From the NCBI GenBank assembly GCA_002352645.1, contig DEIU01000102.1, positions 22,761 through 86,760 of the forward strand: a DNA stretch of 64,000 nt, in the 5' to 3' direction. Below the pieces are notes generated by a model that saw only the letters and a list, made by a program, of their open reading frames with translations, did not search any database and was not told the origin of the DNA. Positions 1-64,000 of the stretch are shown here, in pieces. Position 1 is the stretch's first letter. Each line of letters begins with the position of its first letter. A program made the translations under genes and the position numbers. Origin of the DNA: Acidimicrobiia bacterium UBA2766 (GTDB lineage Bacteria > Actinomycetota > Acidimicrobiia > UBA2766).

Positions 1-1126
1 GAGGTACCGCGAGAAAGTCCGAGCTTGGCTCGCTGACCATCCCTCGCCGTCGGCGCGGGAACTTGCGGAAGCAGGGTATGTTGCACCCCATTGGCCGCGG
101 CCATATGGTTTGGATGCTTCCCCTGTGGAGCAGCTTGTGATTGACGAGGAATTTCGGGCCGCGCGGGTGGACCGTCCCCAGAACGGTATCGCGATTGGCT
201 GGGCTGGTCCTACCATCATTTATGCCGGTGACCAGGCACAAATGGACCGTTATCTTCTTCCTTTGCTGTCCGCTGAAGAGATCTGGTGCCAGCTTTTCAG
301 TGAGCCGGGAGCGGGATCTGACCTGGCTGGTTTGAGTACCAGGGCAGAACGCGATGGCGACGAATTTATTGTGAACGGCCAGAAGATCTGGACCTCTGGA
401 GGGCATCTCTCCAAGTATGGGATTCTGTTGGCGCGCACGAATCCTGATGTGCCGAAACACGAGGGTATTACCTATTTTATTTGCCCGATGGACACACCTG
501 GCATCGAAGTGCGTCCCATCATTGAGATGACAGGTCAACATCTTTTCAATGAGGTGTTTTTCGATGATGTGCGGATTCCTGCGGAGAATGTTGTAGGAGA
601 AGTCAATAAGGGTTGGCACCTTGCGAAAGTGACTTTGGGAAATGAACGTGTTTCGCTTTCCCGAGAAGGTGCATTGTGGGGGATGGGGCCGACCGCCCGC
701 GATCTTGTCAACCAGGTGATTGCGGCCGGTGGAACGCAAGATCCTGTGGAACGTCAGAGACTTGTCCGACTCTACATTGAGTCGGAACTGCTTCGCCTTA
801 TTCGACTGCGCACAATTTCTGCGGCTGTTGCCGGGAAGCTCCCTGGGCCTGAGGCGTCAATTCGCAAGGCTCTTTCGGACGAGCATGGCAAAGCTGTGAT
901 GGGCCTGGCGAAATATTTCGCGGGCAGCGCCGGTATGTTGACCGACGAAAATGACTTCAATACTTTTTGGCATCATGGTTTCTTGTTTTCCACGGCGCTC
1001 ACGGTTGGGGGCGGAACCTCCGAAGTGCAGCGCAATATCATCGGTGAACGCGTCCTGGGGCTTCCGAAAGACATCGACGCTGAGATGGGCAAGACCTGGG
1101 CAGAGGCCCGTGTGGCAATTGGATAG
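1..1126 (+). CDS. acyl-CoA dehydrogenase (5' end outside window)
   Basis: Frame 2 reads without a stop from base 2 (RYREKVRAWLADHPSPSARELAEAGYVAPHWP...), so the start lies upstream of the window. ACAD fold motifs present (FSEPGAGSDLAGL, NGQKIWTSGG, C-terminal helical domain). Stop TAG at 1124-1126. Confidence 0.85.
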   Translation, partial: RYREKVRAWLADHPSPSARELAEAGYVAPHWPRPYGLDASPVEQLVIDEEFRAARVDRPQNGIAIGWAGPTIIYAGDQAQMDRYLLPLLSAEEIWCQLFSEPGAGSDLAGLSTRAERDGDEFIVNGQKIWTSGGHLSKYGILLARTNPDVPKHEGITYFICPMDTPGIEVRPIIEMTGQHLFNEVFFDDVRIPAENVVGEVNKGWHLAKVTLGNERVSLSREGALWGMGPTARDLVNQVIAAGGTQDPVERQRLVRLYIESELLRLIRLRTISAAVAGKLPGPEASIRKALSDEHGKAVMGLAKYFAGSAGMLTDENDFNTFWHHGFLFSTALTVGGGTSEVQRNIIGERVLGLPKDIDAEMGKTWAEARVAIG

Positions 1127-1164
1127 CCCTCATGAAATAGCCTTCATGAGATAGCCCTCATGAA
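1123..1164. repeat. 3 x 14-bp perfect tandem repeat (ATAGCCYTCATGAR) straddling the ACAD stop codon; each unit carries a TCATGA core
   Basis: Read directly: atagccctcatgaa / atagccttcatgag / atagccctcatgaa. Confidence 0.8.
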
Positions 1165-1377
1165 GCTGGGGAGTATGTGAGATTTCTTCGAGCGGTCAGT
1201 CTGGGAGAGAGGTGACAGGTCGTCATGCCTGCCTGATTCCGGGAAGGTGTACCCCCTGTCGCCATATTTCCCCTGTGTGGCTTTTCCAAGTATTTCACGG
1301 GAGTTCCTCCTCACTTTTTTCTCGCCACTGCTGGGGAGAAAAAAGTAGGAAACGCGCACGAGAACGGAGAGGATGCC

Positions 1378-1454
1378 CTAGGGTCGTTACAGGGTCGCGA
1401 TAGGGTCACTGCAAGGTCGTTGAGGGTCGCTTGAAGTGGCGTAAGGTCGCTATG
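1378..1454. promoter_or_regulatory. array of six phased direct heptamer repeats (WAGGGTCR / AAGGTCG) at about 10-11-bp spacing, ending 40 bp before the CDS start at 1496
   Basis: Copies at about 1380, 1391, 1402, 1413, 1423 and 1443. Helical-phase spacing is typical of iterated sites for a winged-helix or OmpR-type regulator. Confidence 0.45.
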
Positions 1455-1495
1455 TTGGTTGCGTATTCTCCGTCGCGTTTTCTCTGGATTGGCTT

Positions 1496-2335
1496 ATGAT
1501 CTCTCGTCTACATCATGTCGCTACTGTTTGTTCGACTATCGAGGCTGGGGTCGCGGTGTGGCGTGACTGGTTTGGCCTTCGCGTAGGAGTGGAAGCAACT
1601 GTTCCTTCTCAAGGGGTGCGTGCAGTCTTGCTTCCTTGCGGGGATGGGGAAATCGAACTGCTTGAACCTTTAGATGCTGAAGGTGCGATTGCCCGTTTTG
1701 GAAAGCGGGGTGGTGTCCATCATGTGTGTTTCGAGTCTTCTGATGTGGCGGCTGAACTGGTTGCTTTGCAAGAAGCTGGAGTTCGTCTCATTGACAAGGT
1801 CCCGCGTCCTGGTCTGGCGGGGAGTATTGGTTTTGTGCACCCCAAATCGGTGGGGGGTACTTTGTTGGAACTGGCGACTCCAGGCGGTGGAGTCGCGTCG
1901 AGTCCCTATGCCGATCCTCAGGCAAAAGATCCTTTTCTCCAGGTGATTGGTTACCGTCATCTCAGCTGGATCACAACAGATATCACAAAGACGATTGGCC
2001 AGTTTGCTGATCTTTTTGGTCTTGAAGAAGTAGGTCCTTCTTATGAGGTGCCAGAGTTGGGCACTGTAGCACGTGGTGTGCGTATGGCGAACGCAGAGAT
2101 CGAGCTTGTGACCCCATCGGGGGAAGGATGGGCTGCGGATCGTCTGGCGGCGCGTGGGGAGGGTGCGTGTGCTCTTGCCCTTGAAGTCGCTGATTTTGCA
2201 GATGGCATAGAGCGTTTACAGGCTGCCGGGGTGCAGGCGACAAGCTGTGCAGGAGCCGGCGGTGAGACGGTCTGGATGCTTGATCCCACTGCGGTGCAGG
2301 GAGTGCAGATTTCTTTGAGGGAAACCTCTCGCTGA
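1496..2335 (+). CDS. tandem-VOC protein; N-terminal domain resembles methylmalonyl-CoA epimerase
   Basis: Two glyoxalase/VOC modules. The first has MCE-like GGVHHVCFES ... GFVHPKSVGGTLLELATP. ATG start. Confidence 0.65.
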   Translation: MISRLHHVATVCSTIEAGVAVWRDWFGLRVGVEATVPSQGVRAVLLPCGDGEIELLEPLDAEGAIARFGKRGGVHHVCFESSDVAAELVALQEAGVRLIDKVPRPGLAGSIGFVHPKSVGGTLLELATPGGGVASSPYADPQAKDPFLQVIGYRHLSWITTDITKTIGQFADLFGLEEVGPSYEVPELGTVARGVRMANAEIELVTPSGEGWAADRLAARGEGACALALEVADFADGIERLQAAGVQATSCAGAGGETVWMLDPTAVQGVQISLRETSR

Positions 2336-2356
2336 TCTGTGTGCACAGTGCGCAGC

Positions 2357-3595
2357 TCAGCTTGGGGGGTTCGTGGGCGCGGGTGCGGGCGGAGGCTGAG
2401 GAGTCACGCCAGGAGCAGCGGCTTCTGGTCCATGTGGGTTGTCTGCCGCGATAGGCCAGCGTTTGCGGGATTTTTTCGCGAGTTTGCGCATGAGTGCGAC
2501 TGCCCCGGGATCTTCGTCTACCGCGTCCCAGACGCGAATCCAGCCTTCTTCCTGCATCTCCTTCAGGATGCCGGCTGCGGTGTCTGTGCGCACAATGGTG
2601 AGCGTGCGCCCATTGTATTTTCCGATTCCTCCCATGGAAATGTCGGCATGCTCGGCAGAGAAATCAGGGCAGGTTTTACAGCCTTCCCGCGTAAAAGGGT
2701 GACATTCTTTCAGAGGGATTTCTAGATAATCGCCGTCTTTGACGTCTTTTTCCAGCCAGAGTTGCAGCTTTCCCTTGATGTTGACTTTGCGGATCTCTGT
2801 GCGTTTCACGCCATATTCCGCTTCGATCAGGTTCTCGTAGATGTCGTCAGTAAACGTTTTGGAGCAGAGCAAGCCGATATTGAGGACGAACTTTTTTCCT
2901 GGTTTGCGGGCACCGCGCCGCATCATGGCGGGAGGAACTGAAGACTGACAACTCATTCCGACGAGTGCAAGCTTTTCGGCACCTGTGTCAATGGCTTCTT
3001 GATAGGCCAGGGTGTTGGCTGAATATGTGTAGCGAGAACCTGCTGCCCGTAGGACGTCTTCTTTGTTCCACGCCACGCCGGGAGTGGCCTTCCATTCTTT
3101 GTCGTAGTAATTCACGAGGGCCGCGTCGATATATTTTTTTTCCAGGCAAAAGATCAGCATGGCAGAGGCGAGTCCGCCGTCCTGGCCGAGCCTTGCGATT
3201 GTCTCGTTTGTGGCTTCTACCAAGAGGATGGATTGGTAGATGCCGATAAGTTCAGTGTCGGTGGTGCGCTCGCGTGGACGACCGAAAAGGTGTGTGTCGA
3301 TTTCTGGTTCCCAGTCACGGAAGCGAGGGCAAGCCCGGGTGCACATTGTGCAAGCTTTCTCGCCGTGCACACAGTGTGAGTCGTCACCTTCGACATGGGC
3401 CTTTCCCATGAGAACGGGGTGCCATTTGTCATCATATTGCAGGACATCGTGGGGACACGCGACGATACAGCCAGAACACCCGGTGCAGATATTGGTGGTC
3501 ACTATTTCGGAGAAGAGATGATTCCAGTGGAATCGCCAGCGGGGTTTTTTCGGCGCGGTCGCTGCTGTTGTCTTTGTATTCGTCGTGTCCGTCAT
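2357..3595 (-). CDS. FrhB/FdhB-family iron-sulfur flavoprotein (coenzyme F420 hydrogenase/dehydrogenase beta-subunit-like)
   Basis: N-terminal 2x[4Fe-4S] CxxCxxCxxxCP motifs (CTGCSGCIVACP, CTMCTRACP) followed by FrhB_FdhB N and C regions. The ATG at 3595 is preferred over the TTG at 3604. Pro/Ala-rich C-terminal tail. Confidence 0.65.
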   Translation of the reverse strand: MTDTTNTKTTAATAPKKPRWRFHWNHLFSEIVTTNICTGCSGCIVACPHDVLQYDDKWHPVLMGKAHVEGDDSHCVHGEKACTMCTRACPRFRDWEPEIDTHLFGRPRERTTDTELIGIYQSILLVEATNETIARLGQDGGLASAMLIFCLEKKYIDAALVNYYDKEWKATPGVAWNKEDVLRAAGSRYTYSANTLAYQEAIDTGAEKLALVGMSCQSSVPPAMMRRGARKPGKKFVLNIGLLCSKTFTDDIYENLIEAEYGVKRTEIRKVNIKGKLQLWLEKDVKDGDYLEIPLKECHPFTREGCKTCPDFSAEHADISMGGIGKYNGRTLTIVRTDTAAGILKEMQEEGWIRVWDAVDEDPGAVALMRKLAKKSRKRWPIAADNPHGPEAAAPGVTPQPPPAPAPTNPPS

Positions 3596-3878
3596 GGTGG
3601 GCAACTGCTCTCGTAGTTGATAACAGAGTGGTGGTCGGGGAAACGGTCCAGGACTGTCTGCGATAGCGCTCCACCGAGAGGGGTTGCGGCAATGTTACTT
3701 GTTGCACACAGTGGATTCCTTCTACGAATGGGGGCGTGTGGTGCAGTGGGTGACCCCGATATGGTGAGGTAGGTCTTGGTCTGGGTGCGGGGATGACGTG
3801 AAACTCTTGCATGAGAGAGAGAATGGCGCTCGTTTTCGCAGTGGTCATGTGCCGGGATTTTCTGGAAAAAACCCCGGG

Positions 3879-5504
3879 TTAGGCACTTGTGCTGGTTGTA
3901 TTGCCGGCTTTTGTGAGACGGTGGAGCTGCCATGCGCTCAGGGTTGCGAGCAGTGCGATGCTCCCTGCTATGAGAAAGGCGAACGTATAGGCTTCGGGGT
4001 TTGGGTTGACTCCCGCGGCTTGTTCTGCTTCGGTCGGAGCACCATTTCCGATTTGCACGATAGTCAGCATGATCGCGATGCCCGCAGTGTTTGCGACAGT
4101 TTGCACAATGGCGAGAACACTTGAGACTGCGCCGAGGTCTTGGTCATTTGCCCGTTGTGTCACGATCGTGGCAGCACCTGTGCTCAATAGGCCTAATCCT
4201 GCGCCTTTGAAGATAAGCGCGCAAGTGAGTAGGGGCGCGAGAAGAGAAGCGGAGACAAGAGAGGCTTTCCCGGGCGAAGCGGAGGGGATATCGAGAAAAC
4301 CCAGCCAGGTAATTCCTATGGTGATGGTGATGCCTCCGACTGCGCAGAGCAGTGAAGGAGATCGTCCGCGATTGATGAGTGCACCTGCGATAGGGCCGAA
4401 TATCGCCATCGCAGCAGGTCGGGCGATAAGGGCAAAAGCTGCTGTTCCTGTTTCCCACTCGTGCACATTGATGAGAAGGAGCGGGAGCACGATGAAACTC
4501 CCAAGGTAAGGGAGATTCGCGATGCCACGTACGGCACAAGCCCAGGTCACGAGGCGATCCTCGGTGAGTAACTTGATGGGAAGCACGGGATTTGCGGAAT
4601 TTTTTTCTTCCCAGATAAAAAGAGGACCGCAAATGAGTGCGAGCGCAAGTGTCGCGATTGTGGCTGGGGCTGTTATTCCCCATGCTGGTCCCTGCAAAAT
4701 CGCGAGCAGTCCTCCGACCAGCATTCCAGCGCCGAGCATCGCGCCTACCAAGTTGAATTTCTCTGTTGTTTCGACCTTTTGCTCGGTGAATATCAGGGTG
4801 GCGAGTGCCAGAGCCAGCAGGGAAAACGGGATTTGGGCCCAGAAGATCGCGCGCCAGGAAGTATCCGCCAGGGCGCCTCCAAGCACAAGTCCAACTCCAG
4901 GAGAGAAGGCGAGAATTGACTGAAAGAGCCCGACGGGGCCGCCGCGTTTTTCTGGTGGGTAGGCGGCTGTCGCAATTGCCATACCCGAAGGTATCGTGAT
5001 GGCTGTTCCTGCTCCGGTCAAGATACGGGAAAAGATAAGGGCAGGGAGACTGGGGGCAAGTGCACAACCGACCATCCCGATAATGCCGATACCCATTCCG
5101 AGCATCCAGACTCGTTTCCGTCCATACGTGTCAGCAGCACGGCCTACTCCGGGAGTAAGCAGAGCAGAAACAATCATTGGAGCCAGGGTGACCCAAGCCG
5201 CGCTCGTGACTTCGGTCCCGAATTCGTCGGCAATGTTGTCGGTGACTGCGGTCAGGATAGTGAGGGAGAGGTTTGTCGAGAAGGTGGCGAGGAGGACAAC
5301 GGTGAGGGTGAGCCCCTGTTGTCCCTGTTTTTGTCGGAAAAAGCCGGAGAAACGAGAGAAAGCGGAGAAACCTGGATTATGGCTAGTGTTTTGGTGGTTT
5401 GTGTTGGAAAGATGATTGTCGGGGTATTTGAATCTGGCTTGTTGTGGAGTGATATTATTTTGCTTGTGTAGTGCGAGAGAGGAAAGAGTGGGACGCAAGC
5501 GCAA
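3879..5504 (-). CDS. MFS transporter, 14-TMS DHA2-like drug:H+ antiporter
   Basis: About 14 hydrophobic helices and an MFS signature loop (GRAADTYGRKRV). The annotated start is a TTG with a 60-aa non-membrane leader, so the true start may lie downstream. Confidence 0.8.
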   Translation of the reverse strand: MRLRPTLSSLALHKQNNITPQQARFKYPDNHLSNTNHQNTSHNPGFSAFSRFSGFFRQKQGQQGLTLTVVLLATFSTNLSLTILTAVTDNIADEFGTEVTSAAWVTLAPMIVSALLTPGVGRAADTYGRKRVWMLGMGIGIIGMVGCALAPSLPALIFSRILTGAGTAITIPSGMAIATAAYPPEKRGGPVGLFQSILAFSPGVGLVLGGALADTSWRAIFWAQIPFSLLALALATLIFTEQKVETTEKFNLVGAMLGAGMLVGGLLAILQGPAWGITAPATIATLALALICGPLFIWEEKNSANPVLPIKLLTEDRLVTWACAVRGIANLPYLGSFIVLPLLLINVHEWETGTAAFALIARPAAMAIFGPIAGALINRGRSPSLLCAVGGITITIGITWLGFLDIPSASPGKASLVSASLLAPLLTCALIFKGAGLGLLSTGAATIVTQRANDQDLGAVSSVLAIVQTVANTAGIAIMLTIVQIGNGAPTEAEQAAGVNPNPEAYTFAFLIAGSIALLATLSAWQLHRLTKAGNTTSTSA

Positions 5505-5629
5505 ATTATGATCCTAGAGAATGGGTGTAGAGGGGAAGTGAAGAAGCTGTCTTTCGGGAAAAGGTCAGCATTTCACTCAGGGAAGTAGATTCTCTTTCGT
5601 TTGTTTTCCGTATCTGTGTCTATGTCTGA

Positions 5630-6694
5630 TTATGTATCACGGTAGGCTATTTTTTGCGCGAGGGTTGCGAGCGCATCGACAACATGATCTGGGATAGTTT
5701 CTCTGGCCGATTCGATCACATTGTTGGCTTCTTCTGCAAGAGTGTCGATGCGGTTTTCGACATCATTCACTGCCCCGCTCGTGAGGAAAATGTCTCGCAT
5801 GTCATTCATGTCTTTTTCCGTGATGTCGGGGTTTCCGAGTAGGGAGTCGACAAGTTTCCATTGGGCTGGGGTTCCTAGTTCGCGCAGGCGTGCGACGAGA
5901 TAAGTCTGTTTTCCTTCCCGGAAATCGATGCCAACCGGTTTTCCTGTTCGTTTTTCGTCCCCAAAAGCACCAAGAAGATCGTCGCGTAGTTGGAATGCAA
6001 TGCCGAGCGGAATGCCGAAGGCGGATAGGGTGGATTCCAGGGATATGGGGCTATTCGCCAACGCTGCCCCGATTAAAAGCGGACGTTCGACTGTGTATTT
6101 TGCTGTCTTTAATTTTGCGATTTCCAGGGCTGTATTTGAGTTTGCAAGATGTCTGTAACCTTCAACGAGATCGAGATACTGGCCAATCACCACTTCAAGC
6201 CGCATTTCCGTGAAATGGGTAAAACTACGATGCCAGCCATCACCGTCGCGAGCGGCGTGTTCCATGAGCCGATCGGCTAAGACCAAGGTAAGGTCTCCAG
6301 CCATCATTGCGGCAGATGTGCCGAAGTGCGTGGAATTTCCTTTCCAATGGTTTTTCTCGTGGGCATCTGCAAAAGCAAGGTGAGGAGTACGTCTCCCTCG
6401 TCGAGTAGTCGACCCATCCATAATGTCATCGTGTACGAGAGCGCAGAGATGCACGAGTTCTAATGCTGTTCCAACTTCGAGAATAATGTCGGTTTCTGAG
6501 CCTGATGCTGCTGTGTATCCCCAGAACATAAAAATGGGGCGAATCCGTTTTCCACCAGCTTTGATAAGCCCGCGTAGCTCTTCAAAGATCAGAGCAAAGG
6601 CAGGGTCGGGGGGAGTTTGCTTTTCGAGTTGATCGAGTGCGTTTAAAACGTTTTGACTAACGGCGTTTGCGAACTCGGGGTGCAGGGGATCCAT
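5630..6694 (-). CDS. polyprenyl diphosphate synthase (GGPP/FPP synthase family)
   Basis: Two aspartate-rich motifs (LVHDDIMD and FQLRDDLLG). Start re-placed at the ATG at 6694 (MDPLHPEF...) with a GGAG upstream. The ORF track extends it to 6814. Confidence 0.85.
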   Translation of the reverse strand: MDPLHPEFANAVSQNVLNALDQLEKQTPPDPAFALIFEELRGLIKAGGKRIRPIFMFWGYTAASGSETDIILEVGTALELVHLCALVHDDIMDGSTTRRGRRTPHLAFADAHEKNHWKGNSTHFGTSAAMMAGDLTLVLADRLMEHAARDGDGWHRSFTHFTEMRLEVVIGQYLDLVEGYRHLANSNTALEIAKLKTAKYTVERPLLIGAALANSPISLESTLSAFGIPLGIAFQLRDDLLGAFGDEKRTGKPVGIDFREGKQTYLVARLRELGTPAQWKLVDSLLGNPDITEKDMNDMRDIFLTSGAVNDVENRIDTLAEEANNVIESARETIPDHVVDALATLAQKIAYRDT

Positions 6695-7432
6695 TTGAAT
6701 GGACGCTCCATGTGTGAGAAGGGAAAATTGCCGCGGGAAAGACTTTGTCCTGATCTTTACTGTCGGGGTGGTTGTTGGGATGTCCGACCGCCTTGCTCTT
6801 ACGAGCGTACTCACCTCTGGGTCTGTGTACCGATTTTTTGTTCTTGGCGACGAATAGATTAGTACGGTTTAGTTTTTAAAGTTGCTTTTCGTGGAGACTT
6901 GTGAAGAGACTGAGAAAAGCTTGGAAGAAGGTTGTTGGGAAGTTGAGGGAAGGTCATCGAGAGCTTGTTGGGGCATTGTGCTCTGTTCCTTTCCTGCATT
7001 CTTTCAGAATGACGGGAGATACTGAGGAAGGCATGCCTTGGTGAAGATACTCACAAGGGTTATGGCGACGAATTGGGAAATGGTCAGGAAGGAAGAGGAA
7101 CATACGCAGTGAGAAGCAGTGAATGCAGACAAGACTGAGTACTATTTGTTTTGATCAGAATAGCTCTCAAGATAATCCGTACTCGATGTCGACTTTGTTT
7201 AGACTTTCTCCAAAGCTATTTTGTAGAAGCGTTAAATGCGGAGATTAGATATCGTGAGGTGTTAGAGTAGGCAGCGGAGCGGGCCAGCTGATGTTGATTT
7301 TCTGTTGCGATCATTTCGCGGTCATGTCGCCAGGACGCGCCGTAAGAACAAGGTTTCTCTCACGGCGTCAACAGCATTTGGGTCCCGACAATTGAGAGGC
7401 AATACTCTACTTGTTGTCATAGAGGACGTTTT

Positions 7433-7867
7433 ATGGATTCTGTGAAGAAAAAACGCAGGATGAGCGAGGACCACAAGGCGGCAATTGCCGCGGGACGTGC
7501 TGAAGGCGCGGTTGTGCGACGGTATCTTGAGACTTTGGAAGCTCGGAAACAACCGGGTCGGAGAGTGTCGAGAGACCAATTGCAGCGCCGTCTTAAAGAG
7601 ACGATTGAAACTATTGAAGATGAAGGGAATCCGCTTGCAAAACTTGAGCTGATTCAACAGCGGATTGATCTTGAGAATCGTCTTGAGGCAGCGGAAGCAG
7701 AGGACAGTAACGAGCGGGCAGAAGAAGAGTTCGTGGAAGTTGCGAAGAGCTTTGCGGAGCGTAAAGGTATTACATATACGGCTTTTCGGGCAATGGGAGT
7801 GCCGGCTGCAGTAATGAAGGCCGCAGGTATTCCTCAGGAGCGGAACAGGAATGTTCCTGTTGGTTGA
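7433..7867 (+). CDS. hypothetical charged helical protein, possibly DNA-associated
   Basis: 144-aa ORF with good coding look (K/R/E-rich, coiled-coil-like). No recognisable motif. A terminator-like hairpin lies downstream. Confidence 0.45.
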   Translation: MDSVKKKRRMSEDHKAAIAAGRAEGAVVRRYLETLEARKQPGRRVSRDQLQRRLKETIETIEDEGNPLAKLELIQQRIDLENRLEAAEAEDSNERAEEEFVEVAKSFAERKGITYTAFRAMGVPAAVMKAAGIPQERNRNVPVG

Positions 7868-8032
7868 GGTTGTGTAGAGAACACTGATTAATATCCTGGT
7901 TACTGTGTGTTTCTCCCCTTTTTTCGTTCGATGTCTGATGATCCGTGCGCTATGAGCGAGAGAACAGACGCGGTGTGATTGAATTGTCTTTTTCCCGCGT
8001 GGTTCCTAGGTGATTTCCTTTGGCTAAGGTCA

Positions 8033-8093
8033 GTACCGACCGTATTTATGTCTGTTTTTCCTTTTTTGCACTCAGTGCGGTCGGTACTTTTTT
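8033..8093 (+). terminator. hairpin (GTACCGACCG ... CGGTCGGTAC, long loop) followed by TTTTTT
   Basis: A 10-bp perfect stem plus T6, sitting between convergent genes 7433..7867(+) and 8199..13928(-). Confidence 0.4.
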
Positions 8094-8198
8094 GCGAGCA
8101 CGTGTCTTTTGACTTTCCAGCAACCTATATTGCTGTATTTTCTATCCGAGATTCTCTTTGAGGGAATCTCGTGACATACTGTCTCTCGCTGTGTTTTT

Positions 8199-11100
8199 TT
8201 AGATCTGACTTGTTGTTTGTCCTAGTTTTTCAATCAGAAAAGACCGGAGTTTTATCGCAGTAATAATTTCATGCACTGATCCTACGGCGTGTGCTCTCTC
8301 AATAGTGTGAATAGCATCGAACTCATTCGCTATCTGTCCGAGTTGTTCGGCATGGACTCGGATGAAAGCCTCATCAAACTCAGTTTGAAGACGGGCTATG
8401 GCAGTGCTATCTGTTGCGTTTGAAATCTGTTGTTGTAGCGCACTTATCTCTTTATCTTTTTCAGTTTGCATGCGTACTTTTTTAGCGAAGACAACTGCTG
8501 CAGCAGGAGCACCTCCGATTACCGAAGCTTTTGCGCCTTCAAGTGCCACGACTGTCATGTTGTCATTGAGTGTGCCCGAGAAAACAACGAAGGCACCTCC
8601 GTGATAACGAGAGAGCACACAAAAAACAATAGGTCCTTTGAAATTGACAACTGCTCGACCGATTTCCGCGCCATATTCAAGCTGGAGTTTTCGTAAGGAC
8701 TCTGGAGAACCGTCGAAACCTGAGAGATTTGCCAAAATAACCACGGGACGGTTTCCTGAAACCGCGTTGAGCGCGCGAGCGATTTTTCTTGATGATTGTG
8801 GGAAAAGAGTGCCCGATGTCCAAGCATCCGGCCCATCTGCAGGGATCAGTCCCTGGCGGGGGAGGGGCCTTGATTCCATACCGAGTAAGGACATGGGAAT
8901 GCCGCCGACATGGGCATCCCAGACAACGGCGGTTTCTCCTCCTTGGGCAAGACCAAACCATCGTTCGAGAGGCTGGAGATCTTGGTCTATGACCGCACGC
9001 ATGACCGTTCTGATATCGAAGGGTTTTTTGCGTCCGGGATTCGTGTCCTCATGGAAAATGTCTCCCACCGTCTGAAAACCCTCGGTAGGGTGGGGAAAAC
9101 GGGAAATGTCACGAATTGCGAGGTCGGTGGTGACGGCGCGACGCGGGAACCGCTCTCCCGGCTTTATATAGGAGTGTTCGTAGTACTGGAGGAGTATTTT
9201 GCAGCTATGCCGTAAATCTTTTGCCCAGTACTGGGCTTGCCCGTTTGGCCCCATGACACGCTCGAAGCCGCCAATCCCGAGGTTGTCCTCGGCGGAGACC
9301 CCACCGGAATAGTCCAGTGCTTGTTTTCCGGTAAGGACCATTGCAGATTCGGGCATCATGATGAGGATGCCTTTTGTGTGCGTCAGCATCGTGGCTTCCG
9401 CGTTCCAATAGGGCTGCGCGCCGACATTGACGCCGCATACCACCACGTTGATTTCTCCGCCTTTTTGTGTGAACTCGACAATGCGGCGCAGGACTCGTCC
9501 GATCCAGTCCATATTTTCTGTGCCGCTTTCCATGGAGATGCGGGCACCGGAAGATGTGGCAAACCATTCGACAGGCAGGCGTTTTTTCTCTGCGAGTGAG
9601 AGAGCAGCGATAATGCGACGGCACTCTTCTTCTGCAAGGGATCCGAGGCCACGTGAGGGGTCGGACAAGAGGATGACCCGCTCCATCCCCTCTGGATACT
9701 TTTCAGTATGGTTTTGGACTATTCCCAGAACGATATTGGCTTTGTTCTGGCCAGGGGGTCGGCGTACGGGAACAAGCTGGTCATCATAATTGTATGGCTT
9801 CGTGTTTGCCGCATCTTTGCTGGGTTCGAGGTCGTATTCGACGAAGCTGCCGCCGGGGATGCCGTTGCCACTCGTGGAGGGAGCCAGGATTTCTACTGTT
9901 TCATACGGGTAATGCAAACCCCGGCGTCGCATTTTCACAACTTTTTGTGTGTACTCGGTTAGCGGTACCAAAGGGGTCGTAGGTGGGTCTTGCACCTTGA
10001 GTGTAAACCCCGTTCCCGTTGGGTTCGACATGTGCAGGACGAGCGGGCGCAGTCTTCCTGTGCGTGGACTGCGCATTTGCACTTGGACGACTGCAGCCTC
10101 GAGTCCAGTCCCTTCGGTTGCTCCTGCCAATTTTTGGGCGATCCGTTGGATTTCTGCTGATGAGTAACGCAGGGGCGGACGGACCGAGAGCATGACGCGA
10201 TTCCAGACCATGCGGTCTCGTTCCGGATGGCGTGTACGAGCCGACCGAATAGTGCTGAACGCATCGAGGAGCACGTGTTCGAGTTCGGGAACGGCCAGCA
10301 GTGTGCCGTTCTTGTCCCGCACTTCTGTAAGATCATGTACTTCGGCAAGGGCGAAGAAACGCTCATCTTTTGGGTTTTCTTTGGCTTTCCCGCGGAATAA
10401 CGCGACGACATTTCCGGGAACGGGCAGGCGTTCGATGTCGAAGTTGGCGAGACGCCAGAGCCGTCGTCGTTCTGCGATCGCCGGATGCATGCCTCGAACA
10501 AGCCGATCCTCGATAAACTGGTTTTTTGCCTGCTGGAGGGGAGGCAACGGGTCCTTTTGCTGTTTTTGTGGCAGGGTCTCTTGTGTTGGGCTGTCGCCAT
10601 TTTTGTCTGGGTTTTTGTGTGCAAGTGTGGTGGTGGCCTCTTGCGTAGGACGAAAGGTGAAGTACTGTTCTTCTCCGGTGACTGATGGTGTGGAGGTTGC
10701 CGCCATGAAGGTTGCACGGCGGAGCCCTTTGGGAAGCTGTTGACTGTGCAAAAGGGCAAGTAGCCGTGTGGAAAGCTCTTTTTCCATGGGCAAAGAATCC
10801 CTGTACGACAGGTGAAAGTCTATTTCGGCAACATGATCAGGGGGGAGAGAAGCAGCCAGCCCAAGGATATTCTGCACGGCATGGTCGAGTTTTTTCTCTG
10901 TGGTGGCAAGAGTGAGAAGGGAGACGGTGAGGTCTTCTCCCTTTGGCCCGTTCCCGGACTCTACCCATTGGCTCACCGCAATGGGTCCAGCCTCGGTGTC
11001 CGGAAACCAGAATTCGCTGAAGTCGTGATCGGGGTAGTACCGCTTGGCCAGAATTTCCAGCAAAGTCTGACGTAGGGGGGTGGGCTCGCTCAGGACATGG

Positions 11101-13928
11101 TGTGTAAGTCGCGCGCGCAAAGGCAGTGGGCATTGGATGAGCGCTTTTAGGTTTTGCGCGCGTTCTGTGGCCTCTGAGGGATCGCGGATTGCCGCGATAT
11201 GTTCGTCCATTTCCGCGTATACCTGCGAGCGTTTTTTGTCGAGAATGGGTTTATCGAAACAGGTGTAGCGGATTTCTCTGGCGATATCGGCAATTTCGGG
11301 GAATCTGCTTGTTGTACTTGAGGCGAGACGATCGAGTAAGTGCTCGAAATTCGCAGGAGTATCGAGGGTGTGCTGTCCAGCATATGCTTTGAGCTGTCGG
11401 TGTAAAATAGCTGTGATAACTGGAGCTTGACGTTCGATACGCTGGTGTGATTTGAAGAGGAGAAGCAGGGCTTCCTCGAGTTCTGGAGAGTGATCAAAAG
11501 ATTCCACTCCATAGTGGGAAAGAGTCTGGAGTAGCTGGTCGAGAAAGGTGGAAGGGAGCCCTGTGCCGGCACTTTCAACCGCGCGGAGATAGAGCAGAAA
11601 ATGCTCGGATGGGCTGCGTCGGTCTTCGTTTTCTCCGGGGAGCGCAACATCGGTTTCTCGTTCGCGGCGGCTGATAGAGCAAATGTCTGCAAAAATCTCG
11701 AGGATCGCTTTTTCTCGAGCGTCAGTCTGGTCCGTGTGGGCGATGCTCTCAAACGCGTCTGCTGCGGAGATATCGAAGCCCAGCATCTGAGACTGCAGGA
11801 GATCCATGCTATTTGTCTGGTTTCCCTGGTCTTTTTCTCTGTGAAAGAGCAGCCGGGTCTCGTCGTTTTCCATTCCTGAAGAGGGACGTTCTTCCGCGTC
11901 GATTTGTAGTAAGGGCGTTCCCGCGTCCACTTGCGTGTTCGAGGTGGCATGCACTGCCCTGATCTGTCCCGAGAAGGGCGCCGCCACAGCGGTTTCCATT
12001 TTCATGGATTCCAAAATGGCGATTGTTTCGCCCGCATGCACCTTGTCTCCTGGCGCGACAAGGATTCTGACGACAACAGAAGGGGCAAGTGCTCGTACTA
12101 TACCGCCGTCGTCTCTGGAGACCCGATGTGGGACGCCATCTACTTCTATGAGATGGTCTGGTCCGTCAATCACGGAAATGACACGATGTGTCTGTCCGAA
12201 ACAAGTAAGTCGCCGTTCAAATTTGTCTTGTTTGCGAATTTCGGCAGTGATAGAGGCGTTTTCCACCTGGACGCGGTACTGGTTTTTTTGCAGGCGGTCG
12301 ACATGCACGCTGTATGTTCCGCCGTGCAGGCGGAACTCGATGTTGACACCGATTTCGTTGCGAACTTGGGGTCGGCCTCTGGCGGCTGTCGAGTAGAAGC
12401 GGGCTTGTTCGACCGCTGTTTCCGCGTCGTAAGCCTCTATGGCTGCTTGGACGAGAGCTATTTCGGCGTGCTTTCGATTTATGTGGGCTCCGGTGGCTGT
12501 GAGGCGGTTCAGCCAATCGATGTCTACTGTGCTCGCTTTGACCTCAGGTTGTTGCAGGAGAGAAAGCAGAAAGGCCTTGTTCGTTGTGCCGCCTTTTACG
12601 ACAATTGTGCACTGGGCGAGGGCCCGTTCGAGTCTGGCAAGTGCTTCTTGTCGGTTCTGCCCCCAGACAATGATCTTGGCGATCATGGAGTCGAACTCTG
12701 CCGGGATGCTGTCGCCCTCTCGTACTCCTGTGTCGACACGGATGCCCGGTCCTGTGGGCAGTCGGAATGCCGCGATTTTTCCGGGGGCCGGAGCGAAGTC
12801 GCGTTCGGGATCTTCGGCATTAAGCCGTGCTTCTATGGCATGACCAGTCGTAGGAGGGGGCGTGTCGTTGAGATGCCCTCCTTTTGCAACGTGCAATTGC
12901 AGTTTGACAAGGTCAAGTCCAGTGGTCACTTCAGTGACGGGATGCTCAACTTGTAAACGAGTGTTTACTTCCATGAAAGCGAGGCGGGAAGGGCGATTGT
13001 CTTTGGCGGGGAGGTAGAGGAACTCGACGGTTCCCGCGTTTTGGTAACCAACTGTCTGGCAGAGACGGAGCGCAGCAGTACGGGCGGCTTTTTCGTCTGC
13101 GGGATCAAGGACTACCGAAGCCGATTCCTCGATCACCTTTTGATTTCGCCGTTGGATAGTGCAGTCGCGTATGCCGACTATTTGCACAGTTCCGTGATTA
13201 TCGGCGATGACTTGTACTTCAATATGGCGAGCCCTTGGAAGGAGCTCCTCTATAAAGACAGTGGGATCGCCGAAACTCGCTTTCGCTTCTTCTTGGGCGC
13301 GTGTGAACGCAGAAGAGAGGCCACTGGGTTCGGTTACCTTTCGGATGCCGCGTCCACCGCCTCCTGAGGCTGCTTTGATGAGAAGGGGATAGCCGATTTC
13401 GTCGGCATGGGTTTCGGCGGCTGCAACTGATGGAACAGGCCCTCCGCTCCAGCGCGCGACAGGAACTTTGGCACTTTCTGCAAGGTGCTTGGCGGTAATC
13501 TTATTCCCGAGTTCGCGCATCACATCGGGTGGTGGGCCAATGAAAACTATGCCGAGATTTTGGCAGAGTTCCGCGAATTCTGCCTGTTCGGCCACGAAAC
13601 CCCAGCCAACCCAGACGGCGTCCGCGCGGACCTGTGTCAGGGCTTGCCGTAGCAGGTTGTAATCAAGGTAGGCGCTTTGTGTTTCGCCCTGTTCTGTCGT
13701 GCGCGTCGCGGGGCCGAGACAGTAAGACTCATGGGCCTCGCGCGTAAAGCAGGCATCTCTGTCTGCTGTTGTGTACAGGGCAATGGTCGTAAGAGGAGAC
13801 GTATGCTCTCGATTATGTTCCTCGACAGCGTGGATGAATCGCATCGCGGCTTCACCGCGGTTCACGATTGCGACACGAGAAAACTTTCGCTGCATCCGTT
13901 TCTTCCGGGAGGTTTCGGCAGGTGTCAT
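8199..13928 (-). CDS. single-chain multidomain acyl-CoA carboxylase (BC - BCCP - long linker - CT; LCC-type)
   Basis: 1909 aa. N-terminal ATP-grasp biotin carboxylase (IVNRGEAAMRF..., GGGGRG). Biotinyl motif ESMKMET around aa 640. C-terminal carboxyltransferase (crotonase-like, GGFERVMGPNG...). ATG at 13928; alternative ATG at 13895. Confidence 0.85.
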   Translation of the reverse strand: MTPAETSRKKRMQRKFSRVAIVNRGEAAMRFIHAVEEHNREHTSPLTTIALYTTADRDACFTREAHESYCLGPATRTTEQGETQSAYLDYNLLRQALTQVRADAVWVGWGFVAEQAEFAELCQNLGIVFIGPPPDVMRELGNKITAKHLAESAKVPVARWSGGPVPSVAAAETHADEIGYPLLIKAASGGGGRGIRKVTEPSGLSSAFTRAQEEAKASFGDPTVFIEELLPRARHIEVQVIADNHGTVQIVGIRDCTIQRRNQKVIEESASVVLDPADEKAARTAALRLCQTVGYQNAGTVEFLYLPAKDNRPSRLAFMEVNTRLQVEHPVTEVTTGLDLVKLQLHVAKGGHLNDTPPPTTGHAIEARLNAEDPERDFAPAPGKIAAFRLPTGPGIRVDTGVREGDSIPAEFDSMIAKIIVWGQNRQEALARLERALAQCTIVVKGGTTNKAFLLSLLQQPEVKASTVDIDWLNRLTATGAHINRKHAEIALVQAAIEAYDAETAVEQARFYSTAARGRPQVRNEIGVNIEFRLHGGTYSVHVDRLQKNQYRVQVENASITAEIRKQDKFERRLTCFGQTHRVISVIDGPDHLIEVDGVPHRVSRDDGGIVRALAPSVVVRILVAPGDKVHAGETIAILESMKMETAVAAPFSGQIRAVHATSNTQVDAGTPLLQIDAEERPSSGMENDETRLLFHREKDQGNQTNSMDLLQSQMLGFDISAADAFESIAHTDQTDAREKAILEIFADICSISRRERETDVALPGENEDRRSPSEHFLLYLRAVESAGTGLPSTFLDQLLQTLSHYGVESFDHSPELEEALLLLFKSHQRIERQAPVITAILHRQLKAYAGQHTLDTPANFEHLLDRLASSTTSRFPEIADIAREIRYTCFDKPILDKKRSQVYAEMDEHIAAIRDPSEATERAQNLKALIQCPLPLRARLTHHVLSEPTPLRQTLLEILAKRYYPDHDFSEFWFPDTEAGPIAVSQWVESGNGPKGEDLTVSLLTLATTEKKLDHAVQNILGLAASLPPDHVAEIDFHLSYRDSLPMEKELSTRLLALLHSQQLPKGLRRATFMAATSTPSVTGEEQYFTFRPTQEATTTLAHKNPDKNGDSPTQETLPQKQQKDPLPPLQQAKNQFIEDRLVRGMHPAIAERRRLWRLANFDIERLPVPGNVVALFRGKAKENPKDERFFALAEVHDLTEVRDKNGTLLAVPELEHVLLDAFSTIRSARTRHPERDRMVWNRVMLSVRPPLRYSSAEIQRIAQKLAGATEGTGLEAAVVQVQMRSPRTGRLRPLVLHMSNPTGTGFTLKVQDPPTTPLVPLTEYTQKVVKMRRRGLHYPYETVEILAPSTSGNGIPGGSFVEYDLEPSKDAANTKPYNYDDQLVPVRRPPGQNKANIVLGIVQNHTEKYPEGMERVILLSDPSRGLGSLAEEECRRIIAALSLAEKKRLPVEWFATSSGARISMESGTENMDWIGRVLRRIVEFTQKGGEINVVVCGVNVGAQPYWNAEATMLTHTKGILIMMPESAMVLTGKQALDYSGGVSAEDNLGIGGFERVMGPNGQAQYWAKDLRHSCKILLQYYEHSYIKPGERFPRRAVTTDLAIRDISRFPHPTEGFQTVGDIFHEDTNPGRKKPFDIRTVMRAVIDQDLQPLERWFGLAQGGETAVVWDAHVGGIPMSLLGMESRPLPRQGLIPADGPDAWTSGTLFPQSSRKIARALNAVSGNRPVVILANLSGFDGSPESLRKLQLEYGAEIGRAVVNFKGPIVFCVLSRYHGGAFVVFSGTLNDNMTVVALEGAKASVIGGAPAAAVVFAKKVRMQTEKDKEISALQQQISNATDSTAIARLQTEFDEAFIRVHAEQLGQIANEFDAIHTIERAHAVGSVHEIITAIKLRSFLIEKLGQTTSQI

Positions 13929-14227
13929 GAGTTCGTCTGAATATTCTGTTTTGGCAATGCGTAAAAATCAGTTAAAGCGTGGGAAGAGAGCAGCATAAAA
14001 GTAAATTTTCACCTTATGAGTGTCGGCCAGATGATGTCTGACCAAGGAAAAAAATACAGTTTCCACGCGGTGTGTGCTTCTGTTGGACCGGTTCGCTGGA
14101 AAACAGGTTACGTATATGTGACAGGAAGAGTTTGGCGAATTCGGATTTGCCACTTGCGACCGGCTCTGTTGGTCGCAAGTTTTCTGAAAGAACAGGGGAA
14201 AAGGACGGGGGACTTATGCGTGGAGTA

Positions 14228-14995
14228 TCAGCCGGCGTTTCGGTCGAGCGCATGAATCATCTGGCTGGGAAAAGCACGAACAAGACGTTCTGTCACTTTT
14301 TCCAGGGCATCCTGGTCGCGACTGTCAAGCGTGACTTTCACCTGGTAATCGGGGTGAGAGAGGAGTGGGTAGGACCCGATGGCGACCACACCGTTGTATT
14401 CATGCGCGAGTTTCGTGAGAATAGCAGCGAGTTCCCCCTCTCCAATCTTAAAATAGGCGATATTTGTGATGATCGGCACGCTATCGATGGTCGCAACGAT
14501 CATATCGGCTTGGCGTTGAAAAATATCGGGGATGCCCGGAAGAATATAAACGTTTTCGACTGTGTAGAGAGGCCAGGTTGTTCCTGTATGGATCAGCTGG
14601 CAATTTGACGGGATAGACGCCATTTTTCGCCAGGCTTTGCCTTTTGGTCCGGTCCCAAAATAGGACTCGATCACGGTGACGAGCTCGGCTCGTTCTTCCA
14701 TGTCGACATCGAAGGCTGCGGCAATTCCTGCCATTGTGACATCGTCATGAGTTGGGCCGATGCCTCCCGAAGTAAAGCAATAATCTCGGCGCTTGCGGCA
14801 GAGGTTGACAGTTTCAACAATTGCATCTATGTCATCGCTCACCACATGGGTCTCGTTCAGGTCAATGCCACTACGGCGTAAGAGCGAGATGAGATATGGC
14901 CCATTTGCATCTTGGATCTTGCCGGACAACAATTCGTTGCCGATGAGCACGATCCCAGCAGTGGGCGGTTTGGTGAATGGTCCGTCCTGCCCCAC
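14228..14995 (-). CDS. MoCF-biosynthesis/CinA N-terminal-like molybdopterin-binding domain protein
   Basis: IVLIGNELLSGKIQDANGPY ... GGIGPTHDDVT pattern of the MoaB/MogA/CinA-N fold. GTG start. Confidence 0.6.
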   Translation of the reverse strand: MGQDGPFTKPPTAGIVLIGNELLSGKIQDANGPYLISLLRRSGIDLNETHVVSDDIDAIVETVNLCRKRRDYCFTSGGIGPTHDDVTMAGIAAAFDVDMEERAELVTVIESYFGTGPKGKAWRKMASIPSNCQLIHTGTTWPLYTVENVYILPGIPDIFQRQADMIVATIDSVPIITNIAYFKIGEGELAAILTKLAHEYNGVVAIGSYPLLSHPDYQVKVTLDSRDQDALEKVTERLVRAFPSQMIHALDRNAG

Positions 14996-15192
14996 AGTGT
15001 TCTCCTGCCCCTATGGTCTCATTTTGTGTTGTGCATCGGGTGTCGTGCAATGAAGCCTTTTGGCGATTATTGTCGATTATTACCGGAGATGACAAAGGCT
15101 TGAGGTTTTTTTGGCGGAGATGTTGGCGTATTGCTTCTTTTGGGTAGTGGATGAGCGGCGAATTTTTGGGTGTGAGTCTTCGCGCGTGTTTT

Positions 15193-15867
15193 TTAGGTTT
15201 TCTTTGCGGGTGGGGGTTCGATGAAGGCAACGGAGATATCGGCGCCCCCATCAAAAGGAGAGGCGCTGATCCGTCCGCCCTGAAGAGAAGGCTTGGCTTT
15301 GCTGATTTTACCGCCGTGCGTGTGTACCGCCCTGATTGTCGCGTCGAGATTTGGGGTGGAAAAGGCCAATCCCCAGATACGGGGAGGCTGTTGGCCACGC
15401 ATTTCTACAACTTCGAGGATTGTTTCGCCTGCTCGAAAGAAGGCGGCGGGCAGGCCGCGCACTTCAGTGCGTCGTTTGCAGGGAACTTTCACAAAACTTT
15501 CCATGCCGGCAACGAGCGCGTCAAGAGAGGGAACCACCACTACCACATGGTCGATGCCTGTGACCCCGTTCGGGTGAGAGGCGGAGACTGTGGGAGGGGG
15601 GGTTATTTGCGTGAAAGTGGGTGGTGCAACACTGGGGTCGAGGCGGATGGAAGTGTCTTCGTCTCCCTGAAAAGTCCAGGAAGACAAACCAAAAGGAGGG
15701 GTGTTGGAAAATGCCATATGCACCTGAACAGAACCGATTTGTAGGACTCCGGTTTCTGCAGTAGGGCTTGCATTCTCCAGCTTGAAAGCAAGTTGCTGGA
15801 ATGATGCAATGGCTTTTTCTGTTGCCGGGACGTTCATTTGGAGACTGAGAAGAGCGCTCACAGACAA
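15193..15867 (-). CDS. glyoxalase/VOC-fold domain protein
   Basis: IDHVVVVVPSLDALVAGMESF... beta-alpha-beta-beta-beta module. Weak. Confidence 0.45.
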   Translation of the reverse strand: MSVSALLSLQMNVPATEKAIASFQQLAFKLENASPTAETGVLQIGSVQVHMAFSNTPPFGLSSWTFQGDEDTSIRLDPSVAPPTFTQITPPPTVSASHPNGVTGIDHVVVVVPSLDALVAGMESFVKVPCKRRTEVRGLPAAFFRAGETILEVVEMRGQQPPRIWGLAFSTPNLDATIRAVHTHGGKISKAKPSLQGGRISASPFDGGADISVAFIEPPPAKKT

Positions 15868-15899
15868 AGCTTACGCGCGAGGCTCTCCGAAGAGCTTTT

Positions 15900-17090
15900 T
15901 TAGCGGGAGATGAGAAGAGGTATGTGAGATTCCGCTTCGGAGAAGCTGCCGTGGTGACCGCGCAAGCGCGACTGTAAATTGTCGACTTTTGTTTGGAATA
16001 TGCCGCTTGGAGCGTCGGTGAAGGCTGCGACCACATTTCCGATGCTGGGGAGGACGCGGGACTCGACAACTGGGCCGAACCATCCTTTTTGCAGAGCCTC
16101 CTGCTTGGATACCACCCATGCCTGGTCTGCAAGAAAATCACGCCAGGTTTCGAGAACAAAATCGCCGGCGTTTTTTAATGTGTAGACATGGCGCATGCGT
16201 GGTTCGCCTCCGAGCGAGCGCACTCCCTCTTGCAGAGCTTCTGTGGTATCGAAATCGATTTTTTTTTCTTCATCAATATTCATCATGCCGTGGTCCCCTG
16301 TCACCATAAGGAGAGTGTCCGAGGGTAACTGTGCGCGCATGTTCTGCACATGGTTGTCGACACGAGCGAGTTCTTCGAGCCAGGGATCTGACCCTACGCC
16401 TGAGACATGACCGATCCGGTCGAGAGAAGGGTGGTACGCATAGATAAAGCAACGGTCGTGCTCTGCCGCAGCTTTGGCTGCTTGTGTGGGGGCTTCTTCT
16501 GGCTGGGTCCAACCATGCGGGAGTGTGCCGCGTAGGGTTGCTTGCGTGAGACCACTTCCCTCATAAAGGGTATTTGTGCAGGAAATGACCGGAATTCCGG
16601 CCTCGGTAGCTTGCGCGAAAAGAGTCGGATGAGGTTGTATTTTTTGAGGGAAGAGCGCGTCAGTGATTGTCTTATTGGGAGAGGCCCCATATCGGGAGAA
16701 GCGCACCAGGTTGATGATCTCTCCTGTTGCTTGCCAGTTGATGGTGTAACCGACGAGGCCGTGGCGTCCTGGGGTAAGTCCTGTGCCAATGGACGCGAGG
16801 CTTGTGACTGTTGTTGAGGGAAAGCAGGTGCGAATAACAGAACTGTTTTCTGCCTGGAGGAGTTCACGCAAGGTTGGAGCGGTATCTCCATAGTCGCGTA
16901 TGGCAGTGGCGCCAAGCCCGTCGATCAAGTACAAGCAGACGCGTCGGACGTGTTCCACGCGTTCTCTCAAGCCTAATGGGTCTGGCCAATTGTCAAGTAA
17001 GAGTGCGAGTCCTGAAGGGACAATCTCAGCAAGCGTTCCGTATCCGTAGGGCGGGATCGAAGGTGCGGGAAAAGGTGATCTGACACTCAT
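15900..17090 (-). CDS. alkaline-phosphatase-superfamily phosphodiesterase / nucleotide pyrophosphatase (type I PDE family)
   Basis: LIDGLGA ... GTGLTPGRHGLVGY ... VTGDHGM metal-site pattern. Start re-placed at the ATG at 17090 (MSVRSPFP); the ORF track runs to 17411. Confidence 0.6.
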   Translation of the reverse strand: MSVRSPFPAPSIPPYGYGTLAEIVPSGLALLLDNWPDPLGLRERVEHVRRVCLYLIDGLGATAIRDYGDTAPTLRELLQAENSSVIRTCFPSTTVTSLASIGTGLTPGRHGLVGYTINWQATGEIINLVRFSRYGASPNKTITDALFPQKIQPHPTLFAQATEAGIPVISCTNTLYEGSGLTQATLRGTLPHGWTQPEEAPTQAAKAAAEHDRCFIYAYHPSLDRIGHVSGVGSDPWLEELARVDNHVQNMRAQLPSDTLLMVTGDHGMMNIDEEKKIDFDTTEALQEGVRSLGGEPRMRHVYTLKNAGDFVLETWRDFLADQAWVVSKQEALQKGWFGPVVESRVLPSIGNVVAAFTDAPSGIFQTKVDNLQSRLRGHHGSFSEAESHIPLLISR

Positions 17091-17317
17091 CGGTGCAGAG
17101 TACCGTACTTGTGAACGAAGGAACGCGTTCGCGTGTTTACTTTTTGTGTAGCACGCAAAGATTTGTGCATATTGCCTTTCTTTAGGAGCTTTTTGTGTGC
17201 TGTCTATTCGACAGGGTATTTGTGGCAAGCAAATGATGCTTGGTGAAGGCGACGACGTAAAAGCCGTGCCCGAGAACGCCTGTGAGAGTAAAAGTTTGTG
17301 TTTTTGAGGAGTGTGTG

Positions 17318-17971
17318 ATGCTTGTCGGGATTTTGGGAGGAACAGGTCCAGCGGGAAAAGGTGTGGGATATCGCTGTGCTTTAGCAGGACATGACGTGTT
17401 TTTAGGATCACGTGATATCGAGCGTGCAGAAAAAAGTGCGGAAGAACTTTCTCACAGTGTGCTGGTCGGAACGATATCTGGCGCTCGCAATGAGGACGTC
17501 GTAGGGAAAGCCGACCTGATTGTGCTGGCGGTACCCTGGCAGGGGGCGGTGACGACGGCAGAAGGCTTTGAGCCGCAATTACGGGGAAAAGTTCTTGTTT
17601 CCATGGTGAATGCCATCGCGTTTCATGGGGGGAGGCCTGAACCGCTTTTGCCTGCCTCAGGTTCTATTGCGGTGCGTCTGCAATCCCGCCTTCCTGAAGT
17701 GCGGGTCATCGCTGCGATGCACCATCTTCCTGCCCGAGTGATGCTCGATAGCTCTGCTGTTCCTGATTTTGATGTGCTCATTGCCGGAGACGATGACTCC
17801 GCGATAAAAATAGTGAAAGAACTGGTGAATTCAGTAGCGGGATTGCGTGCCGTAGAGGCCGGTCAGTTGCAGAATGCCACTGCCCTTGAAGCGCTGACCC
17901 CTGTGTTGATCGACATCAACATGCGTTATAAAGCGCGTAGTGGTGTGCGTATCACTGGTTTGGAACTCTGA
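17318..17971 (+). CDS. NADP oxidoreductase, coenzyme-F420-dependent family (FNO/Npd-like Rossmann protein)
   Basis: MLVGILGGTGPAGKG dinucleotide-binding motif. ATG at 17318 with GAGGAG 8 nt upstream. Confidence 0.65.
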   Translation: MLVGILGGTGPAGKGVGYRCALAGHDVFLGSRDIERAEKSAEELSHSVLVGTISGARNEDVVGKADLIVLAVPWQGAVTTAEGFEPQLRGKVLVSMVNAIAFHGGRPEPLLPASGSIAVRLQSRLPEVRVIAAMHHLPARVMLDSSAVPDFDVLIAGDDDSAIKIVKELVNSVAGLRAVEAGQLQNATALEALTPVLIDINMRYKARSGVRITGLEL

Positions 17972-18204
17972 GCGAGTTTTAAAGAGAAAAATGTTCTTCT
18001 CGCCGCAAGGCGAGAAGAACGCGAACCATGCACTGCATGGTTTTTCCCGGCCTGAAGGTAGCTGGTGCCGTCGTTTTTCTCAGGATTTATGGCTGCGTGT
18101 TGGGTTGCTGCTGTCGCGACCGGATAGAGCCTTGCAAAATGCATTTTTCATTATGTGTGGGACAGATCGTCGCGTGGGTTTTGCGCAGGGGGTCCTCGAA
18201 AGTT

Positions 18205-18822
18205 TTAGACCGGAGACCATGCCGGCGTTGAGTCATCACTTGCGGAAGTTGTTGGCCAGGTGTGCATGTTTTCCGGGAGGACCAAAGACGTGAGGGAGAT
18301 CGGAGTGAGGAAACCGCGAATGGCGCGGTTTCCTGCCGGGCTCGCAACGGCCCAGGTGGGCGCACAGGAGAGGAGAGAAGTTGGAATGAGGGTTTGGTGG
18401 GAATGTGCAATGTCGCAGAGACGGGCCGCGAGGTTCACGTCACGTCCGACATAATCATCACCGTCGAGCATGAGCACCTCGCCCTTTGTGACGCCACTCC
18501 GAATCGGCAAGGGTGCGTTTGATTTGACCATGTGCCATTCAATTTCCAGCACAGCAGAAATCAATGACATGGTGTCGAGTCCAATGAGCATTGCACCGTC
18601 ACCCAACCATTTGGCGATCCGCACCGTTCGGCGGGAGGCTATGGCACGCAGGAGTGTCCGGAATGCGGCGAGAACTTCGAGCGCAGCCTCGTCGCCTTCG
18701 ACTTCGGTGTAGGTCGTGAATCCTGAGACATCAACGAATGCTAAATTTCTTGTCGAGCGCACGCTGTCATATTGCCACTTTCTCAGCTTTTTTCTAAGAG
18801 GTTTGTCGAGCGTTTCGGGCAA
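18205..18822 (-). CDS. class III adenylate/guanylate cyclase catalytic-domain protein (stand-alone, about 200 aa)
   Basis: FVDVSGFT ... GDGAMLIG ... VGRDVNLAARL, hallmark of the CHD nucleotidyl cyclase domain. Confidence 0.6.
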   Translation of the reverse strand: MPETLDKPLRKKLRKWQYDSVRSTRNLAFVDVSGFTTYTEVEGDEAALEVLAAFRTLLRAIASRRTVRIAKWLGDGAMLIGLDTMSLISAVLEIEWHMVKSNAPLPIRSGVTKGEVLMLDGDDYVGRDVNLAARLCDIAHSHQTLIPTSLLSCAPTWAVASPAGNRAIRGFLTPISLTSLVLPENMHTWPTTSASDDSTPAWSPV

Positions 18823-18973
18823 GTGACTGAGATATACTGAAAATTACAGAGTTTCCTTGTTCTCTGAGCGTTGTATGGGGAATGAAAGTCACACATGAAA
18901 ACTCTGTGCGGCAAACTTTTTCCGCAAGTGGTTGGCAGGACTTCTCTTCCCAACTTTTGTCTGCCTACCTGCT

Positions 18974-20383
18974 TTAGTAGGCCTTTGCGATGTAGGCGAT
19001 AAGGTCATTTTCAGGAGTGAGCTCTACAGGAACTTGTCCCTCTGGGTGGACAAGGCAGCGGACACTGTACGCTTTTTCTGCAAGTTTGGTTTCTCCTGCA
19101 GAACCGATTGCCGACCAAGGAGCACGGAAGAAGCCCCGTCCTTCAATTTCCCCGATTTCTTTCACGTTATGGGTGTTTGCTTCGCGTCGTGCAAGTGCCT
19201 GTTCGTAGAGAGCCGTGTGGATTTGAGGAAGTATTTCCACTACGGCCTGTCCAGCCCCGGCCAGGGGAATAGTCTGTTTTTCTTGCCCTTCATGTTTCTG
19301 GTCGCGGCGGACGAAAGTCACGACTCCTTGCTTGAGGTCGCGTGGCCCTAGCTCAAAGCGAACAGGGACTCCTTTGAGTTCCCATTGCACGGCGCGTCTC
19401 CCAAAGGGAGTGTGTGTGTCGCTATCGAGTTGGGCACGTATTCCCGCTGCTTTGAGTTCTTCTGTGAGGGCGGCAGACTCTGGCACTGTTTCTGGGCGAA
19501 TTGCCAGGACGACTGCTTGTACAGGGGCGACCGCAGGAGGCAATCGCAGGCCATAGTCATCGCCGTGCGTCATAATGAGACCCCCAATGACTCGCGTTGA
19601 GACGCCCCAGGAGGTTGTGTGACAGAGGCGACGCTCGTTTTCTGGCGTGGCGAAGTCGATCTGAAAAGCCTCAGAGAAATTCGTACCGAGGTAATGGCTG
19701 GTCCCCATTTGCAGGGCTTTTGTGTCGCGCATCATGCCTTCGAGCGTGAAAGTCGCGTCGGCACCTGGGAAGCGTTCTCGTTCTGTTTTCTGGCCGAGGA
19801 CTGTCGGGATAGCCAGTACTTTGCGCATGAGGTCGTCATAGACGTTGTGCATGCGCAGCGTCTCCTCTACCGCTTCCTCTTTTGTGGCGTGTGCGGTATG
19901 ACCTTCTTGCCAAAGGAACTCGCTCGTGCGGAGAAAGAGCCGTGGGCGCATTTCCCAACGTACAACGTTTGCCCACTGGTTGAGGAGAAGGGGAAGGTCG
20001 CGGTGGCTTTGGATCCAGCGCGACATTGCGTCGCCTATCACTGTCTCTGAAGTAGGTCGGACAACAAGCGGCTCGCCGAGTTTATTTCCTCCTCCATGCG
20101 TGACGACAGCAACTTCTGGGCTAAATCCTTCGACGTGTTTTGCTTCTTTTTGAAGAAAGGAGTTGGGAATGAGAAGAGGGAAATACACGTTGGAGTGGCC
20201 AGTATCTTTGATACGTTGATCGAGTTCGTTTTGGATGCTTTCCCAGATGGCATAGCCCCATGGCTTGATGATCATCGTGCCGCGTGCAGGACCGTTTTCT
20301 GCCATTTCTGCTTTTGCGATGACCTCTTGGTACCACTGAGGGAAGTCATTTGTTTGGAGTGTAAGAACGGGTTTTTGGGACAT
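18974..20383 (-). CDS. proS: prolyl-tRNA synthetase, archaeal/eukaryotic type
   Basis: 469 aa. Class II motifs. No bacterial INS editing insertion. C-terminal zinc-binding-type extension ending in a terminal Tyr (...IAKAY). Confidence 0.9.
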   Translation of the reverse strand: MSQKPVLTLQTNDFPQWYQEVIAKAEMAENGPARGTMIIKPWGYAIWESIQNELDQRIKDTGHSNVYFPLLIPNSFLQKEAKHVEGFSPEVAVVTHGGGNKLGEPLVVRPTSETVIGDAMSRWIQSHRDLPLLLNQWANVVRWEMRPRLFLRTSEFLWQEGHTAHATKEEAVEETLRMHNVYDDLMRKVLAIPTVLGQKTERERFPGADATFTLEGMMRDTKALQMGTSHYLGTNFSEAFQIDFATPENERRLCHTTSWGVSTRVIGGLIMTHGDDYGLRLPPAVAPVQAVVLAIRPETVPESAALTEELKAAGIRAQLDSDTHTPFGRRAVQWELKGVPVRFELGPRDLKQGVVTFVRRDQKHEGQEKQTIPLAGAGQAVVEILPQIHTALYEQALARREANTHNVKEIGEIEGRGFFRAPWSAIGSAGETKLAEKAYSVRCLVHPEGQVPVELTPENDLIAYIAKAY

Positions 20384-20472
20384 GGGGTGTTCAGTCTCGT
20401 GAGGGTTTTTTCTGGCTTTTCTTTAGGGTGACCTTAGGACGACCTTGTGACACTTGGATGGCATCTCTGCGG

Positions 20473-20520
20473 CGTAAGCGGTTCGAAGGCGGTTGCATTC
20501 GAAGGCGGTTGCAACGGAAG
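20473..20520. promoter_or_regulatory. two adjacent copies of a 16-bp direct repeat (TTCGAAGGCGGTTGCA) about 260 bp upstream of pstS
   Basis: Read directly: ggttcgaaggcggttgcattcgaaggcggttgcaacg. Candidate response-regulator (Pho-box-like) site in the proS/pstS divergent region. Confidence 0.4.
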
Positions 20521-20779
20521 TGTGAACGGGATCTTGCGGCGAAAAGCGTTTTTTATTAGTTTTTCGGCTCACTTTGAGGATATGCGCCACTATTCATATA
20601 AATGATAGTGTACGAAAATTTCTTTTGTGTGGAATCTATTTTGGTGAGGGAAAAAAGACGCTTCGGCGCAATCTTTCTCCTCTGTTTGTGTGAGCAAACT
20701 GTCTTGCGCGGGAAAAAGTTCGATTTTTATTCATGCTTGGAACAACTAAGGGTCACGTGCTGAATGTAGCTTTTCAAGT

Positions 20780-21895
20780 ATGAGGCTACGACAACATATC
20801 AGTGACGATGCCAGTTCCGGCGATGACAACGCTACAACTGCATCTCAAGTTTTTCCTTCTTCTCTCTCCTCTCGCGCAAAGTGGGCGCGCCGCCGTCGTT
20901 TTACGGCGTTGACCTGTGCTGCTGCGCTGTTCCTCGCTGCCTGTGGTGATGACGATGACGCGGAAAATGGTACAGGGAGTGACGGTAACCTGAGTAACGG
21001 GTTTGGGTCGATTAACATTTCTGGGTCCTCTACGGTGGAACCTATTTCCTCCTTGGTGGCTGAGGGCTTCCAAGGACAAGTTGAGAATTTGGCGATTGCC
21101 GTGAATGGGCCGGGAACCGGCGATGGTTTCGAGGTTTTCTGCAATGGTGAAACCGATATCTCGGACGCTTCCCGTCCTATCAAGGATGCTGAAAAAGAAG
21201 CCTGTGAGAAAAATGGCGTCAGCTATGTTGAGCTCAAGGTTGGTATAGACGGGATTAGCGTGCTTACCTCCCCGGAGAATGACGCTGTCTCCTGCTTGGG
21301 CTACGAAGATCTCTACGCGCTGACCAGCATGGAAGCTACAGGCATGAAAAACTGGTCCGAGGCGCAGGATCTGGCGGAAGAGCTGGGTTCCCGTCACACT
21401 CCTTACCCCGACGCCAAGTTGTTCATTACGGGACCAGGCGAAGAGTCAGGGACCTTTGATACTTTTGTAGAGTTTGTCATAGAAGACTTTGCGGAAGACC
21501 GGGGTCAGGAAGCCATTACTCGCCCTGACTACGAGGCCCTTCCCAATGACAATGTCATTATACAGGGGGTTGCGAATGAGACGACTTCTCTTGGTTGGGT
21601 GGGTTTCGCGTTCTTTTCGGAGAACAAAGAGTCTGTGAAGGCAATTGAGGTCGATGGTGGAGATGGCATCTGTGTCGCGCCAACTCCTGCCACGATTTCT
21701 GCTGGGACTTATCCCTTGTCCCGCCCTCTTTTCATCTATGTCAACACCGACAAGGCGGCAAAGAATGAAACTCTTACCCAGTTCGTCGACTACTACCTGA
21801 GCGACGAGGGTATCGCGAATGTCACGAACGCAGGTTATGTGATGCTCGAAGACAGTGCCTTGAATGAGACACGGACTGTATGGGAAAGCCGTTGA
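20780..21895 (+). CDS. pstS: phosphate ABC transporter substrate-binding lipoprotein
   Basis: Lipobox (FLAAC), then PstS-family fold (SGSSTV..., GTYPLSRPLFIY). The long N-terminal leader suggests the real start may be later. Confidence 0.85.
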   Translation: MRLRQHISDDASSGDDNATTASQVFPSSLSSRAKWARRRRFTALTCAAALFLAACGDDDDAENGTGSDGNLSNGFGSINISGSSTVEPISSLVAEGFQGQVENLAIAVNGPGTGDGFEVFCNGETDISDASRPIKDAEKEACEKNGVSYVELKVGIDGISVLTSPENDAVSCLGYEDLYALTSMEATGMKNWSEAQDLAEELGSRHTPYPDAKLFITGPGEESGTFDTFVEFVIEDFAEDRGQEAITRPDYEALPNDNVIIQGVANETTSLGWVGFAFFSENKESVKAIEVDGGDGICVAPTPATISAGTYPLSRPLFIYVNTDKAAKNETLTQFVDYYLSDEGIANVTNAGYVMLEDSALNETRTVWESR

Positions 21896-21925
21896 CGGCT
21901 TCCTGAAAAGAAGAAAGGTATTTGC

Positions 21926-22873
21926 ATGGACGACTCTTCGTCGTCATCCATGCCCGGTGTACTGACGGTCACCGATTTTATCGGTGACCGTCGACGCCTG
22001 CGACAGGACAAAACAGTGCGCGGTCTTTTCTTGGGCGCGTCTGTTCTGTCTTTGGGGATCAGCGCTCTTATCGTGATCTCTCTTGCGGGAGAGGCTCTGA
22101 CTTTTCTTCGCCAGATCGAACTGTCGCAGCTCACCGATATTGGGTGGTTTCCGCGTCGTGGGATGTTCGATGTGCCAACTCTTTTAGCGGGCACGTTCCT
22201 TGTCACCGGGCTCGCTATGTTTGTTGCCATCCCTCTTGGTTTGGGGTCGGCGGTATATCTCAGCGAATATGCATCTCCCCGAGTGCGTACCGTGGTCAAG
22301 CCGGCTTTGGAAGTGCTGGCCGGTATCCCCAGTGTGGTTTTGGGTTTTTTCGCGTTTACGGTTCTCACTCCCGGACTGATACAGCGGATTTGGTCTGATG
22401 CCGGAGCGTTCAGCCTCTTGTCGGCTGCGCTCGGGATTGGCCTGCTTGCCATACCTCTGGTGGCTTCTGTTTCTGAGGATGCCCTGCACTCTGTGCCAGA
22501 TTCATTACGGGAAGCCTCCTACGGGATTGGGGCAAGCAAATTTACGACAGTGACTCGAGTAGTGATACCGGCTGCAGTGTCAGGAATTGTGGGCTCCTGC
22601 ATCGTGGCAGGTTCTCGTGCTTTGGGTGAGACCATGGTGGTTGCTCTGGCCGCAGGCGGTTCAGGTGGGCACCTCTTCACTACTGACGTTTTTAATTCAG
22701 GTTTGACGATGACCGCTGCGATGGCGTCGCTTGCCACTGGAACCGACGCGGTGAAGGGTTCTGCTGCAGCCTTCCAAAGCCTGTTTTTCGTGGGTTTTTT
22801 GCTCTTTGTGATGACCTTTGTTGTGAACCTGATTGCGGACAGGTTCGTGCGTCGAGTGCGGCAAAGGTATTGA
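21926..22873 (+). CDS. pstC: phosphate ABC transporter permease
   Basis: 6-TMS permease with EAA-type loop (LREASYGIGASKFTT). Confidence 0.85.
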   Translation: MDDSSSSSMPGVLTVTDFIGDRRRLRQDKTVRGLFLGASVLSLGISALIVISLAGEALTFLRQIELSQLTDIGWFPRRGMFDVPTLLAGTFLVTGLAMFVAIPLGLGSAVYLSEYASPRVRTVVKPALEVLAGIPSVVLGFFAFTVLTPGLIQRIWSDAGAFSLLSAALGIGLLAIPLVASVSEDALHSVPDSLREASYGIGASKFTTVTRVVIPAAVSGIVGSCIVAGSRALGETMVVALAAGGSGGHLFTTDVFNSGLTMTAAMASLATGTDAVKGSAAAFQSLFFVGFLLFVMTFVVNLIADRFVRRVRQRY

Positions 22874-22930
22874 GATGGTGTGGAGCGTCCTGGAAGGAAC
22901 GGATAGCGTGATCCCGGGAAGAGACCTCTG

Positions 22931-23893
22931 ATGGCAGAATCCTATTCAGTGCCTAGGCCGGATGTCCCGATGCCACAAACAAGAGAAAGCAAGGCGCGTA
23001 CAGCTCTTACGAGAGTGGGCTTTGACTTCAAAGGCCACGGCTTCAGGGGCTTGCTTTCTGCTTCGGTTGGTCTTTCGCTTTTTGCACTTTTCTTCCTGCT
23101 CTACGGTGTGACCAGTGACGGTATTCCCGTACTCGCCGAGCGCGGATGGGATTTTCTTTCGTCTCCTCTTTCCGCCGATCCCAGTCGAACCGGCGTATGG
23201 CAGGGCCTGAAGGGGACCATACAGCTTGTCGTTTTCATTTTGGTATTTGCGGTTCCTGTAGGAATGGCCTCTGCGGTCTATCTTGAGGAATACGCTGAAG
23301 ATACTTGGTTTACTCGCTTTGTATCTCTCAATATTCGGAACCTGGCTGGTGTGCCGTCAGTGGTCTACGGGATTTTGGGGCTTTCTGTTTTTGTGAAATT
23401 CCTTGGTGATTTCACAGGAGGAAGAAGCGTCATATCGGCAGGGTTCACCTTGTCGATTCTTGTGCTCCCGCTTGTCATTATTGCTGCGATGGAGGCTTTG
23501 CGTGCTGTGCCACAAAGCCATCGCGAAGGAGCGTTTGGGCTTGGTGCCACGCGCTGGGAAGTGATCCGTCACCAGGTGATCCCCTACGCGATGCCGGGAA
23601 TTGCCACCGGAATTGTCTTGTCGGTGCTGCGGGCATTGGGAGAGACTGCTCCGCTTATTTTGGTTGGTGCAGTAAGTGGTTTCTTTACCACGGGTGACCA
23701 GAACGTTGTTGAGGATTTGCAAGGACCCTTTACTGCTCTCCCCATGCTTATCTTTAGTTGGGCCCGACAGCCGAAAGCTGAGTTCGAGGAGCTTACTTCC
23801 GCGGTTATCGTAGTAACGCTCTTTGTACTTCTTCTCTCAACACTGGCTGCAGTTTTGGTGCGTAACCGATTCGAGAAGAGGAGGCAAGGGTGA
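22931..23893 (+). CDS. pstA: phosphate ABC transporter permease
   Basis: Permease with [14 protein letters not shown] motif. Its stop overlaps the pstB start. Confidence 0.85.
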
Positions 23894-24747
23894 TAACGAA
23901 CTCCCCTGTTGCTGAGCTTGACGTTATTGAACACGCGGGTCTTTCTGCTTTACCCCAGCCGAACCCTGTTGTGTTTGAGATAGGTAACTTATCTGTTTTT
24001 TATGGTGATGCGCTCGCGGTCAAGGACGTGACCATGAACGTTCGCGAGCATCAGATTACCGCTTTCATCGGCCCGTCTGGCTGCGGGAAGAGTACGGTTT
24101 TGCGTTGTTTAAATCGTATGAATGATCTGATCGATGGGGCACGCGTACAAGGTATGGTCTCCTACCATAATGTTGACTTGTACGATCCTGCGGTGCAGGC
24201 AGTTGAAGTCCGTCGACGTATTGGTATGGTTTTTCAGAAGCCCAATCCGTTCCCGAAGTCAGTTTTTGAGAATATTGCCTTTGGTCCAAGACTGAACGGC
24301 ATCAAGAAAAAGAGCGACTTGTCCGGCATCGTCGAGCAGGCGTTACGCAAAGCTGTGCTTTGGGATGAAGTAAAAGATCGCCTGAAAGACTCTGCTTTTG
24401 GTCTTTCCGGTGGGCAGCAACAGCGCCTCTGCATTGCGAGGGCACTTGCTGTTGAACCCGATGTGCTTTTAATGGATGAGCCATGTTCTGCGCTCGACCC
24501 CATTGCCACAGGGCGGATTGAAGAACTTCTTCAAGAAATTGCGTCCACTTACACCATCGTTATTGTGACGCACAACATGGGGCAGGCACGACGCATTAGC
24601 GAACAGACCGCCTTTTTTCTTACCCGTCTTGACGAGGTATCAGACTCGCGTTACGGGGTGCTGGTGGAGTACGATAACACAGAAAAAGTGTTTACTGACC
24701 CATCAGATAAACGCACGTTACAGTATATAATGGGTCAAGTGGGGTGA
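23890..24747 (+). CDS. pstB: phosphate ABC transporter ATP-binding protein
   Basis: Walker [10 protein letters not shown]. Signature LSGGQQQRL. Walker B LLMDEP. Confidence 0.9.
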
Positions 24748-25198
24748 ATGGAGAAGAGGTAGACTCTCTTTTTCCTCTGTCTTTTCGCTGTGTTGCACTC
24801 GGAGTATTGCCGGTTGCTCTGATGCGATGCGACTCTTCTTGAGAACCGTGATCTTCTCGGGAGAGCTTGCTTGTGATAGGGCAGGTTTGTGAATTTCGTG
24901 GTCTCTTGCCGGGAAGAGGCCGGTAGCATGTGCAAGATGGCTTTGGGTGGACAATCCGTCGATATTGCTTGATAATACTGGGGCGACACTGGTAAAAGGC
25001 CTATGCGCGCAAGAGACAGACGTGCAGAATTGGTGGTGTGGCGGTCGGAGCAGCTGCTGCACTCTGCATATGAAAATAGCTGTTTTCTTGTGCGAGAGCG
25101 GTCCCTTTTGAGAAGGTGCATTGCCTATCGTCGCCGTTTGTATGTGCGATTGGCAGTGCGGTGACACTTGCTCCCCTGTTGAATGGCTTTTGCAGAGA

Positions 25199-26698
25199 AT
25201 GCCGGAAGATTTCACTCCCTCCAATACGCCTCTTGCGGAGCGCTTGCAGGCTGTTGATCGTGACCTGAAACACATGGCAGAAATTGTCGTTGTTGCTGTA
25301 GGGCGCGCGACAGAAGCCCTTCTGGCGAACGATGTGGATCGTGCACAAACCGTTATTGAGGAAGACGATATCCTCGACGCGTACTCTTTGGAATACGAAC
25401 GTTCCTGCATGGATCTTCTCGTGTGCAGTCACTTGGATGAAATAGGCGTACGCTCAGTTGTTACTGCTTTGAAAATGAATAGCGAGATCGAACGCAGTGG
25501 TGATCTTGCTGTCAATATTTGCAAAGGTGTTGGGCGGATTCAGGGTGCGTACATTAACCGGCAAATCCGCAATTTTTTACGCCATATGGGCGAGGAAGCC
25601 GGGGTTCTCTTCTCCCAGGCCATCAAGTTTTATGTAGAGAGGGACGAGGCGAAGGCCGCGACGCTGACTGACCTCGATGATCGTCTCGATGATCTGCATG
25701 ACCAATATATTGAAGTTGTTATTCGTACTGTTTCGCGGGGTGAACTCAACGCGCAACAGGGACTGCAACTGGCTGTACTCGGGCGATTCTATGAGCGTAT
25801 CGGTGATCATGCGGTCAATATTGCGGAGGGAGTGAGGCACCTATTCCCGGAATCGGAGATTTCCAGGGAAAGAGAAAAGCGTTTCGTTCCTTCCAAGGAA
25901 AATAATATGAAACGGGTGCTCGCACGGCGTATTCCGGGAGTCGCAGTCATTGAAGCTGCACAACAAGAACGCCGGATTGATGCTATTCGTCGTGATTTTG
26001 TGGTGAATGTCAGCCATGAACTCAAAACGCCAGTCGGGGCAATTGCCTTGCTCGCAGAAACCTTGTATGACGAGGAAGACATTAAGGTCCGTCGCCGTTT
26101 GCTGCATCGGATTACTGACGAGGCGCATCGAGTCAGTGAGACGATTGATGACCTTATTGATCTCGGACGCTTGGAAGAAGAAAAACAACCGCGCCATGTG
26201 TCGGTTTTTGTCTACGACATTGTGTCGAGTGGCTTGAATCATGTGTATGCATTCGCTACTCAAAAGGAAGTCGAAATCCAGATCCAAGAGTTTCCTGCCG
26301 GTTTGAGTGTGAGAGGAGATGCCCGTCAATTAGGGCGCGCGCTCTCCAACCTTTTCGATAACGCAGTCAAATACTCAGATCCTGGACATATTGTGACGGT
26401 GGGCGCGAAACAAGTAGGAGACAAGGTTGATATTCGGGTGCAAGATCAGGGAATCGGAATTCCCGCCCGCGACATAGAACGTATTTTTGAACGTTTCTAC
26501 AGGGTCGACCGCGCGCGTAGTCGGGCGACCGGAGGTACGGGCCTTGGTCTTGCCATTGTGCGCCATGTGATGACAAATCACAATGGTCGGGTACTTGTGG
26601 AATCAAGTGAAGGAGAGGGATCTGCTTTCACGCTCCAGCTTCCAAGTGCCGGAGAACACGCGGAGACGCCCGAAAGACAAACGCGTCATAGTGAGTGA
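25199..26698 (+). CDS. cytoplasmic histidine kinase with N-terminal PhoU domain (PhoU-HisKA-HATPase_c fusion)
   Basis: Two PhoU repeats (ERSGDLAVNICK and ERIGDHAVNIAE), then H-box VSHELKTP, N/G boxes (NLFDNAVKYS, GGTGLGLAIV). No predicted TM helix. Start uncertain (TTG 25121, ATG 25142, ATG 25199). Confidence 0.8.
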   Translation: MPEDFTPSNTPLAERLQAVDRDLKHMAEIVVVAVGRATEALLANDVDRAQTVIEEDDILDAYSLEYERSCMDLLVCSHLDEIGVRSVVTALKMNSEIERSGDLAVNICKGVGRIQGAYINRQIRNFLRHMGEEAGVLFSQAIKFYVERDEAKAATLTDLDDRLDDLHDQYIEVVIRTVSRGELNAQQGLQLAVLGRFYERIGDHAVNIAEGVRHLFPESEISREREKRFVPSKENNMKRVLARRIPGVAVIEAAQQERRIDAIRRDFVVNVSHELKTPVGAIALLAETLYDEEDIKVRRRLLHRITDEAHRVSETIDDLIDLGRLEEEKQPRHVSVFVYDIVSSGLNHVYAFATQKEVEIQIQEFPAGLSVRGDARQLGRALSNLFDNAVKYSDPGHIVTVGAKQVGDKVDIRVQDQGIGIPARDIERIFERFYRVDRARSRATGGTGLGLAIVRHVMTNHNGRVLVESSEGEGSAFTLQLPSAGEHAETPERQTRHSE

Positions 26699-27507
26699 AA
26701 CGTCAGAACTGGGAGGGAGAAAAGACTGTGGCCCAACGACATGCTATTACTGTTCTTGCAGTTGACGACGAAGAATCCTTTTTGGAAGCACTTGGTCTCG
26801 GGCTTGAACGCGAGGGGTTTGAAGTGCATGTCGCGAGAGACGGGGTGGAAGCTCTGGAGTCTTTTGCGAGAGTGGAACCAGACATCGTGCTACTTGATGT
26901 GATGTTACCGCGTTTGTCAGGAATTGACGTTTGTCAGGAATTGCGCAAAGAAACAAGCGTGCCGATCATCATGCTGAGCGCAAAAGGAGAGGAGATCGAC
27001 GCGGTCGTGGGTCTTGAAGTAGGGGCCGATGATTACATCACGAAACCCTACCGTTTGCGGGAACTTGTCGCCCGTATTCGAGCTGCCTTGCGCCGCACGC
27101 GTGTGACAGGTGCTGAGTCTGGCGCGTCGCTGCACGCAGGTCTTCTCACATCTGGGGACATTTGTTTGGATCCAGATCGGTATGAGGTGACCGTGCGAGA
27201 CGAAGCCCTCTCTTTGCCCTTGAAAGAGTTTGAACTCCTTAAAGTACTCATGGAGAACGTGGGTCATGTGCTGACACGGCAGCGTTTGATTGAATGTGTC
27301 TGGGGATTTGACTATGTAGGGGACACAAAAACCCTTGACGTACACATCAAGCGGTTGCGGTCTCGCGTCGAAAAAGACCCGGCCAACCCTGAGGCAATTA
27401 TTACGATTCGCGGCTTGGGGTACAAGCTGGTCGACACATCCCTCAGTGGAACTCCTCGCAGAATAATGGGGCCTGTGGAGGAGAAGAAAGAACAGTTGGG
27501 CTTGTGA
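26695..27507 (+). CDS. OmpR-family response regulator (RegX3/PhoB-like)
   Basis: REC domain (LAVDDEE ... LLDVMLP ... SAKGEE). Winged-helix trans_reg_C (TIRGLGYKL). Start overlaps the kinase stop. Confidence 0.9.
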   Translation: MKRQNWEGEKTVAQRHAITVLAVDDEESFLEALGLGLEREGFEVHVARDGVEALESFARVEPDIVLLDVMLPRLSGIDVCQELRKETSVPIIMLSAKGEEIDAVVGLEVGADDYITKPYRLRELVARIRAALRRTRVTGAESGASLHAGLLTSGDICLDPDRYEVTVRDEALSLPLKEFELLKVLMENVGHVLTRQRLIECVWGFDYVGDTKTLDVHIKRLRSRVEKDPANPEAIITIRGLGYKLVDTSLSGTPRRIMGPVEEKKEQLGL

Positions 27508-27682
27508 GCGGGCCTGAAGCAGAAAGAGTGACCGCGGGGCAAAAAAAGACGAAGAGCTTTTTTGCCCCGATACTTGTGTACTGCACGCCTGGGAAAACCT
27601 CTCCTGGCTCTTTTACCCAGAGGCATTCGCCTTGAGGTATTTCTCTCGCGACGTTTTCCCAGAGACGGAACTGATGCCCGAC

Positions 27683-28519
27683 TCAGGGAGCATTCGCTGC
27701 GATATGTGCACTGATCGTATCGATGAGCAGTTCAGGCTGCTCCATAAAGAGAAGATGTCCTGAGTCCGGCGCTGTGACGAGCTGTGCTCCGGGAATTTGT
27801 TCAGAAAGTGCGCGTCCGTTGCTGTAAGTCAGCAATTGGTCGGTGTCCCCGTGGATGACAACAGTCGGTGTATTGGTGTTGGGCAGTTCGTTCCAGGGTT
27901 TGAACGCCATGAGCGCCTGCATCTGCCCCATGACACCTTTCATTTCCATCGGGTAATCTTTTTGTACTCCGATGAACCATTTCAGCTTCTCGGGGTTCTT
28001 TTCTGCAAAGTTGGGGCCGCAGAGGGCTTCCACCATGTTGCGCTGCATGCCTTCCATGTCTTCGGGATCCGGGGGCCGGCTCAAAATTTGCATGGCTTGG
28101 GGGCTGGGAGGGTCTACTTTTGGGCCGTCTTCGCTACCGGGTAGGACCATGCCCGGGGCAGTCGCCATCAACACAGCAGAGCGCAGGCGTGCCCGGCTCG
28201 TTATCATGAGATGCTGGGTGATCATGCCTCCCATTGAGAGTCCACCCAGGTTGAATGTGTCCCAGCCGAGCGTGTCCGCGATTGCGAGCACGTCTTCGCT
28301 CATATCGGCAATTGTCCATTGTGCGTCTTCGGGGATGACCGTGTCGCCTACTCCCCGATTGTCGAGCGTCACAACTTGGTGTCCGCGTTCTGCCAGCCCG
28401 TCGGCGACAAAGTCCCAGAGTTTGCCGATGAGGGCGAGTCCGTTGACGAGAATGACCGGCGCTCCTTCTCCCCTTACTTCGTATTTGACGCTGACGGCGT
28501 CTCGTTTCAAGATCGGCAT
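27683..28519 (-). CDS. alpha/beta hydrolase
   Basis: GLSMGG nucleophile elbow. HGDTD and GH pattern. Confidence 0.8.
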   Translation of the reverse strand: MPILKRDAVSVKYEVRGEGAPVILVNGLALIGKLWDFVADGLAERGHQVVTLDNRGVGDTVIPEDAQWTIADMSEDVLAIADTLGWDTFNLGGLSMGGMITQHLMITSRARLRSAVLMATAPGMVLPGSEDGPKVDPPSPQAMQILSRPPDPEDMEGMQRNMVEALCGPNFAEKNPEKLKWFIGVQKDYPMEMKGVMGQMQALMAFKPWNELPNTNTPTVVIHGDTDQLLTYSNGRALSEQIPGAQLVTAPDSGHLLFMEQPELLIDTISAHIAANAP

Positions 28520-28834
28520 GGCGAATTCTTCCCCCTGGTTTTTTGACTGGGCCGAGTTCTGTGCTGCCTTCGAGGCGCGGCTTGGCGCTCGGATTCTCGC
28601 TTCTTCAGGCTAGAGGGGGAGAGGATGTCTTGTCGAAGCTTGCATTTGCGCAATAGTGCGAAAGTCGGGGAGCGCAGAGAAAAGGCGTACCGGCCATAAT
28701 TCTGGAGAAGCCAATTGCCGTCAGGTCTTGCCTGGCGAGTGCGGATATTTGCTTGCATGTTGCTTGGGCGTTTCCTTGCGTGGCAGGGAAAAAGCTTGCA
28801 GACGTGTCCTGCTCTTCGCTCCTTTTGAGAACTA

Positions 28835-31420
28835 TCACCCTTGGTGGAGGGTGGGATGGGGCTGTCGGTCCAGGAGTTGTTGCAAAGTATGCTGCGGGCC
28901 GAGAGGTGCCCAGATCTTCTTGTACTGCTCAGCTGTTTCTGTGGGCAGTGCTTGCACTTTGAGTATTTCGCTGGCCAGAGCCACTTGAAGAAGGCCGAAA
29001 CGGTGTTCTGATTTGTTCCAGATATCTACTGCGGCGAGGAGAGAGCTTTGCTTTTTTTCGGTTGTTGTTGCAAGCAGAGCCGTGATGAGGTGCTCGTTTG
29101 CTTGTATGGACGGGCGACGGATTTTCTTTGCGAGTTTTGCGTGTTCTCTCGCATGCGTGCGGGGGTCTTTTCCTGTTGCTGCCCTTGCTAAAACGAGGAC
29201 GGGGAGAGTGCGGACGAGCAGGTCGATAGATCCGATTTTGCGGAAGCCCTCTGCTGCCTGTGTGAAAGCTATCTGCGCGGTTTCGAAATCTCGTTTGAGC
29301 AGAGCGGTTGTTCCATGCCACCAGGTTGTGAGGGATCGGTCAAAAGGAGTGGATTGTTGGCGCAGGGCGTTTTCGCTGCGTGCAAGTGCTGTGTTTGCTG
29401 CGCTGGTGTTATCGCGTGCTGTTGCTATTGCAGTGGCGGCTGCCCAGATAGGGCCCATTTCGTGATTTGGCAGGTTCCGTTTGACTTCTGCTGCGGTTGC
29501 GATCGCGATTTCCATTCGCGTCCACTCGCAGGAGAGAAAGGCCGCTATGGTCTCTGTGCGTACTATGCGGGGGATTATGTCGGTAAGGCCGCGATTGTCT
29601 ACCCAGGTCTGCAGCTCTTGCAACGAAGTCAGCGCGTCCTGGAACTGATCTTGTGCAATTTGGGCAAGGCTAAGGGAGAGGAGCGGAGGAAAGTCCAAAA
29701 AGTCCTCTCCGAGTTCGCGCCAGTACTGTGTTGCCTGCACTGCTGTGCGAATGGAGTCGGGATGTAGGGTGACCGCTTCTACCATGGCCTGGTTCGCGAG
29801 AGAGGAAGCGATGCCGGCCTTGTCTTGTACTTTTCGTGCGGATGTGACTGCGAGAAGCGCTGCATTTCTTGCCTCTTGCACGTGTCCCAATGCCAAAAGG
29901 GTTTCGGCTTTCCCGCGTTCGGCGTCGATTCCCTGGCAAGACTCGAAAACGGTGAGAGATTTTTTGATTTTCCCGGTTCGTTGCAGAGAACGGGCCAATC
30001 CGAGTTTTCCTCGTTCTGTGTAACCGGGATCGAACTCACGCGTTGCTCTTTGAACGATGGCCTGGAAGATGCTGTAAGCATCGTTGTTCATGCCCAGGTA
30101 GAGCAGGGCTTCCGCCTTCACCGTCAAACATTTGTGCTGAAGTGTGAGGGATGGATGTAAGTTGAGTGCTTTATCCGAGAAATCCACTGCGATGGCAGGT
30201 CTTCCCTGATGAATCGCTGTTTCAGCAGCTTCAATCGCGAGTTCTACAACTGCATTGCTCCAGGGATGTTTCGTGTCGACGCCCGCGAGGGCGTGTGGCG
30301 CGATTTCTATTGGTGCCGCGTCCAATAGGGAGAGCAGGGTCGCAATGCGCCGGTGGAAGTCCTGCAGAATTGCCTCCGGCATGGCGGTTCTCACCATTTC
30401 GGGAAGCAGAGGATTGGCGAATGCCAGGGTGTTCCTCCTGGGGTTCTCGGTGTTTTCCTGGGTGCTTTCCAGGATGAGCTGGGCGTCATGTAGCTCTTGC
30501 AAAGGAAGGGCATCATCAGGGTCGAGGCCGGCCGCAAGCGCGCAAAAACGCGGACTTGCGCGACATCCGCTCATTGCTGCGACGCGCAGAAATGAGAGGG
30601 CATTGGGGGGAAGCCGTTCAATGCGCCAGAGCAGGAGAGAACTGAGGGTTGGGGCAGTTTCCAGCGTGAAATCGCCGGCATGCTTTGCAGCTTCTGCAAG
30701 TTCTTGTAAGAACAGGGGATTCCCCCCTGATCTCCCGGCGATTTGAGCGAGTCGTTTTTCGGTCGCTTGTCCTCTGGTGAGTTCATTGAGAAAGATGATG
30801 CTTTCGTCAAAGATGAGAGGTTCGATGGGCAGGACGATGGCATTGGTTTGTTCGAGGATCTGGTCGATCACCATATGATCGGGTCTGGTGGTAAGAAGAG
30901 TGAGGAGCGTTCTGTGCGCGCTTCGTCTTACCGTGTGGGCGATGATGGGGAGTAGCGCCTGGCGTGGGTCTTCTGTGGCGTCGAGGATCAGGATGGTGGT
31001 GCGAACCGCAGTTATTTGGGCGATAAGCTCGTCAAAAAGACGAAGAATTTCTCGGTGTTTTGCACCGCTGCGTACTGCTTCTGCGAGAACTGTGGCCTGA
31101 AAAGATGCCTTATTTTCCCGGATCGTGTGCGTGTGGCTGTTTACAAGGTCGCCTAAAGCAGCGTGAGGCTCTGGGATGTGCGTATCTGTCGGACAGAGCT
31201 GGAGCACGGCAGCGTCTTGTGCGTATGCCTCAATAAAATGAGTGAGGAGGTGGGTTTTCCCGATGCCTGCCTCGCCGACGAGCAAGACCGTGGCTGACTG
31301 TTGCGAGTGTGCCGTTTCTAGCGCACCTTCTAAGACGCGGAGTTCTGTCTGGCGGAAACGGAAATGGTCAGCGCTCGTCACATTCTTTAATTCTCGGTCA
31401 TGACCCTGAGGTCCCTGCAA
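28835..31420 (-). CDS. AAA_16-type ATPase with long TPR-like C-terminal region (LAL/STAND-like, no HTH seen)
   Basis: Walker A VGEAGIGKTHLL near the N-terminus, Walker B-like ILILDA, then about 600 aa of helical repeats. No LuxR-type HTH at the C-terminus. Confidence 0.6.
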   Translation of the reverse strand: MQGPQGHDRELKNVTSADHFRFRQTELRVLEGALETAHSQQSATVLLVGEAGIGKTHLLTHFIEAYAQDAAVLQLCPTDTHIPEPHAALGDLVNSHTHTIRENKASFQATVLAEAVRSGAKHREILRLFDELIAQITAVRTTILILDATEDPRQALLPIIAHTVRRSAHRTLLTLLTTRPDHMVIDQILEQTNAIVLPIEPLIFDESIIFLNELTRGQATEKRLAQIAGRSGGNPLFLQELAEAAKHAGDFTLETAPTLSSLLLWRIERLPPNALSFLRVAAMSGCRASPRFCALAAGLDPDDALPLQELHDAQLILESTQENTENPRRNTLAFANPLLPEMVRTAMPEAILQDFHRRIATLLSLLDAAPIEIAPHALAGVDTKHPWSNAVVELAIEAAETAIHQGRPAIAVDFSDKALNLHPSLTLQHKCLTVKAEALLYLGMNNDAYSIFQAIVQRATREFDPGYTERGKLGLARSLQRTGKIKKSLTVFESCQGIDAERGKAETLLALGHVQEARNAALLAVTSARKVQDKAGIASSLANQAMVEAVTLHPDSIRTAVQATQYWRELGEDFLDFPPLLSLSLAQIAQDQFQDALTSLQELQTWVDNRGLTDIIPRIVRTETIAAFLSCEWTRMEIAIATAAEVKRNLPNHEMGPIWAAATAIATARDNTSAANTALARSENALRQQSTPFDRSLTTWWHGTTALLKRDFETAQIAFTQAAEGFRKIGSIDLLVRTLPVLVLARAATGKDPRTHAREHAKLAKKIRRPSIQANEHLITALLATTTEKKQSSLLAAVDIWNKSEHRFGLLQVALASEILKVQALPTETAEQYKKIWAPLGPQHTLQQLLDRQPHPTLHQG

Positions 31421-31513
31421 TTCTGTTCGAAGCTGTGAAAAAAGAAGGCCTTGTTCTCACTGTCTTCCTGAGAAGCTATTTCCTGTCTGGCGGAAAACCC
31501 CTGCTTTTGACTT

Positions 31514-31555
31514 GTCTTCATCCGTCTTCATCCGTCTTGACGAGGCTTGACGAGG
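31514..31555. promoter_or_regulatory. direct repeats in a divergent promoter: 2 x GTCTTCATCC followed by 2 x CTTGACGAGG (GTCTT phased every 10 bp)
   Basis: Read directly: gtcttcatccgtcttcatccgtcttgacgaggcttgacgagg. Confidence 0.45.
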
Positions 31556-31678
31556 TAAGATTTGTCCCGGTTTTCAGATTCTTTAGGCTTTGCGCATTCT
31601 CAGTTTTTTCTGATTCCTACAGGGACTCTTCTCAAGTTCTACTCCTCATTGCTGACGAAAAGGAAACTGGAGTCGGTT

Positions 31679-32080
31679 ATGTCTTCTTCTGCTTCAGGTG
31701 CTGATGCAGCTGCTACCTCGAATAGCCCTGCTTTTTCATGTGATGTGTCTCGATCAGTCTCGCCTCCTGTTGCGCCTCCTGCTGTAGGTGAAGTGCTTCG
31801 TCTCATGATCGATGGTTGGCCTGTGGCTGTCTGGAATATCCAGGGAAATTTGTACGCGCTTGACGATATCTGCCCTCATCGAGGAGACATCCTGTCCGAG
31901 GGAGGTCTTGCGCGTGAGAGTGACGGCTCTTTCGCTGTTGTGTGCCCGCGACACGGCTGGCGATTCGATATGGAAACGGGAGACTGTCTGCACGCGCCTG
32001 ATCGCTTGCGGGTATGGCTTGTTCAGTATGTCTCCGATGGAATTCTTGTTTTGGCGTGTCCTGATACCCATGAATTTTGA
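31679..32080 (+). CDS. Rieske [2Fe-2S] domain protein (NirD-like small ferredoxin)
   Basis: CPHRGD ... CPRHGWRF (CxH...CxxH). ATG at 31679 with GGAG 7 nt upstream; the ORF track starts at TTG 31562. Confidence 0.75.
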   Translation: MSSSASGADAAATSNSPAFSCDVSRSVSPPVAPPAVGEVLRLMIDGWPVAVWNIQGNLYALDDICPHRGDILSEGGLARESDGSFAVVCPRHGWRFDMETGDCLHAPDRLRVWLVQYVSDGILVLACPDTHEF

Positions 32081-32690
32081 GTTGGGACGCGGGAAGGAGC
32101 CGGGGGAAAACCATGCATGAAAATAGGCATTTACGTGGTGTTCTGGCGGCTTCGCGCGAGATTCGTGAGGATTTGCATATGCAGTCTCGAGGCAAGGGAA
32201 AGGGAAAAAGGCAAAGAGCGGAGGGAATCAGGGAGGCAAGACCTTTGTGAAAGTCCTAGGATGGTGCCGCGATTCATTTTTGGCTTTACGAGCGAAACCT
32301 TGTGAGTTGCAGGTTTTTTCTGCCACCTTCCTTCTTCTGTTTGCCCTCCTTGGTTGTCCTGGGCACTAGTTCCCGGTATGCCAGATGAGGTTATTGCAGG
32401 CGCATGGTTTGTGCGGTAACTTTTGTTTTGGTTGAGGTGCTTGCAAAAGGGCAGGAGAGTGGGGGAGAGTTCACTTTCTTTGGCTTTCGTGCAGTGTGGC
32501 CCAACCGAAACGGTGTTTTTTGCGAAATACCTCATAATTGGTGACTGGCGCAGACGTTTCCCAGACTCTTTTATTGAGTTGGGGGAGATGGCGACATAGG
32601 GCCTGGCATATGTTTGGCAAGTTGCACTGCTATTAATGGCAGAACGCATTGCTTGTCACTTATGGGGGTCTTTGACATTCCGGAGCGACC

Positions 32691-34706
32691 ATGGCTGAAC
32701 ACTTCGATGCCCTTCTTGAGAGCATCTCCGGCGCACCTGTTTTGAATCGGGGTGACCTTGCACTCGCTTTTCTGGACGGGCAGAAATCAGACAGGCTTGC
32801 CGAAGTGAAGGATTCGCTCGCGGTCAAACCGTCTCCAAAGATCCCACCTCGGTATGAATCTGAAATTCGTACTTGGCTTGCGCGCGCGGCCATAGAAGGA
32901 TTGTCTCCTGGCGGCGAAAAGGAGGAGGCGACGCAAGCCCGCATTCAGGCATACTCTGCTGTTCATCTTGACCCTCATAATACCGACGCCATTGGTGCCC
33001 TTGACGCTGCCCTTTTGTTTTTGCAGGGCGACGTGCGAATGAATACTTGGAGGGCCCTTTCCCGCAGCTATCCCGAAGTACAGTCGGTACGGAACGCGGC
33101 AGAAGCCGCGGGAGTTGTGCCGCCTGATCCTGCGGCAGTGAAAGCGGCAAGACGGCGGGCACCGCGTCGGAAACCCACTTCTTCCGGCGGGCAAGATCAC
33201 AAAGGAGACTCTTCACATGGGGGAGGGCAGGGCGGTCAAAAGCGCAAACGGCGTCCTCGTGCCAGCGGACTGGCCAGGATTCTTCCCCTGTATGAGCCTG
33301 ATCCAGTGAAGGCTGACCGCCTCGCGGTGATTAACCTGGCCATGGGAGTCGAATGGACGCCCGCGGCTTCTCCGTTGAGTGAACTCGACCCTCTGAGCTG
33401 GGCGACCCGCCGTATGGCCGGCGAAGAAGTTGGAGATCCTCCGCGCCAGGCAGTCGCTACTGCTGATTTTGTCTTGCTCACAATGGGCATGTTGTCTCGC
33501 GGAGAGGAACCAGGTCCGCGCTACGGTCACATTATCAAGCGCCTCAAGGGTCATCCCGCAGTTGTCCTGTGGGCAACGAAACGTCAGCTTGATGCGGGAG
33601 ATTTCTCTGGTGCCCGCAAGGCGTTTGGGCGTGTCAACCTCGCTGATTACCCCGTTTTTGCCGATGAGGTCTCTGCCCTCTCAGAGACGATGGCGATTGT
33701 GAATGGTGACGCTGACATCGGATGGCGCCGTTGGGAATCTGGGGAATTGCCCGCTGCTCTTCGTGCTCCTCTGGCTGAAGCCTTGATCGCGGCAGGTCGT
33801 GAGACGCAGGCCGATGAAGTCATGGGTTTGCCAGAAGTGCTGGCTGCTTCTCTGGATGACAGAGCCCTGCTTGAGCTGCGTTTTGACTTGATGTTTGTCG
33901 ACGGATACAGCACAAGAGCGCTGGAGCAGGCATTCCGTCTTGTGGAATTGGGACCTTTCTCCAGGCGAGCGGTCGGTCGTCTCTGGTTGGCTCTCGCGTT
34001 CTCGGGTCGTCAGGATGAGCTGCTGGGCCGTGTTGACGAAGACGCAGAACGTGTCGGTGTGCCGATGGAAGAGATCGTCGACTCAGTCAGGTCTATTTTG
34101 TCGCGTCGCGTCGCGCGTGTGACGCAAAAGTTGACGGAAAAGGCAACAGAGACACGAGCTTCTTTGCAGCATCTTGCAAAAGGCAAGACCATTCGCAATG
34201 CTGAGCTTTTCACGCAGGCTGTTGCCACGGCTCGCTCAGGGCTGGATGAACTGCAACCCATGACAGAAGTGCTTGGGCTCAAGAGCAGTGAATATCCGCA
34301 GGCTTTGGAAGATCTCCTGACGCTTCTTGCTGTGGGCACAGGACGTACGGTTTCTGTAGAGGGCGATAAAGTACTTCTTTTTGGTGAATCGTCAACTTCA
34401 GATCACCCTGTTCTCAAATCTTTTACTGCCCCCGCCCAGGAAATTTGTGCGCGTAGTGCCACCATCAATGAGATGGCCAAGCGTGCCCTGCTCTCCCTCG
34501 ATAGCGCGGTTGAAGAGAGTGGACGTGTCGATCTTGCACGGCGTCGCCTTGAGGAGAGGGTCTCAAAACAGGCACGCCAAGCTGCTGATCTCTTGAACGC
34601 AATCGTGGTTTCTTTTGATCTTTCCTCCTCGCCTCCAACCCTGGAAGAGGCGCTTGAGAGTAGTGAGACCGATGCTGAGGTGAAAGACGAAGACGAAGAC
34701 GAGTAA
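32691..34706 (+). CDS. hypothetical protein, 671 aa, no recognisable motif
   Basis: Long ORF with coding-like composition. Gly/Lys/Arg-rich segment near aa 180-200. Acidic C-terminus. Confidence 0.5.
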   Translation: MAEHFDALLESISGAPVLNRGDLALAFLDGQKSDRLAEVKDSLAVKPSPKIPPRYESEIRTWLARAAIEGLSPGGEKEEATQARIQAYSAVHLDPHNTDAIGALDAALLFLQGDVRMNTWRALSRSYPEVQSVRNAAEAAGVVPPDPAAVKAARRRAPRRKPTSSGGQDHKGDSSHGGGQGGQKRKRRPRASGLARILPLYEPDPVKADRLAVINLAMGVEWTPAASPLSELDPLSWATRRMAGEEVGDPPRQAVATADFVLLTMGMLSRGEEPGPRYGHIIKRLKGHPAVVLWATKRQLDAGDFSGARKAFGRVNLADYPVFADEVSALSETMAIVNGDADIGWRRWESGELPAALRAPLAEALIAAGRETQADEVMGLPEVLAASLDDRALLELRFDLMFVDGYSTRALEQAFRLVELGPFSRRAVGRLWLALAFSGRQDELLGRVDEDAERVGVPMEEIVDSVRSILSRRVARVTQKLTEKATETRASLQHLAKGKTIRNAELFTQAVATARSGLDELQPMTEVLGLKSSEYPQALEDLLTLLAVGTGRTVSVEGDKVLLFGESSTSDHPVLKSFTAPAQEICARSATINEMAKRALLSLDSAVEESGRVDLARRRLEERVSKQARQAADLLNAIVVSFDLSSSPPTLEEALESSETDAEVKDEDEDE

Positions 34707-34886
34707 CTCGCGCCCGCCGGGACTGGGCTGGGAACGACACCTGGGCCAGTTCGCTTGAGGAGAAAAGCGCTGTGAAGTCAACATGAGGCGTGCTCGCGCA
34801 GAAGGAGATGCAATAGCAGTGGCGAGCACGGCGATAAGACGCTGGAGAGCGCATCGCCCGGAGGGTGCATCACAGAAGGGAAGAGC

Positions 34887-36092
34887 TTGAGAGAGCGAGC
34901 CACGCCGGCAGATCTTCTTTATGCGTACAGTCCGGATGAACTCGATCCCTGGGTGGCGGGTTTGGAGCTCGATCTCGAGAGAGATGTTGGCGAGGCAAAC
35001 GTGCGGCGTGCCCTGGAAGAGGCCTTGACCTTGCACCCCCGGTGTGGCGCGTACTTGAAAGGAAAACAATGGAGAAGGCGGCAACCATCTGACGCGTATG
35101 CCATGTTACCATTGGGAGACGATGAAGACTGGGATGACTTGCGGCCCGCTCTTCTTGACACCTGGTTTGACCCTGAAGGCGATCCTGGATTGCGTGTCGC
35201 CTATGAAGATGGGCACCTTTTTTTGGCTTGGGCACATGGTGTGACCGATGTCGCCGGAGCTGTGGGGTTTGTGTCGAGTCTGATGCATACCCTTGCCGGA
35301 AACGCTGTATTTTCTCCTGCGCAAGGGGCGACCGCAACGGACCTGCAGAAGAGTTTGCGCACTCAAATGTTGCGTCCCTCAGTTTTGTGGGAGTTTGCGC
35401 GTCGTGTACGCGGTTCTTCTGCGAAAGCAGCGGGGTTTCCCTGGCCTCTGACTTCCGCTGTTGCCGCGGCGAGTGATGCCGCAGTCTGGGTTCTTGACAA
35501 TGCCGAATTTGCGAAAATTCTTGCCCGGGCAGCCCAGGAGAATGGCAGCTTCACGGGGGCATTGACCGCTGCTTTGGCAGGCATGTGTGTAGACCGGTGT
35601 GCCCCGGGAGAGACCGCTACGGTCTACATTCCGCTGAATTTGCGTCCTTCGCATGCCCAGTGGTGGCCATTGGGCAACTGGGTCGGTAGTGTGGAGATCT
35701 TGTGTGAAGGGCCTGTGACCATCGCTCAGGTGCAGGCGCGCCTTACGCGGGCTCTCGAAGGCCACAATCGGTATGCACCATTACTCACAAATCTTGTGCG
35801 GTCAAAGCTCCCGCGCCGCGCGCGCACACAGCTTGCAACACGGCGCTCTCCTGATTTGTCCACCCCTCCTGCCCGAACGATTTGTTTGAACAATCTTGGC
35901 AAGGTTCCCAAGGAAATGTTGCCGGAGGTGGAGCGAGCAGTCTTCCATGCCCCAACTGGGGTGAAATCTCCGACCCTTTCTGTGCTGAGCGTGGGAGATG
36001 TGACCACTTTTAACATGCGTGTTCGCCGGCACCAAGGGGGTCTTGCGCTTGCGCGAGAGCTGATGGAAGAACTGAAAACGCGTGTGCTGTGA
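34887..36092 (+). CDS. hypothetical protein, 401 aa; possible CoA-dependent acyltransferase-superfamily relative (degenerate HxxxD, AHGVTDVAG)
   Basis: Motif position (about aa 128) and length resemble WS/DGAT, PapA and condensation-domain proteins, but only one His is present. TTG start. Confidence 0.4.
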   Translation: MRERATPADLLYAYSPDELDPWVAGLELDLERDVGEANVRRALEEALTLHPRCGAYLKGKQWRRRQPSDAYAMLPLGDDEDWDDLRPALLDTWFDPEGDPGLRVAYEDGHLFLAWAHGVTDVAGAVGFVSSLMHTLAGNAVFSPAQGATATDLQKSLRTQMLRPSVLWEFARRVRGSSAKAAGFPWPLTSAVAAASDAAVWVLDNAEFAKILARAAQENGSFTGALTAALAGMCVDRCAPGETATVYIPLNLRPSHAQWWPLGNWVGSVEILCEGPVTIAQVQARLTRALEGHNRYAPLLTNLVRSKLPRRARTQLATRRSPDLSTPPARTICLNNLGKVPKEMLPEVERAVFHAPTGVKSPTLSVLSVGDVTTFNMRVRRHQGGLALARELMEELKTRVL

Positions 36093-36206
36093 GGGTGTGA
36101 TCTTGAGGCGAGGGAAGAACAGGGCGAAGAAAAACCCTCTCGTGTCCGGCGACAGTGTCGGATACGCGTCCAGGTATATGTGTACGCGTATTTTTAGAGG
36201 AGTTTT

Positions 36207-37397
36207 TTAGAGGAGTTCGTCGTAGAGCTGTTTCCAGGCGGTTGTCATACGTTTGCGTGAATAGGCTGCTGCGTCGATGCCGGCTTGGGTGGCGTACGCG
36301 CGTGCCTTTACTGGGTCTTCGAGAATTTCACGCAAGACGTTGGTGAGTGTGGTGGTGTCGCGGGCGGGAACAAGCCGTCCGTTGTGATGGTCACTGATCA
36401 TGTGAGGGAGCCCGCCAACGTCAGATGTGACAACAACCCGACCTGCAGACATGGCTTCTGCGACGGAGAGTGGGGTGCCTTCGTGGTAAGACGGGAGGAC
36501 GAAAACATCAATTTTTGCGAGGAGTGCAGGGACGTCGTGTACGTGTCCGAGAAAGTCGATTGTGGCGCCTGTCGCGGTGGCATGTTCGCGTAGGGCGTGT
36601 TCTTCTGGGCCTGCTCCGGCAATGAGCGCTTGCGGCGGGCAATCGGGGCGTTCTCTCTGCAAGGTTCCAACTGCTGAAATATATTCTCGTATGCCTTTTT
36701 CGCCGGTGAGGCGGGTGATCATGCCGAGAACAGGTGCGGTATCTCGGGAAAAGGGCGGCCTTGCCACGCGGAAGCGTTCGATGTCGATTCCCCCGGGGAT
36801 GTGCACGGCCTTTGTTTCTGGGACTTTTTGGTATTCGATCAGCAGCCTGCGAGATTCTTCGGAAACACAGACGATTTTGCTGCTACGCCGGAGGAGCAGT
36901 CGGTCGAGCAGACGGATGGCGTACCGAGGGGAGGGAAATGTGACGGTCCGCCATGCTTCAAGGCCGTGCACGGCGCGCACGGTTGGAATCTTGTTTTGCC
37001 GGCCCAGGTAGGTTGCCCAGAGGTCCGCTCGGTTGAGATGACTACAGATGAGTGCGGCATTGTTGTCTTGGAGGAAGTGCCGTAAGGCACGTGCGCCAGA
37101 CACGTTCCAGACGCGTTCCATGCTGGTGACGATCATTGGAATGCCAAGCGCTTCGAATTGGGGTTTCATACTGTCGAGGTTGAAAGACTGCGCTTCAGCA
37201 TGGCCTTCACGTAAGAAAATAACGGCTGCCTGGTACGGATTTTTTTGGGGGTGACGCGTGTGTGGCTTTGTTGGCCCAGTATCTTGTGCTCCGTTCGAGA
37301 CGATATCGGAAACAAGTTGGTACATTATTTCGCGTGGGGCACCGCGCACGGGGGAACTTATCATGTGGACGATGGTGGGAGGGGGTGTGTGGGACAT
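36207..37397 (-). CDS. glycosyltransferase family 4 (GT-B, retaining)
   Basis: EGTPLSVAEAMSAGRVVV... E-X7-E region. N-terminal HMISSPVRGAPRE motif. ATG at 37397 with GGAAAG RBS; the ORF track extends to GTG 37529. Confidence 0.8.
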   Translation of the reverse strand: MSHTPPPTIVHMISSPVRGAPREIMYQLVSDIVSNGAQDTGPTKPHTRHPQKNPYQAAVIFLREGHAEAQSFNLDSMKPQFEALGIPMIVTSMERVWNVSGARALRHFLQDNNAALICSHLNRADLWATYLGRQNKIPTVRAVHGLEAWRTVTFPSPRYAIRLLDRLLLRRSSKIVCVSEESRRLLIEYQKVPETKAVHIPGGIDIERFRVARPPFSRDTAPVLGMITRLTGEKGIREYISAVGTLQRERPDCPPQALIAGAGPEEHALREHATATGATIDFLGHVHDVPALLAKIDVFVLPSYHEGTPLSVAEAMSAGRVVVTSDVGGLPHMISDHHNGRLVPARDTTTLTNVLREILEDPVKARAYATQAGIDAAAYSRKRMTTAWKQLYDELL

Positions 37398-37535
37398 GAT
37401 TTTTGGCTTTCCGAGCGTTGTTTGCCGGCGTGTGTGGGGGGTGGTATGCGGTTTTCTTTGAGTGATGTCTGGTCCCTGTGCGAGCCGTACCGTACACTTG
37501 GCATGTCCTTCTTGTCGATCGTTGCACACACCGAG

Positions 37536-38762
37536 ATGACCACAAGTCCTAAAACTTCATTTGATGCGAAAAAAATATTTTCTTCTATTCCTGAAGCCGT
37601 TGCCGATCTGGCGGTAGGGAAGCTGGTCGTCGTGGTTGATGACGCCGACCGAGAGAACGAAGGTGACCTTGTCGCCATTGCCGAAAAGTGTACGCCTGAG
37701 ACTATTAATTTCATGGCGACACACAGTAGAGGGTTGATTTGTACTCCGATATCTGGCGAGCGTCTTGATGCGTTGGAGATCGACCAAATGGTCTCGGTAA
37801 ATACAGATACGCATGGAACTGCTTTCTCTGTGACTGTCGATGTCGACACGAATTCCACAGGAATCTCGGCAGCAGATCGCTCGGATACAATCCAGGCCCT
37901 GATAAACCCGTCCAGTAAACCGGAGGATTTTCGCCGACCCGGACATACCTTTCCCCTGCGTTATACAGAAGGAGGGGTGCTCCGTAGAGCCGGCCATACA
38001 GAGGCAGCAGTCGATCTTGCATTGCTTGCCAATTGCAGTCCTGCCGGTGTGATCTGCGAAATTATGGGTGACGATGGGACAATGGCCCGTTTGCCAGAAC
38101 TCGTAGAGTTCTGTGAGAAACATGGGCTGCGCATTATTTCTATCGCTGATCTCATTCATTATCGACGGCAGTCTGAAAAATTAGTACGCCGAGTGGTCGA
38201 AACCCGTATCCCGACCGAATATGGGGAATTCCGTTGTGTGGGGTATGAGTCTTCGATTGATGGAACGGAGCATGTGGCCTTCGTGAAAGGCGATGTGTCT
38301 GGCGAAGACGACGTGCTTGTGCGTGTGCATGCCGAGTATTTCATTGGCGACATCTTGGGCTACCGTGAGAATGACAGTCGTTCTCTGCTTCGTGCGGCCA
38401 TGCGTTGTATCGCGGAAAGCGGAAAAGGGGTCCTGCTTTACTTCCGTCGGTATGACGGAAAAGACGTCAGTGTTGTTGACGAACTTTCTTCTTTCAAGGG
38501 GCAGCGAAGTAAAAACTATATGCGGATGGATGACCGGGATTATGGCATTGGTGCCCAGATCCTGGTGGACTTGGGCGTGACGTCCATGTGTCTTTTGTCG
38601 AATCATCCTGCCACGAGGCGGGTTGGTCTTGCCGGTTACGGTCTTTCAGTGACGGAAACCCTTTCTCTCGCGGGAGAAAAGAAGCCACCGAAACGGCAAG
38701 CATTTGCTGATCTACTTGAGGGCCTCTCCGAAGCCGACCTTCTTCGTGTTGACCGGGAATAG
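37536..38762 (+). CDS. ribBA: 3,4-dihydroxy-2-butanone-4-phosphate synthase fused to a degenerate GTP cyclohydrolase II-like domain (RibBX-like)
   Basis: The RibB half is intact (DRENEGDL, HTEAAVDL). In the RibA half the zinc-ligand cysteines are replaced: RVHAEYFIGDILGYRENDSRS where the canonical sequence is RVHSECLTGD...RCDCG. ATG at 37536. Confidence 0.85.
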   Translation: MTTSPKTSFDAKKIFSSIPEAVADLAVGKLVVVVDDADRENEGDLVAIAEKCTPETINFMATHSRGLICTPISGERLDALEIDQMVSVNTDTHGTAFSVTVDVDTNSTGISAADRSDTIQALINPSSKPEDFRRPGHTFPLRYTEGGVLRRAGHTEAAVDLALLANCSPAGVICEIMGDDGTMARLPELVEFCEKHGLRIISIADLIHYRRQSEKLVRRVVETRIPTEYGEFRCVGYESSIDGTEHVAFVKGDVSGEDDVLVRVHAEYFIGDILGYRENDSRSLLRAAMRCIAESGKGVLLYFRRYDGKDVSVVDELSSFKGQRSKNYMRMDDRDYGIGAQILVDLGVTSMCLLSNHPATRRVGLAGYGLSVTETLSLAGEKKPPKRQAFADLLEGLSEADLLRVDRE

Positions 38763-39190
38763 GCTTCCTGCCTGGGCCGTAAGTGCACAATTGCCGATCT
38801 CGCCTATGTAGAGAATGGGTTCCGAGAGGCGCGTCAAAGAAGAGTGCTGTCGCTCATATTGCCAGTGTTTTTCACGGGTCTTGCTGTGTATTTATTGGTA
38901 TCTCTGCGTTTTTTGTGTGCTTGCTGATACGCAATGTGCGCGGAACCTCTCAAGCTCTGCAGTCCTTGGCAGCGAGGATTCGATTTTTCTGTTTTATGTA
39001 CTGTGAAGTTTGTTACTGGGAGCCAGATCTGATAGCGGGCTTCTTGCAAGATGAATAGACTGCAGAAGCGTGGGAAAAGAGTGGAGTGTCACTGGCTCAG
39101 GATCCTGGGTAAAGAGTGCACTCGATGGCTGGTGGAATGGGCGCATGTTCTGGGGAAGTTCCAGATGCTTTGTGCTCTGAGGGTGGCAAA

Positions 39191-39892
39191 ATGACTGATC
39201 AATTTGGGGCAGGGTGGAAGGATCGTCTGCTGGGAGTGCTGCAAAAATTACATTCCCCGGCGAACCCTGCAGATATGTCGCAGCGAGTGTCTCTTTGTCG
39301 CGAGGCCCTTTCTCTTCTTCCTTCTGATGTTGATCCCGGGTTTTGGGCGGCATTGCACGCGGAACTGGGCAACAGCTTGATGCAAGATCCGTCAGGTGAT
39401 CGAGCGGAGCATCTTGAACAGGCGATTCGTTGTCATAAGGCAGCTCTGCGGGTATGGCATCGAGAGATTGCTCCTCATGAGTGGGCGATGGTGCAAAACA
39501 ATCTGGGTATCGCGTATCGGGGCCGGATTGTCGGTGAGCAGGCAACAAATACGGAGACGGCGATTTCTTGTTATCAAGATGCGCTACGAGTGTGGACACA
39601 AGATGCTACTCCGCGGGAATGGGCAATGGCACAGCACAATCTGGGCACTGGATATTGGGAGCGGAGTCTGGGTGCGCGTGCAGGCAATATCGAGAAAGCG
39701 ATCTCCTACTACAGGAATGCATTGCGCGTCTGGACATGGGAAACGTTCCCCGAGGAGTGGGTAATGGCGAAGAACAGCCTGGGTAATGCATATTGGGACC
39801 GGCGACAGGGCGATTTTGTAGAGAATGTTGAAGAGGCTGTGCGCTGCCGTGAAGCCGTTTTGCGGGCGTGGGGGCAGGACACCCCAGCTTAA
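39191..39892 (+). CDS. tetratricopeptide-repeat protein
   Basis: At least four roughly 46-aa repeats (EWAMxxNNLGxxYxxR...AIxxYxxALRVWT). ATG at 39191 with GAGGGTGG RBS. Confidence 0.7.
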   Translation: MTDQFGAGWKDRLLGVLQKLHSPANPADMSQRVSLCREALSLLPSDVDPGFWAALHAELGNSLMQDPSGDRAEHLEQAIRCHKAALRVWHREIAPHEWAMVQNNLGIAYRGRIVGEQATNTETAISCYQDALRVWTQDATPREWAMAQHNLGTGYWERSLGARAGNIEKAISYYRNALRVWTWETFPEEWVMAKNSLGNAYWDRRQGDFVENVEEAVRCREAVLRAWGQDTPA

Positions 39893-40007
39893 TTCTGGAT
39901 TCTTGTGACTTTGCACGATGCCAGAGTGAAAGAAAAAATAGTTTGAGAAAGAAGCACAGCATTTGCTGAAGACCTGGGCAGGATGAACGGAGTGACGGGG
40001 GCGCGTC

Positions 40008-41390
40008 TCAAGAGAATTGGGCGTGTTTTTCGCCGTTGGGGTGCTTGGGCGCTTTGAGAGACCACCCTTTCGGAGGATGGACAAAACCCCGTCTGAGGAT
40101 GGCCTGGACCACTCGTCGTACCGCAATGTCGTAGCAAACCTGGCGGAAAGAGTGGTTTTCTTTCTCCTCTTCTTTGAAATGTGCGCTGGCGTGACGGTAG
40201 GCCTTGAGAATTGTTTCGTCGAGTTCTCTTTCAAAACGCGACAAACCCCAACGGTATTGCTGGATATTCAGTGTCCACTCGAAATAGGAGCCGATCACTC
40301 CGCCTGCATTGGCAAGAATATCCGGGATAACCAACGTCCCACGGGAACGAAGGTCCTGATCCGCTAATGGCGTGACTGGATGATTTGCTGCTTCCACGAC
40401 CATGCGCGTTTTCACCTTGTCGGAGTTTGACATCGTGATGACATTGCCGATTGCCGCAGGGATGAGAATGTCGCATTCGAGCGAGAGCAGATTTTCGTTT
40501 GTGATGAGATCGCCGGTTTTGAAATCGTAGACAGTGCCGCCATTGTCAAGCCGGCTAATCTCGTGCTTCACATCGATGCCCTTGTTGTCATAACGGGCAC
40601 ATGTGATATCGGAGATTGCGATGATCTTGGCACCGCGTGCTTGCAGCTCAAGCGCTGTGAAACGCCCTACATTCCCAAAACCTTGCACAGCAACGCGCGC
40701 GTTTTCCAGGGGGATGTTCCAGTTTTCACAGGCGGCAGCGGTGATGACTGCGACGCCATGTCCGGTCGCTCCCTCTCGGCCAGGAGTGCCTCCGAGCTCG
40801 ACGGGTTTTCCTGTGACCGCTGCCGGAGTAAACCCATTTCGTTTTGAGTACTCGTCGAACATCCACGCCATAGTTTGGGCGTTGCTTCCCATGTCGGGAG
40901 CGGGAATATCGCGGTGTGGCCCGAGGATGTGGGCGACTGCCATGGTGAAACGTCGAGTGATTTGTTCGAGTTCCTGCTCACTGTATGCGTTGGGGTCAAT
41001 TGCGATACCGCCTTTTGCCCCACCAAATGGCACGTTAACGAGGGCACACTTCCAGGTCATCAACATGGCAAGCGCGCGTACTTCTTCTTGGTCAGCCTCT
41101 GGGTGGTACCGGATACCTCCCTTGTAGGGGCCGCGGGCACCATTGTGTTGGACCCGGTACCCACGAATAACGTCGATTTCTCCGTCAGGAGGCCGTTCCA
41201 GTGGAATATGTACAGAAATTTCTCGATAAGGGTTGGCAAGAACTCGCTGGATTGACTCATGCAGCTCATTGTTTTCTGCTGCCTTTTTGAAAAACTGCTG
41301 CGCAGCTTCAAGGGGGGTGAGCTCAACCAGAGCTTGTGCTGAAGTTTTGTCGATAATTTTCGGGGTAGAGCGGGCTGAAGAGGAAGTCAT
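40008..41390 (-). CDS. gdhA: glutamate dehydrogenase (Glu/Leu/Phe/Val dehydrogenase family)
   Basis: KCALVNVPFGGAKGG catalytic motif. GFGNVG Rossmann motif. Confidence 0.9.
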   Translation of the reverse strand: MTSSSARSTPKIIDKTSAQALVELTPLEAAQQFFKKAAENNELHESIQRVLANPYREISVHIPLERPPDGEIDVIRGYRVQHNGARGPYKGGIRYHPEADQEEVRALAMLMTWKCALVNVPFGGAKGGIAIDPNAYSEQELEQITRRFTMAVAHILGPHRDIPAPDMGSNAQTMAWMFDEYSKRNGFTPAAVTGKPVELGGTPGREGATGHGVAVITAAACENWNIPLENARVAVQGFGNVGRFTALELQARGAKIIAISDITCARYDNKGIDVKHEISRLDNGGTVYDFKTGDLITNENLLSLECDILIPAAIGNVITMSNSDKVKTRMVVEAANHPVTPLADQDLRSRGTLVIPDILANAGGVIGSYFEWTLNIQQYRWGLSRFERELDETILKAYRHASAHFKEEEKENHSFRQVCYDIAVRRVVQAILRRGFVHPPKGWSLKAPKHPNGEKHAQFS

Positions 41391-41413
41391 AAGGCTATTT
41401 GTCCTGTAGGAGA

Positions 41414-41740
41414 TCAGTGCTCTTTCTCGCTGCCGGCCAGAACGGTTTTGGCTCGTTGGGAAGCGGAAGCGTATTGGGTAGCCAAGATGGAAGCGGGGGA
41501 TGACGCTATTTTCCAGGAAGCAGGCCGGGCAATGAGTCGTACAGCGGGAGGGAACCCTGTGTCTTCTTCGGCATTTTCTCTTTTTAAGAGGATCCTGATT
41601 TCTGTGAAATTGGCCATCTCTCCAAAAAAGTTTGCTGTGGGTTCGTTTGAAAAATCAGGAAGTGCGGGTGTCTGCAGGTCTTTTTCGGGATCAGGTGGAA
41701 GAAGTGTTTCGAGCGGGGAGACAGAAAGAGATTCGTTCAC
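41414..41740 (-). CDS. hypothetical small protein (108 aa)
   Basis: Sits between the helicase and gdhA on the same strand. Its start overlaps the helicase stop (ATGA). Confidence 0.4.
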   Translation of the reverse strand: MNESLSVSPLETLLPPDPEKDLQTPALPDFSNEPTANFFGEMANFTEIRILLKRENAEEDTGFPPAVRLIARPASWKIASSPASILATQYASASQRAKTVLAGSEKEH

Positions 41741-44718
41741 AACACTGCCCTCTCTTCGAGAGCAATCAAGGCTTCGAGTTCATCGTTTGATAACTCGGTT
41801 ACCCAGTTGTTTGCAGGACGGAGCACATGATCGGCGAGTTTTCGTTTTCGAGTAAGTAACTCATCGATGCGCTCTTCGAGTGTTCCTAAACAAACAAGTT
41901 TATGAACCCAAACGTCTTGTGTTTGCCCGATGCGGTGTGCGCGGTCTGTTGCTTGATCCTCTACTGCGGGATTCCACCAGCGATCGTAATGGAAAACGCG
42001 ATTTGCTGCGGAGAGGTCAAGGCCGAGTCCTCCTGCTTTGAGTGACACAATGAAGACATCGGGACCTTCAGGGTCATTTTGGAAAGCGAGCGTGAGCTTG
42101 TCGCGTTTTTCCTGTGTGAGTCCGCCGTGAAAAAAAGGAACCTTTCCTAGGGCTTCTGAAAGGATATGGCCCATTTTTACGTATTGGGTAAAAATGAGAG
42201 ACCGATCTCCGCTTTGTCGGACTTCTGCAACGAGGTCAAGTAGGGTGTTCAACTTTCCAGAACCGTTTTCACCATATTTCTTGAGAGCAAGGGCGGCATT
42301 TTTTCCCTTTTCGACAAGAGAAGTGTGGTCGCAGAGCTGTTTCAGACGGGTGAGTAGGGCGAGGATCTGTCCTCTTCGAGCCATCCCATCGATAGACCGT
42401 ACGCGTGCCATTCCGGCCTGTGCGACAGTGCGGTAGAGGTCGGCTTGTTCAGAAGTGAGATTGCAGAAAATAGTGGTCTCGTGTTTATCGGGAAGATCGG
42501 GGACGATGTCGGGGTCGGATTTTCGCCGTCTCAACAGGAAAGGCGCGGTGATCTGGCGTAGACGTGTCGCCGTTGCCGTGTCGTTGTTGCGTTCGATGGG
42601 GACCGAGAAACGTTGCCGGAAGGAAGTGGGGTTGCCCAAGAGTCCGGGGTTGCAGAAATCCAGGATGGACCATAGGTCGAGAAGATGATTTTCGACGGGA
42701 GTTCCAGTGAGCGCAAGGCGGGAGTTTGCCGAAGCGCCCACAGCTCGTGCTGCTCGTGCTGTGTCGGTCAATGGGTTTTTCATATTCTGTGCTTCATCCA
42801 AGATGACGCGTCGCCAGTGGACTTGTGTGAGAAGCTTACTGTCTTTACGAAGGATAGTGTACGTAGTCAGAACAATATGGCGAGGAGTGACGGCCGGGAT
42901 AAAGGACTCGGGATCAGCGAATCGCTGGGGGCTATGGTGCCGGAGCACTTCGAGAGTAGGGGCGAAACGGTTGATTTCTCGTTCCCAGTTCCCCAGGACG
43001 CTTGTTGGGCAGACAACAAGCGTCGGACCCGTATCGTGCAGCATGAGAGCAATGGCTTGTACGGTTTTGCCCAATCCCATATCGTCAGCCAGACAACCGC
43101 TGAAACCGTTCTTGTCCAACCAAATGAGCCAGGCGAAACCGCGGGCTTGATAGGGGCGGAGAGAACCGGTGAAATCTGGCGGAACCGTCTGTTCTCCGTA
43201 CTCTTGCAGGCGTAGAATTTGCGCAAGCCGCGCGACTTCTCCTGTGCCGACGACCTCGATAGTGTCGATTCCATCGAGGCTGAGTTCTCCTGTGAGCACT
43301 GCTGCGATGACTTCGCCGGGTCCCATTTTTGGTGGCGGCCCTTTGATGCGCTCTTGTACACGGTTGAGTTCGATAGGGTCGAAAGTCACCCATTTATCGC
43401 CGAGCTGCAGGACAGGAAATGTCGTCTCTGTAATGGCTCGCGTGTCGCTTTCACTCAGCAGAATATCACCGAGCAGGAGTTCCCATGTCGAAGTGAAGGG
43501 TTCCGGGTCTGAGAAAGGGTCGTGCGGCTGTGCGTGTGTTGTGCCGGCATCCGCGCGAAGCCGGAGTCGAAGCTGGGTTTGTTCTTCCAGTCTGAGGGAA
43601 TCGGGAAGTTCCGTGCTTGTGTTTTTTGTGAAGAATCCACGGTGGGAAGCTTCGATGTACGCCCAGGCACCTGCAGTGTCAAGGGCGAGTGAAGATGGTT
43701 TGCCTTTGCGTGTGCGCGCAGAGAGTTCCTTGGGGAGAACGGTTTGTAGCTGTTCGAGAAGATCCTCAAGCGCAAGGCGTTGGTCCTCGCTGCCTTCTTC
43801 CCAGACTTCTGCAGCGGGGATCAGGGTTTCCGGCTCGTCTTCAGATTGCAGATAGAACGAGAGAAGCCATTGCAGTGTGTCCTGGGTGTCCGCGTCTTGT
43901 GGCAGGGTTGTTGGTGTTGTCGCTGTTTCCAGGAATTCTGCGGAAAGGATTTCGTCCTGCGCGGTGTCTTTTGTTGGCGTTGTGAGCTGTGCAACCGCGG
44001 TCCAGGACTGTTGAGGCTTGGGCTCTCGCAGCCAGTGCAGAACTTCTTCTGCCAGAGGGACGGAAGAGAGATACAAGTCGTATCCAGGTGGTTCGCTCAA
44101 GTGTTCAACAAGATCAGCCTCCCAACCGTGTAAAACCCTGTTGGCAGGGGCCGCGCGCCGTACGAGAGAGTCAGTGGCGTCTGCGAGAAACGCTTTCAGG
44201 ACAGCAGCACGTTTTTTTTCTGCATCTTGCGTGTCTGCCTCTGGGAAAAAAGCCTGATCAGGATCGGGCAGACTGCAGTAACAGGCGCCTGGCATGTTGC
44301 GCGAGAGCATGCGTTCTCGTTTGCGGTCAGATGATTGGTCAAAAAGCAGTTTCCATGAGATTTGCACAGAAGTCTGTCTTTTCCCAGGCACAGAGACTGG
44401 CAAGAAGCGTCCGCGAGAAATCATATCGAGCAGCGCACGGGAGGCGAGTCCCCAGAAATGTGCAGAAGGAGACCGGAGCAGAGGAGGCGGTGCGGCGAGA
44501 AGTTCGGCAGCGTCGCCGGCTTCGAGCATGATGCCGCGAATTTCTTTTTGTTGCAGTTCTGATGTGGAGAGGGGAAGTAAGAGGGAAACGCTGATTGGCT
44601 GGGTGTTTGGCCATGTCGGAGGCTCTGTTGAAAGGTCGCGGTGCCAGAGAAACATGCGACGATGGCTTGGTAGATAGGTGGCTTCAAGGAGAGCCAAAGT
44701 TGTTACGCCTTGTGTCAT
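41737..44718 (-). CDS. SNF2-family helicase with N-terminal SNF2-associated domain
   Basis: LADDMGLGKT (motif I). DEAQNMKN (II). LALTGTPVENHL. The C-terminal helicase motifs are present. Confidence 0.85.
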   Translation of the reverse strand: MTQGVTTLALLEATYLPSHRRMFLWHRDLSTEPPTWPNTQPISVSLLLPLSTSELQQKEIRGIMLEAGDAAELLAAPPPLLRSPSAHFWGLASRALLDMISRGRFLPVSVPGKRQTSVQISWKLLFDQSSDRKRERMLSRNMPGACYCSLPDPDQAFFPEADTQDAEKKRAAVLKAFLADATDSLVRRAAPANRVLHGWEADLVEHLSEPPGYDLYLSSVPLAEEVLHWLREPKPQQSWTAVAQLTTPTKDTAQDEILSAEFLETATTPTTLPQDADTQDTLQWLLSFYLQSEDEPETLIPAAEVWEEGSEDQRLALEDLLEQLQTVLPKELSARTRKGKPSSLALDTAGAWAYIEASHRGFFTKNTSTELPDSLRLEEQTQLRLRLRADAGTTHAQPHDPFSDPEPFTSTWELLLGDILLSESDTRAITETTFPVLQLGDKWVTFDPIELNRVQERIKGPPPKMGPGEVIAAVLTGELSLDGIDTIEVVGTGEVARLAQILRLQEYGEQTVPPDFTGSLRPYQARGFAWLIWLDKNGFSGCLADDMGLGKTVQAIALMLHDTGPTLVVCPTSVLGNWEREINRFAPTLEVLRHHSPQRFADPESFIPAVTPRHIVLTTYTILRKDSKLLTQVHWRRVILDEAQNMKNPLTDTARAARAVGASANSRLALTGTPVENHLLDLWSILDFCNPGLLGNPTSFRQRFSVPIERNNDTATATRLRQITAPFLLRRRKSDPDIVPDLPDKHETTIFCNLTSEQADLYRTVAQAGMARVRSIDGMARRGQILALLTRLKQLCDHTSLVEKGKNAALALKKYGENGSGKLNTLLDLVAEVRQSGDRSLIFTQYVKMGHILSEALGKVPFFHGGLTQEKRDKLTLAFQNDPEGPDVFIVSLKAGGLGLDLSAANRVFHYDRWWNPAVEDQATDRAHRIGQTQDVWVHKLVCLGTLEERIDELLTRKRKLADHVLRPANNWVTELSNDELEALIALEERAVL

Positions 44719-44943
44719 GGGGAGACCGTCGCATATATCTCGGCATATCTTGTCATGAGAGGACGCTCCGGTACTCCACTGTTGGATTCTCTAAGGGGGG
44801 GATGGTTATGGCTCGTAAGAGGAAGCTAGAGCGTGTTTTCTAGCACGGGGAAGAGACCGTGAAGAACCAGAGCAGAATTCTGGTCCGGGGGTTTTCCCAT
44901 TTTGGGGTTTACTATCTCGTTACCTGTCTGGATTGGAGATGTG

Positions 44944-45426
44944 CTATCGGGCAGGAATGGTATATCGTTTTCCTGGCACCATGTATGAATCTTCGTTGAG
45001 ACCATTGGCCTTCAGGATCAATGGGTAGAATTTGCCATCTCCATACAAAGTCGCTGCCACTGCCCAGAAGGTATCGCCCTCTTTTGCAACATAAGTTCGT
45101 TGCGTAGGCTGTTTTTTCGGGGGGGCAGGACGACTGCTGGGCGGTAAGGATGAGAGAAGCTGCGCGTCTTCAGTCTTCTCAGGCTTACTGTCGTTCTTGT
45201 CTTGCGTAGCTCCTTTGCTTGCTCTGTTGTCTACTCCAATTTCCGTCTTTTCTGTTTGATGGTGACGAAGTTCAGCGCGGGCGTCTGCAAGTTCGCTTAC
45301 CACTTGTTTGTGAGCTTTGATGGAGATGCCTTCACCTCCAGAACTTCCGAGAAGAAAGCCAAGAGCAAACATAAGAATGAGCACTCCGCCCCAAGCGGCG
45401 GTGCGGATCCAGATTATCGACCCCAT
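44944..45426 (-). CDS. LysM-domain membrane-anchored protein
   Basis: N-terminal TM helix. C-terminal LysM (YVAKEGDTFWAVAATLYGDG...YTIP). Confidence 0.7.
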   Translation of the reverse strand: MGSIIWIRTAAWGGVLILMFALGFLLGSSGGEGISIKAHKQVVSELADARAELRHHQTEKTEIGVDNRASKGATQDKNDSKPEKTEDAQLLSSLPPSSRPAPPKKQPTQRTYVAKEGDTFWAVAATLYGDGKFYPLILKANGLNEDSYMVPGKRYTIPAR

Positions 45427-45573
45427 ATGAGCCTCTAATGTGAAGGCAGACAGAACAAGGAAGAATAGCCGTAATGCTGATCTGCACGTCTGATAAAGAG
45501 CGCGCTCCTCAGCCTACAGGATTCTGCAAGCTGTCATCTTCTCTTTGATCTCTGCACCGACTAGATATTGCTG

Positions 45574-45918
45574 TTATCTCGCGAGTTGTCGTATCTTCGC
45601 GACGAGTTTTTCGTCAGGGACAAGTCGTAAGAGAGATTCCCATGAGTAGATGCCTGTGTTGTGGCTATCACTGAAGGCCAGTAAGACACCATAGTTGCCC
45701 GTGAGTTCTGCGTCGACAACCGATATTGTCTCCGGGACGGTGGAATCATCGAGGAGAACTTTTCCCGTCATTTCGCTTACACATGCAGCGCAACGGCAGG
45801 CGAGTCGGAGGGAGCGAGCAGAAAAATCTGTCACAAGGGAACCCTCCTCGTCCCAGACACACCGGAACAAGGTGGGAGCGGGTAGTTCCAACGAAAGAGG
45901 GACTGGTGTGCGCGCCAT
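45574..45918 (-). CDS. DUF971-family protein (gamma-butyrobetaine hydroxylase-like N-terminal domain)
   Basis: LRLACRCAACVSEMTG cysteine motif. Confidence 0.6.
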   Translation of the reverse strand: MARTPVPLSLELPAPTLFRCVWDEEGSLVTDFSARSLRLACRCAACVSEMTGKVLLDDSTVPETISVVDAELTGNYGVLLAFSDSHNTGIYSWESLLRLVPDEKLVAKIRQLAR

Positions 45919-45946
45919 CGTCTTATTTTTGCGTGTAGTGCTTCAT

Positions 45947-47023
45947 TCAGCAAATCCGCCGTACAGTGGCATAGGGATTGACCGCGCTGCTGCTGTTCCG
46001 GTGGATTTCAAAGTGGGTGTGCGGGGCAGTGCGGGAGGCGTTTCCAGTGCTCCCCACATAACCGATGAGCTCTCCGGCGGTCACGCGCTGGCCTTTGACG
46101 ACTGTGTTCCGGGAATTGTGTGCGTAGTAGTAAGAGTGGCCGTCGTCGCCTTTGAGCCAGATTGTGACACCACCGAGGCCGCTGCTGCGGGTGCGGTCGA
46201 TCACGCCGCTGGTGATGGCGGCGAGGGGTGTGCCGTGGGGGGACATCATGTCGACCCCTTTATGGCGACGCCCACCGCTGCGGGCGAAACCCCAGGAGTC
46301 GATAAAACTGACAGGCCCGTTTACCGGGCAGTGTAATCCATCGCTTGTCACATGCCAGGCTTTTCCTGTGCTTTTGGCTCGAAGCTGTCCTGCTCTGCGT
46401 ACTGCTTGTTCTTGAGCCCGCTTTTTCTCAAGCCGCTTTTTGGCGTTTTGGGCGCTGCGGAGCGCGGCGAAAAGCTGATTGGATTCATGCTCGATTTCTT
46501 TGCGCAGCGAAGCCAGCGTCTTTTTTTCTTCGAGAAGTTCATGGTGCTGGATTCGTAAATCCTGTTTTACGGACTCGATGTCTTGTATGTGCTTGTGGTC
46601 GGCACCGACAACAGAGTCGATATAGGTGTTTTGTCGGTCGTATTCAGCGAGGTCTTGCGCACCTTTGCCAAGATAAATGAGGATTGTGGTGTCTCCCGAG
46701 TTTTTATACGCGCTGACGGCCCGTTGCCGGATGATCTGAGTCAGAACTTGTTGTCGGTGTTCGAGACCCAAGATTTTTTTTTCTGTGCGCGAAATTTCCT
46801 GACGGGATTTTTCTTCTGCGTGGCGGATTGCTTCGAGACGGGCTGCTGCTTCGTCGGCGCGCAGGCGAGCAGCATTGATCTCTGCTGCGGCCTGTCCAAT
46901 GTCGTCTGCACTGATCGCTGTACTGACTGCTGTGTGGATAGTGCCGTGGGCGGCGTGAGGAGAAAAGGCGCAGAGAGCGAGAAATAGAGAAATCGGTAAA
47001 ACACAGGAGAAGTGTTGTGGCAT
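45947..47023 (-). CDS. M23 family metallopeptidase with coiled-coil N-terminal region (EnvC-like), paralog 1
   Basis: Signal peptide, coiled coil, then HKGVDM ... HTHFEIH LytM motifs. Confidence 0.8.
   Translation of the reverse strand: MPQHFSCVLPISLFLALCAFSPHAAHGTIHTAVSTAISADDIGQAAAEINAARLRADEAAARLEAIRHAEEKSRQEISRTEKKILGLEHRQQVLTQIIRQRAVSAYKNSGDTTILIYLGKGAQDLAEYDRQNTYIDSVVGADHKHIQDIESVKQDLRIQHHELLEEKKTLASLRKEIEHESNQLFAALRSAQNAKKRLEKKRAQEQAVRRAGQLRAKSTGKAWHVTSDGLHCPVNGPVSFIDSWGFARSGGRRHKGVDMMSPHGTPLAAITSGVIDRTRSSGLGGVTIWLKGDDGHSYYYAHNSRNTVVKGQRVTAGELIGYVGSTGNASRTAPHTHFEIHRNSSSAVNPYATVRRIC
46003..46332. repeat. copy A of a ~330-bp segmental duplication (3' end of M23 gene 1), near-identical to 47288..47617
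   Basis: Direct comparison shows stretches of 70-95 bp that are 100% identical. Confidence 0.85.
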
Positions 47024-47225
47024 CTTCGGCTCGGATTTTCATCTCGGGAAAGCTGATGCCGGGAAGTGATGCGTTGTGGTGTGCGGAGCAGTGCCGGCAG
47101 ACAGCACTGGAAATTATGGTTTGCTGGTCACGATGTCAACGACCCTTGGCAAATTCCTCTGTTTTTGTGCTTTCCGCAGCTGGTTGTGCCTGCTATCGAC
47201 ACTATTACAGATGTTAGTGTTGACG

Positions 47226-48230
47226 TTACTGCCGGCACAGAGGACGTACCCACTGATAGGGGTTCACTGCTCTTCCCCCGTTTGGATGGATTTCAAAGTG
47301 CACGTGAGGCGCTGTGGATCTGGCGTTTCCGGTGTTGCCGACATAGGCAAGGAGTTGTCCGGCGATGACGCGCTGGCCTTTGACGACTGTGTTCCGGGAA
47401 TTGTGTGCGTAGTAGTAAGAGTGGCCGTCGTCGCCTCTGAGCCAGAATGTGATGCCGCCGAGGCCGCCATTGCCGATGCGGTCGATCACGCCGCTGGTGA
47501 TGGCGACGAGGGGAGTGCCGTGGGGAGACATCATGTCGACCCCTTTATGGCGACGCCCACCGCTGCGGGCGAAACCCCAGGAGTCGATAAAACTGACAGG
47601 CCCGTTTACTGGGCAGTAGCGCCCTTCGATAGGGATCCGTCCATAATAGTTATATTCGTTTCCCTGTATTTTTGCATACTCTTTTTTGGCGGCGGCGAGA
47701 TTTTCTTTGATGCGCTGAGATTCCCGTTCGAGGTTTTTGCGGGCTTGCGCGAGCTCCTTTTGGCGAGCCAGGTTGACTTTTTTGATGACCCGTAGTTCTT
47801 CTTTCACCCTTGTGTACTCTCCGAGGGTGTCCGTGTCACTTTTTATGACGGTCTCAAGATAGGTTGTGCGCCGATCGTATTCGGTAATATCCGCAGCGTC
47901 AGAGGTGAGGAAGCTGAGTGACAGGGGGTCTCCACTTCCCTTGTACATCTCAATAGCTCTGCGGCGAACAAGCTCTGTGAGCTTGTCCTCTTTTTCTTCC
48001 AATAGGTCGACTTTTGCTTTTGCTTCGAGAATTTCTTTGCGGGCGGTATCTTCCCAGCTCTGAATAGCCTCGAATTCTTTTACGGCTTCGTCTGCTTCTG
48101 CTTCGTGTTTTTTGATTTTTGCTTTTATGTCATCAATTTCTGCAGCAGAAGAGATTGGGTTGCCGTGAAGTGACAGAACCCCAAGCGTGACGAGCAGAGT
48201 CATAGTGAGAAAAGCGATGCGTCGTAACAT
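47226..48230 (-). CDS. M23 family metallopeptidase with coiled-coil N-terminal region, paralog 2
   Basis: Same LytM motifs. Start re-placed at the signal-peptide Met (MLRRIAFLTMTLL...); the ORF track extends to 48341. Confidence 0.8.
   Translation of the reverse strand: MLRRIAFLTMTLLVTLGVLSLHGNPISSAAEIDDIKAKIKKHEAEADEAVKEFEAIQSWEDTARKEILEAKAKVDLLEEKEDKLTELVRRRAIEMYKGSGDPLSLSFLTSDAADITEYDRRTTYLETVIKSDTDTLGEYTRVKEELRVIKKVNLARQKELAQARKNLERESQRIKENLAAAKKEYAKIQGNEYNYYGRIPIEGRYCPVNGPVSFIDSWGFARSGGRRHKGVDMMSPHGTPLVAITSGVIDRIGNGGLGGITFWLRGDDGHSYYYAHNSRNTVVKGQRVIAGQLLAYVGNTGNARSTAPHVHFEIHPNGGRAVNPYQWVRPLCRQ
47288..47617. repeat. copy B of the ~330-bp segmental duplication
   Basis: See copy A. Confidence 0.85.
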
Positions 48231-48800
48231 TTTCGGATCTCCAGAGGGGAGCCGACGACAGGGAAATGAATAATAGCTTTGATAGGTATTGTCCGCCTCA
48301 CCTAGCAATTTACCGATAACGCTAAGCTGATTGCAATGCATCCCATAAAGTAAAAAAGAGATTTATGGTTTTTTCCAGGAAGCTATTGCGTTCGCGGAAG
48401 ATACCATTGGAATTTTAGTGTCTCACTTCCATGCATGGGTGTGGTGCGCGCTCCGTGTGTGTTCCGGAAAAAGGAACATGGCGTGATGCAGTGTGGGAAT
48501 GAGAGCGTAGGGGCGATTCGGCGATTGTCGTCAACTATTGTCATCAACCGTTGAGGTTGCGTGCTCATCGGGAAGATCGCGGGAAAAGCGCTTGCCGTAT
48601 TGCACCTCGTCAAAGGTACTTTACTTGGAACTCCGCGACGAGATGTTTTTCCGTGCGAGCGACGGTGTTTCTTTTTGAGGAAACAATTTTCCTTTTCACC
48701 AGTACTGAGTCTGCCAGAAAAACCCGCGGGATGTAGAAGTGTTCCTTAAAGTGGTTTGCTGATTTTGGGAATGAAGGTGGGCGAGGAAAGAGGGCGCGAA

Positions 48801-50654
48801 ATGACGGACTTGAGATCAAACACAGTCACCACAGGGCGAAACCAAGCAGGTGCCCGGGCCCTGCTGCGGGCCACGGGAATGCGTGAGCAAGATTTCGGAA
48901 AACCCATTGTCGCCGTGGCAAACAGTTTTACGCAGTTTGTTCCCGGACATGTACACCTGAAAGACCTTGGGCAGGTCGTCTGTACCTCTATCGCGGATGC
49001 TGGAGGTGTGGGGCGAGAATTCAACACGATCGCAGTTGATGACGGTATCGCGATGGGCCACGATGGCATGCTCTATTCACTTCCGAGTCGAGAGCTTATT
49101 GCCGATTCGGTGGAATACATGGTGAATGCCCATTGCGCGGATGCTCTGGTGTGTATTTCCAACTGTGACAAGATCACCCCAGGTATGCTCTTGGCTGCGT
49201 TGCGTCTCAATATTCCCACGGTTTTTGTGTCGGGGGGCCCGATGGAGGCCGGTAATTCTCGTGGGGGTGTCTTGCGGGCCTTGGACTTGATCCATCCCAT
49301 GATTGCTGCCACTGACGCCACGGTTTCCGACGAAGATTTACATCAAATGGAAGTCGATGCCTGTCCGACCTGCGGGTCTTGCTCCGGCATGTTTACCGCC
49401 AACTCCATGAACTGTCTTGTCGAGGCGCTTGGTCTCGGTTTGCCGGGAAATGGGACCCTTGTCGCGACTCATGCCGACCGGCGGGAACTCTTTGTCAAGG
49501 CAGGCCATACGATTGTGGACTTGGCGATTCGCTGCTATGAGAAACAAGATGACTCTGTTTTGCCGCGCCAAATTGCCGGCGAAGCTGCCTTCCGAAATGC
49601 GATGACGCTCGATATCGCAATGGGCGGGTCCACAAATACGGTGCTGCACATTTTGGCCGCTGCTGTTGAGGCGGGTGTGCCCTTCACCATGGCCGATATT
49701 GATGGTCTTTCTCGTGTCGTGCCATGTATCTGTAAGGTGGCGCCGAGTTCCGAATGGCATGTGGAAGATGTGCATCGCGCGGGGGGTATTCCTGGCATCC
49801 TGGGCGAGCTTGCGCGCGCTGATCTGCTTGATCTTGCTGCGGGGACGATCCATTCGCCTTCTATGGCCGATTTTTTGCGGGACTGGGACATCCTGTCGAA
49901 GGACGTCCTGGGTGAAGCGCAGGATCTCTATAGTGCTGCTCCTGGCGGGACGCGTACGATTGAGGCTTTTTCGCAAAACGCGAAATGGCCCTCGCTTGAC
50001 ACCGATCGCGAAAACGGCGTGATCCGAAGTGTTGCACACGCCTTTAGTCCCGATGGTGGACTGGCTATTTTGTACGGGAATATTGCCGAAGACGGTTGCA
50101 TTGTCAAGACTGCCGGCGTCGAGAAAGAAAATCTTGTGCATGCGGGTCCGGCGCGGGTTTTTGATACCCAAGAAGAGGCAGTTGCTGCGATTACGGAGGA
50201 TAGGATGCAGGCGGGTGATGTGATTGTCATCCGTTATGAAGGTCCCCGTGGCGGCCCGGGTATGCAAGAAATGCTCTATCCCACTTCTTTTCTCAAGGGC
50301 AAGGGACTCGGAAAAAAATGTGCGCTTATTACTGATGGGCGCTTTTCCGGTGGAACCTCGGGCCTTTCCATAGGACATGTATCTCCAGAAGCTGCCGATG
50401 GTGGCGGGATTGCTCTCATATGTGAAGGTGACCGTATCGAAATTGATATTCCGGAACGGCGTATTCACCTTGCAGTCAGTGGCGAGGAACTGTCCTCGCG
50501 CCGTACCATGATGGAAGCGTCCGACCGCCCGTGGCAACCCGGTCCTCGTGACCGGAAAGTCTCGGCTGCGCTGCGCATGTACGCGGCGATGGCCACTTCG
50601 GCAGCGACAGGGGGTGTGCGAGACATTTCTCGCTTGGACGCCCTTCTCTCCTGA
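48801..50654 (+). CDS. ilvD: dihydroxy-acid dehydratase
   Basis: IlvD/EDD family (CDKITPG, Fe-S cysteines). ATG at 48801 with GAGGG RBS. Confidence 0.9.
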
Positions 50655-50695
50655 TCCTCTCCTGGCTCTCTCCTGACCGCTTTTTCGCAATACGG

Positions 50696-50730
50696 CGCGT
50701 CCCGCTACTGCGGGACGCGTTCTGCTTTTT
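50696..50730 (+). terminator. rho-independent terminator (GCGTCCCGC tact GCGGGACGC, then T-rich tail)
   Basis: A 9-bp GC-rich stem with a 4-nt loop and a TTCTGCTTTTT tail, 40 bp after the ilvD stop. Confidence 0.6.
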
Positions 50731-50923
50731 CTCCGTATACTCTGAGGTGTCCAGGAGTATTGTCTGCTCTGTTGGGGCCATGCCTTTTTCGGTATTTGCC
50801 GTGCTTTCCTGGGCGAGAAAAAGGCGAGAAACCCAATAAAAACTTTTCTCGAGAAGAGAGCAGTGCACGAACACTTCGCGGCTCCTCTAGCATGTCTGTA
50901 AAGTCGCTGCAGGGGGAGAGCGA

Positions 50924-52045
50924 ATGAGCGGGGATGCTGCCGCGTCCGGTTCTCGAGAAGAAGAACTTGTCGCACAAGAAAAATTTATCGATAGCGCAAT
51001 GCCTTTACGTGCGGGAGAGGAGCTTGCCACAAAAGCTCTTGAAGGGTTTTTGCAAGAGCGTTTGGCAGGGGCTGCCGGGACGCTTTCTATAGAGCAATTC
51101 CCCTCGGGACACTCTAATCTCACCTACTTGCTTCGTATGGGAGAAGACGAGTGGGTATTGCGTCGTCCTCCTTTTGGGGCGCAGGCGCGTGGGGGCCATG
51201 ATATGAGCCGGGAGTTTCGGGTGCTCTCCGGTCTTTATAATGTATATTCACTTGTACCGAAACCGTTGCTTTTTTCGGATGATGAGGATGTGCTCGACGC
51301 TCCTTTCTATGTGATGGAGCGTCTGCGCGGTGTGATTCTGCGTGCGACACCCCCGCCAGAGCTGGATCTGTCTCCGACAGTTGTACGACGACTTTCCGAG
51401 AATTTTGTTGACAACCTCGCGAGAATTCACACTCTGGATTACGAAGCCGCAGGTTTACGCGATTTGGGAAAACCCCAAGGGTATGTGCGCCGTCAGATCA
51501 CCGGCTGGATTGATCGATACGCTGTTGCGAAAACGGATGAGATTCCAGAGATGGAGCGCGTCGCTGCCTGGTTGGCAGAACGTGTGCCGACAGAGCGTGC
51601 AACCGGCATTATCCATAACGATTACAAGTACGACAATCTTGTGCTCGATCCCAATGATCTCACTCGTATTGTGGGAGTGCTTGATTGGGAAATGGCCACG
51701 CTTGGCGACCCGGTGATGGATCTTGCGTCTGCACTTTCCTATTGGATAGAAGCACGGGACTCGCCGGCTCTGGTTGCAGGGAGTATGGGGCCGACCCATT
51801 TGCCCGGCAGCCTCACGCGACGCGAAATCATCGCGCTCTACAGTGACAAGACCGGTATCGACGTCTCTGGGTTTGAGTATTACTACGTTTATGCCCTGTT
51901 CAAACTTGCAGTTGTTTTGCAGCAGATTTATACGCGTTTTGCAAAGGGATTCACGCAAGATGAGAGATTCCGCTCGCTTGGCGAACGGGTTGTGGTCTTT
52001 GCCGGTATTGCGGAGCGAGTGATAGAAGACCCGGCTGTATTCTGA
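50924..52045 (+). CDS. phosphotransferase-family kinase (APH fold; resembles the N-terminal kinase-like domain of ACAD10/11-type proteins)
   Basis: Brenner motif region HNDYKYDN. DWE motif (LDWEMATLGDP). Strong RBS GGGGGAG. Confidence 0.75.
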   Translation: MSGDAAASGSREEELVAQEKFIDSAMPLRAGEELATKALEGFLQERLAGAAGTLSIEQFPSGHSNLTYLLRMGEDEWVLRRPPFGAQARGGHDMSREFRVLSGLYNVYSLVPKPLLFSDDEDVLDAPFYVMERLRGVILRATPPPELDLSPTVVRRLSENFVDNLARIHTLDYEAAGLRDLGKPQGYVRRQITGWIDRYAVAKTDEIPEMERVAAWLAERVPTERATGIIHNDYKYDNLVLDPNDLTRIVGVLDWEMATLGDPVMDLASALSYWIEARDSPALVAGSMGPTHLPGSLTRREIIALYSDKTGIDVSGFEYYYVYALFKLAVVLQQIYTRFAKGFTQDERFRSLGERVVVFAGIAERVIEDPAVF

Positions 52046-52242
52046 AGAAATATGCTGGAAAGCGACCCCAAGCCGTGTGAAAGTTTTCCTGAAAAACCGA
52101 CGTTGGGCATTTCAGGGCGAGAAAACCTCTGAGAACGCCCTGAAACTTTCTGTGTGGTGGCGAGGAGAGAATTCTCTCCTCGCCACTGGTTCTCTCGCTG
52201 TTCCTCTCTGGTGTTCTCCCCAAAGGTCGTGTAGTGCTGTGT

Positions 52243-53139
52243 TCAGTCGTGCGGAATGACAAGCACAGGACAGGGTGCCGCGTGTGCAATACGGTCTGCC
52301 ACAGATCCCAGGAAGAACCGTTCGATCAGGCTTACTCCTCGCCCCCCAATGACGAGAATGTCAACTTCTCGATTGGTGGCTTCCTGCACGATCTGTGTGG
52401 CGGGGCTGCCCTCAACAATGACTTGTTCGTGTGCAACGCCGAGATCATTCAGAGTTTCACTTGCGGAGTCGAGCACTGCTTTTGCGGCCTCGCTCAACAG
52501 TTGTCCGTAATCCTCGTCAAGGGGAATAGGGGCCAAGGCATAAGGAGGTGAAACTATGTGTATTGTGTAGAGTTTGCTTTGGAATGCTTTGGCGAGTTTG
52601 CTTGCCTCAAGAATTGCGGCTTTGGCGTTTTCTGATCCGTCGGTGGCGACCATCACTCGTGAGATATCAAGGTGGGCAGTGTTCTCTTCGGGTTCGGGCG
52701 CCAAAAGTACAGGCACCGTAGCTTTATGAACAATGCGGTCTGCGACCGATCCCATAAAGATCCGTTCGAGGGCAGAGACGCCGCGGTGCCCGATCACAAT
52801 CATCGAGACGTTGCGTTTTTTCGCTTCATTGAGCAGGGCAGAGGCAGGAGCCCCTTGTAGGAGGACTGTCTCGCACGAGACGCCTGCTTGATCGAGAGCT
52901 TCTTTTCCTTTCTTTAAAATGTGTGTGCCGACATTCTCGAGATAAGAGGGGATTTCTTCTGGGACGGGCATCATGTCGGCAGCAAGCGAAATAGGAAGCG
53001 TGGACACGTGGACAAGAACAACTTGCATGTCCAAATGCTGTGCGATCCTGATAGCAAGGTCGAGGGCTGCTTGCGCGCCGGTGGATCCATCAGTTCCAAG
53101 GAGGAGGGTGTTGGGCATGTTCTGCCTTTCTTTTTCCAT
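52243..53139 (-). CDS. universal stress protein, tandem UspA domains
   Basis: Two Usp modules, each ending in G-x2-G-x9-G(S/T) (IGHRGVSALERIFMGSVAD and IGGRGVSLIERFFLGSVAD). Alternative ATG at 53118. Confidence 0.8.
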   Translation of the reverse strand: MEKERQNMPNTLLLGTDGSTGAQAALDLAIRIAQHLDMQVVLVHVSTLPISLAADMMPVPEEIPSYLENVGTHILKKGKEALDQAGVSCETVLLQGAPASALLNEAKKRNVSMIVIGHRGVSALERIFMGSVADRIVHKATVPVLLAPEPEENTAHLDISRVMVATDGSENAKAAILEASKLAKAFQSKLYTIHIVSPPYALAPIPLDEDYGQLLSEAAKAVLDSASETLNDLGVAHEQVIVEGSPATQIVQEATNREVDILVIGGRGVSLIERFFLGSVADRIAHAAPCPVLVIPHD

Positions 53140-53349
53140 ACTTGTCGAGCGCTTGTGGCTATTAGTGGGAATGCAATCGGAGAAAAGAGAATGTGCGTCG
53201 AGAATTTATCCTCGATCAACAGCCAAGCTCATTCTCCTGTTTTCCTGATATTCTGCGGGCTTGGAGAAAAAGATTTCCTCTTTTCCCGGGAGAAAGATGG
53301 ATTGCAGATTGGTATTTGTGTTTAGTGGGAATTCTCGCATTGAGATGTT

Positions 53350-54141
53350 GTGAGAGAGGAACGCGTTACGTCTGAGCATGGTCTTTTTCTTTTTGACAAC
53401 GTACGAGTTGTTGTTGAGACAAAGGTTGAGAACGGTCCGTTCTGTGAGAAGACACTGCTTGATGTGAATATCAGATTGCCAGAGAAGTCAATCAGCATTG
53501 TGGTGGGTCCGTCGGGATCAGGGAAAACCACTTTGCTTCGTCTTTGTAATTGTTTGAGTGTTCCCACGTCTGGAAGAGTGCTGTTTCGTGGTGTTCCCCT
53601 TGCGAAACTGAATCCGTTGCATCATCGTCGCCAGGTGGGATGGGTGCCTCAACGCATGGTGCCTTTTCCCGGGACAGTTCGTGACAATCTCCTTGTGGCC
53701 CAGCCGGAGGGTACCGATCCTAATTTTGCTGTACTCCTCGAACGTTGCGCACTCGATCCAAACTGCTTGGATCGAGTCGCTGATGCATTGTCCGGGGGAG
53801 AGCTGCAGCGGCTTGTTCTCTGTCGGGCACTTGCCACACAACCAGAAGTCCTTTTACTCGACGAGCCGACTTCGGCGCTTGACCCGGTGCGTCGGGACGT
53901 CATAGAGCATACGCTTCGGACTTTTGTTGCAGAAGGAGGCGCTGGAGTGTGGGTTACCCATGATTTTGCGCAAGCACGACGGATGGGGGATTTTCTGGTT
54001 GCCCTTGTTGAGGGTCGATGTGTGTTCCATGGCGCGCCAGAGGCTTTTTTTGCTCTCGCGGGAGGGGAAATGGAGTCGGGCAAAGATCTGGGGAGCCAGG
54101 CTGCAGCCCGTTTTTTGACAGAAAAGAATCTTACGGAATAA
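53350..54141 (+). CDS. ABC transporter ATP-binding protein (FetA/YbbL-like)
   Basis: Walker A GPSGSGKTT. Signature LSGGELQRL. Walker B LLLDEPTSALD. Confidence 0.85.
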   Translation: MREERVTSEHGLFLFDNVRVVVETKVENGPFCEKTLLDVNIRLPEKSISIVVGPSGSGKTTLLRLCNCLSVPTSGRVLFRGVPLAKLNPLHHRRQVGWVPQRMVPFPGTVRDNLLVAQPEGTDPNFAVLLERCALDPNCLDRVADALSGGELQRLVLCRALATQPEVLLLDEPTSALDPVRRDVIEHTLRTFVAEGGAGVWVTHDFAQARRMGDFLVALVEGRCVFHGAPEAFFALAGGEMESGKDLGSQAAARFLTEKNLTE

Positions 54142-54215
54142 GACACTTCTGTGGCGACATTGTGGTTTGTGGTGAGATTGTCACATACGAATTTCAGCGC
54201 AGAGGAAGTGTCGAA

Positions 54216-54989
54216 GTGAGTGGTGAAGTCAGTGTTCTGGGCCTGGTAATATCTCTGCTTTTTGTTGTTTTGCCAGTTGTCTTGTCTTTTGTTCACCGTT
54301 TGGCGCTTGCGCGTTCTGTGCTGGGGGCGGTGATACGTGCCTTGGTTCAGCTCACTGCAGCCGGCGCGTTGCTTGTGTTTGTGTTTGAATCGGATACTTC
54401 TTTGCTCTGGTCGTGGGTGTGGGGAGGAGGGATGATCCTGTTCGCTGCATACACGGTATATCGTCGTGCTCCCGAGGTGCCGGGGATGTTTTTTATTGGA
54501 CTGAGAGCTTTTACATTTGCGGCGATAGTGACCTGGGGAGTGTTGTTTGGGTTCGCTATTGTGGAGATATCGCCCATGACCATCGTCCCTTTGACTGGGA
54601 TGATGATAGGAAATTCTTTGAATGCGCTTGTGCTTGTCGCTCGAGCGGCAGCAGAAGGAGTGCGAGAAAATCGTGACGAGATCGAAGCGCGTCTCGCTTT
54701 GGGTCTTTCTTCGGTTGACGCCGCTCGTCCTGTGTTGCGGCGGGCCTTGCGGACAGGGCTTACTCCACAGATCGAGACCTTGAGAGCACTGGGAGTGGTT
54801 TACCTGCCGGGAGCGATGACTGGCCTGATATTGGCCGGCATGTCCCCTTTTTCTGCAGTGAGAATGCAGCTTGTTATCATGTACATGGTGCTGGGTGCGA
54901 CTTGTACAAATGTGACAGTGGCAGGGATAGGTGTTATCCGTAAAAGTTTTACTACCGATCATCGTTTGGCACCACACATTTTTCGCTAA
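54216..54989 (+). CDS. ABC transporter permease, UPF0014/FetB(YbbM)-like
   Basis: About 8 hydrophobic helices. Adjacent to the ATPase. GTG at 54216 with GGAAG RBS; the ORF track begins at 54018, inside the ATPase gene. Confidence 0.6.
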   Translation: MSGEVSVLGLVISLLFVVLPVVLSFVHRLALARSVLGAVIRALVQLTAAGALLVFVFESDTSLLWSWVWGGGMILFAAYTVYRRAPEVPGMFFIGLRAFTFAAIVTWGVLFGFAIVEISPMTIVPLTGMMIGNSLNALVLVARAAAEGVRENRDEIEARLALGLSSVDAARPVLRRALRTGLTPQIETLRALGVVYLPGAMTGLILAGMSPFSAVRMQLVIMYMVLGATCTNVTVAGIGVIRKSFTTDHRLAPHIFR

Positions 54990-55561
54990 GAACAAGAATA
55001 AAGGGGATGGTTTCCGAGAACTACCTGGCAGAATTTTTTCTTTTGTGTTCTTCTCTGGATGCTTAGCTGTCCTGTGTTCCTTGTTGAGAAAAATGGGGGG
55101 AGAATGTATGTGGGTATGCCGTGAAAATCGATGTTTTATGTGCGTGCGCGAGAGAGGGGCAAAACCGGTTGCCTGCACCACGAAGGCGGATGGTTTTACC
55201 CCTCTCCAAGGAGTCATTGTGCCAAGGGACATCTTGTCGTAAGTTACGACATGACCAGGCGTCGACAGGAGCGTCGACAGAGTTCTTTGACTCCAGTTCT
55301 TGTGTGACTTCTATTCTCTTGTTCTGCACGAAGGTTTTTCCAGGGCGAAAGACCCCTATCGCCTAGGTCTCTTGTCCTGAAAACGGCGAATCTTACGAAA
55401 TGTCATGAGTTTCTTATTTATTTCTGCAAATTTTCTAGGGCCTAAATTGTGGATTGAGAGTGAATGTGCCGTTTTTGGATGAAAGACTTATTCGAGGCAG
55501 GGATGAGTTTTCTCGCTATTTTCCTCCTATTGTTGTCATTCTGAATAATGTGAAGGGAAAA

Positions 55562-56431
55562 ATGCAGATGGAAGAAACTCCGGTAGCACCAGATTGGTAT
55601 CCAGATCCTTGGCGGCGTTTTGAATATCGCTATTTTGACGGTCAGGAATGGACGCAACACGTTTCCCGCCAAGGTCAGCAAGGCAGTGATCCTGTGGATG
55701 GCGGCACGGCACAGCCTGCGGCGAGTGTGGATGCGCTTGGCGAGGTCAATGCCCGAGCTCGCGAAAAAGTCCGCGAACAGGCAGGAAACGTTGTAGGGCA
55801 CACTCCAGGCTTTTCCCCTGATCCGGGCCCGCAGTCGCTGTTGACATCCCCGGTTCTTGTGGTGAATCAGAAGGCCAAACTGATTGAAGTAACGAACGAA
55901 TACGCGATTTTCGATCAGAATGGCAACCAGATTGGTTCTGTGCGGCAAGTCGGGCAGTCCTCGCTACGTAAAGTTGCCCGTGTGCTTTTCTCGGTCGACC
56001 AATATCTCACGCACCGATTGGCAGTGTGCGATGCGCGCGGCCAAGTTCTTTTGAACCTGACTCGACCTGCCAAATTCATTAAATCAAAGATTCTTGTGCG
56101 TGACGCTGCCGACCGTGAGATAGGCATTGTCCGTCAGGAGAATGCCATTGGCAAGATCCGTTTTGCGCTTGAATCAGGAGGCAGGCGATACGGAACCATT
56201 CAAGGAGAGAACTGGCGCGCCTGGAATTTTGGGATTGTGGATGAAACGGGTATGGAAATTGCTCGGATTACCAAAACCTGGGAAGGGCTTGCACGGACCC
56301 TGTTTACGACAGCCGATAATTATGTGGTGCAGATCCACCGTCCCCTTGAGGAGCCTTTGCGGAGTTTAGTTGTGGCGTCTGCCGTGAGTATTGATACTGC
56401 CTTGAAACAGGACGCTCGAGGATTTGGGTGA
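55562..56431 (+). CDS. DUF2510 N-terminal motif protein with scramblase/LOR (tubby-like)-fold C-terminal domain
   Basis: WYPDP...RYFDGQEWTQHV (DUF2510), then beta-rich repeats reminiscent of the PLSCR/LURP-one family. ATG at 55562 with GAAGGGA RBS. Confidence 0.5.
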   Translation: MQMEETPVAPDWYPDPWRRFEYRYFDGQEWTQHVSRQGQQGSDPVDGGTAQPAASVDALGEVNARAREKVREQAGNVVGHTPGFSPDPGPQSLLTSPVLVVNQKAKLIEVTNEYAIFDQNGNQIGSVRQVGQSSLRKVARVLFSVDQYLTHRLAVCDARGQVLLNLTRPAKFIKSKILVRDAADREIGIVRQENAIGKIRFALESGGRRYGTIQGENWRAWNFGIVDETGMEIARITKTWEGLARTLFTTADNYVVQIHRPLEEPLRSLVVASAVSIDTALKQDARGFG

Positions 56432-56772
56432 GAGAGTGGGGGTTCTGCGTGCTCAGCTTCCCTGTGGGGCGAAAAAGGGAGATGAGGACCCGAATATCCG
56501 CACCACAAAGATACCGGATCCTCATCCTTCCACATCTCCGAATGACGGCCTTTTCCTACCAATCATTGTCGTATAGTCGCTGACCAGAGCGGCTACACGG
56601 GAGCTTTTTTCCAGGGACGTTTCTTGAAAATGCTCTGCAACGAGTGAACGTTGTTTGCTTCTTTGTTCATTATCCTTGGAAGAAAAGGATTGCCGCAGGG
56701 TAAAAAGGCCTGTTTTGTCCTGGTGATAGTCCTGATCCGATGGCTTTTTTGCGGTGTTGTTCTGATGTTGTT

Positions 56773-57348
56773 CTAGGGTTGAAGGGGCGGATTTTGCGGG
56801 GGTATTCGTTTGATGCGCATACCTGTTTCCATTTCGACCCCGCTCTTTATCAGAACGAGGAAAGCAATGATGTAGGAAAGAGGCTGGTACAAAATGCCAA
56901 CTTCGCCGCTGCAGACACCACTGCTGAATCCACACGTGAAGAGAAAATCTACCCCTGTCCCAAAGAGCGCGACCACTGCTGACATGGTGATACCGAGAAA
57001 ACCGAGAGAATAAAGGCGTCTGCCTGCTGCGGCCCGTTTCTTGTGTTCCATTGTGGGGAAACCTCGTAACCCCCATGAAACCCGCAGCGCTGGGAGAACC
57101 GAGACGCTTGCCAAAAGGATGAACCAGCTTCCGCTCCCTGCCTGGTCAGAGAAAAACGTGTTGCCTGTCTCTGAGGGAGTAATCGCGAAGTCGGCGAGAA
57201 CGTAGCAAAAGCCCGCAGCGAGGAGGAGGGCTGTTGTGCTATCAAGCACTGCCCGAAAACCGGCCATAGGCGCCGTTTGATCAGGTTCTCTTGTGGCAGA
57301 CGGCTGTGTTGCATTTTTTTTCTCGCTTTGCGGAGCGATAACAGCCAT
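56773..57348 (-). CDS. hypothetical membrane protein
   Basis: Four or more hydrophobic helices. No motif. Confidence 0.4.
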   Translation of the reverse strand: MAVIAPQSEKKNATQPSATREPDQTAPMAGFRAVLDSTTALLLAAGFCYVLADFAITPSETGNTFFSDQAGSGSWFILLASVSVLPALRVSWGLRGFPTMEHKKRAAAGRRLYSLGFLGITMSAVVALFGTGVDFLFTCGFSSGVCSGEVGILYQPLSYIIAFLVLIKSGVEMETGMRIKRIPPQNPPLQP

Positions 57349-57709
57349 GCGAAAGGTGTCCTTTCGGAAAAATATGGTTTGAGGGCGCTCGATGGAAGTC
57401 CCTGGATTCTTCTCCGCAGACTTATGGCCCTTTTCCGGTTGTAAGCCTGATAACCTAGGTGTTTTTACTGTGGAAGTTGCCGGTTTTGCTCGATTTCCCG
57501 GGTGAAAAGCCTCTCCGGCAGTTTTTTATCCTTCATGCTATGTATCTTGCTGTCGATTTGTTGTGGGAAGACCATGTGGTCCGGTGGGAGATAGGGCATG
57601 TGGCCTAGAGAGAACAAGGGACAGATGACCCTGGCTGTTTCATGCGGAAAGCGCACTTGTCTTTTTGTCAAATACCTTACAGTGCTGGTAGACGCACATA
57701 TTTTCGCTA

Positions 57710-57949
57710 TTGAAAAAGGAAATTGCTGAAGTGTACGCGAAGAACACTGCTTTGTACTCGCTCTTGACCACTTCCTCTTGTAAGGATATGGACGTCAACC
57801 TGGAAAAGAGAAAACAGGACGCAGTTGACACCGACGTTGACAATGCAGTGCAAGCGTATGCTCCGAAAGAAGACTTCGCTCTTTTGTCGAAAGAAGAAGC
57901 GCTACGTTTCTTGTCTGATTATGCATATTTCCATCGGTACGCGGCCTGA
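57710..57949 (+). CDS. hypothetical small protein (79 aa) in a lower-GC patch
   Basis: ORF only. Confidence 0.25.
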   Translation: MKKEIAEVYAKNTALYSLLTTSSCKDMDVNLEKRKQDAVDTDVDNAVQAYAPKEDFALLSKEEALRFLSDYAYFHRYAA

Positions 57950-58018
57950 AAGAAGTGTCCGTCGTCGAGGCTCTTGTTCCCATTCATTTCTGGGTGTGTG
58001 GCAGAACGCGAAAAACTG

Positions 58019-58636
58019 TCACAAGGGCGACGGGGGAACACGTTCTTCCTGGATTTCCCAGTTGATGATTTCTTCCATCGTCTCGGCAGCCGAGACACCT
58101 ACACCTTTCGCGTGCGTGCCAATCGTCACGACTAAAGTGATTTTTTCGGCTAATTGCCAGGTTGCCGTGTGAAATGATCCAAAGGCATTTTCCACTGTAC
58201 TTGTGTGGAATGTGTAGCCGGCATGGCTGTGTGAGCTGACGTCCTTGACTTCTCCGGGCGTCGTCCCAAAAAAGGCAATCTGTTGGGATCGTTTTTCGTC
58301 CTTGGTCTTTGTTGTCGCGACGATGATGAGACCATTCCGCCCGTATTCGATGTCGCGTCCGATGTCCGCGATGAGGAGATCTTCGACCCAATTCTCCACG
58401 CCGAAACCTGATGCTGCTTCGTTGAAAATCCTTTGGTTGCGACTTGGTGTGCGTTTAATGATGCGATGTTTCCCAAGACGCTCTGGGACGTAGCGTGCCA
58501 GGCTGTCTGCAGATGGTTCTCTGTCCGTGCTGCACCCAAATGATAGGCAGCTGAGCAGGATGAGAAGCAGAGTGGAGCCAATGGCGTGTTTTCTTGTGTT
58601 TCGGTTGCCCTTTTTCCTGATGGTCCTGCTGTTCAT
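58019..58636 (-). CDS. putative lipoprotein
   Basis: Signal peptide with lipobox-like LLSC / SFGC. Confidence 0.5.
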   Translation of the reverse strand: MNSRTIRKKGNRNTRKHAIGSTLLLILLSCLSFGCSTDREPSADSLARYVPERLGKHRIIKRTPSRNQRIFNEAASGFGVENWVEDLLIADIGRDIEYGRNGLIIVATTKTKDEKRSQQIAFFGTTPGEVKDVSSHSHAGYTFHTSTVENAFGSFHTATWQLAEKITLVVTIGTHAKGVGVSAAETMEEIINWEIQEERVPPSPL

Positions 58637-59034
58637 CTCGTCATAGTAGAAGCTTTATCCGTTTTAGCCGTAAGCGTGGTATCGCGCGCTTTCCTTGGCG
58701 TTTTTCCCGGTCTTTTGTCGCGGGGTTTTGTGTGGAGATACGAGACCCGGAGCGAGGAGATCTGTGCGGGTTGAGCAGAATCGTGGGACAGGAGAGAGCA
58801 GCTGTGAGAGCGTACTGGCTCTGTAAAAATTACACCGCCCAATAACAGTCATATTCCCTAGCAAAAGGCGTAAATACCTACGAATCATTTTCGATTACAG
58901 GAACAAAGCACTTGTGAAGTTTGGTCTGTCAGGTACTGCCCGCCTTTTCTGGTAGGGGGTCTGCCTGGCAAGCGATGCAATAGTTGGAGGTCGATCATGT
59001 CAACTCACTGCCTGGAACCAGGCGAAATAGCTAA

Positions 59035-59523
59035 TTACCGTCGGTTTCTGAACTGTACTGGGAAGTCCAGACTTGCTTCTTGTATAGCTTGCATGACGGT
59101 TTGCAGATCATCTTTCTTTTTGCCGGAAACGCGCACATGGTCACTCTGGTAGCTTCCCTGGACCTTGAGTTTCAAGCGTTTGATGAGACCTGTGATTTGC
59201 TTGCCTTTTTCTTTGTCGATACCCGCAAGCAGCTGTGCTGTTTGCTTGACTGTTCCTCCGCCGGCACTTTCTACCTTGCCGATATCGAGAACTTTTTGTG
59301 AAACTTTCCGCTTGGCAAGCCGTTCCATGAGTACCGTGAGCGCTGCTTCGATTCGGGCCTCTGTTGTGGACTGCAGGGTGATCGTGTCTTGGCCGAGAAT
59401 TATTGAAGTGTCAGTGTTTTTGAAATCGTAACGGCTTGATATTTCTCGTTGGGCTTGGTCAACGGCATTGCGTACCTCTTGGTAGTCAATTTCGGAAACA
59501 ATGTCGAAAGATGGGTCTGGCAT
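59035..59523 (-). CDS. YajQ-family (UPF0234) nucleotide-binding protein
   Basis: MPDPSFDIVSEIDYQEVRNAVDQA... canonical YajQ N-terminus, 162 aa. Confidence 0.8.
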   Translation of the reverse strand: MPDPSFDIVSEIDYQEVRNAVDQAQREISSRYDFKNTDTSIILGQDTITLQSTTEARIEAALTVLMERLAKRKVSQKVLDIGKVESAGGGTVKQTAQLLAGIDKEKGKQITGLIKRLKLKVQGSYQSDHVRVSGKKKDDLQTVMQAIQEASLDFPVQFRNRR

Positions 59524-59762
59524 TTCGGCGAACCTTGCTGATCGCGGGAGACAAGCGTCTGCACGCTGTCAACTGCTCGGTGAGCGGTGTCTGGTCTTCG
59601 GCGGACATGGTATCGCTCTACGGTTGCATATGCCTGATGAATGGCCCGAGTAGAGAGAAAAAGCACGCTTTTCCTGTTCTCTCGCGTTCGTTGTTTTTTG
59701 GTCGGCGCGGACAAGGGTTCTTTTCCGTATCCGAGTTTTTATTCCGGCACTATGGTGATTCG

Positions 59763-60728
59763 ATGGCAAGTATGGATTATCCGGCGACGCGTTCCGTTCT
59801 TTCAACCGAGTACACAGTTTCTCGCTCGAAGCTTTTCCGTCATTTCATCTTCGGATTTGTGATGGGGTCAGCGGATATTGTCCCGGGGGTGTCTGGCGGC
59901 ACAATGGCGCTGATCCTGGGGATCTATGAGCGTTTTGTGCGGGCGGTAGGCGATGGGGCTCGTATGATCGCGTCTTTTGTCTTCTTGCGTCCGCGCGAAG
60001 GACAAGAGCGTTTTCGTGCTTTGGAGTGGAGTCTTGTTCTCCCGCTTGGGATGGGAATTCTCACAGCCCTTGGTGCGATGGCATGGATACTTGATTATTT
60101 CCTTGAAGAGTATCCTGTTTACACGGGCGCTGCTTTTTTTGGTCTGGTGGCGGCGTCGTTGCAAGTGCCATGGGGCCGGCGTGTGGAGCGTCCTCGGGTA
60201 CATCTTTTTCTTGCTGCGGCGTCCGCGTTACTCGCTTTTACGATTTTGGGTTTTTCTGAGAGTACCGGCGAAGAAGAAATCAGTACGCTTAAGTTTCTGA
60301 TGTCGGGCGCTTTGGCGAGCTGTGCCATGATTCTGCCCGGTGTTTCGGGTGCTTTTCTTTTGGAAGTCATGGGTGTATATGAAGCAGCGATCGACGCACT
60401 GAAAGAGCTCGATATTGTCGTTCTCGCGAGTGTGGGTATGGGTGCTCTCGTCGGGCTTGGTGGATTTTCTCAGTTTTTGAAGTGGGCGCTCGAACGGCAT
60501 CATGATGTGGCAATGGTTGTGCTTGCCGGACTGATGGCGGGATCCTTGCGGGCTTTGTGGCCTTGGCAGTCTGACGAGATTGGGAAAGGGGCCGACCTGC
60601 AGATGCCTGCTTGGGAGGGCAGCACTTTTCTCGCCTTGCTTGTCTCGTGTATTGCTGTGTCTTTTGTGTTTGGTCTGTTACGTTTTGCGAGTGAGACAGA
60701 AGATGCTGCGGCGAGAGATGATGCGTGA
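59763..60728 (+). CDS. DUF368-family membrane protein (candidate undecaprenyl-phosphate translocase family)
   Basis: Twice-repeated GVSGGTMALILG / LPGVSGAFLL motif. ATG at 59763; the ORF track's upstream extension overlaps yajQ antisense. Confidence 0.8.
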   Translation: MASMDYPATRSVLSTEYTVSRSKLFRHFIFGFVMGSADIVPGVSGGTMALILGIYERFVRAVGDGARMIASFVFLRPREGQERFRALEWSLVLPLGMGILTALGAMAWILDYFLEEYPVYTGAAFFGLVAASLQVPWGRRVERPRVHLFLAAASALLAFTILGFSESTGEEEISTLKFLMSGALASCAMILPGVSGAFLLEVMGVYEAAIDALKELDIVVLASVGMGALVGLGGFSQFLKWALERHHDVAMVVLAGLMAGSLRALWPWQSDEIGKGADLQMPAWEGSTFLALLVSCIAVSFVFGLLRFASETEDAAARDDA

Positions 60729-60758
60729 AGAACAGTAAGAAACCCCTTTCTGCTCAGC

Positions 60759-61601
60759 ATGCCAAGGGCAATCGGTTCTTTTGATGGGATATGCAAAGGG
60801 CATGTAGGCTGCTTGGGAAGAGGCGCATACCGGAGGGTACAGCGCAGAGCCGACCGGAATCTCTCGCAGTGCAAAGCGTCTTTCCCCGGCAGTTTCGTCT
60901 TTCGTTTGCTGAGTGCCGGGTTTTTGCTGCGAGATGTCAACGACAGGTCTGATGTGCGAGACGATGTGAGAAGGGCGCTGTTTCTTCTCGGTATTTCCGG
61001 AGTGCTGACAGGACTGGTTGTCCTGCCCGGGGTATTGGATATACTTCAGCGTACAGTGGATGATCCCTGGCACCGTCTGATGCTCTCCTGGCACAGTGAC
61101 ATCGGTTTGGATGTGGCGCGTTTTTTCCGTCTTTTTGGTCAGCGACCTCTGTCAGTCTTGTGTTATGTCCTCTTCGGGATGTTCTTGTATGTGCGAGGGC
61201 ATCGTCGGGAAATGTGGATGCTTACCGGTGTCGTCGTCTTCGTGAGTGTGAGTGTTGTGCTCGGGAAGATCGTTATCGGACGTCCGCGTCCGCTTGATCA
61301 GGTTATTTTTACTGAGGGAAAGGCGTTTCCTTCAGGGCATGCAGCTTTTGCCGGAGCTTTGGCAATGGCCTTGTGGCTGTGGGCAGGATGTCGGAAGAAC
61401 TGGTGGAAAGGTTTGCTGCTATTTTTTGCGATTGGTATGGCCTGGAGTCGAACTTATTTGCGTGCACACTGGCTGTCCGACACGCTGGCGGGTTTGGCCT
61501 GGGGTGCAGGGGTGGTGGAATTTTGCGTTCTCGTGGTGCAGGGAAGAGGAGAGAGGGAGAGAGATATTCTCAACCTGTATTCTGCGCCTCAAGAACAGTA
61601 A
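60759..61601 (+). CDS. PAP2-family phosphatase (undecaprenyl-diphosphatase-like)
   Basis: KIVIGRPRP ... PSGH ... SRTYLRAHWLSD (KxxxxxxRP - PSGH - SRxxxxxHxxxD). The first ~50 aa are non-membrane, so the true start may be downstream. Confidence 0.75.
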   Translation: MPRAIGSFDGICKGHVGCLGRGAYRRVQRRADRNLSQCKASFPGSFVFRLLSAGFLLRDVNDRSDVRDDVRRALFLLGISGVLTGLVVLPGVLDILQRTVDDPWHRLMLSWHSDIGLDVARFFRLFGQRPLSVLCYVLFGMFLYVRGHRREMWMLTGVVVFVSVSVVLGKIVIGRPRPLDQVIFTEGKAFPSGHAAFAGALAMALWLWAGCRKNWWKGLLLFFAIGMAWSRTYLRAHWLSDTLAGLAWGAGVVEFCVLVVQGRGERERDILNLYSAPQEQ

Positions 61602-61998
61602 GTCCGACTTCTTGCCCGTAGGCGAGCTCAAGATTATGACCATCTGGACCTTGAATAATGCCCCAGTATCCTACGGGATGCCCGGCATCGAATGGTCCGC
61701 TTGTTTGCCAGTTTTCTGTTTGCGCGAGAGATAAAAGACGATCCACTTCTGCGCGGCTTTCACAGCCGACGCCGAGATGCCCCCAACCTCCCAGGGGAAA
61801 AGAGACCTTCTCCATTTCAATCAAAACGATGACGAAGGGACGAGTAAGGTCGCTCATCCATAAGACTTTTTTTCCTGAATTTTTGTCAGCTCTTGAGTGG
61901 ATAACGCTCATCCTTGCAAAAGTTTCGTAGAATTTTTGCGTTTGGTCTGGCTTCGTGATTCCCAGTGCTATGTGGGTTATGCCCTTGTCTGTTGCCAT
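61570..61998 (-). CDS. glyoxalase/VOC family protein
   Basis: ITHIALGITKPDQTQKFY ... HLGVGCESRAEVD. ATG at 61998 preferred. Confidence 0.55.
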   Translation of the reverse strand: MATDKGITHIALGITKPDQTQKFYETFARMSVIHSRADKNSGKKVLWMSDLTRPFVIVLIEMEKVSFPLGGWGHLGVGCESRAEVDRLLSLAQTENWQTSGPFDAGHPVGYWGIIQGPDGHNLELAYGQEVGLTVLEAQNTG

Positions 61999-62716
61999 TT
62001 GTTGCCTCCCGGGGAAAGCTTGGCTTTGCTTGCCTACGGCTTCTGGGACACGGTAGCAGGCGAAAAGCGGTCTCTCCCCTCTAATCTGCACTTTTGCTGT
62101 CGGGAATGTTCGGGTAATGGGAAACGCTGTGGGGGAAGGCCGAAGCGCTCTGGGGAGAGGGACAAGTTATGTGGGGTCAGAAGGTTCTCAGGGAAACGAG
62201 ATGGGCTGTGTTGGGTCGAGTTTGGGATCGGTGTCAGGACTTCTGCTGTGCGCACCCCATGAACTGCTGATATATGAAATGACATTACTTGTGATGTATG
62301 TCGGAACTGCCGATGGTCGAGGTATGACAGGTCCTATAAAATAGTGTTCTGCTTTGCCTTCGTACTTTGTTGGGTAATTTTTGTTCCTTGTCCTCTCTGC
62401 AGAAAAAGCAGCAACGGGGTGTGTTTTTCGGCGGGTGAGGTGATGAGAGAAAGCAAAGTGAGTCGGCTCATTCTGCTGGAGAAGCCTTCTTGGCATTGTT
62501 CTCTATATGGGGAAATAAGTATTTGACCGGGGTCAGATATGTAATTGGACCTTCGTTGGTCTTTCACTGGAGCCTTCTGTTGTCCAGAAGCAGAATTTTT
62601 TTTTGATTCTTCTTTTATCCCTCTCAAAAGAGTCCTGGGAGCAGGGTCTTGTTTTTGGTTCTGGATAGGGGTTGGCCTGGGAAAATCTCCTTGTGGTAGC
62701 GCGTGAGATAAGTCAC

Positions 62717-62748
62717 GGACGGGCGAAGAAGCGCTTCTTCGCCCGTCC
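62717..62748. repeat. perfect 32-bp palindrome GGACGGGCGAAGAAGC|GCTTCTTCGCCCGTCC
   Basis: Read directly. It has no loop and no T tail, and sits inside an ORF-poor ~1 kb stretch. Confidence 0.9.
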
Positions 62749-63109
62749 GGAGAGACTGGTGCGCCAAGACACGAGAAAACGTTATTGCTACGGTGTGAGC
62801 AGGGAAATGTCCTGCAGCTAGGAAGAAGGATCACGTGTTGGAGGGGGGAAGAACGGGGTTCAAGAGACCGCAGAATGTGGGGCATTCCGTGTCGTGAGAC
62901 GTCTGTGGCTGTTTCTCTTCCGAGAAGCAGAAGGAGGACACGGGGACGGGTGCAGTGCGGATCCCCTTTTTCCCGGAACCAAGCACTTTTTCCACAGGAC
63001 TTCCTCTTTGAGCCGTGTCCTGGTCCCTGTGCTGGTGCGACAGGTCTGAACTGGTATGATCGAAGTGACATGGGGTAAAGAAGAGGTCATGACACTGCGA
63101 AGATTCGCT

Positions 63110-63958
63110 TCATGTTTCCTTTGTGCCCTCAGTGTGGTCCTGGTTCATGACCCTCTGGCGCCGTTTTAATTTGCGGAATTGGCGTGCGGTGAGGACACTA
63201 CGTATTTCCATACTGGCGTCTTCTATTGTCCGTACGCGATTTTCGAGTTCTTTGTTGTGCTTTCTCGAAATTTCGAGAAGTTCACTGGCATGACGCAGCT
63301 CGGATTCGAGTCTGGTTTCAAGCTGCGTGTTTTTTGCGAGAGCTTCTTGGGTGCGTTTGCGTTCTTCTGCCGTTTCGAGGATGCGACGCTCTCGTTCCTC
63401 GTTCCCGGAGACAAGTTCAAGGCGCCGGTGCTCTCGTTCCGTCCGTAGATCTTCTGAGAGTCTTGCGATCAAACTCACGAGATCAGAGAGGTCCTCTGCT
63501 GAAGGACCTACGGGTGTGTGGGGATCTTCTTTTTCTGCCTTTTCCTCGTTGCCGGTTCGTTTCCACATTGCGTCGAGCGCGACGACAGGAATGCGCCACT
63601 CCTCGCCACGTGGCCCAGGAACTTTGTGCGCTCCTGGGATACGGCCTTGGGCAAGTCGACGTTTGAGAGTTGTTTTCGAGACATCGTATGTCTCAATTGC
63701 ATCACCAAGCGTCAGGAGAGTGCCTGAGCCGTCAGGAGTGCGGATATCGATGACAGTACGAGGTGCTGGAGTGGTTTTTCCGGCGGGGAGGAGTTGGTCA
63801 ACCATGATCTGTAGTGTGCCATGATTTTGGGAGGTTTGAACAGAACCCCATTCTAGCTGGTCTTTTCTCTGCGGATAGGGGTCGTGGACCGGGTCCAAGG
63901 TTCCTTCTATGCAGAAGGGCGACTCTCCTTTTTCGTCGTGTCCGTCTCTTTTTTCCAC
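63110..63958 (-). CDS. HTH_17 (excisionase/MerR-like) DNA-binding protein with coiled-coil C-terminal region
   Basis: ETYDVSKTTLKRRLAQGRIPGAHKV...EEWRIPVVAL helix-turn-helix pattern, then a charged heptad-rich tail. Confidence 0.5.
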   Translation of the reverse strand: MEKRDGHDEKGESPFCIEGTLDPVHDPYPQRKDQLEWGSVQTSQNHGTLQIMVDQLLPAGKTTPAPRTVIDIRTPDGSGTLLTLGDAIETYDVSKTTLKRRLAQGRIPGAHKVPGPRGEEWRIPVVALDAMWKRTGNEEKAEKEDPHTPVGPSAEDLSDLVSLIARLSEDLRTEREHRRLELVSGNEERERRILETAEERKRTQEALAKNTQLETRLESELRHASELLEISRKHNKELENRVRTIEDASMEIRSVLTARQFRKLKRRQRVMNQDHTEGTKET

Positions 63959-64000
63959 GGACTTCCTGATGAACTTCCTTTTGATTAATCGCGCTCGAAT

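What the first reader, a model, noticed from the sequence alone, without database searches (positions are those of the whole stretch)
25121..27507. PhoU domain fused directly to a soluble histidine kinase, downstream of pstSCAB and with no separate phoU
In the classical Pho system, PhoU is a separate protein that relays the PstSCAB state to a membrane-bound PhoR/SenX3. Here the pst operon is followed by a kinase whose entire sensor region is a two-repeat PhoU fold (ERSGDLAVNICK / ERIGDHAVNIAE). It has no TM helices and is translationally coupled to an OmpR-type regulator. No stand-alone phoU follows pstB. That implies a hard-wired PstB-PhoU-kinase signalling route, an architecture that is not textbook.
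Basis: partly seen in the sequence, partly recalled or inferred. Interest (0 to 1): 0.7.

Follow-up and report, generated by a model that had tools for sequence, protein, structure and literature searches.

The report
PhoU fused to phosphate sensor kinase
In this uncultured actinobacterium, the accessory protein PhoU is fused to the kinase it normally controls, giving one soluble protein encoded next to the phosphate importer genes; the fusion is real, common in this lineage and apparently undescribed, and it is a variant of the known phosphate-sensing pathway, not a new one.

Summary
The gene at 25199-26698 (longest ORF starts at 25121) encodes a 499-aa protein with two PhoU repeats, HisKA and HATPase_c, and no hydrophobic segment long enough to span a membrane. 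It lies downstream of pstSCAB and upstream of an OmpR-type regulator. The 64-kb window has no other PhoU or histidine kinase.

It is not a one-off. The 120 best database clusters all share the architecture, at 46-51% identity, and come mostly from Acidimicrobiia MAGs, where PGAP names them only "PhoU". Related genomes carry pstSCAB-phoU-kinase-regulator as separate genes, and that kinase has one transmembrane helix and a PAS domain, like SenX3. Junction alignments suggest an in-frame deletion joined a complete PhoU to the kinase and removed the transmembrane helix and nearly all of PAS. PhoU-PAS-kinase forms also exist.

The most likely function is the Pho-regulon sensor, with PhoU as a tethered input that switches the kinase between kinase and phosphatase states.

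- M. smegmatis experiments show PhoU plus phosphate controls SenX3 without Pst.
- One fused locus has no adjacent pst genes.
- One relative also has a distant second PhoU beside a Na/Pi cotransporter.

Eight literature searches found no description of the fusion. Verdict: new variant of a known kind, moderate interest.

The parts
20780..21895 (+). pstS, the phosphate ABC transporter substrate-binding protein
   Evidence: PBP_like_2. TIGR02136 scores 215.3 bits against a 206.6 cutoff.
21926..22873 (+). pstC, permease
   Evidence: TIGR02138 scores 226.8 bits against a 196.45 cutoff.
22931..23893 (+). pstA, permease
   Evidence: TIGR00974 scores 247.4 bits against a 193.45 cutoff.
23890..24747 (+). 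pstB, the ATPase subunit; overlaps pstA by 4 nt
   Evidence: TIGR00972 scores 383 bits against a 343.2 cutoff.
24748..25198 (+). 451-nt spacer between pstB and the fused gene. It holds a hairpin followed by a T-rich stretch at 24750-24774 and one sigma-70-like site at 24948-24976 (TGGACA-17-GATAAT).
   Evidence: Consensus scan only. No Rfam family matched. The 128-aa minus-strand ORF 24735-25121 has no Pfam hit. In other fused loci the spacer is 0-100 nt.
25199..26698 (+). Fused phoU-histidine kinase gene, 499 aa. The longest ORF starts at TTG 25121 and would give 525 aa.
   Evidence: Pfam finds PhoU x2, HisKA and HATPase_c. It is the exact database protein P0001. The family alignment supports the ATG start.
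25232..25837 (+). PhoU module, aa 12-213: a six-helix bundle made of two three-helix repeats, with ERSGD at aa 98-102 and RFYERIGDH at aa 196-204
   Evidence: AF2 pLDDT is mostly above 90 here. The best solved relative is Aquifex PhoU 1t72, E 9.4e-21. The alpha6 motif is present in 119 of 120 family members.
25838..25963 (+). Linker, aa 214-255: the PhoU C-terminal tail, a variable spacer, then IPGVAVIEAAQQ, which aligns with the last beta-strand of the PAS domain in unfused relatives
   Evidence: pLDDT is below 50 for aa 220-263. See the junction alignment.
25964..26179 (+). DHp (HisKA) helical hairpin, aa 256-327. The phospho-acceptor His273 (codon 26015-26017) sits in SHELKTP, an HExxT motif.
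   Evidence: Pfam HisKA, AF2 helices 256-291 and 295-327, and invariant family columns H273, E274 and T277.
26198..26647 (+). Catalytic ATP-binding domain (HATPase_c), aa 334-483, with N, G1, F and G2 boxes
   Evidence: Pfam. Invariant N384, N388, D416, G420, F430-D437 and G445-L451. Foldseek top hits are the HK853 and WalK/YycG cores.
26695..27507 (+). OmpR/PhoB-family response regulator. The start is GTG 26695, overlapping the kinase stop, or more likely GTG 26728.
   Evidence: Response_reg and Trans_reg_C. It scores 280-320 bits against the regulators downstream of the pst-phoU-kinase genes in relatives.

Best explanation
This is the phosphate-regulon sensor of an uncultured actinobacterium. 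It is a SenX3/PhoR-type bifunctional histidine kinase whose membrane anchor and PAS domain have been replaced by a complete PhoU protein.

Origin: it arose from the gene order pstSCAB-phoU-kinase-regulator that related Acidimicrobiia still have. An in-frame deletion fused phoU to the kinase just before its DHp helix.

Proposed mechanism: the PhoU module reports phosphate sufficiency. When phosphate is plentiful, PhoU docks on the DHp/CA core of the kinase dimer through a flexible tether of about 40 residues and holds it in the phosphatase state, so the regulator stays unphosphorylated. When phosphate runs low, PhoU lets go. The kinase then autophosphorylates on His273 and phosphorylates the OmpR-type regulator, which switches on pstSCAB and other scavenging genes.

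I favour the PhoU module reading cytoplasmic phosphate itself, with any contact to PstB as an optional modulator. On this view the covalent tether does the job that PAS-mediated docking does in unfused systems.

Shown here: domain composition, no predicted membrane segment, intact catalytic and phosphatase motifs, family conservation, synteny, and the unfused relatives. Inferred: the signal, its direction, the intramolecular docking, and the regulator's targets.
For: - Architecture and motifs.
- No membrane segment.
- The kinase core scores best against the phosphate-regulon kinase models PnpS and PhoR.
- In a neighbour-joining tree, the fused proteins form one clade among the unfused, pst-phoU-linked kinases of Acidimicrobiia.
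- At least nine related loci carry phoU and then a kinase as adjacent separate genes, followed by the regulator where the contig extends that far. Five of them show pstB (L018 the full pstSCAB) just upstream. Those kinases have one N-terminal transmembrane helix and a PAS domain.
- The junction alignment shows a full PhoU, including its C-terminal tail, joined to a remnant of the last PAS strand and then the DHp helix.
- PhoU-PAS-kinase forms without a transmembrane helix also exist, P0128 and P0131.
- pstB lies immediately upstream in 8 of 9 distinct fused loci, and an OmpR-type regulator lies downstream in all 9.
- Published work on the unfused system: SenX3 works without its membrane anchor, Pst is dispensable for sensing, and PhoU1 plus Pi drives SenX3 to phosphatase in vitro. 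The alpha6 motif RxxERxxD(R/H) is the proposed Pi site (PMC12301784), and it is invariant here. An E. coli docking and covariation model puts PhoU against both the PAS and CA domains (PMC4423584).
- L005 keeps the fusion and regulator with no adjacent pst genes.
Against: - No experiment exists on any member of this family.
- In both E. coli and M. smegmatis, the PAS domain is required for PhoU to act, and it is missing here. PhoU must therefore act differently, and the tether idea is my inference.
- The AF2 model gives no confident arrangement between the domains (pTM 0.48, linker pLDDT below 50).
- Conserved adjacency to pstB fits a PstB-dependent mechanism equally well.
- No convincing Pho-box was found upstream of pstS or the kinase gene.
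- The rest of the genome was not available, so another Pho sensor or PhoU cannot be ruled out.
- The tree is neighbour-joining without support values.
Confidence: 0.6

Rival explanations
1. The soluble kinase is recruited to the membrane only through PhoU binding to PstB. The conformational or ATPase state of PstSCAB is the signal, and PhoU passes it directly to the attached kinase. Without PstB the protein cannot sense phosphate.
For: pstB is immediately upstream in 8 of 9 fused loci, with a gap of 0-20 nt in most. E. coli PhoU binds PstB as well as PhoR, and signalling there needs PstSCAB (PMC4423584). Losing the kinase's own membrane anchor is tolerable if PhoU-PstB binding supplies localisation.
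Against: The adjacency is inherited from the ancestral operon and is also expected from simple co-regulation. In the closest studied actinobacterial system, Pst is not required and PhoU plus Pi is enough in vitro (PMC12301784). L005 has the fusion beside a Na/Pi cotransporter gene and has no pst genes within 8 kb. In the window a 451-nt spacer with a promoter-like site separates pstB from the gene.
Confidence: 0.3
2. The PhoU module mainly acts as a brake on transport. It restrains PstSCAB import, which is the second reported role of PhoU. The attached kinase would then be controlled by something else, or be largely constitutive, and the fusion would only ensure co-expression at 1:1.
For: PhoU proteins are reported to limit Pst import in E. 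coli, S. pneumoniae and S. meliloti, as summarised in PMC13170248. The PhoU module is very strongly conserved, including surfaces not obviously needed to contact the kinase.
Against: The kinase has no other input domain. The distance from PhoU alpha6 to the phospho-acceptor histidine is tightly conserved at 64-75 residues, median 65, in 117 members, which suggests functional coupling. The two roles are not mutually exclusive.
Confidence: 0.07
3. The fusion is an artefact: a frameshift, a mis-assembly or a pseudogene that merges separate phoU and kinase genes.
For: The source is a metagenome assembly. Adjacent phoU and kinase genes are the norm in relatives.
Against: The identical protein occurs on 9 contigs from independent ENA, JGI and Logan samples. 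More than 120 database clusters share the architecture, the length (477-500 aa) and the junction. The transmembrane helix and PAS sequence are absent, not merely out of frame. Catalytic motifs are invariant.
Confidence: 0.01

Closest known systems
Mycobacterium smegmatis / M. tuberculosis SenX3-RegX3 with PhoU1/PhoU2 (PhoY1/PhoY2) and Pst
   Same: Same phylum. The kinase core is SenX3-like, with HisKA carrying HExxT plus HATPase_c. The partner is an OmpR-family regulator. PhoU has two repeats and the conserved alpha6 motif RxxERxxD(H/R). The published finding that membrane anchoring is dispensable, and that PhoU plus Pi is enough to switch SenX3 to phosphatase (PMC12301784), matches a soluble fused design.
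   Different: There PhoU is a separate protein, with two redundant paralogues, and the kinase has a transmembrane helix and a PAS domain that is essential for sensing. Here PhoU is covalently attached, and the helix and PAS are gone except for a remnant of about 10 residues.
Escherichia coli / Salmonella PstSCAB-PhoU-PhoR-PhoB
   Same: Same components and logic: a Pst importer, PhoU as the negative input, a bifunctional kinase and an OmpR-family regulator, with phoU placed after pstB. The fusion is a natural Rosetta-stone confirmation of the direct PhoU-PhoR contact shown by two-hybrid assays (PMC4423584).
   Different: PhoR has two transmembrane helices and a PAS domain that docks PhoU. phoBR is unlinked to pst. 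The NCBIfam PhoR and PhoB equivalog cutoffs are not reached here (234.5 against 334.2, and 209.3 against 296.2).
Unfused pstSCAB-phoU-kinase-regulator operons of other Acidimicrobiia (for example L018 on chromosome OZ224042, L009, L014, L027, L059)
   Same: The phoU, kinase and regulator are orthologous and in the same order. The PhoU parts score 230-260 bits and the kinase cores 250-325 bits against the fused-family HMMs.
   Different: They are two separate genes, and the kinase keeps one N-terminal transmembrane helix and PAS. These look like the ancestral state.
NptA-PhoU (Na/Pi cotransporter with a C-terminal PhoU-like domain, S. aureus) and other PhoU-domain fusions
   Same: A precedent for a PhoU-type module covalently fused to one of its partners in phosphate homeostasis (PMC13170248).
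   Different: There the fusion partner is the transporter. Here it is the signalling kinase. The PhoU clade differs too: the stand-alone PhoU beside Na_Pi_cotrans in L084 is barely similar to the fused one.
Streptomyces PhoR-PhoP with divergently transcribed phoU
   Same: An actinobacterial Pho two-component system with phoU directly next to the kinase operon, seen in about 30 loci from the genome scan.
   Different: phoU is on the opposite strand, so a fusion is impossible without an inversion. The kinase is membrane-anchored.

Membership tests
PhoU (PF01895 x2; TIGR02135 phosphate signaling complex protein PhoU) | Two PhoU repeats forming a six-helix bundle | tested here: met
   Pfam PhoU in 2 stretches, E 3.2e-32. 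AF2 shows six long helices over aa 12-213 with pLDDT mostly above 90. Solved PhoU structures 1t72, 1xwm, 2i0m, 4q25 and 1sum are hit by sequence.
PhoU (PF01895 x2; TIGR02135 phosphate signaling complex protein PhoU) | Reaches the curated equivalog score | tested here: not met
   TIGR02135 scores 119.6 bits against a 130.25 cutoff, covering profile positions 3-203 of 212. It is a near miss.
PhoU (PF01895 x2; TIGR02135 phosphate signaling complex protein PhoU) | Conserved acidic/basic motifs in alpha3 and alpha6 (E/DxxxD; RxxERxxD[H/R]) | tested here: met
   ERSGD at aa 98-102 and RFYERIGDH at aa 196-204. The latter is found in 119 of 120 family members.
PhoU (PF01895 x2; TIGR02135 phosphate signaling complex protein PhoU) | Stand-alone protein of about 210-250 aa with no other domain | tested here: not met
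   The protein is 499 aa with HisKA and HATPase_c attached.
PhoU (PF01895 x2; TIGR02135 phosphate signaling complex protein PhoU) | Binds PstB and/or phosphate or metal ions, and represses the Pho regulon | not testable with these tools
   Needs biochemistry or genetics.
PhoR / SenX3 / PnpS phosphate-regulon sensor kinases | HisKA with a phospho-acceptor His in an HExxT phosphatase motif, plus HATPase_c with N, G1, F and G2 boxes | tested here: met
   (H273, E274, T277, N384, N388, D416, G420, F430-D437 and G445-L451 are invariant). Structurally it matches the HK853 and WalK cores.
PhoR / SenX3 / PnpS phosphate-regulon sensor kinases | N-terminal membrane anchor | tested here: not met
   The highest KD19 value is 1.26. 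Unfused relatives reach 2.3-3.3 in their first 25-30 residues.
PhoR / SenX3 / PnpS phosphate-regulon sensor kinases | Cytoplasmic PAS domain between the anchor and DHp | tested here: not met
   No PAS family hit in Pfam. Only about 10 residues align with the last PAS strand. Unfused relatives hit PAS, PAS_4 or PAS_7.
PhoR / SenX3 / PnpS phosphate-regulon sensor kinases | Reaches the curated equivalog scores | tested here: not met
   PnpS 249.3 against 400; phoR_proteo 234.5 against 334.2; PRK11006 155.8 against 390. These are still the top-ranked models, matched over the core only.
PhoR / SenX3 / PnpS phosphate-regulon sensor kinases | Genomic linkage to pst/phoU and a cognate OmpR-family regulator; nearest relatives are Pho kinases | tested here: met
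   Synteny. Neighbour-joining tree.
Uncharacterised PhoU-HisKA-HATPase_c fusion family of Acidimicrobiia-like Actinomycetota (named 'PhoU' by PGAP, about 480 aa) | Full-length collinear similarity with the same domain order | tested here: met
   All of the 120 best clusters carry PF01895, PF00512 and PF02518. They are 477-500 aa long, with 46-51% identity over 94-98% of the query. Mean column identity in A1 is 70%.
Uncharacterised PhoU-HisKA-HATPase_c fusion family of Acidimicrobiia-like Actinomycetota (named 'PhoU' by PGAP, about 480 aa) | Same fusion junction: PhoU tail, short spacer, xGxAVIxxxxxxRRIDAIRRDFVxNVSHELKTP | tested here: met
   The window protein lacks the 4-residue 'xxGW' of the tail and has a slightly longer spacer. 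The alpha6-His to phospho-His distance is 68, against a family median of 65.
Uncharacterised PhoU-HisKA-HATPase_c fusion family of Acidimicrobiia-like Actinomycetota (named 'PhoU' by PGAP, about 480 aa) | Same gene neighbourhood: pstB upstream, OmpR-type regulator downstream | tested here: met
   The window, L004, L084, L085, L086 and L089 (the PAS-retaining variants L087 and L088 share it); the exception is L005.
OmpR/PhoB-family response regulators (the downstream gene) | Receiver domain plus a winged-helix Trans_reg_C domain | tested here: met
   Response_reg E 4.2e-30 and Trans_reg_C E 1.7e-26.
OmpR/PhoB-family response regulators (the downstream gene) | Reaches the PhoB equivalog score | tested here: not met
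   TIGR02154 scores 209.3 against 296.2. YycF, MtrA and RpaB models score higher, and all are below their cutoffs. Assigning it to the Pho regulon therefore rests on synteny.

The most novel reading that the evidence does not exclude
The protein is a self-contained, single-polypeptide cytoplasmic phosphate sensor. Its PhoU module binds phosphate (or phosphate plus a metal) directly and switches the attached DHp/CA core between kinase and phosphatase, with no PAS domain, no membrane and no transporter involved. That would make it the minimal natural form of Pho signalling. It would also be direct evolutionary evidence that, at least in Actinomycetota, PhoU is the phosphate receptor and the PAS domain of SenX3/PhoR is mainly a docking adaptor.
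Probability: 0.35. Interest if true: 0.65.

Novelty: new variant of a known kind. Interest (0 to 1): 0.45.

Why it matters
What PhoU senses, and how it switches PhoR/SenX3 between kinase and phosphatase, has been debated for decades. The competing views are a relay from the transporter and direct sensing of cytoplasmic phosphate.

This natural fusion, together with PhoU-PAS-kinase forms and unfused relatives in the same lineage, is independent evolutionary evidence for three points: PhoU acts directly on the kinase, and both the membrane anchor and the PAS domain can be dispensed with once PhoU is tethered.

In practice it offers a soluble, single-chain, 1:1 system. That is far easier to purify, assay with and without phosphate or PstB, and solve structurally than the membrane complex of E. 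coli. It could also be the basis for a compact phosphate biosensor.

It also exposes an annotation problem. Hundreds of kinases of about 480 aa in public databases are named only "phosphate signaling complex protein PhoU". Surveys that filter on the PhoU-only architecture therefore miss them, and surveys that look for a membrane PhoR could score these genomes as lacking a Pho sensor.

Tried and rejected
- Rfam on the whole window at gathering thresholds gave 0 hits. Nothing RNA-like explains the 451-nt spacer between pstB and the kinase gene.
- Pho-box search: repeat scans of the regions upstream of pstS, the kinase gene and the phosphodiesterase gene found only one perfect tandem 16-mer upstream of pstS. 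It has no counterpart at the other promoters and does not have the 11-nt period of known PhoB/PhoP boxes. I do not call it an operator.
It anchored on kinase motifs shared with ordinary PhoR/SenX3, so it sampled only a few fused genomes and did not find the window's own genome. It cannot be used as a census.
- Whole-genome co-occurrence of a second PhoU or a membrane PhoR could not be tested, because only about 20-kb neighbourhoods are retrievable.
- The longer TTG 25121 start would add 26 residues with a Cys-rich stretch (CMCDWQCGDTC), and it has the SD-like sequence GAGAAGG 4 nt upstream. I rejected it as the main model because 119 homologues begin at the position of ATG 25199. All available contigs are identical there, so there is no variation to test whether the extension is coding.
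- I considered and dismissed an assembly or frameshift artefact (see rivals).
- Foldseek on the whole model returned only kinase cores and no full-length structural analogue. The AF2 model gives no usable orientation between domains.
- Eight literature searches for a description of a PhoU-kinase fusion found nothing. The library does not cover most subscription journals, so absence is not proven.
- The label "Gammaproteobacteria" on L005 is probably a binning error. Its locus is syntenic with the Acidimicrobiales loci L084 and L085 (GuaA ... fusion-regulator-UvrD).


Full report
**1. What is in the sequence**

The longest ORF at 25121-26698 (+) translates to 525 aa. Pfam finds two PhoU repeats (E 3.2e-32), HisKA at aa 290-354 and HATPase_c at aa 399-509. 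NCBIfam's full-length PhoU model covers aa 38-238 at 119.6 bits, just below its 130.25 cutoff. The best-scoring kinase models are the phosphate-regulon kinases PnpS and PhoR, matched over the catalytic core only.

The database holds the exact 499-aa protein that starts at ATG 25199 (P0001). The N-termini of 119 homologues align with that start, so I take 25199 as the start. TTG 25121 does have an SD-like GAGAAGG just upstream, so some doubt remains.

The protein has no hydrophobic segment that could span a membrane: the highest KD19 value is 1.26.

Upstream, pstS, pstC, pstA and pstB (20780-24747) all pass their curated cutoffs. Downstream lies an OmpR-type regulator. Its GTG at 26695 overlaps the kinase stop, but GTG 26728 has a much better ribosome-binding site, GGGAGGGAG, 8 nt upstream.

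No second PhoU or histidine kinase exists in the 64 kb. Family HMMs run against the six-frame translation hit only this ORF, and Pfam on the other long ORFs found none.

The locus is not an assembly accident. It occurs on 9 contigs from three independent data sources, and the three I retrieved match the window at 99.98% or better.

**2. It belongs to a large, unnamed family**

All 120 best database clusters (90% identity clusters) have PhoU, HisKA and HATPase_c. They are 477-500 aa long and 46-51% identical to the window protein over 94-98% of its length. Where a source names them, they are MAGs of Acidimicrobiales, Acidimicrobiaceae or Actinomycetota, and PGAP or IMG call them only "phosphate signaling complex protein PhoU".

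I searched 1.84 billion cluster representatives at 50% identity with a profile of the family. Only three were full-length single-stretch matches: P0127, P0129 and the window protein itself. The family is therefore populous but phylogenetically compact, and the window protein is a divergent branch of it.

The window's prolyl-tRNA synthetase is at most 69% identical to anything else. Its named relatives are MAGs of Acidimicrobiia and of Egibacteraceae/Nitriliruptorales. The host is therefore an uncultured, deep-branching member of the Actinomycetota.

**3. Where the fusion came from**

I annotated 80 loci from the genome collection with my own HMMs. It shows three arrangements:
- **Classical actinomycetes** (Streptomyces, Nocardiopsis and others): phoU is transcribed divergently from phoR-phoP.
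- **Many Acidimicrobiia:** phoU and the kinase are adjacent separate genes on one strand in L009, L012, L014, L015, L017, L018, L020, L027 and L059, with the regulator downstream wherever the contig extends that far. pstB lies just upstream in five of them, and L018, a complete chromosome, shows the full pstSCAB.
- **The fused form:** the window, L004 and L005.

The unfused kinases have one N-terminal transmembrane helix (KD19 2.3-3.3) and a PAS domain, which is the SenX3 architecture.

The junction alignment shows what the fused proteins retain:
- the whole of PhoU, including its C-terminal tail (YxVDGWxPE...ERARAR);
- a short variable spacer;
- then RGLAVIDSIAEERRIDAIRRDFVANVSHELKTP, which aligns with the last PAS beta-strand and the helix leading into DHp in the unfused kinases (GAVAVVEDVSERxRLEAVRRDFVANISHELKTP).

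The simplest history is an in-frame deletion that removed the phoU stop codon, the transmembrane helix and nearly all of PAS.

Two further cluster representatives, P0128 (585 aa) and P0131 (577 aa), are PhoU, then a PAS-like region without a transmembrane helix, then the kinase. They sit in the same pstB-...-regulator context. They are either intermediates or independent, smaller deletions.

In a neighbour-joining tree of kinase cores, all the fused proteins sampled (all PAS-less) form one clade among the unfused Acidimicrobiia kinases. The window protein and P0002 are basal in that clade (no support values were computed).

**4. Anatomy of the protein**

AlphaFold2 with the 51-sequence family alignment gave mean pLDDT 78.9. 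The parts are:
- **aa 12-213:** a six-helix PhoU bundle, pLDDT mostly above 90.
- **aa 220-263:** a low-confidence stretch, pLDDT below 50.
- **aa 256-327:** a DHp hairpin.
- **aa 334-483:** an alpha/beta catalytic domain.

pTM is 0.48, so the relative position of the two halves is not predicted.

The PhoU part is most similar in sequence to the solved Aquifex PhoU structure 1t72 (E 9.4e-21). The kinase half matches the HK853 and WalK/YycG structures.

These residues are invariant across the family:
- the alpha6 motif R196-F-Y-E-R-I-G-D-H204;
- the H-box S-H273-E-L-K-T-P, an HExxT motif associated with phosphatase as well as kinase activity (established knowledge of HisKA kinases);
- the N, G1, F and G2 boxes.

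The distance from the alpha6 histidine to the phospho-acceptor histidine is tightly constrained, at 64-75 residues with a median of 65, in 117 members. That argues the two halves work together.

**5. How it most likely works**

In E. coli, PhoU binds PstB and the PAS domain of PhoR. A docking and covariation model also places PhoU against the CA domain, which suggests PhoU restrains CA and favours the phosphatase state (PMC4423584).

In M. smegmatis, the closest studied relative, four results matter (PMC12301784):
- a SenX3 lacking its membrane anchor still senses phosphate;
- Pst is not needed for sensing;
- purified PhoU1 plus Pi shifts SenX3 to phosphatase in vitro;
- the alpha6 motif RxxERxxD(R/H) was proposed as the phosphate site.

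The fused protein fits this picture closely. It has no anchor, it keeps alpha6 intact, and a covalent tether replaces the PAS docking site.

My best explanation, at confidence 0.6, is a Pho-regulon sensor in which the tethered PhoU module holds the kinase in the phosphatase state when phosphate is sufficient and releases it under limitation. I favour PhoU reading cytoplasmic phosphate itself.

The composition, conservation, synteny and evolutionary origin are shown. The signal, its direction and the docking are inferred.

**6.

A strict PstB relay remains possible (0.3). pstB is immediately upstream in 8 of 9 distinct fused loci. That adjacency, however, is ancestral and is also expected from co-regulation.

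L005 argues against it. This locus shares flanking genes with L084 and L085 (GuaA upstream, UvrD downstream) but has no pst genes within 8 kb. Instead it has a divergent Na/Pi cotransporter gene directly upstream of the fusion.

In the window a 451-nt spacer separates pstB from the gene. It contains a hairpin followed by a T-rich stretch and the only sigma-70-like site in the region, which hints at separate transcription.

In L084 (GCA_033344915.1) a separate 219-aa PhoU lies 5.6 kb upstream of the fusion. It sits next to a Na_Pi_cotrans gene and is barely similar to the fused PhoU (E 0.002). It therefore looks like the importer-specific accessory regulators described in PMC13170248, not a replacement for the Pst-type PhoU.

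A "transport brake only" role (0.07) and an artefact (0.01) are unlikely.

**7. Comparison with what is known, and novelty**

Functionally this is the SenX3/PhoR-PhoU-Pst system.

As family membership:
- It meets the structural definition of PhoU but not "stand-alone", and it just misses the equivalog score.
- It meets the catalytic definition of a Pho kinase but fails the membrane-anchor, PAS and equivalog tests.
- It clearly belongs to the unnamed fusion family.

PhoU-like domains fused to a transporter (NptA-PhoU) are known. I found no description of a PhoU fused to the kinase in eight full-text searches, and the 2026 survey of PhoU clades excluded multi-domain proteins by design. InterPro or CDART architecture tables, which probably list this combination, could not be consulted here.

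I rate it a new variant of a known kind. The components and logic are textbook. The covalent wiring and the loss of the anchor and PAS are not.

**8. Verdict**

Interest is 0.45. A Pho-signalling specialist would find the fusion a useful natural experiment and a convenient soluble model, especially given the current dispute over whether PhoU or Pst is the sensor. It is not deeply surprising, it is common in its lineage, and no new biochemical principle has been demonstrated.

The most novel reading still open is a fully self-contained one-protein cytoplasmic phosphate sensor. I give it a probability of about 0.35 and an interest of about 0.65 if true.

Noticed in passing
window 20482-20513 (+), about 270 nt upstream of the pstS ATG: A perfect tandem duplication of a 16-mer, TTCGAAGGCGGTTGCA x2. 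No similar copy lies upstream of the kinase gene or the phosphodiesterase gene. The only other match allowing up to 3 mismatches is inside a coding region at 50085. It could be a regulator site or a simple duplication.
   Followed up: partly
window 8199-13928 (-): A 1909-aa single-chain carboxylase with biotin carboxylase, a biotinyl domain, the ACC_central region and carboxyltransferase. This is the eukaryote-like multidomain acetyl-CoA carboxylase layout, which is unusual for bacteria.
   Followed up: no
window 28835-31420 (-): An 861-aa STAND-type NTPase (AAA_16/NACHT N-terminal domain with TPR-like repeats), two genes downstream of the regulator. Its function is unknown, and it is conserved on all contigs of this population.
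   Followed up: no
window 32131-37011: A run of five ORFs (172, 671, 401, 102 and 149 aa) with no Pfam match at E 1e-5 or better.
   Followed up: no
window 15900-17411 (-): A type I phosphodiesterase / nucleotide pyrophosphatase family protein (PF01663) about 3.4 kb upstream of pstS. It is a plausible phosphate-scavenging member of the same regulon, but no shared promoter motif was found.
   Followed up: partly
window 25121-25198 (+): If translation started at TTG 25121 (SD-like GAGAAGG 4 nt upstream), the kinase would gain a 26-residue extension with a Cys-rich stretch, CMCDWQCGDTC. One database entry (P0122, 525 aa) uses this start. Homologues do not support it.
   Followed up: partly
window 26695-26730 (+): The regulator has two candidate starts. 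GTG 26695 overlaps the kinase stop as GTGA. GTG 26728 is preceded by the strong Shine-Dalgarno sequence GGGAGGGAG, and its product would fit the usual length of OmpR-type regulators better.
   Followed up: partly
L005 6698-9428; L084 3742-5554: In L005 the fused kinase sits beside a divergent Na/Pi cotransporter gene with no pst genes nearby. In L084 a distant stand-alone PhoU paralogue is paired with a Na/Pi cotransporter gene just upstream of pstSCAB and the fusion. L005 is labelled Gammaproteobacteria but is syntenic with Acidimicrobiales loci, so it is probably mis-binned.
   Followed up: partly
P0128 (L087 4047-5804) and P0131 (L088 5013-6746); P0134: Variant fusions exist that keep a PAS-like region but have lost the transmembrane helix (577-585 aa). 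There is also a 396-aa form with only one PhoU repeat joined to the kinase. Each is known from only one or two metagenomic contigs.
   Followed up: partly
window 1-64000: GC skew is positive (0.05-0.20) and AT skew negative in every 2-kb bin across the whole window, whichever strand the genes are on. This fits a single replichore with strong strand asymmetry.
   Followed up: no
window 55454-56431 (+); 45947-48341 (-): A protein that combines a scramblase-family domain (PF03803, mostly eukaryotic) with DUF2510, and two tandem M23-peptidase paralogues.
   Followed up: no

Follow-up and report, generated by a model that had tools for sequence, protein, structure and literature searches.

The joining of an AAA_16 ATPase to a TPR body is the architecture of the LAL, MalT and AfsR regulators. 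An 861-aa protein encoded by an uncultured Acidimicrobiia bacterium shares with this class an N-terminal P-loop NTPase with Walker A and B motifs and matches to both AAA_16 and NACHT, a long TPR/helical arm, a size of 800-860 aa and a gene placed divergently beside a putative target operon. However, in contrast to the MalT/AfsR/LAL proteins, it lacks DNA-binding and effector domains (LuxR, SARP or others) at both ends, and none of the solved STAND proteins matches it by sequence. Its putative partners also differ, being a Rieske protein and a probable solenoid, and to our knowledge such partners have not been described for STAND NTPases of this class.

The Rieske protein has the ~100-residue fold and the CxH...CxxH cluster ligands of HcaC, AndAb, T4moC and NirD, and NirD and HcaC are its best similarities in NCBIfam. 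Unlike these proteins, it lacks a nearby cognate oxygenase, reductase or nitrite reductase and is genetically coupled to a putative TPR-like scaffold, to which it is fused in one lineage. That partner, the 671-aa protein p671, has a putative all-alpha repeat architecture in common with the TPR domain of OGT, Tom70/71, Ctr9 and Naa15. However, there is no sequence homology with them, and its N-terminal motifs PPRYESE and VHLDPHN as well as its basic linker are without counterpart. Among these proteins Naa15 sets a precedent, as a TPR scaffold to which an acyltransferase is bound. The fourth protein, p401 (401 aa), resembles PapA5, PapA1/2/3 and the stand-alone condensation acyltransferases in size (~400-450 aa), in a putative two-lobed CAT-like architecture and in a catalytic His and Asp that follow a beta-strand, while WS/DGAT is a more distant likeness. 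Unlike in the PapA systems, no PKS, FAAL, carrier protein or MmpL transporter lies near p401, its gene is coupled to that of the scaffold protein, and the first His of the motif is replaced.

The locus and its non-coding regions

The window, which is the whole stretch of 64,000 nucleotides analysed here, contains the following features in and beside the block.

28835..31420, minus strand: STAND-type P-loop NTPase of 861 aa, AAA_16/NACHT-like, with a C-terminal body of TPRs and helices (Pfam)
31421..31678, no strand: divergent intergenic (promoter) region between the STAND and Rieske genes, with two tandem 10-bp duplications (sequence)
31679..32080, plus strand: Rieske [2Fe-2S] protein, small and soluble, 133 aa, N-terminus of low complexity (Pfam)
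32081..32690, no strand: non-coding spacer of 610 bp between the Rieske and p671 genes, particular to the window lineage (codon score, searches)
32691..34706, plus strand: p671, a predicted all-alpha TPR-like solenoid family (AlphaFold model)
34887..36092, plus strand: p401, a predicted divergent stand-alone condensation/PapA-like acyltransferase with the motif A-H117-GVT-D121-VAG (profile comparison)
36207..37397, minus strand: GT4 glycosyltransferase convergent with p401, a possible functional neighbour that is not constant (Pfam Glycos_transf_1, E 6e-31)

The four ORFs of the block are real genes at these coordinates; their codon usage resembles that of the host, and they have diverged homologues. 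An earlier note on this DNA had made its view of the two long ORFs depend on codon usage, and both are supported by it: p671 scores 0.25 and p401 0.15 bits per codon in codon log-likelihood, against 0.00 to -0.17 for shadow ORFs and 0.16-0.31 bits per codon for 12 reference genes taken from the window. The label "orphan", which the same note had attached to both, is an overstatement because p671 and p401 each have homologues. None of the four proteins has a TM segment, and all of them are cytoplasmic. The gene combination is new and the component domain classes are already known; no homologue of known function that links the four proteins was found.

The divergent intergenic region carries GTCTTCATCC twice in tandem at 31514-31533 and CTTGACGAGG twice in tandem at 31536-31555; no sigma-70-like consensus site was found in 31421..31678. 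Phased direct repeats had been claimed for this promoter region. Tandem 10-mers are indeed present, but they are lineage-specific: the corresponding region is far shorter in related lineages (39-164 bp, in some only 39-84 bp) and the repeats are absent from it. The repeats therefore provide no evidence for an operator role. The 610-bp spacer downstream of the Rieske gene includes a public gene call, a 172-aa ORF on the minus strand, with a codon score of 0.00 and a GC1 of 0.48. Neither an Rfam match at E<=1 nor a BLAST match in the window or related loci was obtained for this spacer, and gene calls indicate a much smaller Rieske-p671 gap in other lineages.

Structure and relationships of the four proteins

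The 861-aa protein matches AAA_16 (47.7 bits, E 3e-12, cut-off 32.6) and NACHT (33.0 bits, E 7e-8, cut-off 26.7) in Pfam. The Walker A motif GEAGIGKT and the Walker B aspartate (ILILD) are kept in the family, with D147 invariant. Pfam TPR matches in the single sequence are sub-threshold; a five-lineage profile compared with the PDB matches residues 389-474 to designed/consensus TPR proteins (E 9e-15) and yields no DNA-binding match. HTH, LuxR and SARP domains are likewise absent at E<=0.1 in Pfam and NCBIfam, and no nuclease, protease, TIR or other effector/output domain was found in the protein. The description of this protein as an ATPase with TPRs and no HTH is thus borne out by Pfam, NCBIfam and the profile comparison. 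Some public gene calls give the STAND NTPase as 848 aa. In the lineage with the fused Rieske gene, the STAND protein has Thr where the Walker A Lys is expected, and hence ATP turnover may not be universal in the family.

The Rieske gene likely starts at the ATG at 31679, in agreement with the public gene call, and not at the TTG at 31562. The Rieske domain scores 58 bits against a Pfam cut-off of 20.3, but the protein misses all equivalog cut-offs of NCBIfam (NirD 50.8 bits against 74.65, HcaC-type 48.5 bits against 113), for which reason "divergent" is a fair label. Its ligands, CPHRG...CPRHG in the window, follow the pattern CPHRG...CP(R/G)H, which is invariant in all ten lineages that have a Rieske gene. 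An intact yet divergent Rieske protein, as had been proposed, is what the locus encodes. Neither NirB nor a dioxygenase was found when the genes flanking the block were inspected, over about 19-48 kb of the window.

p671 has no Pfam, NCBIfam or PDB sequence match. Its 12 homologues in the protein collection are 37-48% identical, further homologous genes occur in related genome and metagenome contigs, and on these sequences we consider it a new protein family. The N-terminal domain is helical and is followed by a basic disordered linker (residues 158-201, 44 residues, pI 11.9), a long helical-repeat/coiled C-terminal body and an acidic tail. The AlphaFold model (pLDDT 85.5) is all-alpha and TPR-like. 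TPR_19 of Pfam reaches only E 0.054 in p671 and at best 8e-4, in two of the 13 members, and the p671 profile matches consensus TPR in the PDB weakly (E 0.0035). Foldseek matched only TPR solenoids (the OGT TPR domain, Tom70/71, Ctr9, Naa15), again weakly (E>=6e-4, TM about 0.2). p671 shows no relationship to the TPR arm carried by the adjoining STAND protein. The model suggests that p671 is probably a scaffold rather than an enzyme. It may nevertheless have an enzymatic or nucleic-acid-binding role, because the structural matches are generic. The invariant His, Asp and Glu residues are H92, D94, H288, E56 and E58, and the invariant columns show no paired ExxH motifs.

Taken alone, p401 has no Pfam or NCBIfam match. 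Its relatives comprise 7 close ones (E<1e-30) and 73 at greater distance. Among 35 relatives H117 and D121 never vary, and G124 does not vary in a 12-sequence core family, which gives a reduced motif xHxxxDxxG in which the first His of HHxxxDG is not conserved (A, R, P, M or L instead). A profile of p401 and two relatives matches Condensation-bearing proteins over ~370 columns (E 1e-13 to 1e-9), and hhalign against Condensation/PapA_C-bearing proteins gives 99.9% probability (E 5e-34). Among solved structures, the expanded profile matches a phthiocerol dimycocerosyl transferase best. The AHGVTDVAG motif had been read as CAT/condensation-like, and the hhalign result together with the invariant H117 and D121 supports that reading. 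By these profiles p401 belongs to the condensation/PapA/WS-DGAT acyltransferase superfamily as a remote member, with a predicted acyltransferase activity.

Conservation of the neighbourhood

The locus was compared across 12 Acidimicrobiia lineages that span a GC content of 55-73% (0.55 to 0.735) and protein identities of 30-48%. The neighbourhood, whose conservation had been proposed as a check, is largely retained. The STAND gene (orthologues 35-40% identical) adjoins the p671 operon divergently in 11 of the 12 lineages. A Rieske gene lies directly upstream of p671 in 10 lineages, including one in-frame Rieske::p671 fusion (P0019), which occurs on contigs from three sequencing runs. p401 lies directly downstream of p671 in 5 of 10 lineages. 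The p671 and p401 genes overlap or are a few bases apart in L002, L009, L017 and L018, a spacing consistent with translational coupling. One lineage (L004/L014) has p671 without the STAND or Rieske gene, and in L006 GreA occupies the usual Rieske position. On its other flank the STAND gene has varying neighbours (alpha/beta hydrolase, sulfatase, HD_4, ProRS), so the pairing of STAND with the operon outlasts local rearrangement. A backbone of ProRS ... RibBA-GDH-SNF2 (SNF2/DUF3670) helicase recurs around the block in many lineages, and inherited synteny may therefore explain part of the linkage.

Glycosyltransferases are recurrent neighbours of p401. An orthologue of the GT4 gene occupies the same position in the window, L002, L005, L008/L016 and L015, and not in L007, L009 and L017. 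In L002 a sulfotransferase and two glycosyltransferases are near the p401 relative, and a divergent relative (P0035) lies beside a glycosyltransferase and sugar epimerases without p671. The glycosyltransferases that adjoin p401 relatives are not mutually orthologous.

Proposed mechanism and competing readings

The in-frame Rieske::p671 fusion and the overlaps of the p671 and p401 genes speak for a functional unit. The STAND, Rieske, p671 and p401 proteins probably form one module, with a putative function. Our preferred reading, to which we give a probability of roughly 0.35, is a cytoplasmic module specific to the Acidimicrobiia lineage, in which an NTPase would switch a Rieske-bearing scaffold with an accessory acyltransferase; we infer this mechanism. 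The STAND gene is divergent from an operon of Rieske and p671, which in about half of the lineages also includes p401. The Rieske protein would dock on the p671 solenoid as a redox-active sensor/adaptor subunit; in one lineage both are one polypeptide. The STAND protein, with its nucleotide switch and TPR sensor arm, would act on or through the p671 scaffold by protein-protein contact. p401, where present, would be a recruited catalytic output whose HxxxD site O- or N-acylates a substrate, and an envelope glycoconjugate or glycolipid is the likeliest candidate because glycosyltransferase neighbours recur. It is conceivable, and we think unlikely, that the whole is an as yet undescribed "split" STAND signalling system in which the Rieske protein on its scaffold is a redox/oxygen sensor, the NTPase is the switch and the acyltransferase remodels envelope lipid or glycan according to redox state.

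A possible, somewhat doubtful alternative is that there is no single module and the gene order is mainly synteny inherited with a conserved chromosomal backbone. p401 would then work with glycosyltransferase(s) in acylation of envelope glycan or glycolipid, the STAND protein would act on its own, as a regulator or a chaperone-like ATPase, and Rieske and p671 would be a separate pair. The recurrence of RibBA, GDH, the SNF2/DUF3670 helicase and ProRS around the block, the occurrence of p401 in just 5 of 10 lineages and of p671 alone in L004/L014, and the p401 relative placed with a glycosyltransferase and epimerases without p671 all fit this alternative. However, the fusion and the overlaps indicate at least pairwise functional coupling, STAND keeps its divergent pairing with the operon even where the genes on its far side differ, and identities of 35-48% with GC contents of 55-73% represent divergence enough to erode neutral synteny. 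The earlier note had offered a "self-contained redox/acyl-transfer or signalling module". This reading is partly supported. The redox/acyl-transfer pathway fared poorly, with no oxygenase/reductase partner for the Rieske protein, a p671 that looks non-enzymatic and a p401 missing from half of the lineages. In such a pathway the Rieske protein would pass electrons to an oxygenase-like p671 and p401 would acylate the product. Rieske ferredoxins do donate to all-alpha diiron hydroxylases (T4moC/T4moH), the Rieske ligands are intact, p671 is all-alpha with its invariant His, Asp and Glu residues, and p401 is an acyltransferase by profile. However, Pfam and NCBIfam place neither a reductase nor an oxygenase catalytic domain in the block, nor any carrier protein or acyl-activating enzyme, p671 lacks visible paired ExxH motifs among its invariant columns, and the basic linker and coiled C-terminus of p671 suit a scaffold better; we consider the pathway very unlikely.

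It is also improbable that the 861-aa protein is a LAL/MalT-like activator whose DNA-binding element has been lost or is unrecognised and which controls the Rieske-p671-p401 operon through the intergenic repeats. The AAA_16-TPR architecture, the divergent regulator-target layout in 11 of 12 lineages and the tandem 10-mers of the window count in its favour, whereas the searches for HTH, LuxR and SARP (Pfam/NCBIfam at E<=0.1, family profile against the PDB) found none, and elsewhere the repeats are missing, and in some lineages only 39-84 bp separate the genes. A role in anti-phage defence, as an Avs-like STAND system with accessory genes, is already disfavoured and extremely improbable. PADLOC gives weak Avs2 matches (E 1.6e-5) and Pfam sub-threshold nSTAND3 and nSTAND_NTPase5 matches, but the Avs2 match is limited to residues 18-65, ~50 residues round the P-loop, and effector domains are absent. 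Moreover, PADLOC matches none of p671, p401 and the Rieske protein, and the block keeps the same core chromosomal position across lineages up to 18 GC points apart, unlike mobile islands.

Because these organisms are uncultured and the locus comes with no phenotype, what it will mean biologically is uncertain. p671 is a newly defined protein family with a confident predicted structure. The 401-aa "hypothetical" protein is reassigned as a predicted condensation/PapA-type acyltransferase that current Pfam models miss because of its divergence. The annotation of uncultured marine and soil Acidimicrobiia benefits from this. If the genetic linkage reflects a real complex, the module would represent a bacterial STAND NTPase that works wholly via separate partner proteins, and a Rieske cluster placed on a scaffold, outside electron-transfer chains and oxygenases.

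Gene content and setting of the block

The block is part of an ordinary chromosomal region. GC content of the window is about 0.53, searches of the window for rRNA, tRNA and Rfam families gave no match, and public metagenome contigs, the longest of them 160 kb, carry the same genes in identical or almost identical form. Coordinates of the four ORFs agree with those of the earlier note, and all four genes are backed by codon usage. The features are as follows:

5′ side of the block: ProRS, pstSCAB, a PhoU-fused histidine kinase with a response regulator, and an alpha/beta hydrolase
28835–31420 (−): STAND protein, 861 aa
31679–32080 (+): Rieske protein, 133 aa
32691–34706 (+): p671, 671 aa
34887–36092 (+): p401, 401 aa
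3′ side of the block: GT4 glycosyltransferase (36207–37397, −, convergent with p401), RibBA, a TPR protein, glutamate dehydrogenase (GDH), an SNF2/DUF3670 helicase and M23 peptidases

Directly 3′ of pstSCAB, a 525-aa ORF (25121–26698, +) carries two N-terminal PhoU repeats, HisKA and HATPase_c in a single reading frame, its 3′ end running into the beginning of the OmpR-type response regulator gene. It resembles a fusion of PhoU with a histidine kinase, putatively a soluble phosphate-sensing kinase. On the other side, maximal ORFs of GT4 (36207–37529, −) and RibBA (37245–38762, +) overlap by about 285 bp; with the later starts chosen in public annotation (396 and 419 aa, respectively) this overlap disappears, and the two genes are divergent with a gap of about 100 bp.

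The STAND protein, the Rieske protein and the spacers around them

Pfam analysis of the STAND protein reveals AAA_16 (47.7 bits, cut-off 32.6) and a NACHT match, while all single-sequence TPR matches are sub-threshold and no DNA-binding family was found. NCBIfam gave P-loop-level similarities only, and a single-sequence search of solved structures found no relative. Aligned across five lineages, the STAND proteins retain Walker A (GEAGIGKT) and the Walker B aspartate, and the profile built from this alignment matches consensus TPR proteins over residues 389–474 (E 9e-15) with no HTH found, which bears out the proposal of an ATPase with a TPR body but no DNA-binding module. In the lineage where the Rieske and p671 genes are fused (L011 646–3195, −, also L012 and L013), the STAND protein reads GEAGVGTS instead of GxxGxGK[ST]; with Thr standing at the Walker A lysine position, this sequence suggests a degenerate nucleotide site.

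The Rieske ORF passes the Pfam threshold with 58 bits and reaches no NCBIfam equivalog cut-off; every lineage preserves its CxH...CxxH cluster ligands. The ATG at 31679 (133 aa), in agreement with the public gene call, is the probable start. The divergent promoter does contain repeats, as the earlier note had it, in the form of two adjacent tandem 10-bp duplications at 31514–31555 (GTCTTCATCC twice and CTTGACGAGG twice). However, they are missing from the much shorter STAND/Rieske intergenic regions of related lineages and are therefore no evidence of an operator; slippage might account for them, or they may serve as an operator in this lineage only. A promoter and terminator scan gave no useful signal.

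Between the Rieske gene and p671 lies a spacer of 610 bp (32081–32690) that is peculiar to this lineage, both genes being much closer elsewhere. Rfam (at gathering threshold and at E<=1), BLAST and tblastx gave no match to it. A 172-aa minus-strand ORF called there in public annotation (32131–32649) receives no support from codon usage (score 0.00, GC1 0.48).

The p671 and p401 families

For p671 we found 12 homologues of 37–48% identity, which are free of Pfam domains except for one with an N-terminal Rieske domain. Genome records carrying relatives are only MAGs labelled Acidimicrobiia or Actinobacteria. The alignment has 106 invariant positions, including PPRYESE, VHLDP, HPA and LAKGxTIR, and comparison of its profile with PDB sequences, and of all members with Pfam, gave only marginal TPR and apolipoprotein-like signals. 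AlphaFold modelling from the family alignment predicts a confident all-alpha structure (pLDDT 85.5), in which residues 158–201 form a disordered basic linker (pI 11.9) and the C-terminal tail is acidic. Foldseek matches the model to TPR solenoids (the OGT TPR domain, Tom70/71, Ctr9 and Naa15); the E-values are weak, and the TM-score is near 0.2. Our reading is that p671 represents a new family of TPR-like scaffolds; enzymatic function, which nothing supports, stays conceivable. The idea that p671 is a paralogue of the TPR sensor arm of the STAND protein was rejected, since hhalign finds no relationship.

Some p671 homologues (P0025, P0026 and that at L006 8001–10142) bear a long acidic, proline-rich C-terminal extension that closes with a few basic and aromatic residues (GRWFRFRRGG, GRWFRRRR, RWWRRGR), reminiscent of a peptide for terminal docking or membrane binding. 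The acidic tail of the window p671 is without such a peptide.

For p401, k-mer searches with the single sequence or a four-sequence profile returned its own small family and nothing more, and the family profile had no match among PDB sequences. Exhaustive HMMER with a three-sequence profile, the sole search to reach the condensation superfamily from the small family, retrieved 81 proteins, 8 of them at E<1e-30 (one being the query's own cluster) and the remaining tail mostly 400–450 aa long. Among 57 matches compared with Pfam, Condensation was found in 39, PapA_C in 17 and WS_DGAT_cat in 12, several exceeding the Condensation gathering score. When the core family was compared profile to profile with 23 condensation-type proteins, the probability was 99.9% (E 5e-34, 389 columns) and H117 aligned with the catalytic His of HAxxDG; all of 35 relatives share H117, D121, P249 and R253. 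The expanded profile matches 8s6l, a PapA5-type phthiocerol dimycocerosyl transferase, over its full length (E 3e-28) and also reaches NRPS C domains and WS/DGAT structures. An AlphaFold model from three sequences only had a pLDDT of 40. The motif-based guess of a CAT/condensation-like protein is thus supported by the HMMER and Pfam matches, the profile-profile score, the invariant residues and the solved structure; p401 is a distant, free-standing member of the condensation/PapA acyltransferase superfamily, with predicted acyltransferase activity.

Conservation of the neighbourhood and its interpretation

Conservation of the four-gene neighbourhood was compared in 12 distinguishable lineages from public contigs (GC 0.55–0.735); a scan of metagenome contigs added one locus only, from a lineage already sampled. 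The neighbourhood proved to be conserved to differing degrees:

STAND gene divergent from and adjoining p671: 11 of 12 lineages
Rieske gene directly 5′ of p671: 10 of 12 lineages
p401 homologue (30–35% identity) directly 3′ of p671: 5 of 10 lineages with visible downstream sequence

The exceptions are one lineage with p671 alone, and an Acidimicrobiia MAG with a gene for a GreA-like transcription elongation factor in the usual Rieske place between STAND and p671 (L006 7392–7868, +). The window lineage, at 53–55% GC, is a low-GC outlier in the Acidimicrobiia group, whereas all other cluster-bearing lineages (L002–L018) have 62–73.5%.

In one lineage Rieske and p671 form a single in-frame ORF, seen on contigs of three different sequencing runs, and at four loci of three lineages p671 either overlaps p401 or is separated from it by a few bases; the gap in the window is 180 bp. 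The fusion and the overlaps therefore show, at the level of gene arrangement, probable pairwise functional coupling of Rieske with p671 and of p671 with p401. Persistence of the divergent pairing suggests that the STAND NTPase belongs with them.

A divergent p401 relative, present without p671, adjoins a ParA-like ATPase, sugar epimerases and a glycosyltransferase that is not orthologous to GT4, and contigs of two distant relatives (P0041, P0036) are too short for gene context. At L002 13308–16769, 3′ of the p401 homologue, a sulfotransferase and two glycosyltransferases recall sulfoglycolipid synthesis (sulfotransferase with PapA-type acyltransferase); neither PKS nor transporter was seen.

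The best-supported model, to which we give a probability of about 0.35, is a cytoplasmic module, all four proteins being predicted soluble. The p671 solenoid, as a Rieske-bearing scaffold, would cooperate with a STAND switch that has no effector of its own and, in some lineages, would recruit p401 as an accessory acyltransferase, whose substrate may be an envelope glycoconjugate, as recurrent glycosyltransferase and sulfotransferase neighbours hint. The model draws on observed domain identities and genetic linkage, from which we infer the interactions, a redox-sensing role and the substrate. Its main rival, only a little less probable, is that the arrangement is mostly inherited synteny and p401 is part of glycan synthesis: the 3′ RibBA-GDH-SNF2 backbone is also conserved, and part of the linkage may therefore be inherited. 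Far-side neighbours of the STAND gene differ from lineage to lineage.

That the STAND protein, HTH-less as it appears, controls the divergent operon as a cryptic LAL-like factor is unlikely, and a true redox/acyl biosynthetic pathway is more improbable still. Anti-phage defence, hardly credible, was rejected because of the PADLOC results and because the cluster keeps its place in the core genome.

To our knowledge the STAND-Rieske-solenoid combination has not been described, and a full-text literature search for a Rieske/STAND/TPR association returned nothing relevant. p671 is new as a family, having no database model, and p401 is new as a superfamily member lying beyond current Pfam models. 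The cluster is well supported and conserved in uncultured bacteria, with components that are all of known structural classes.
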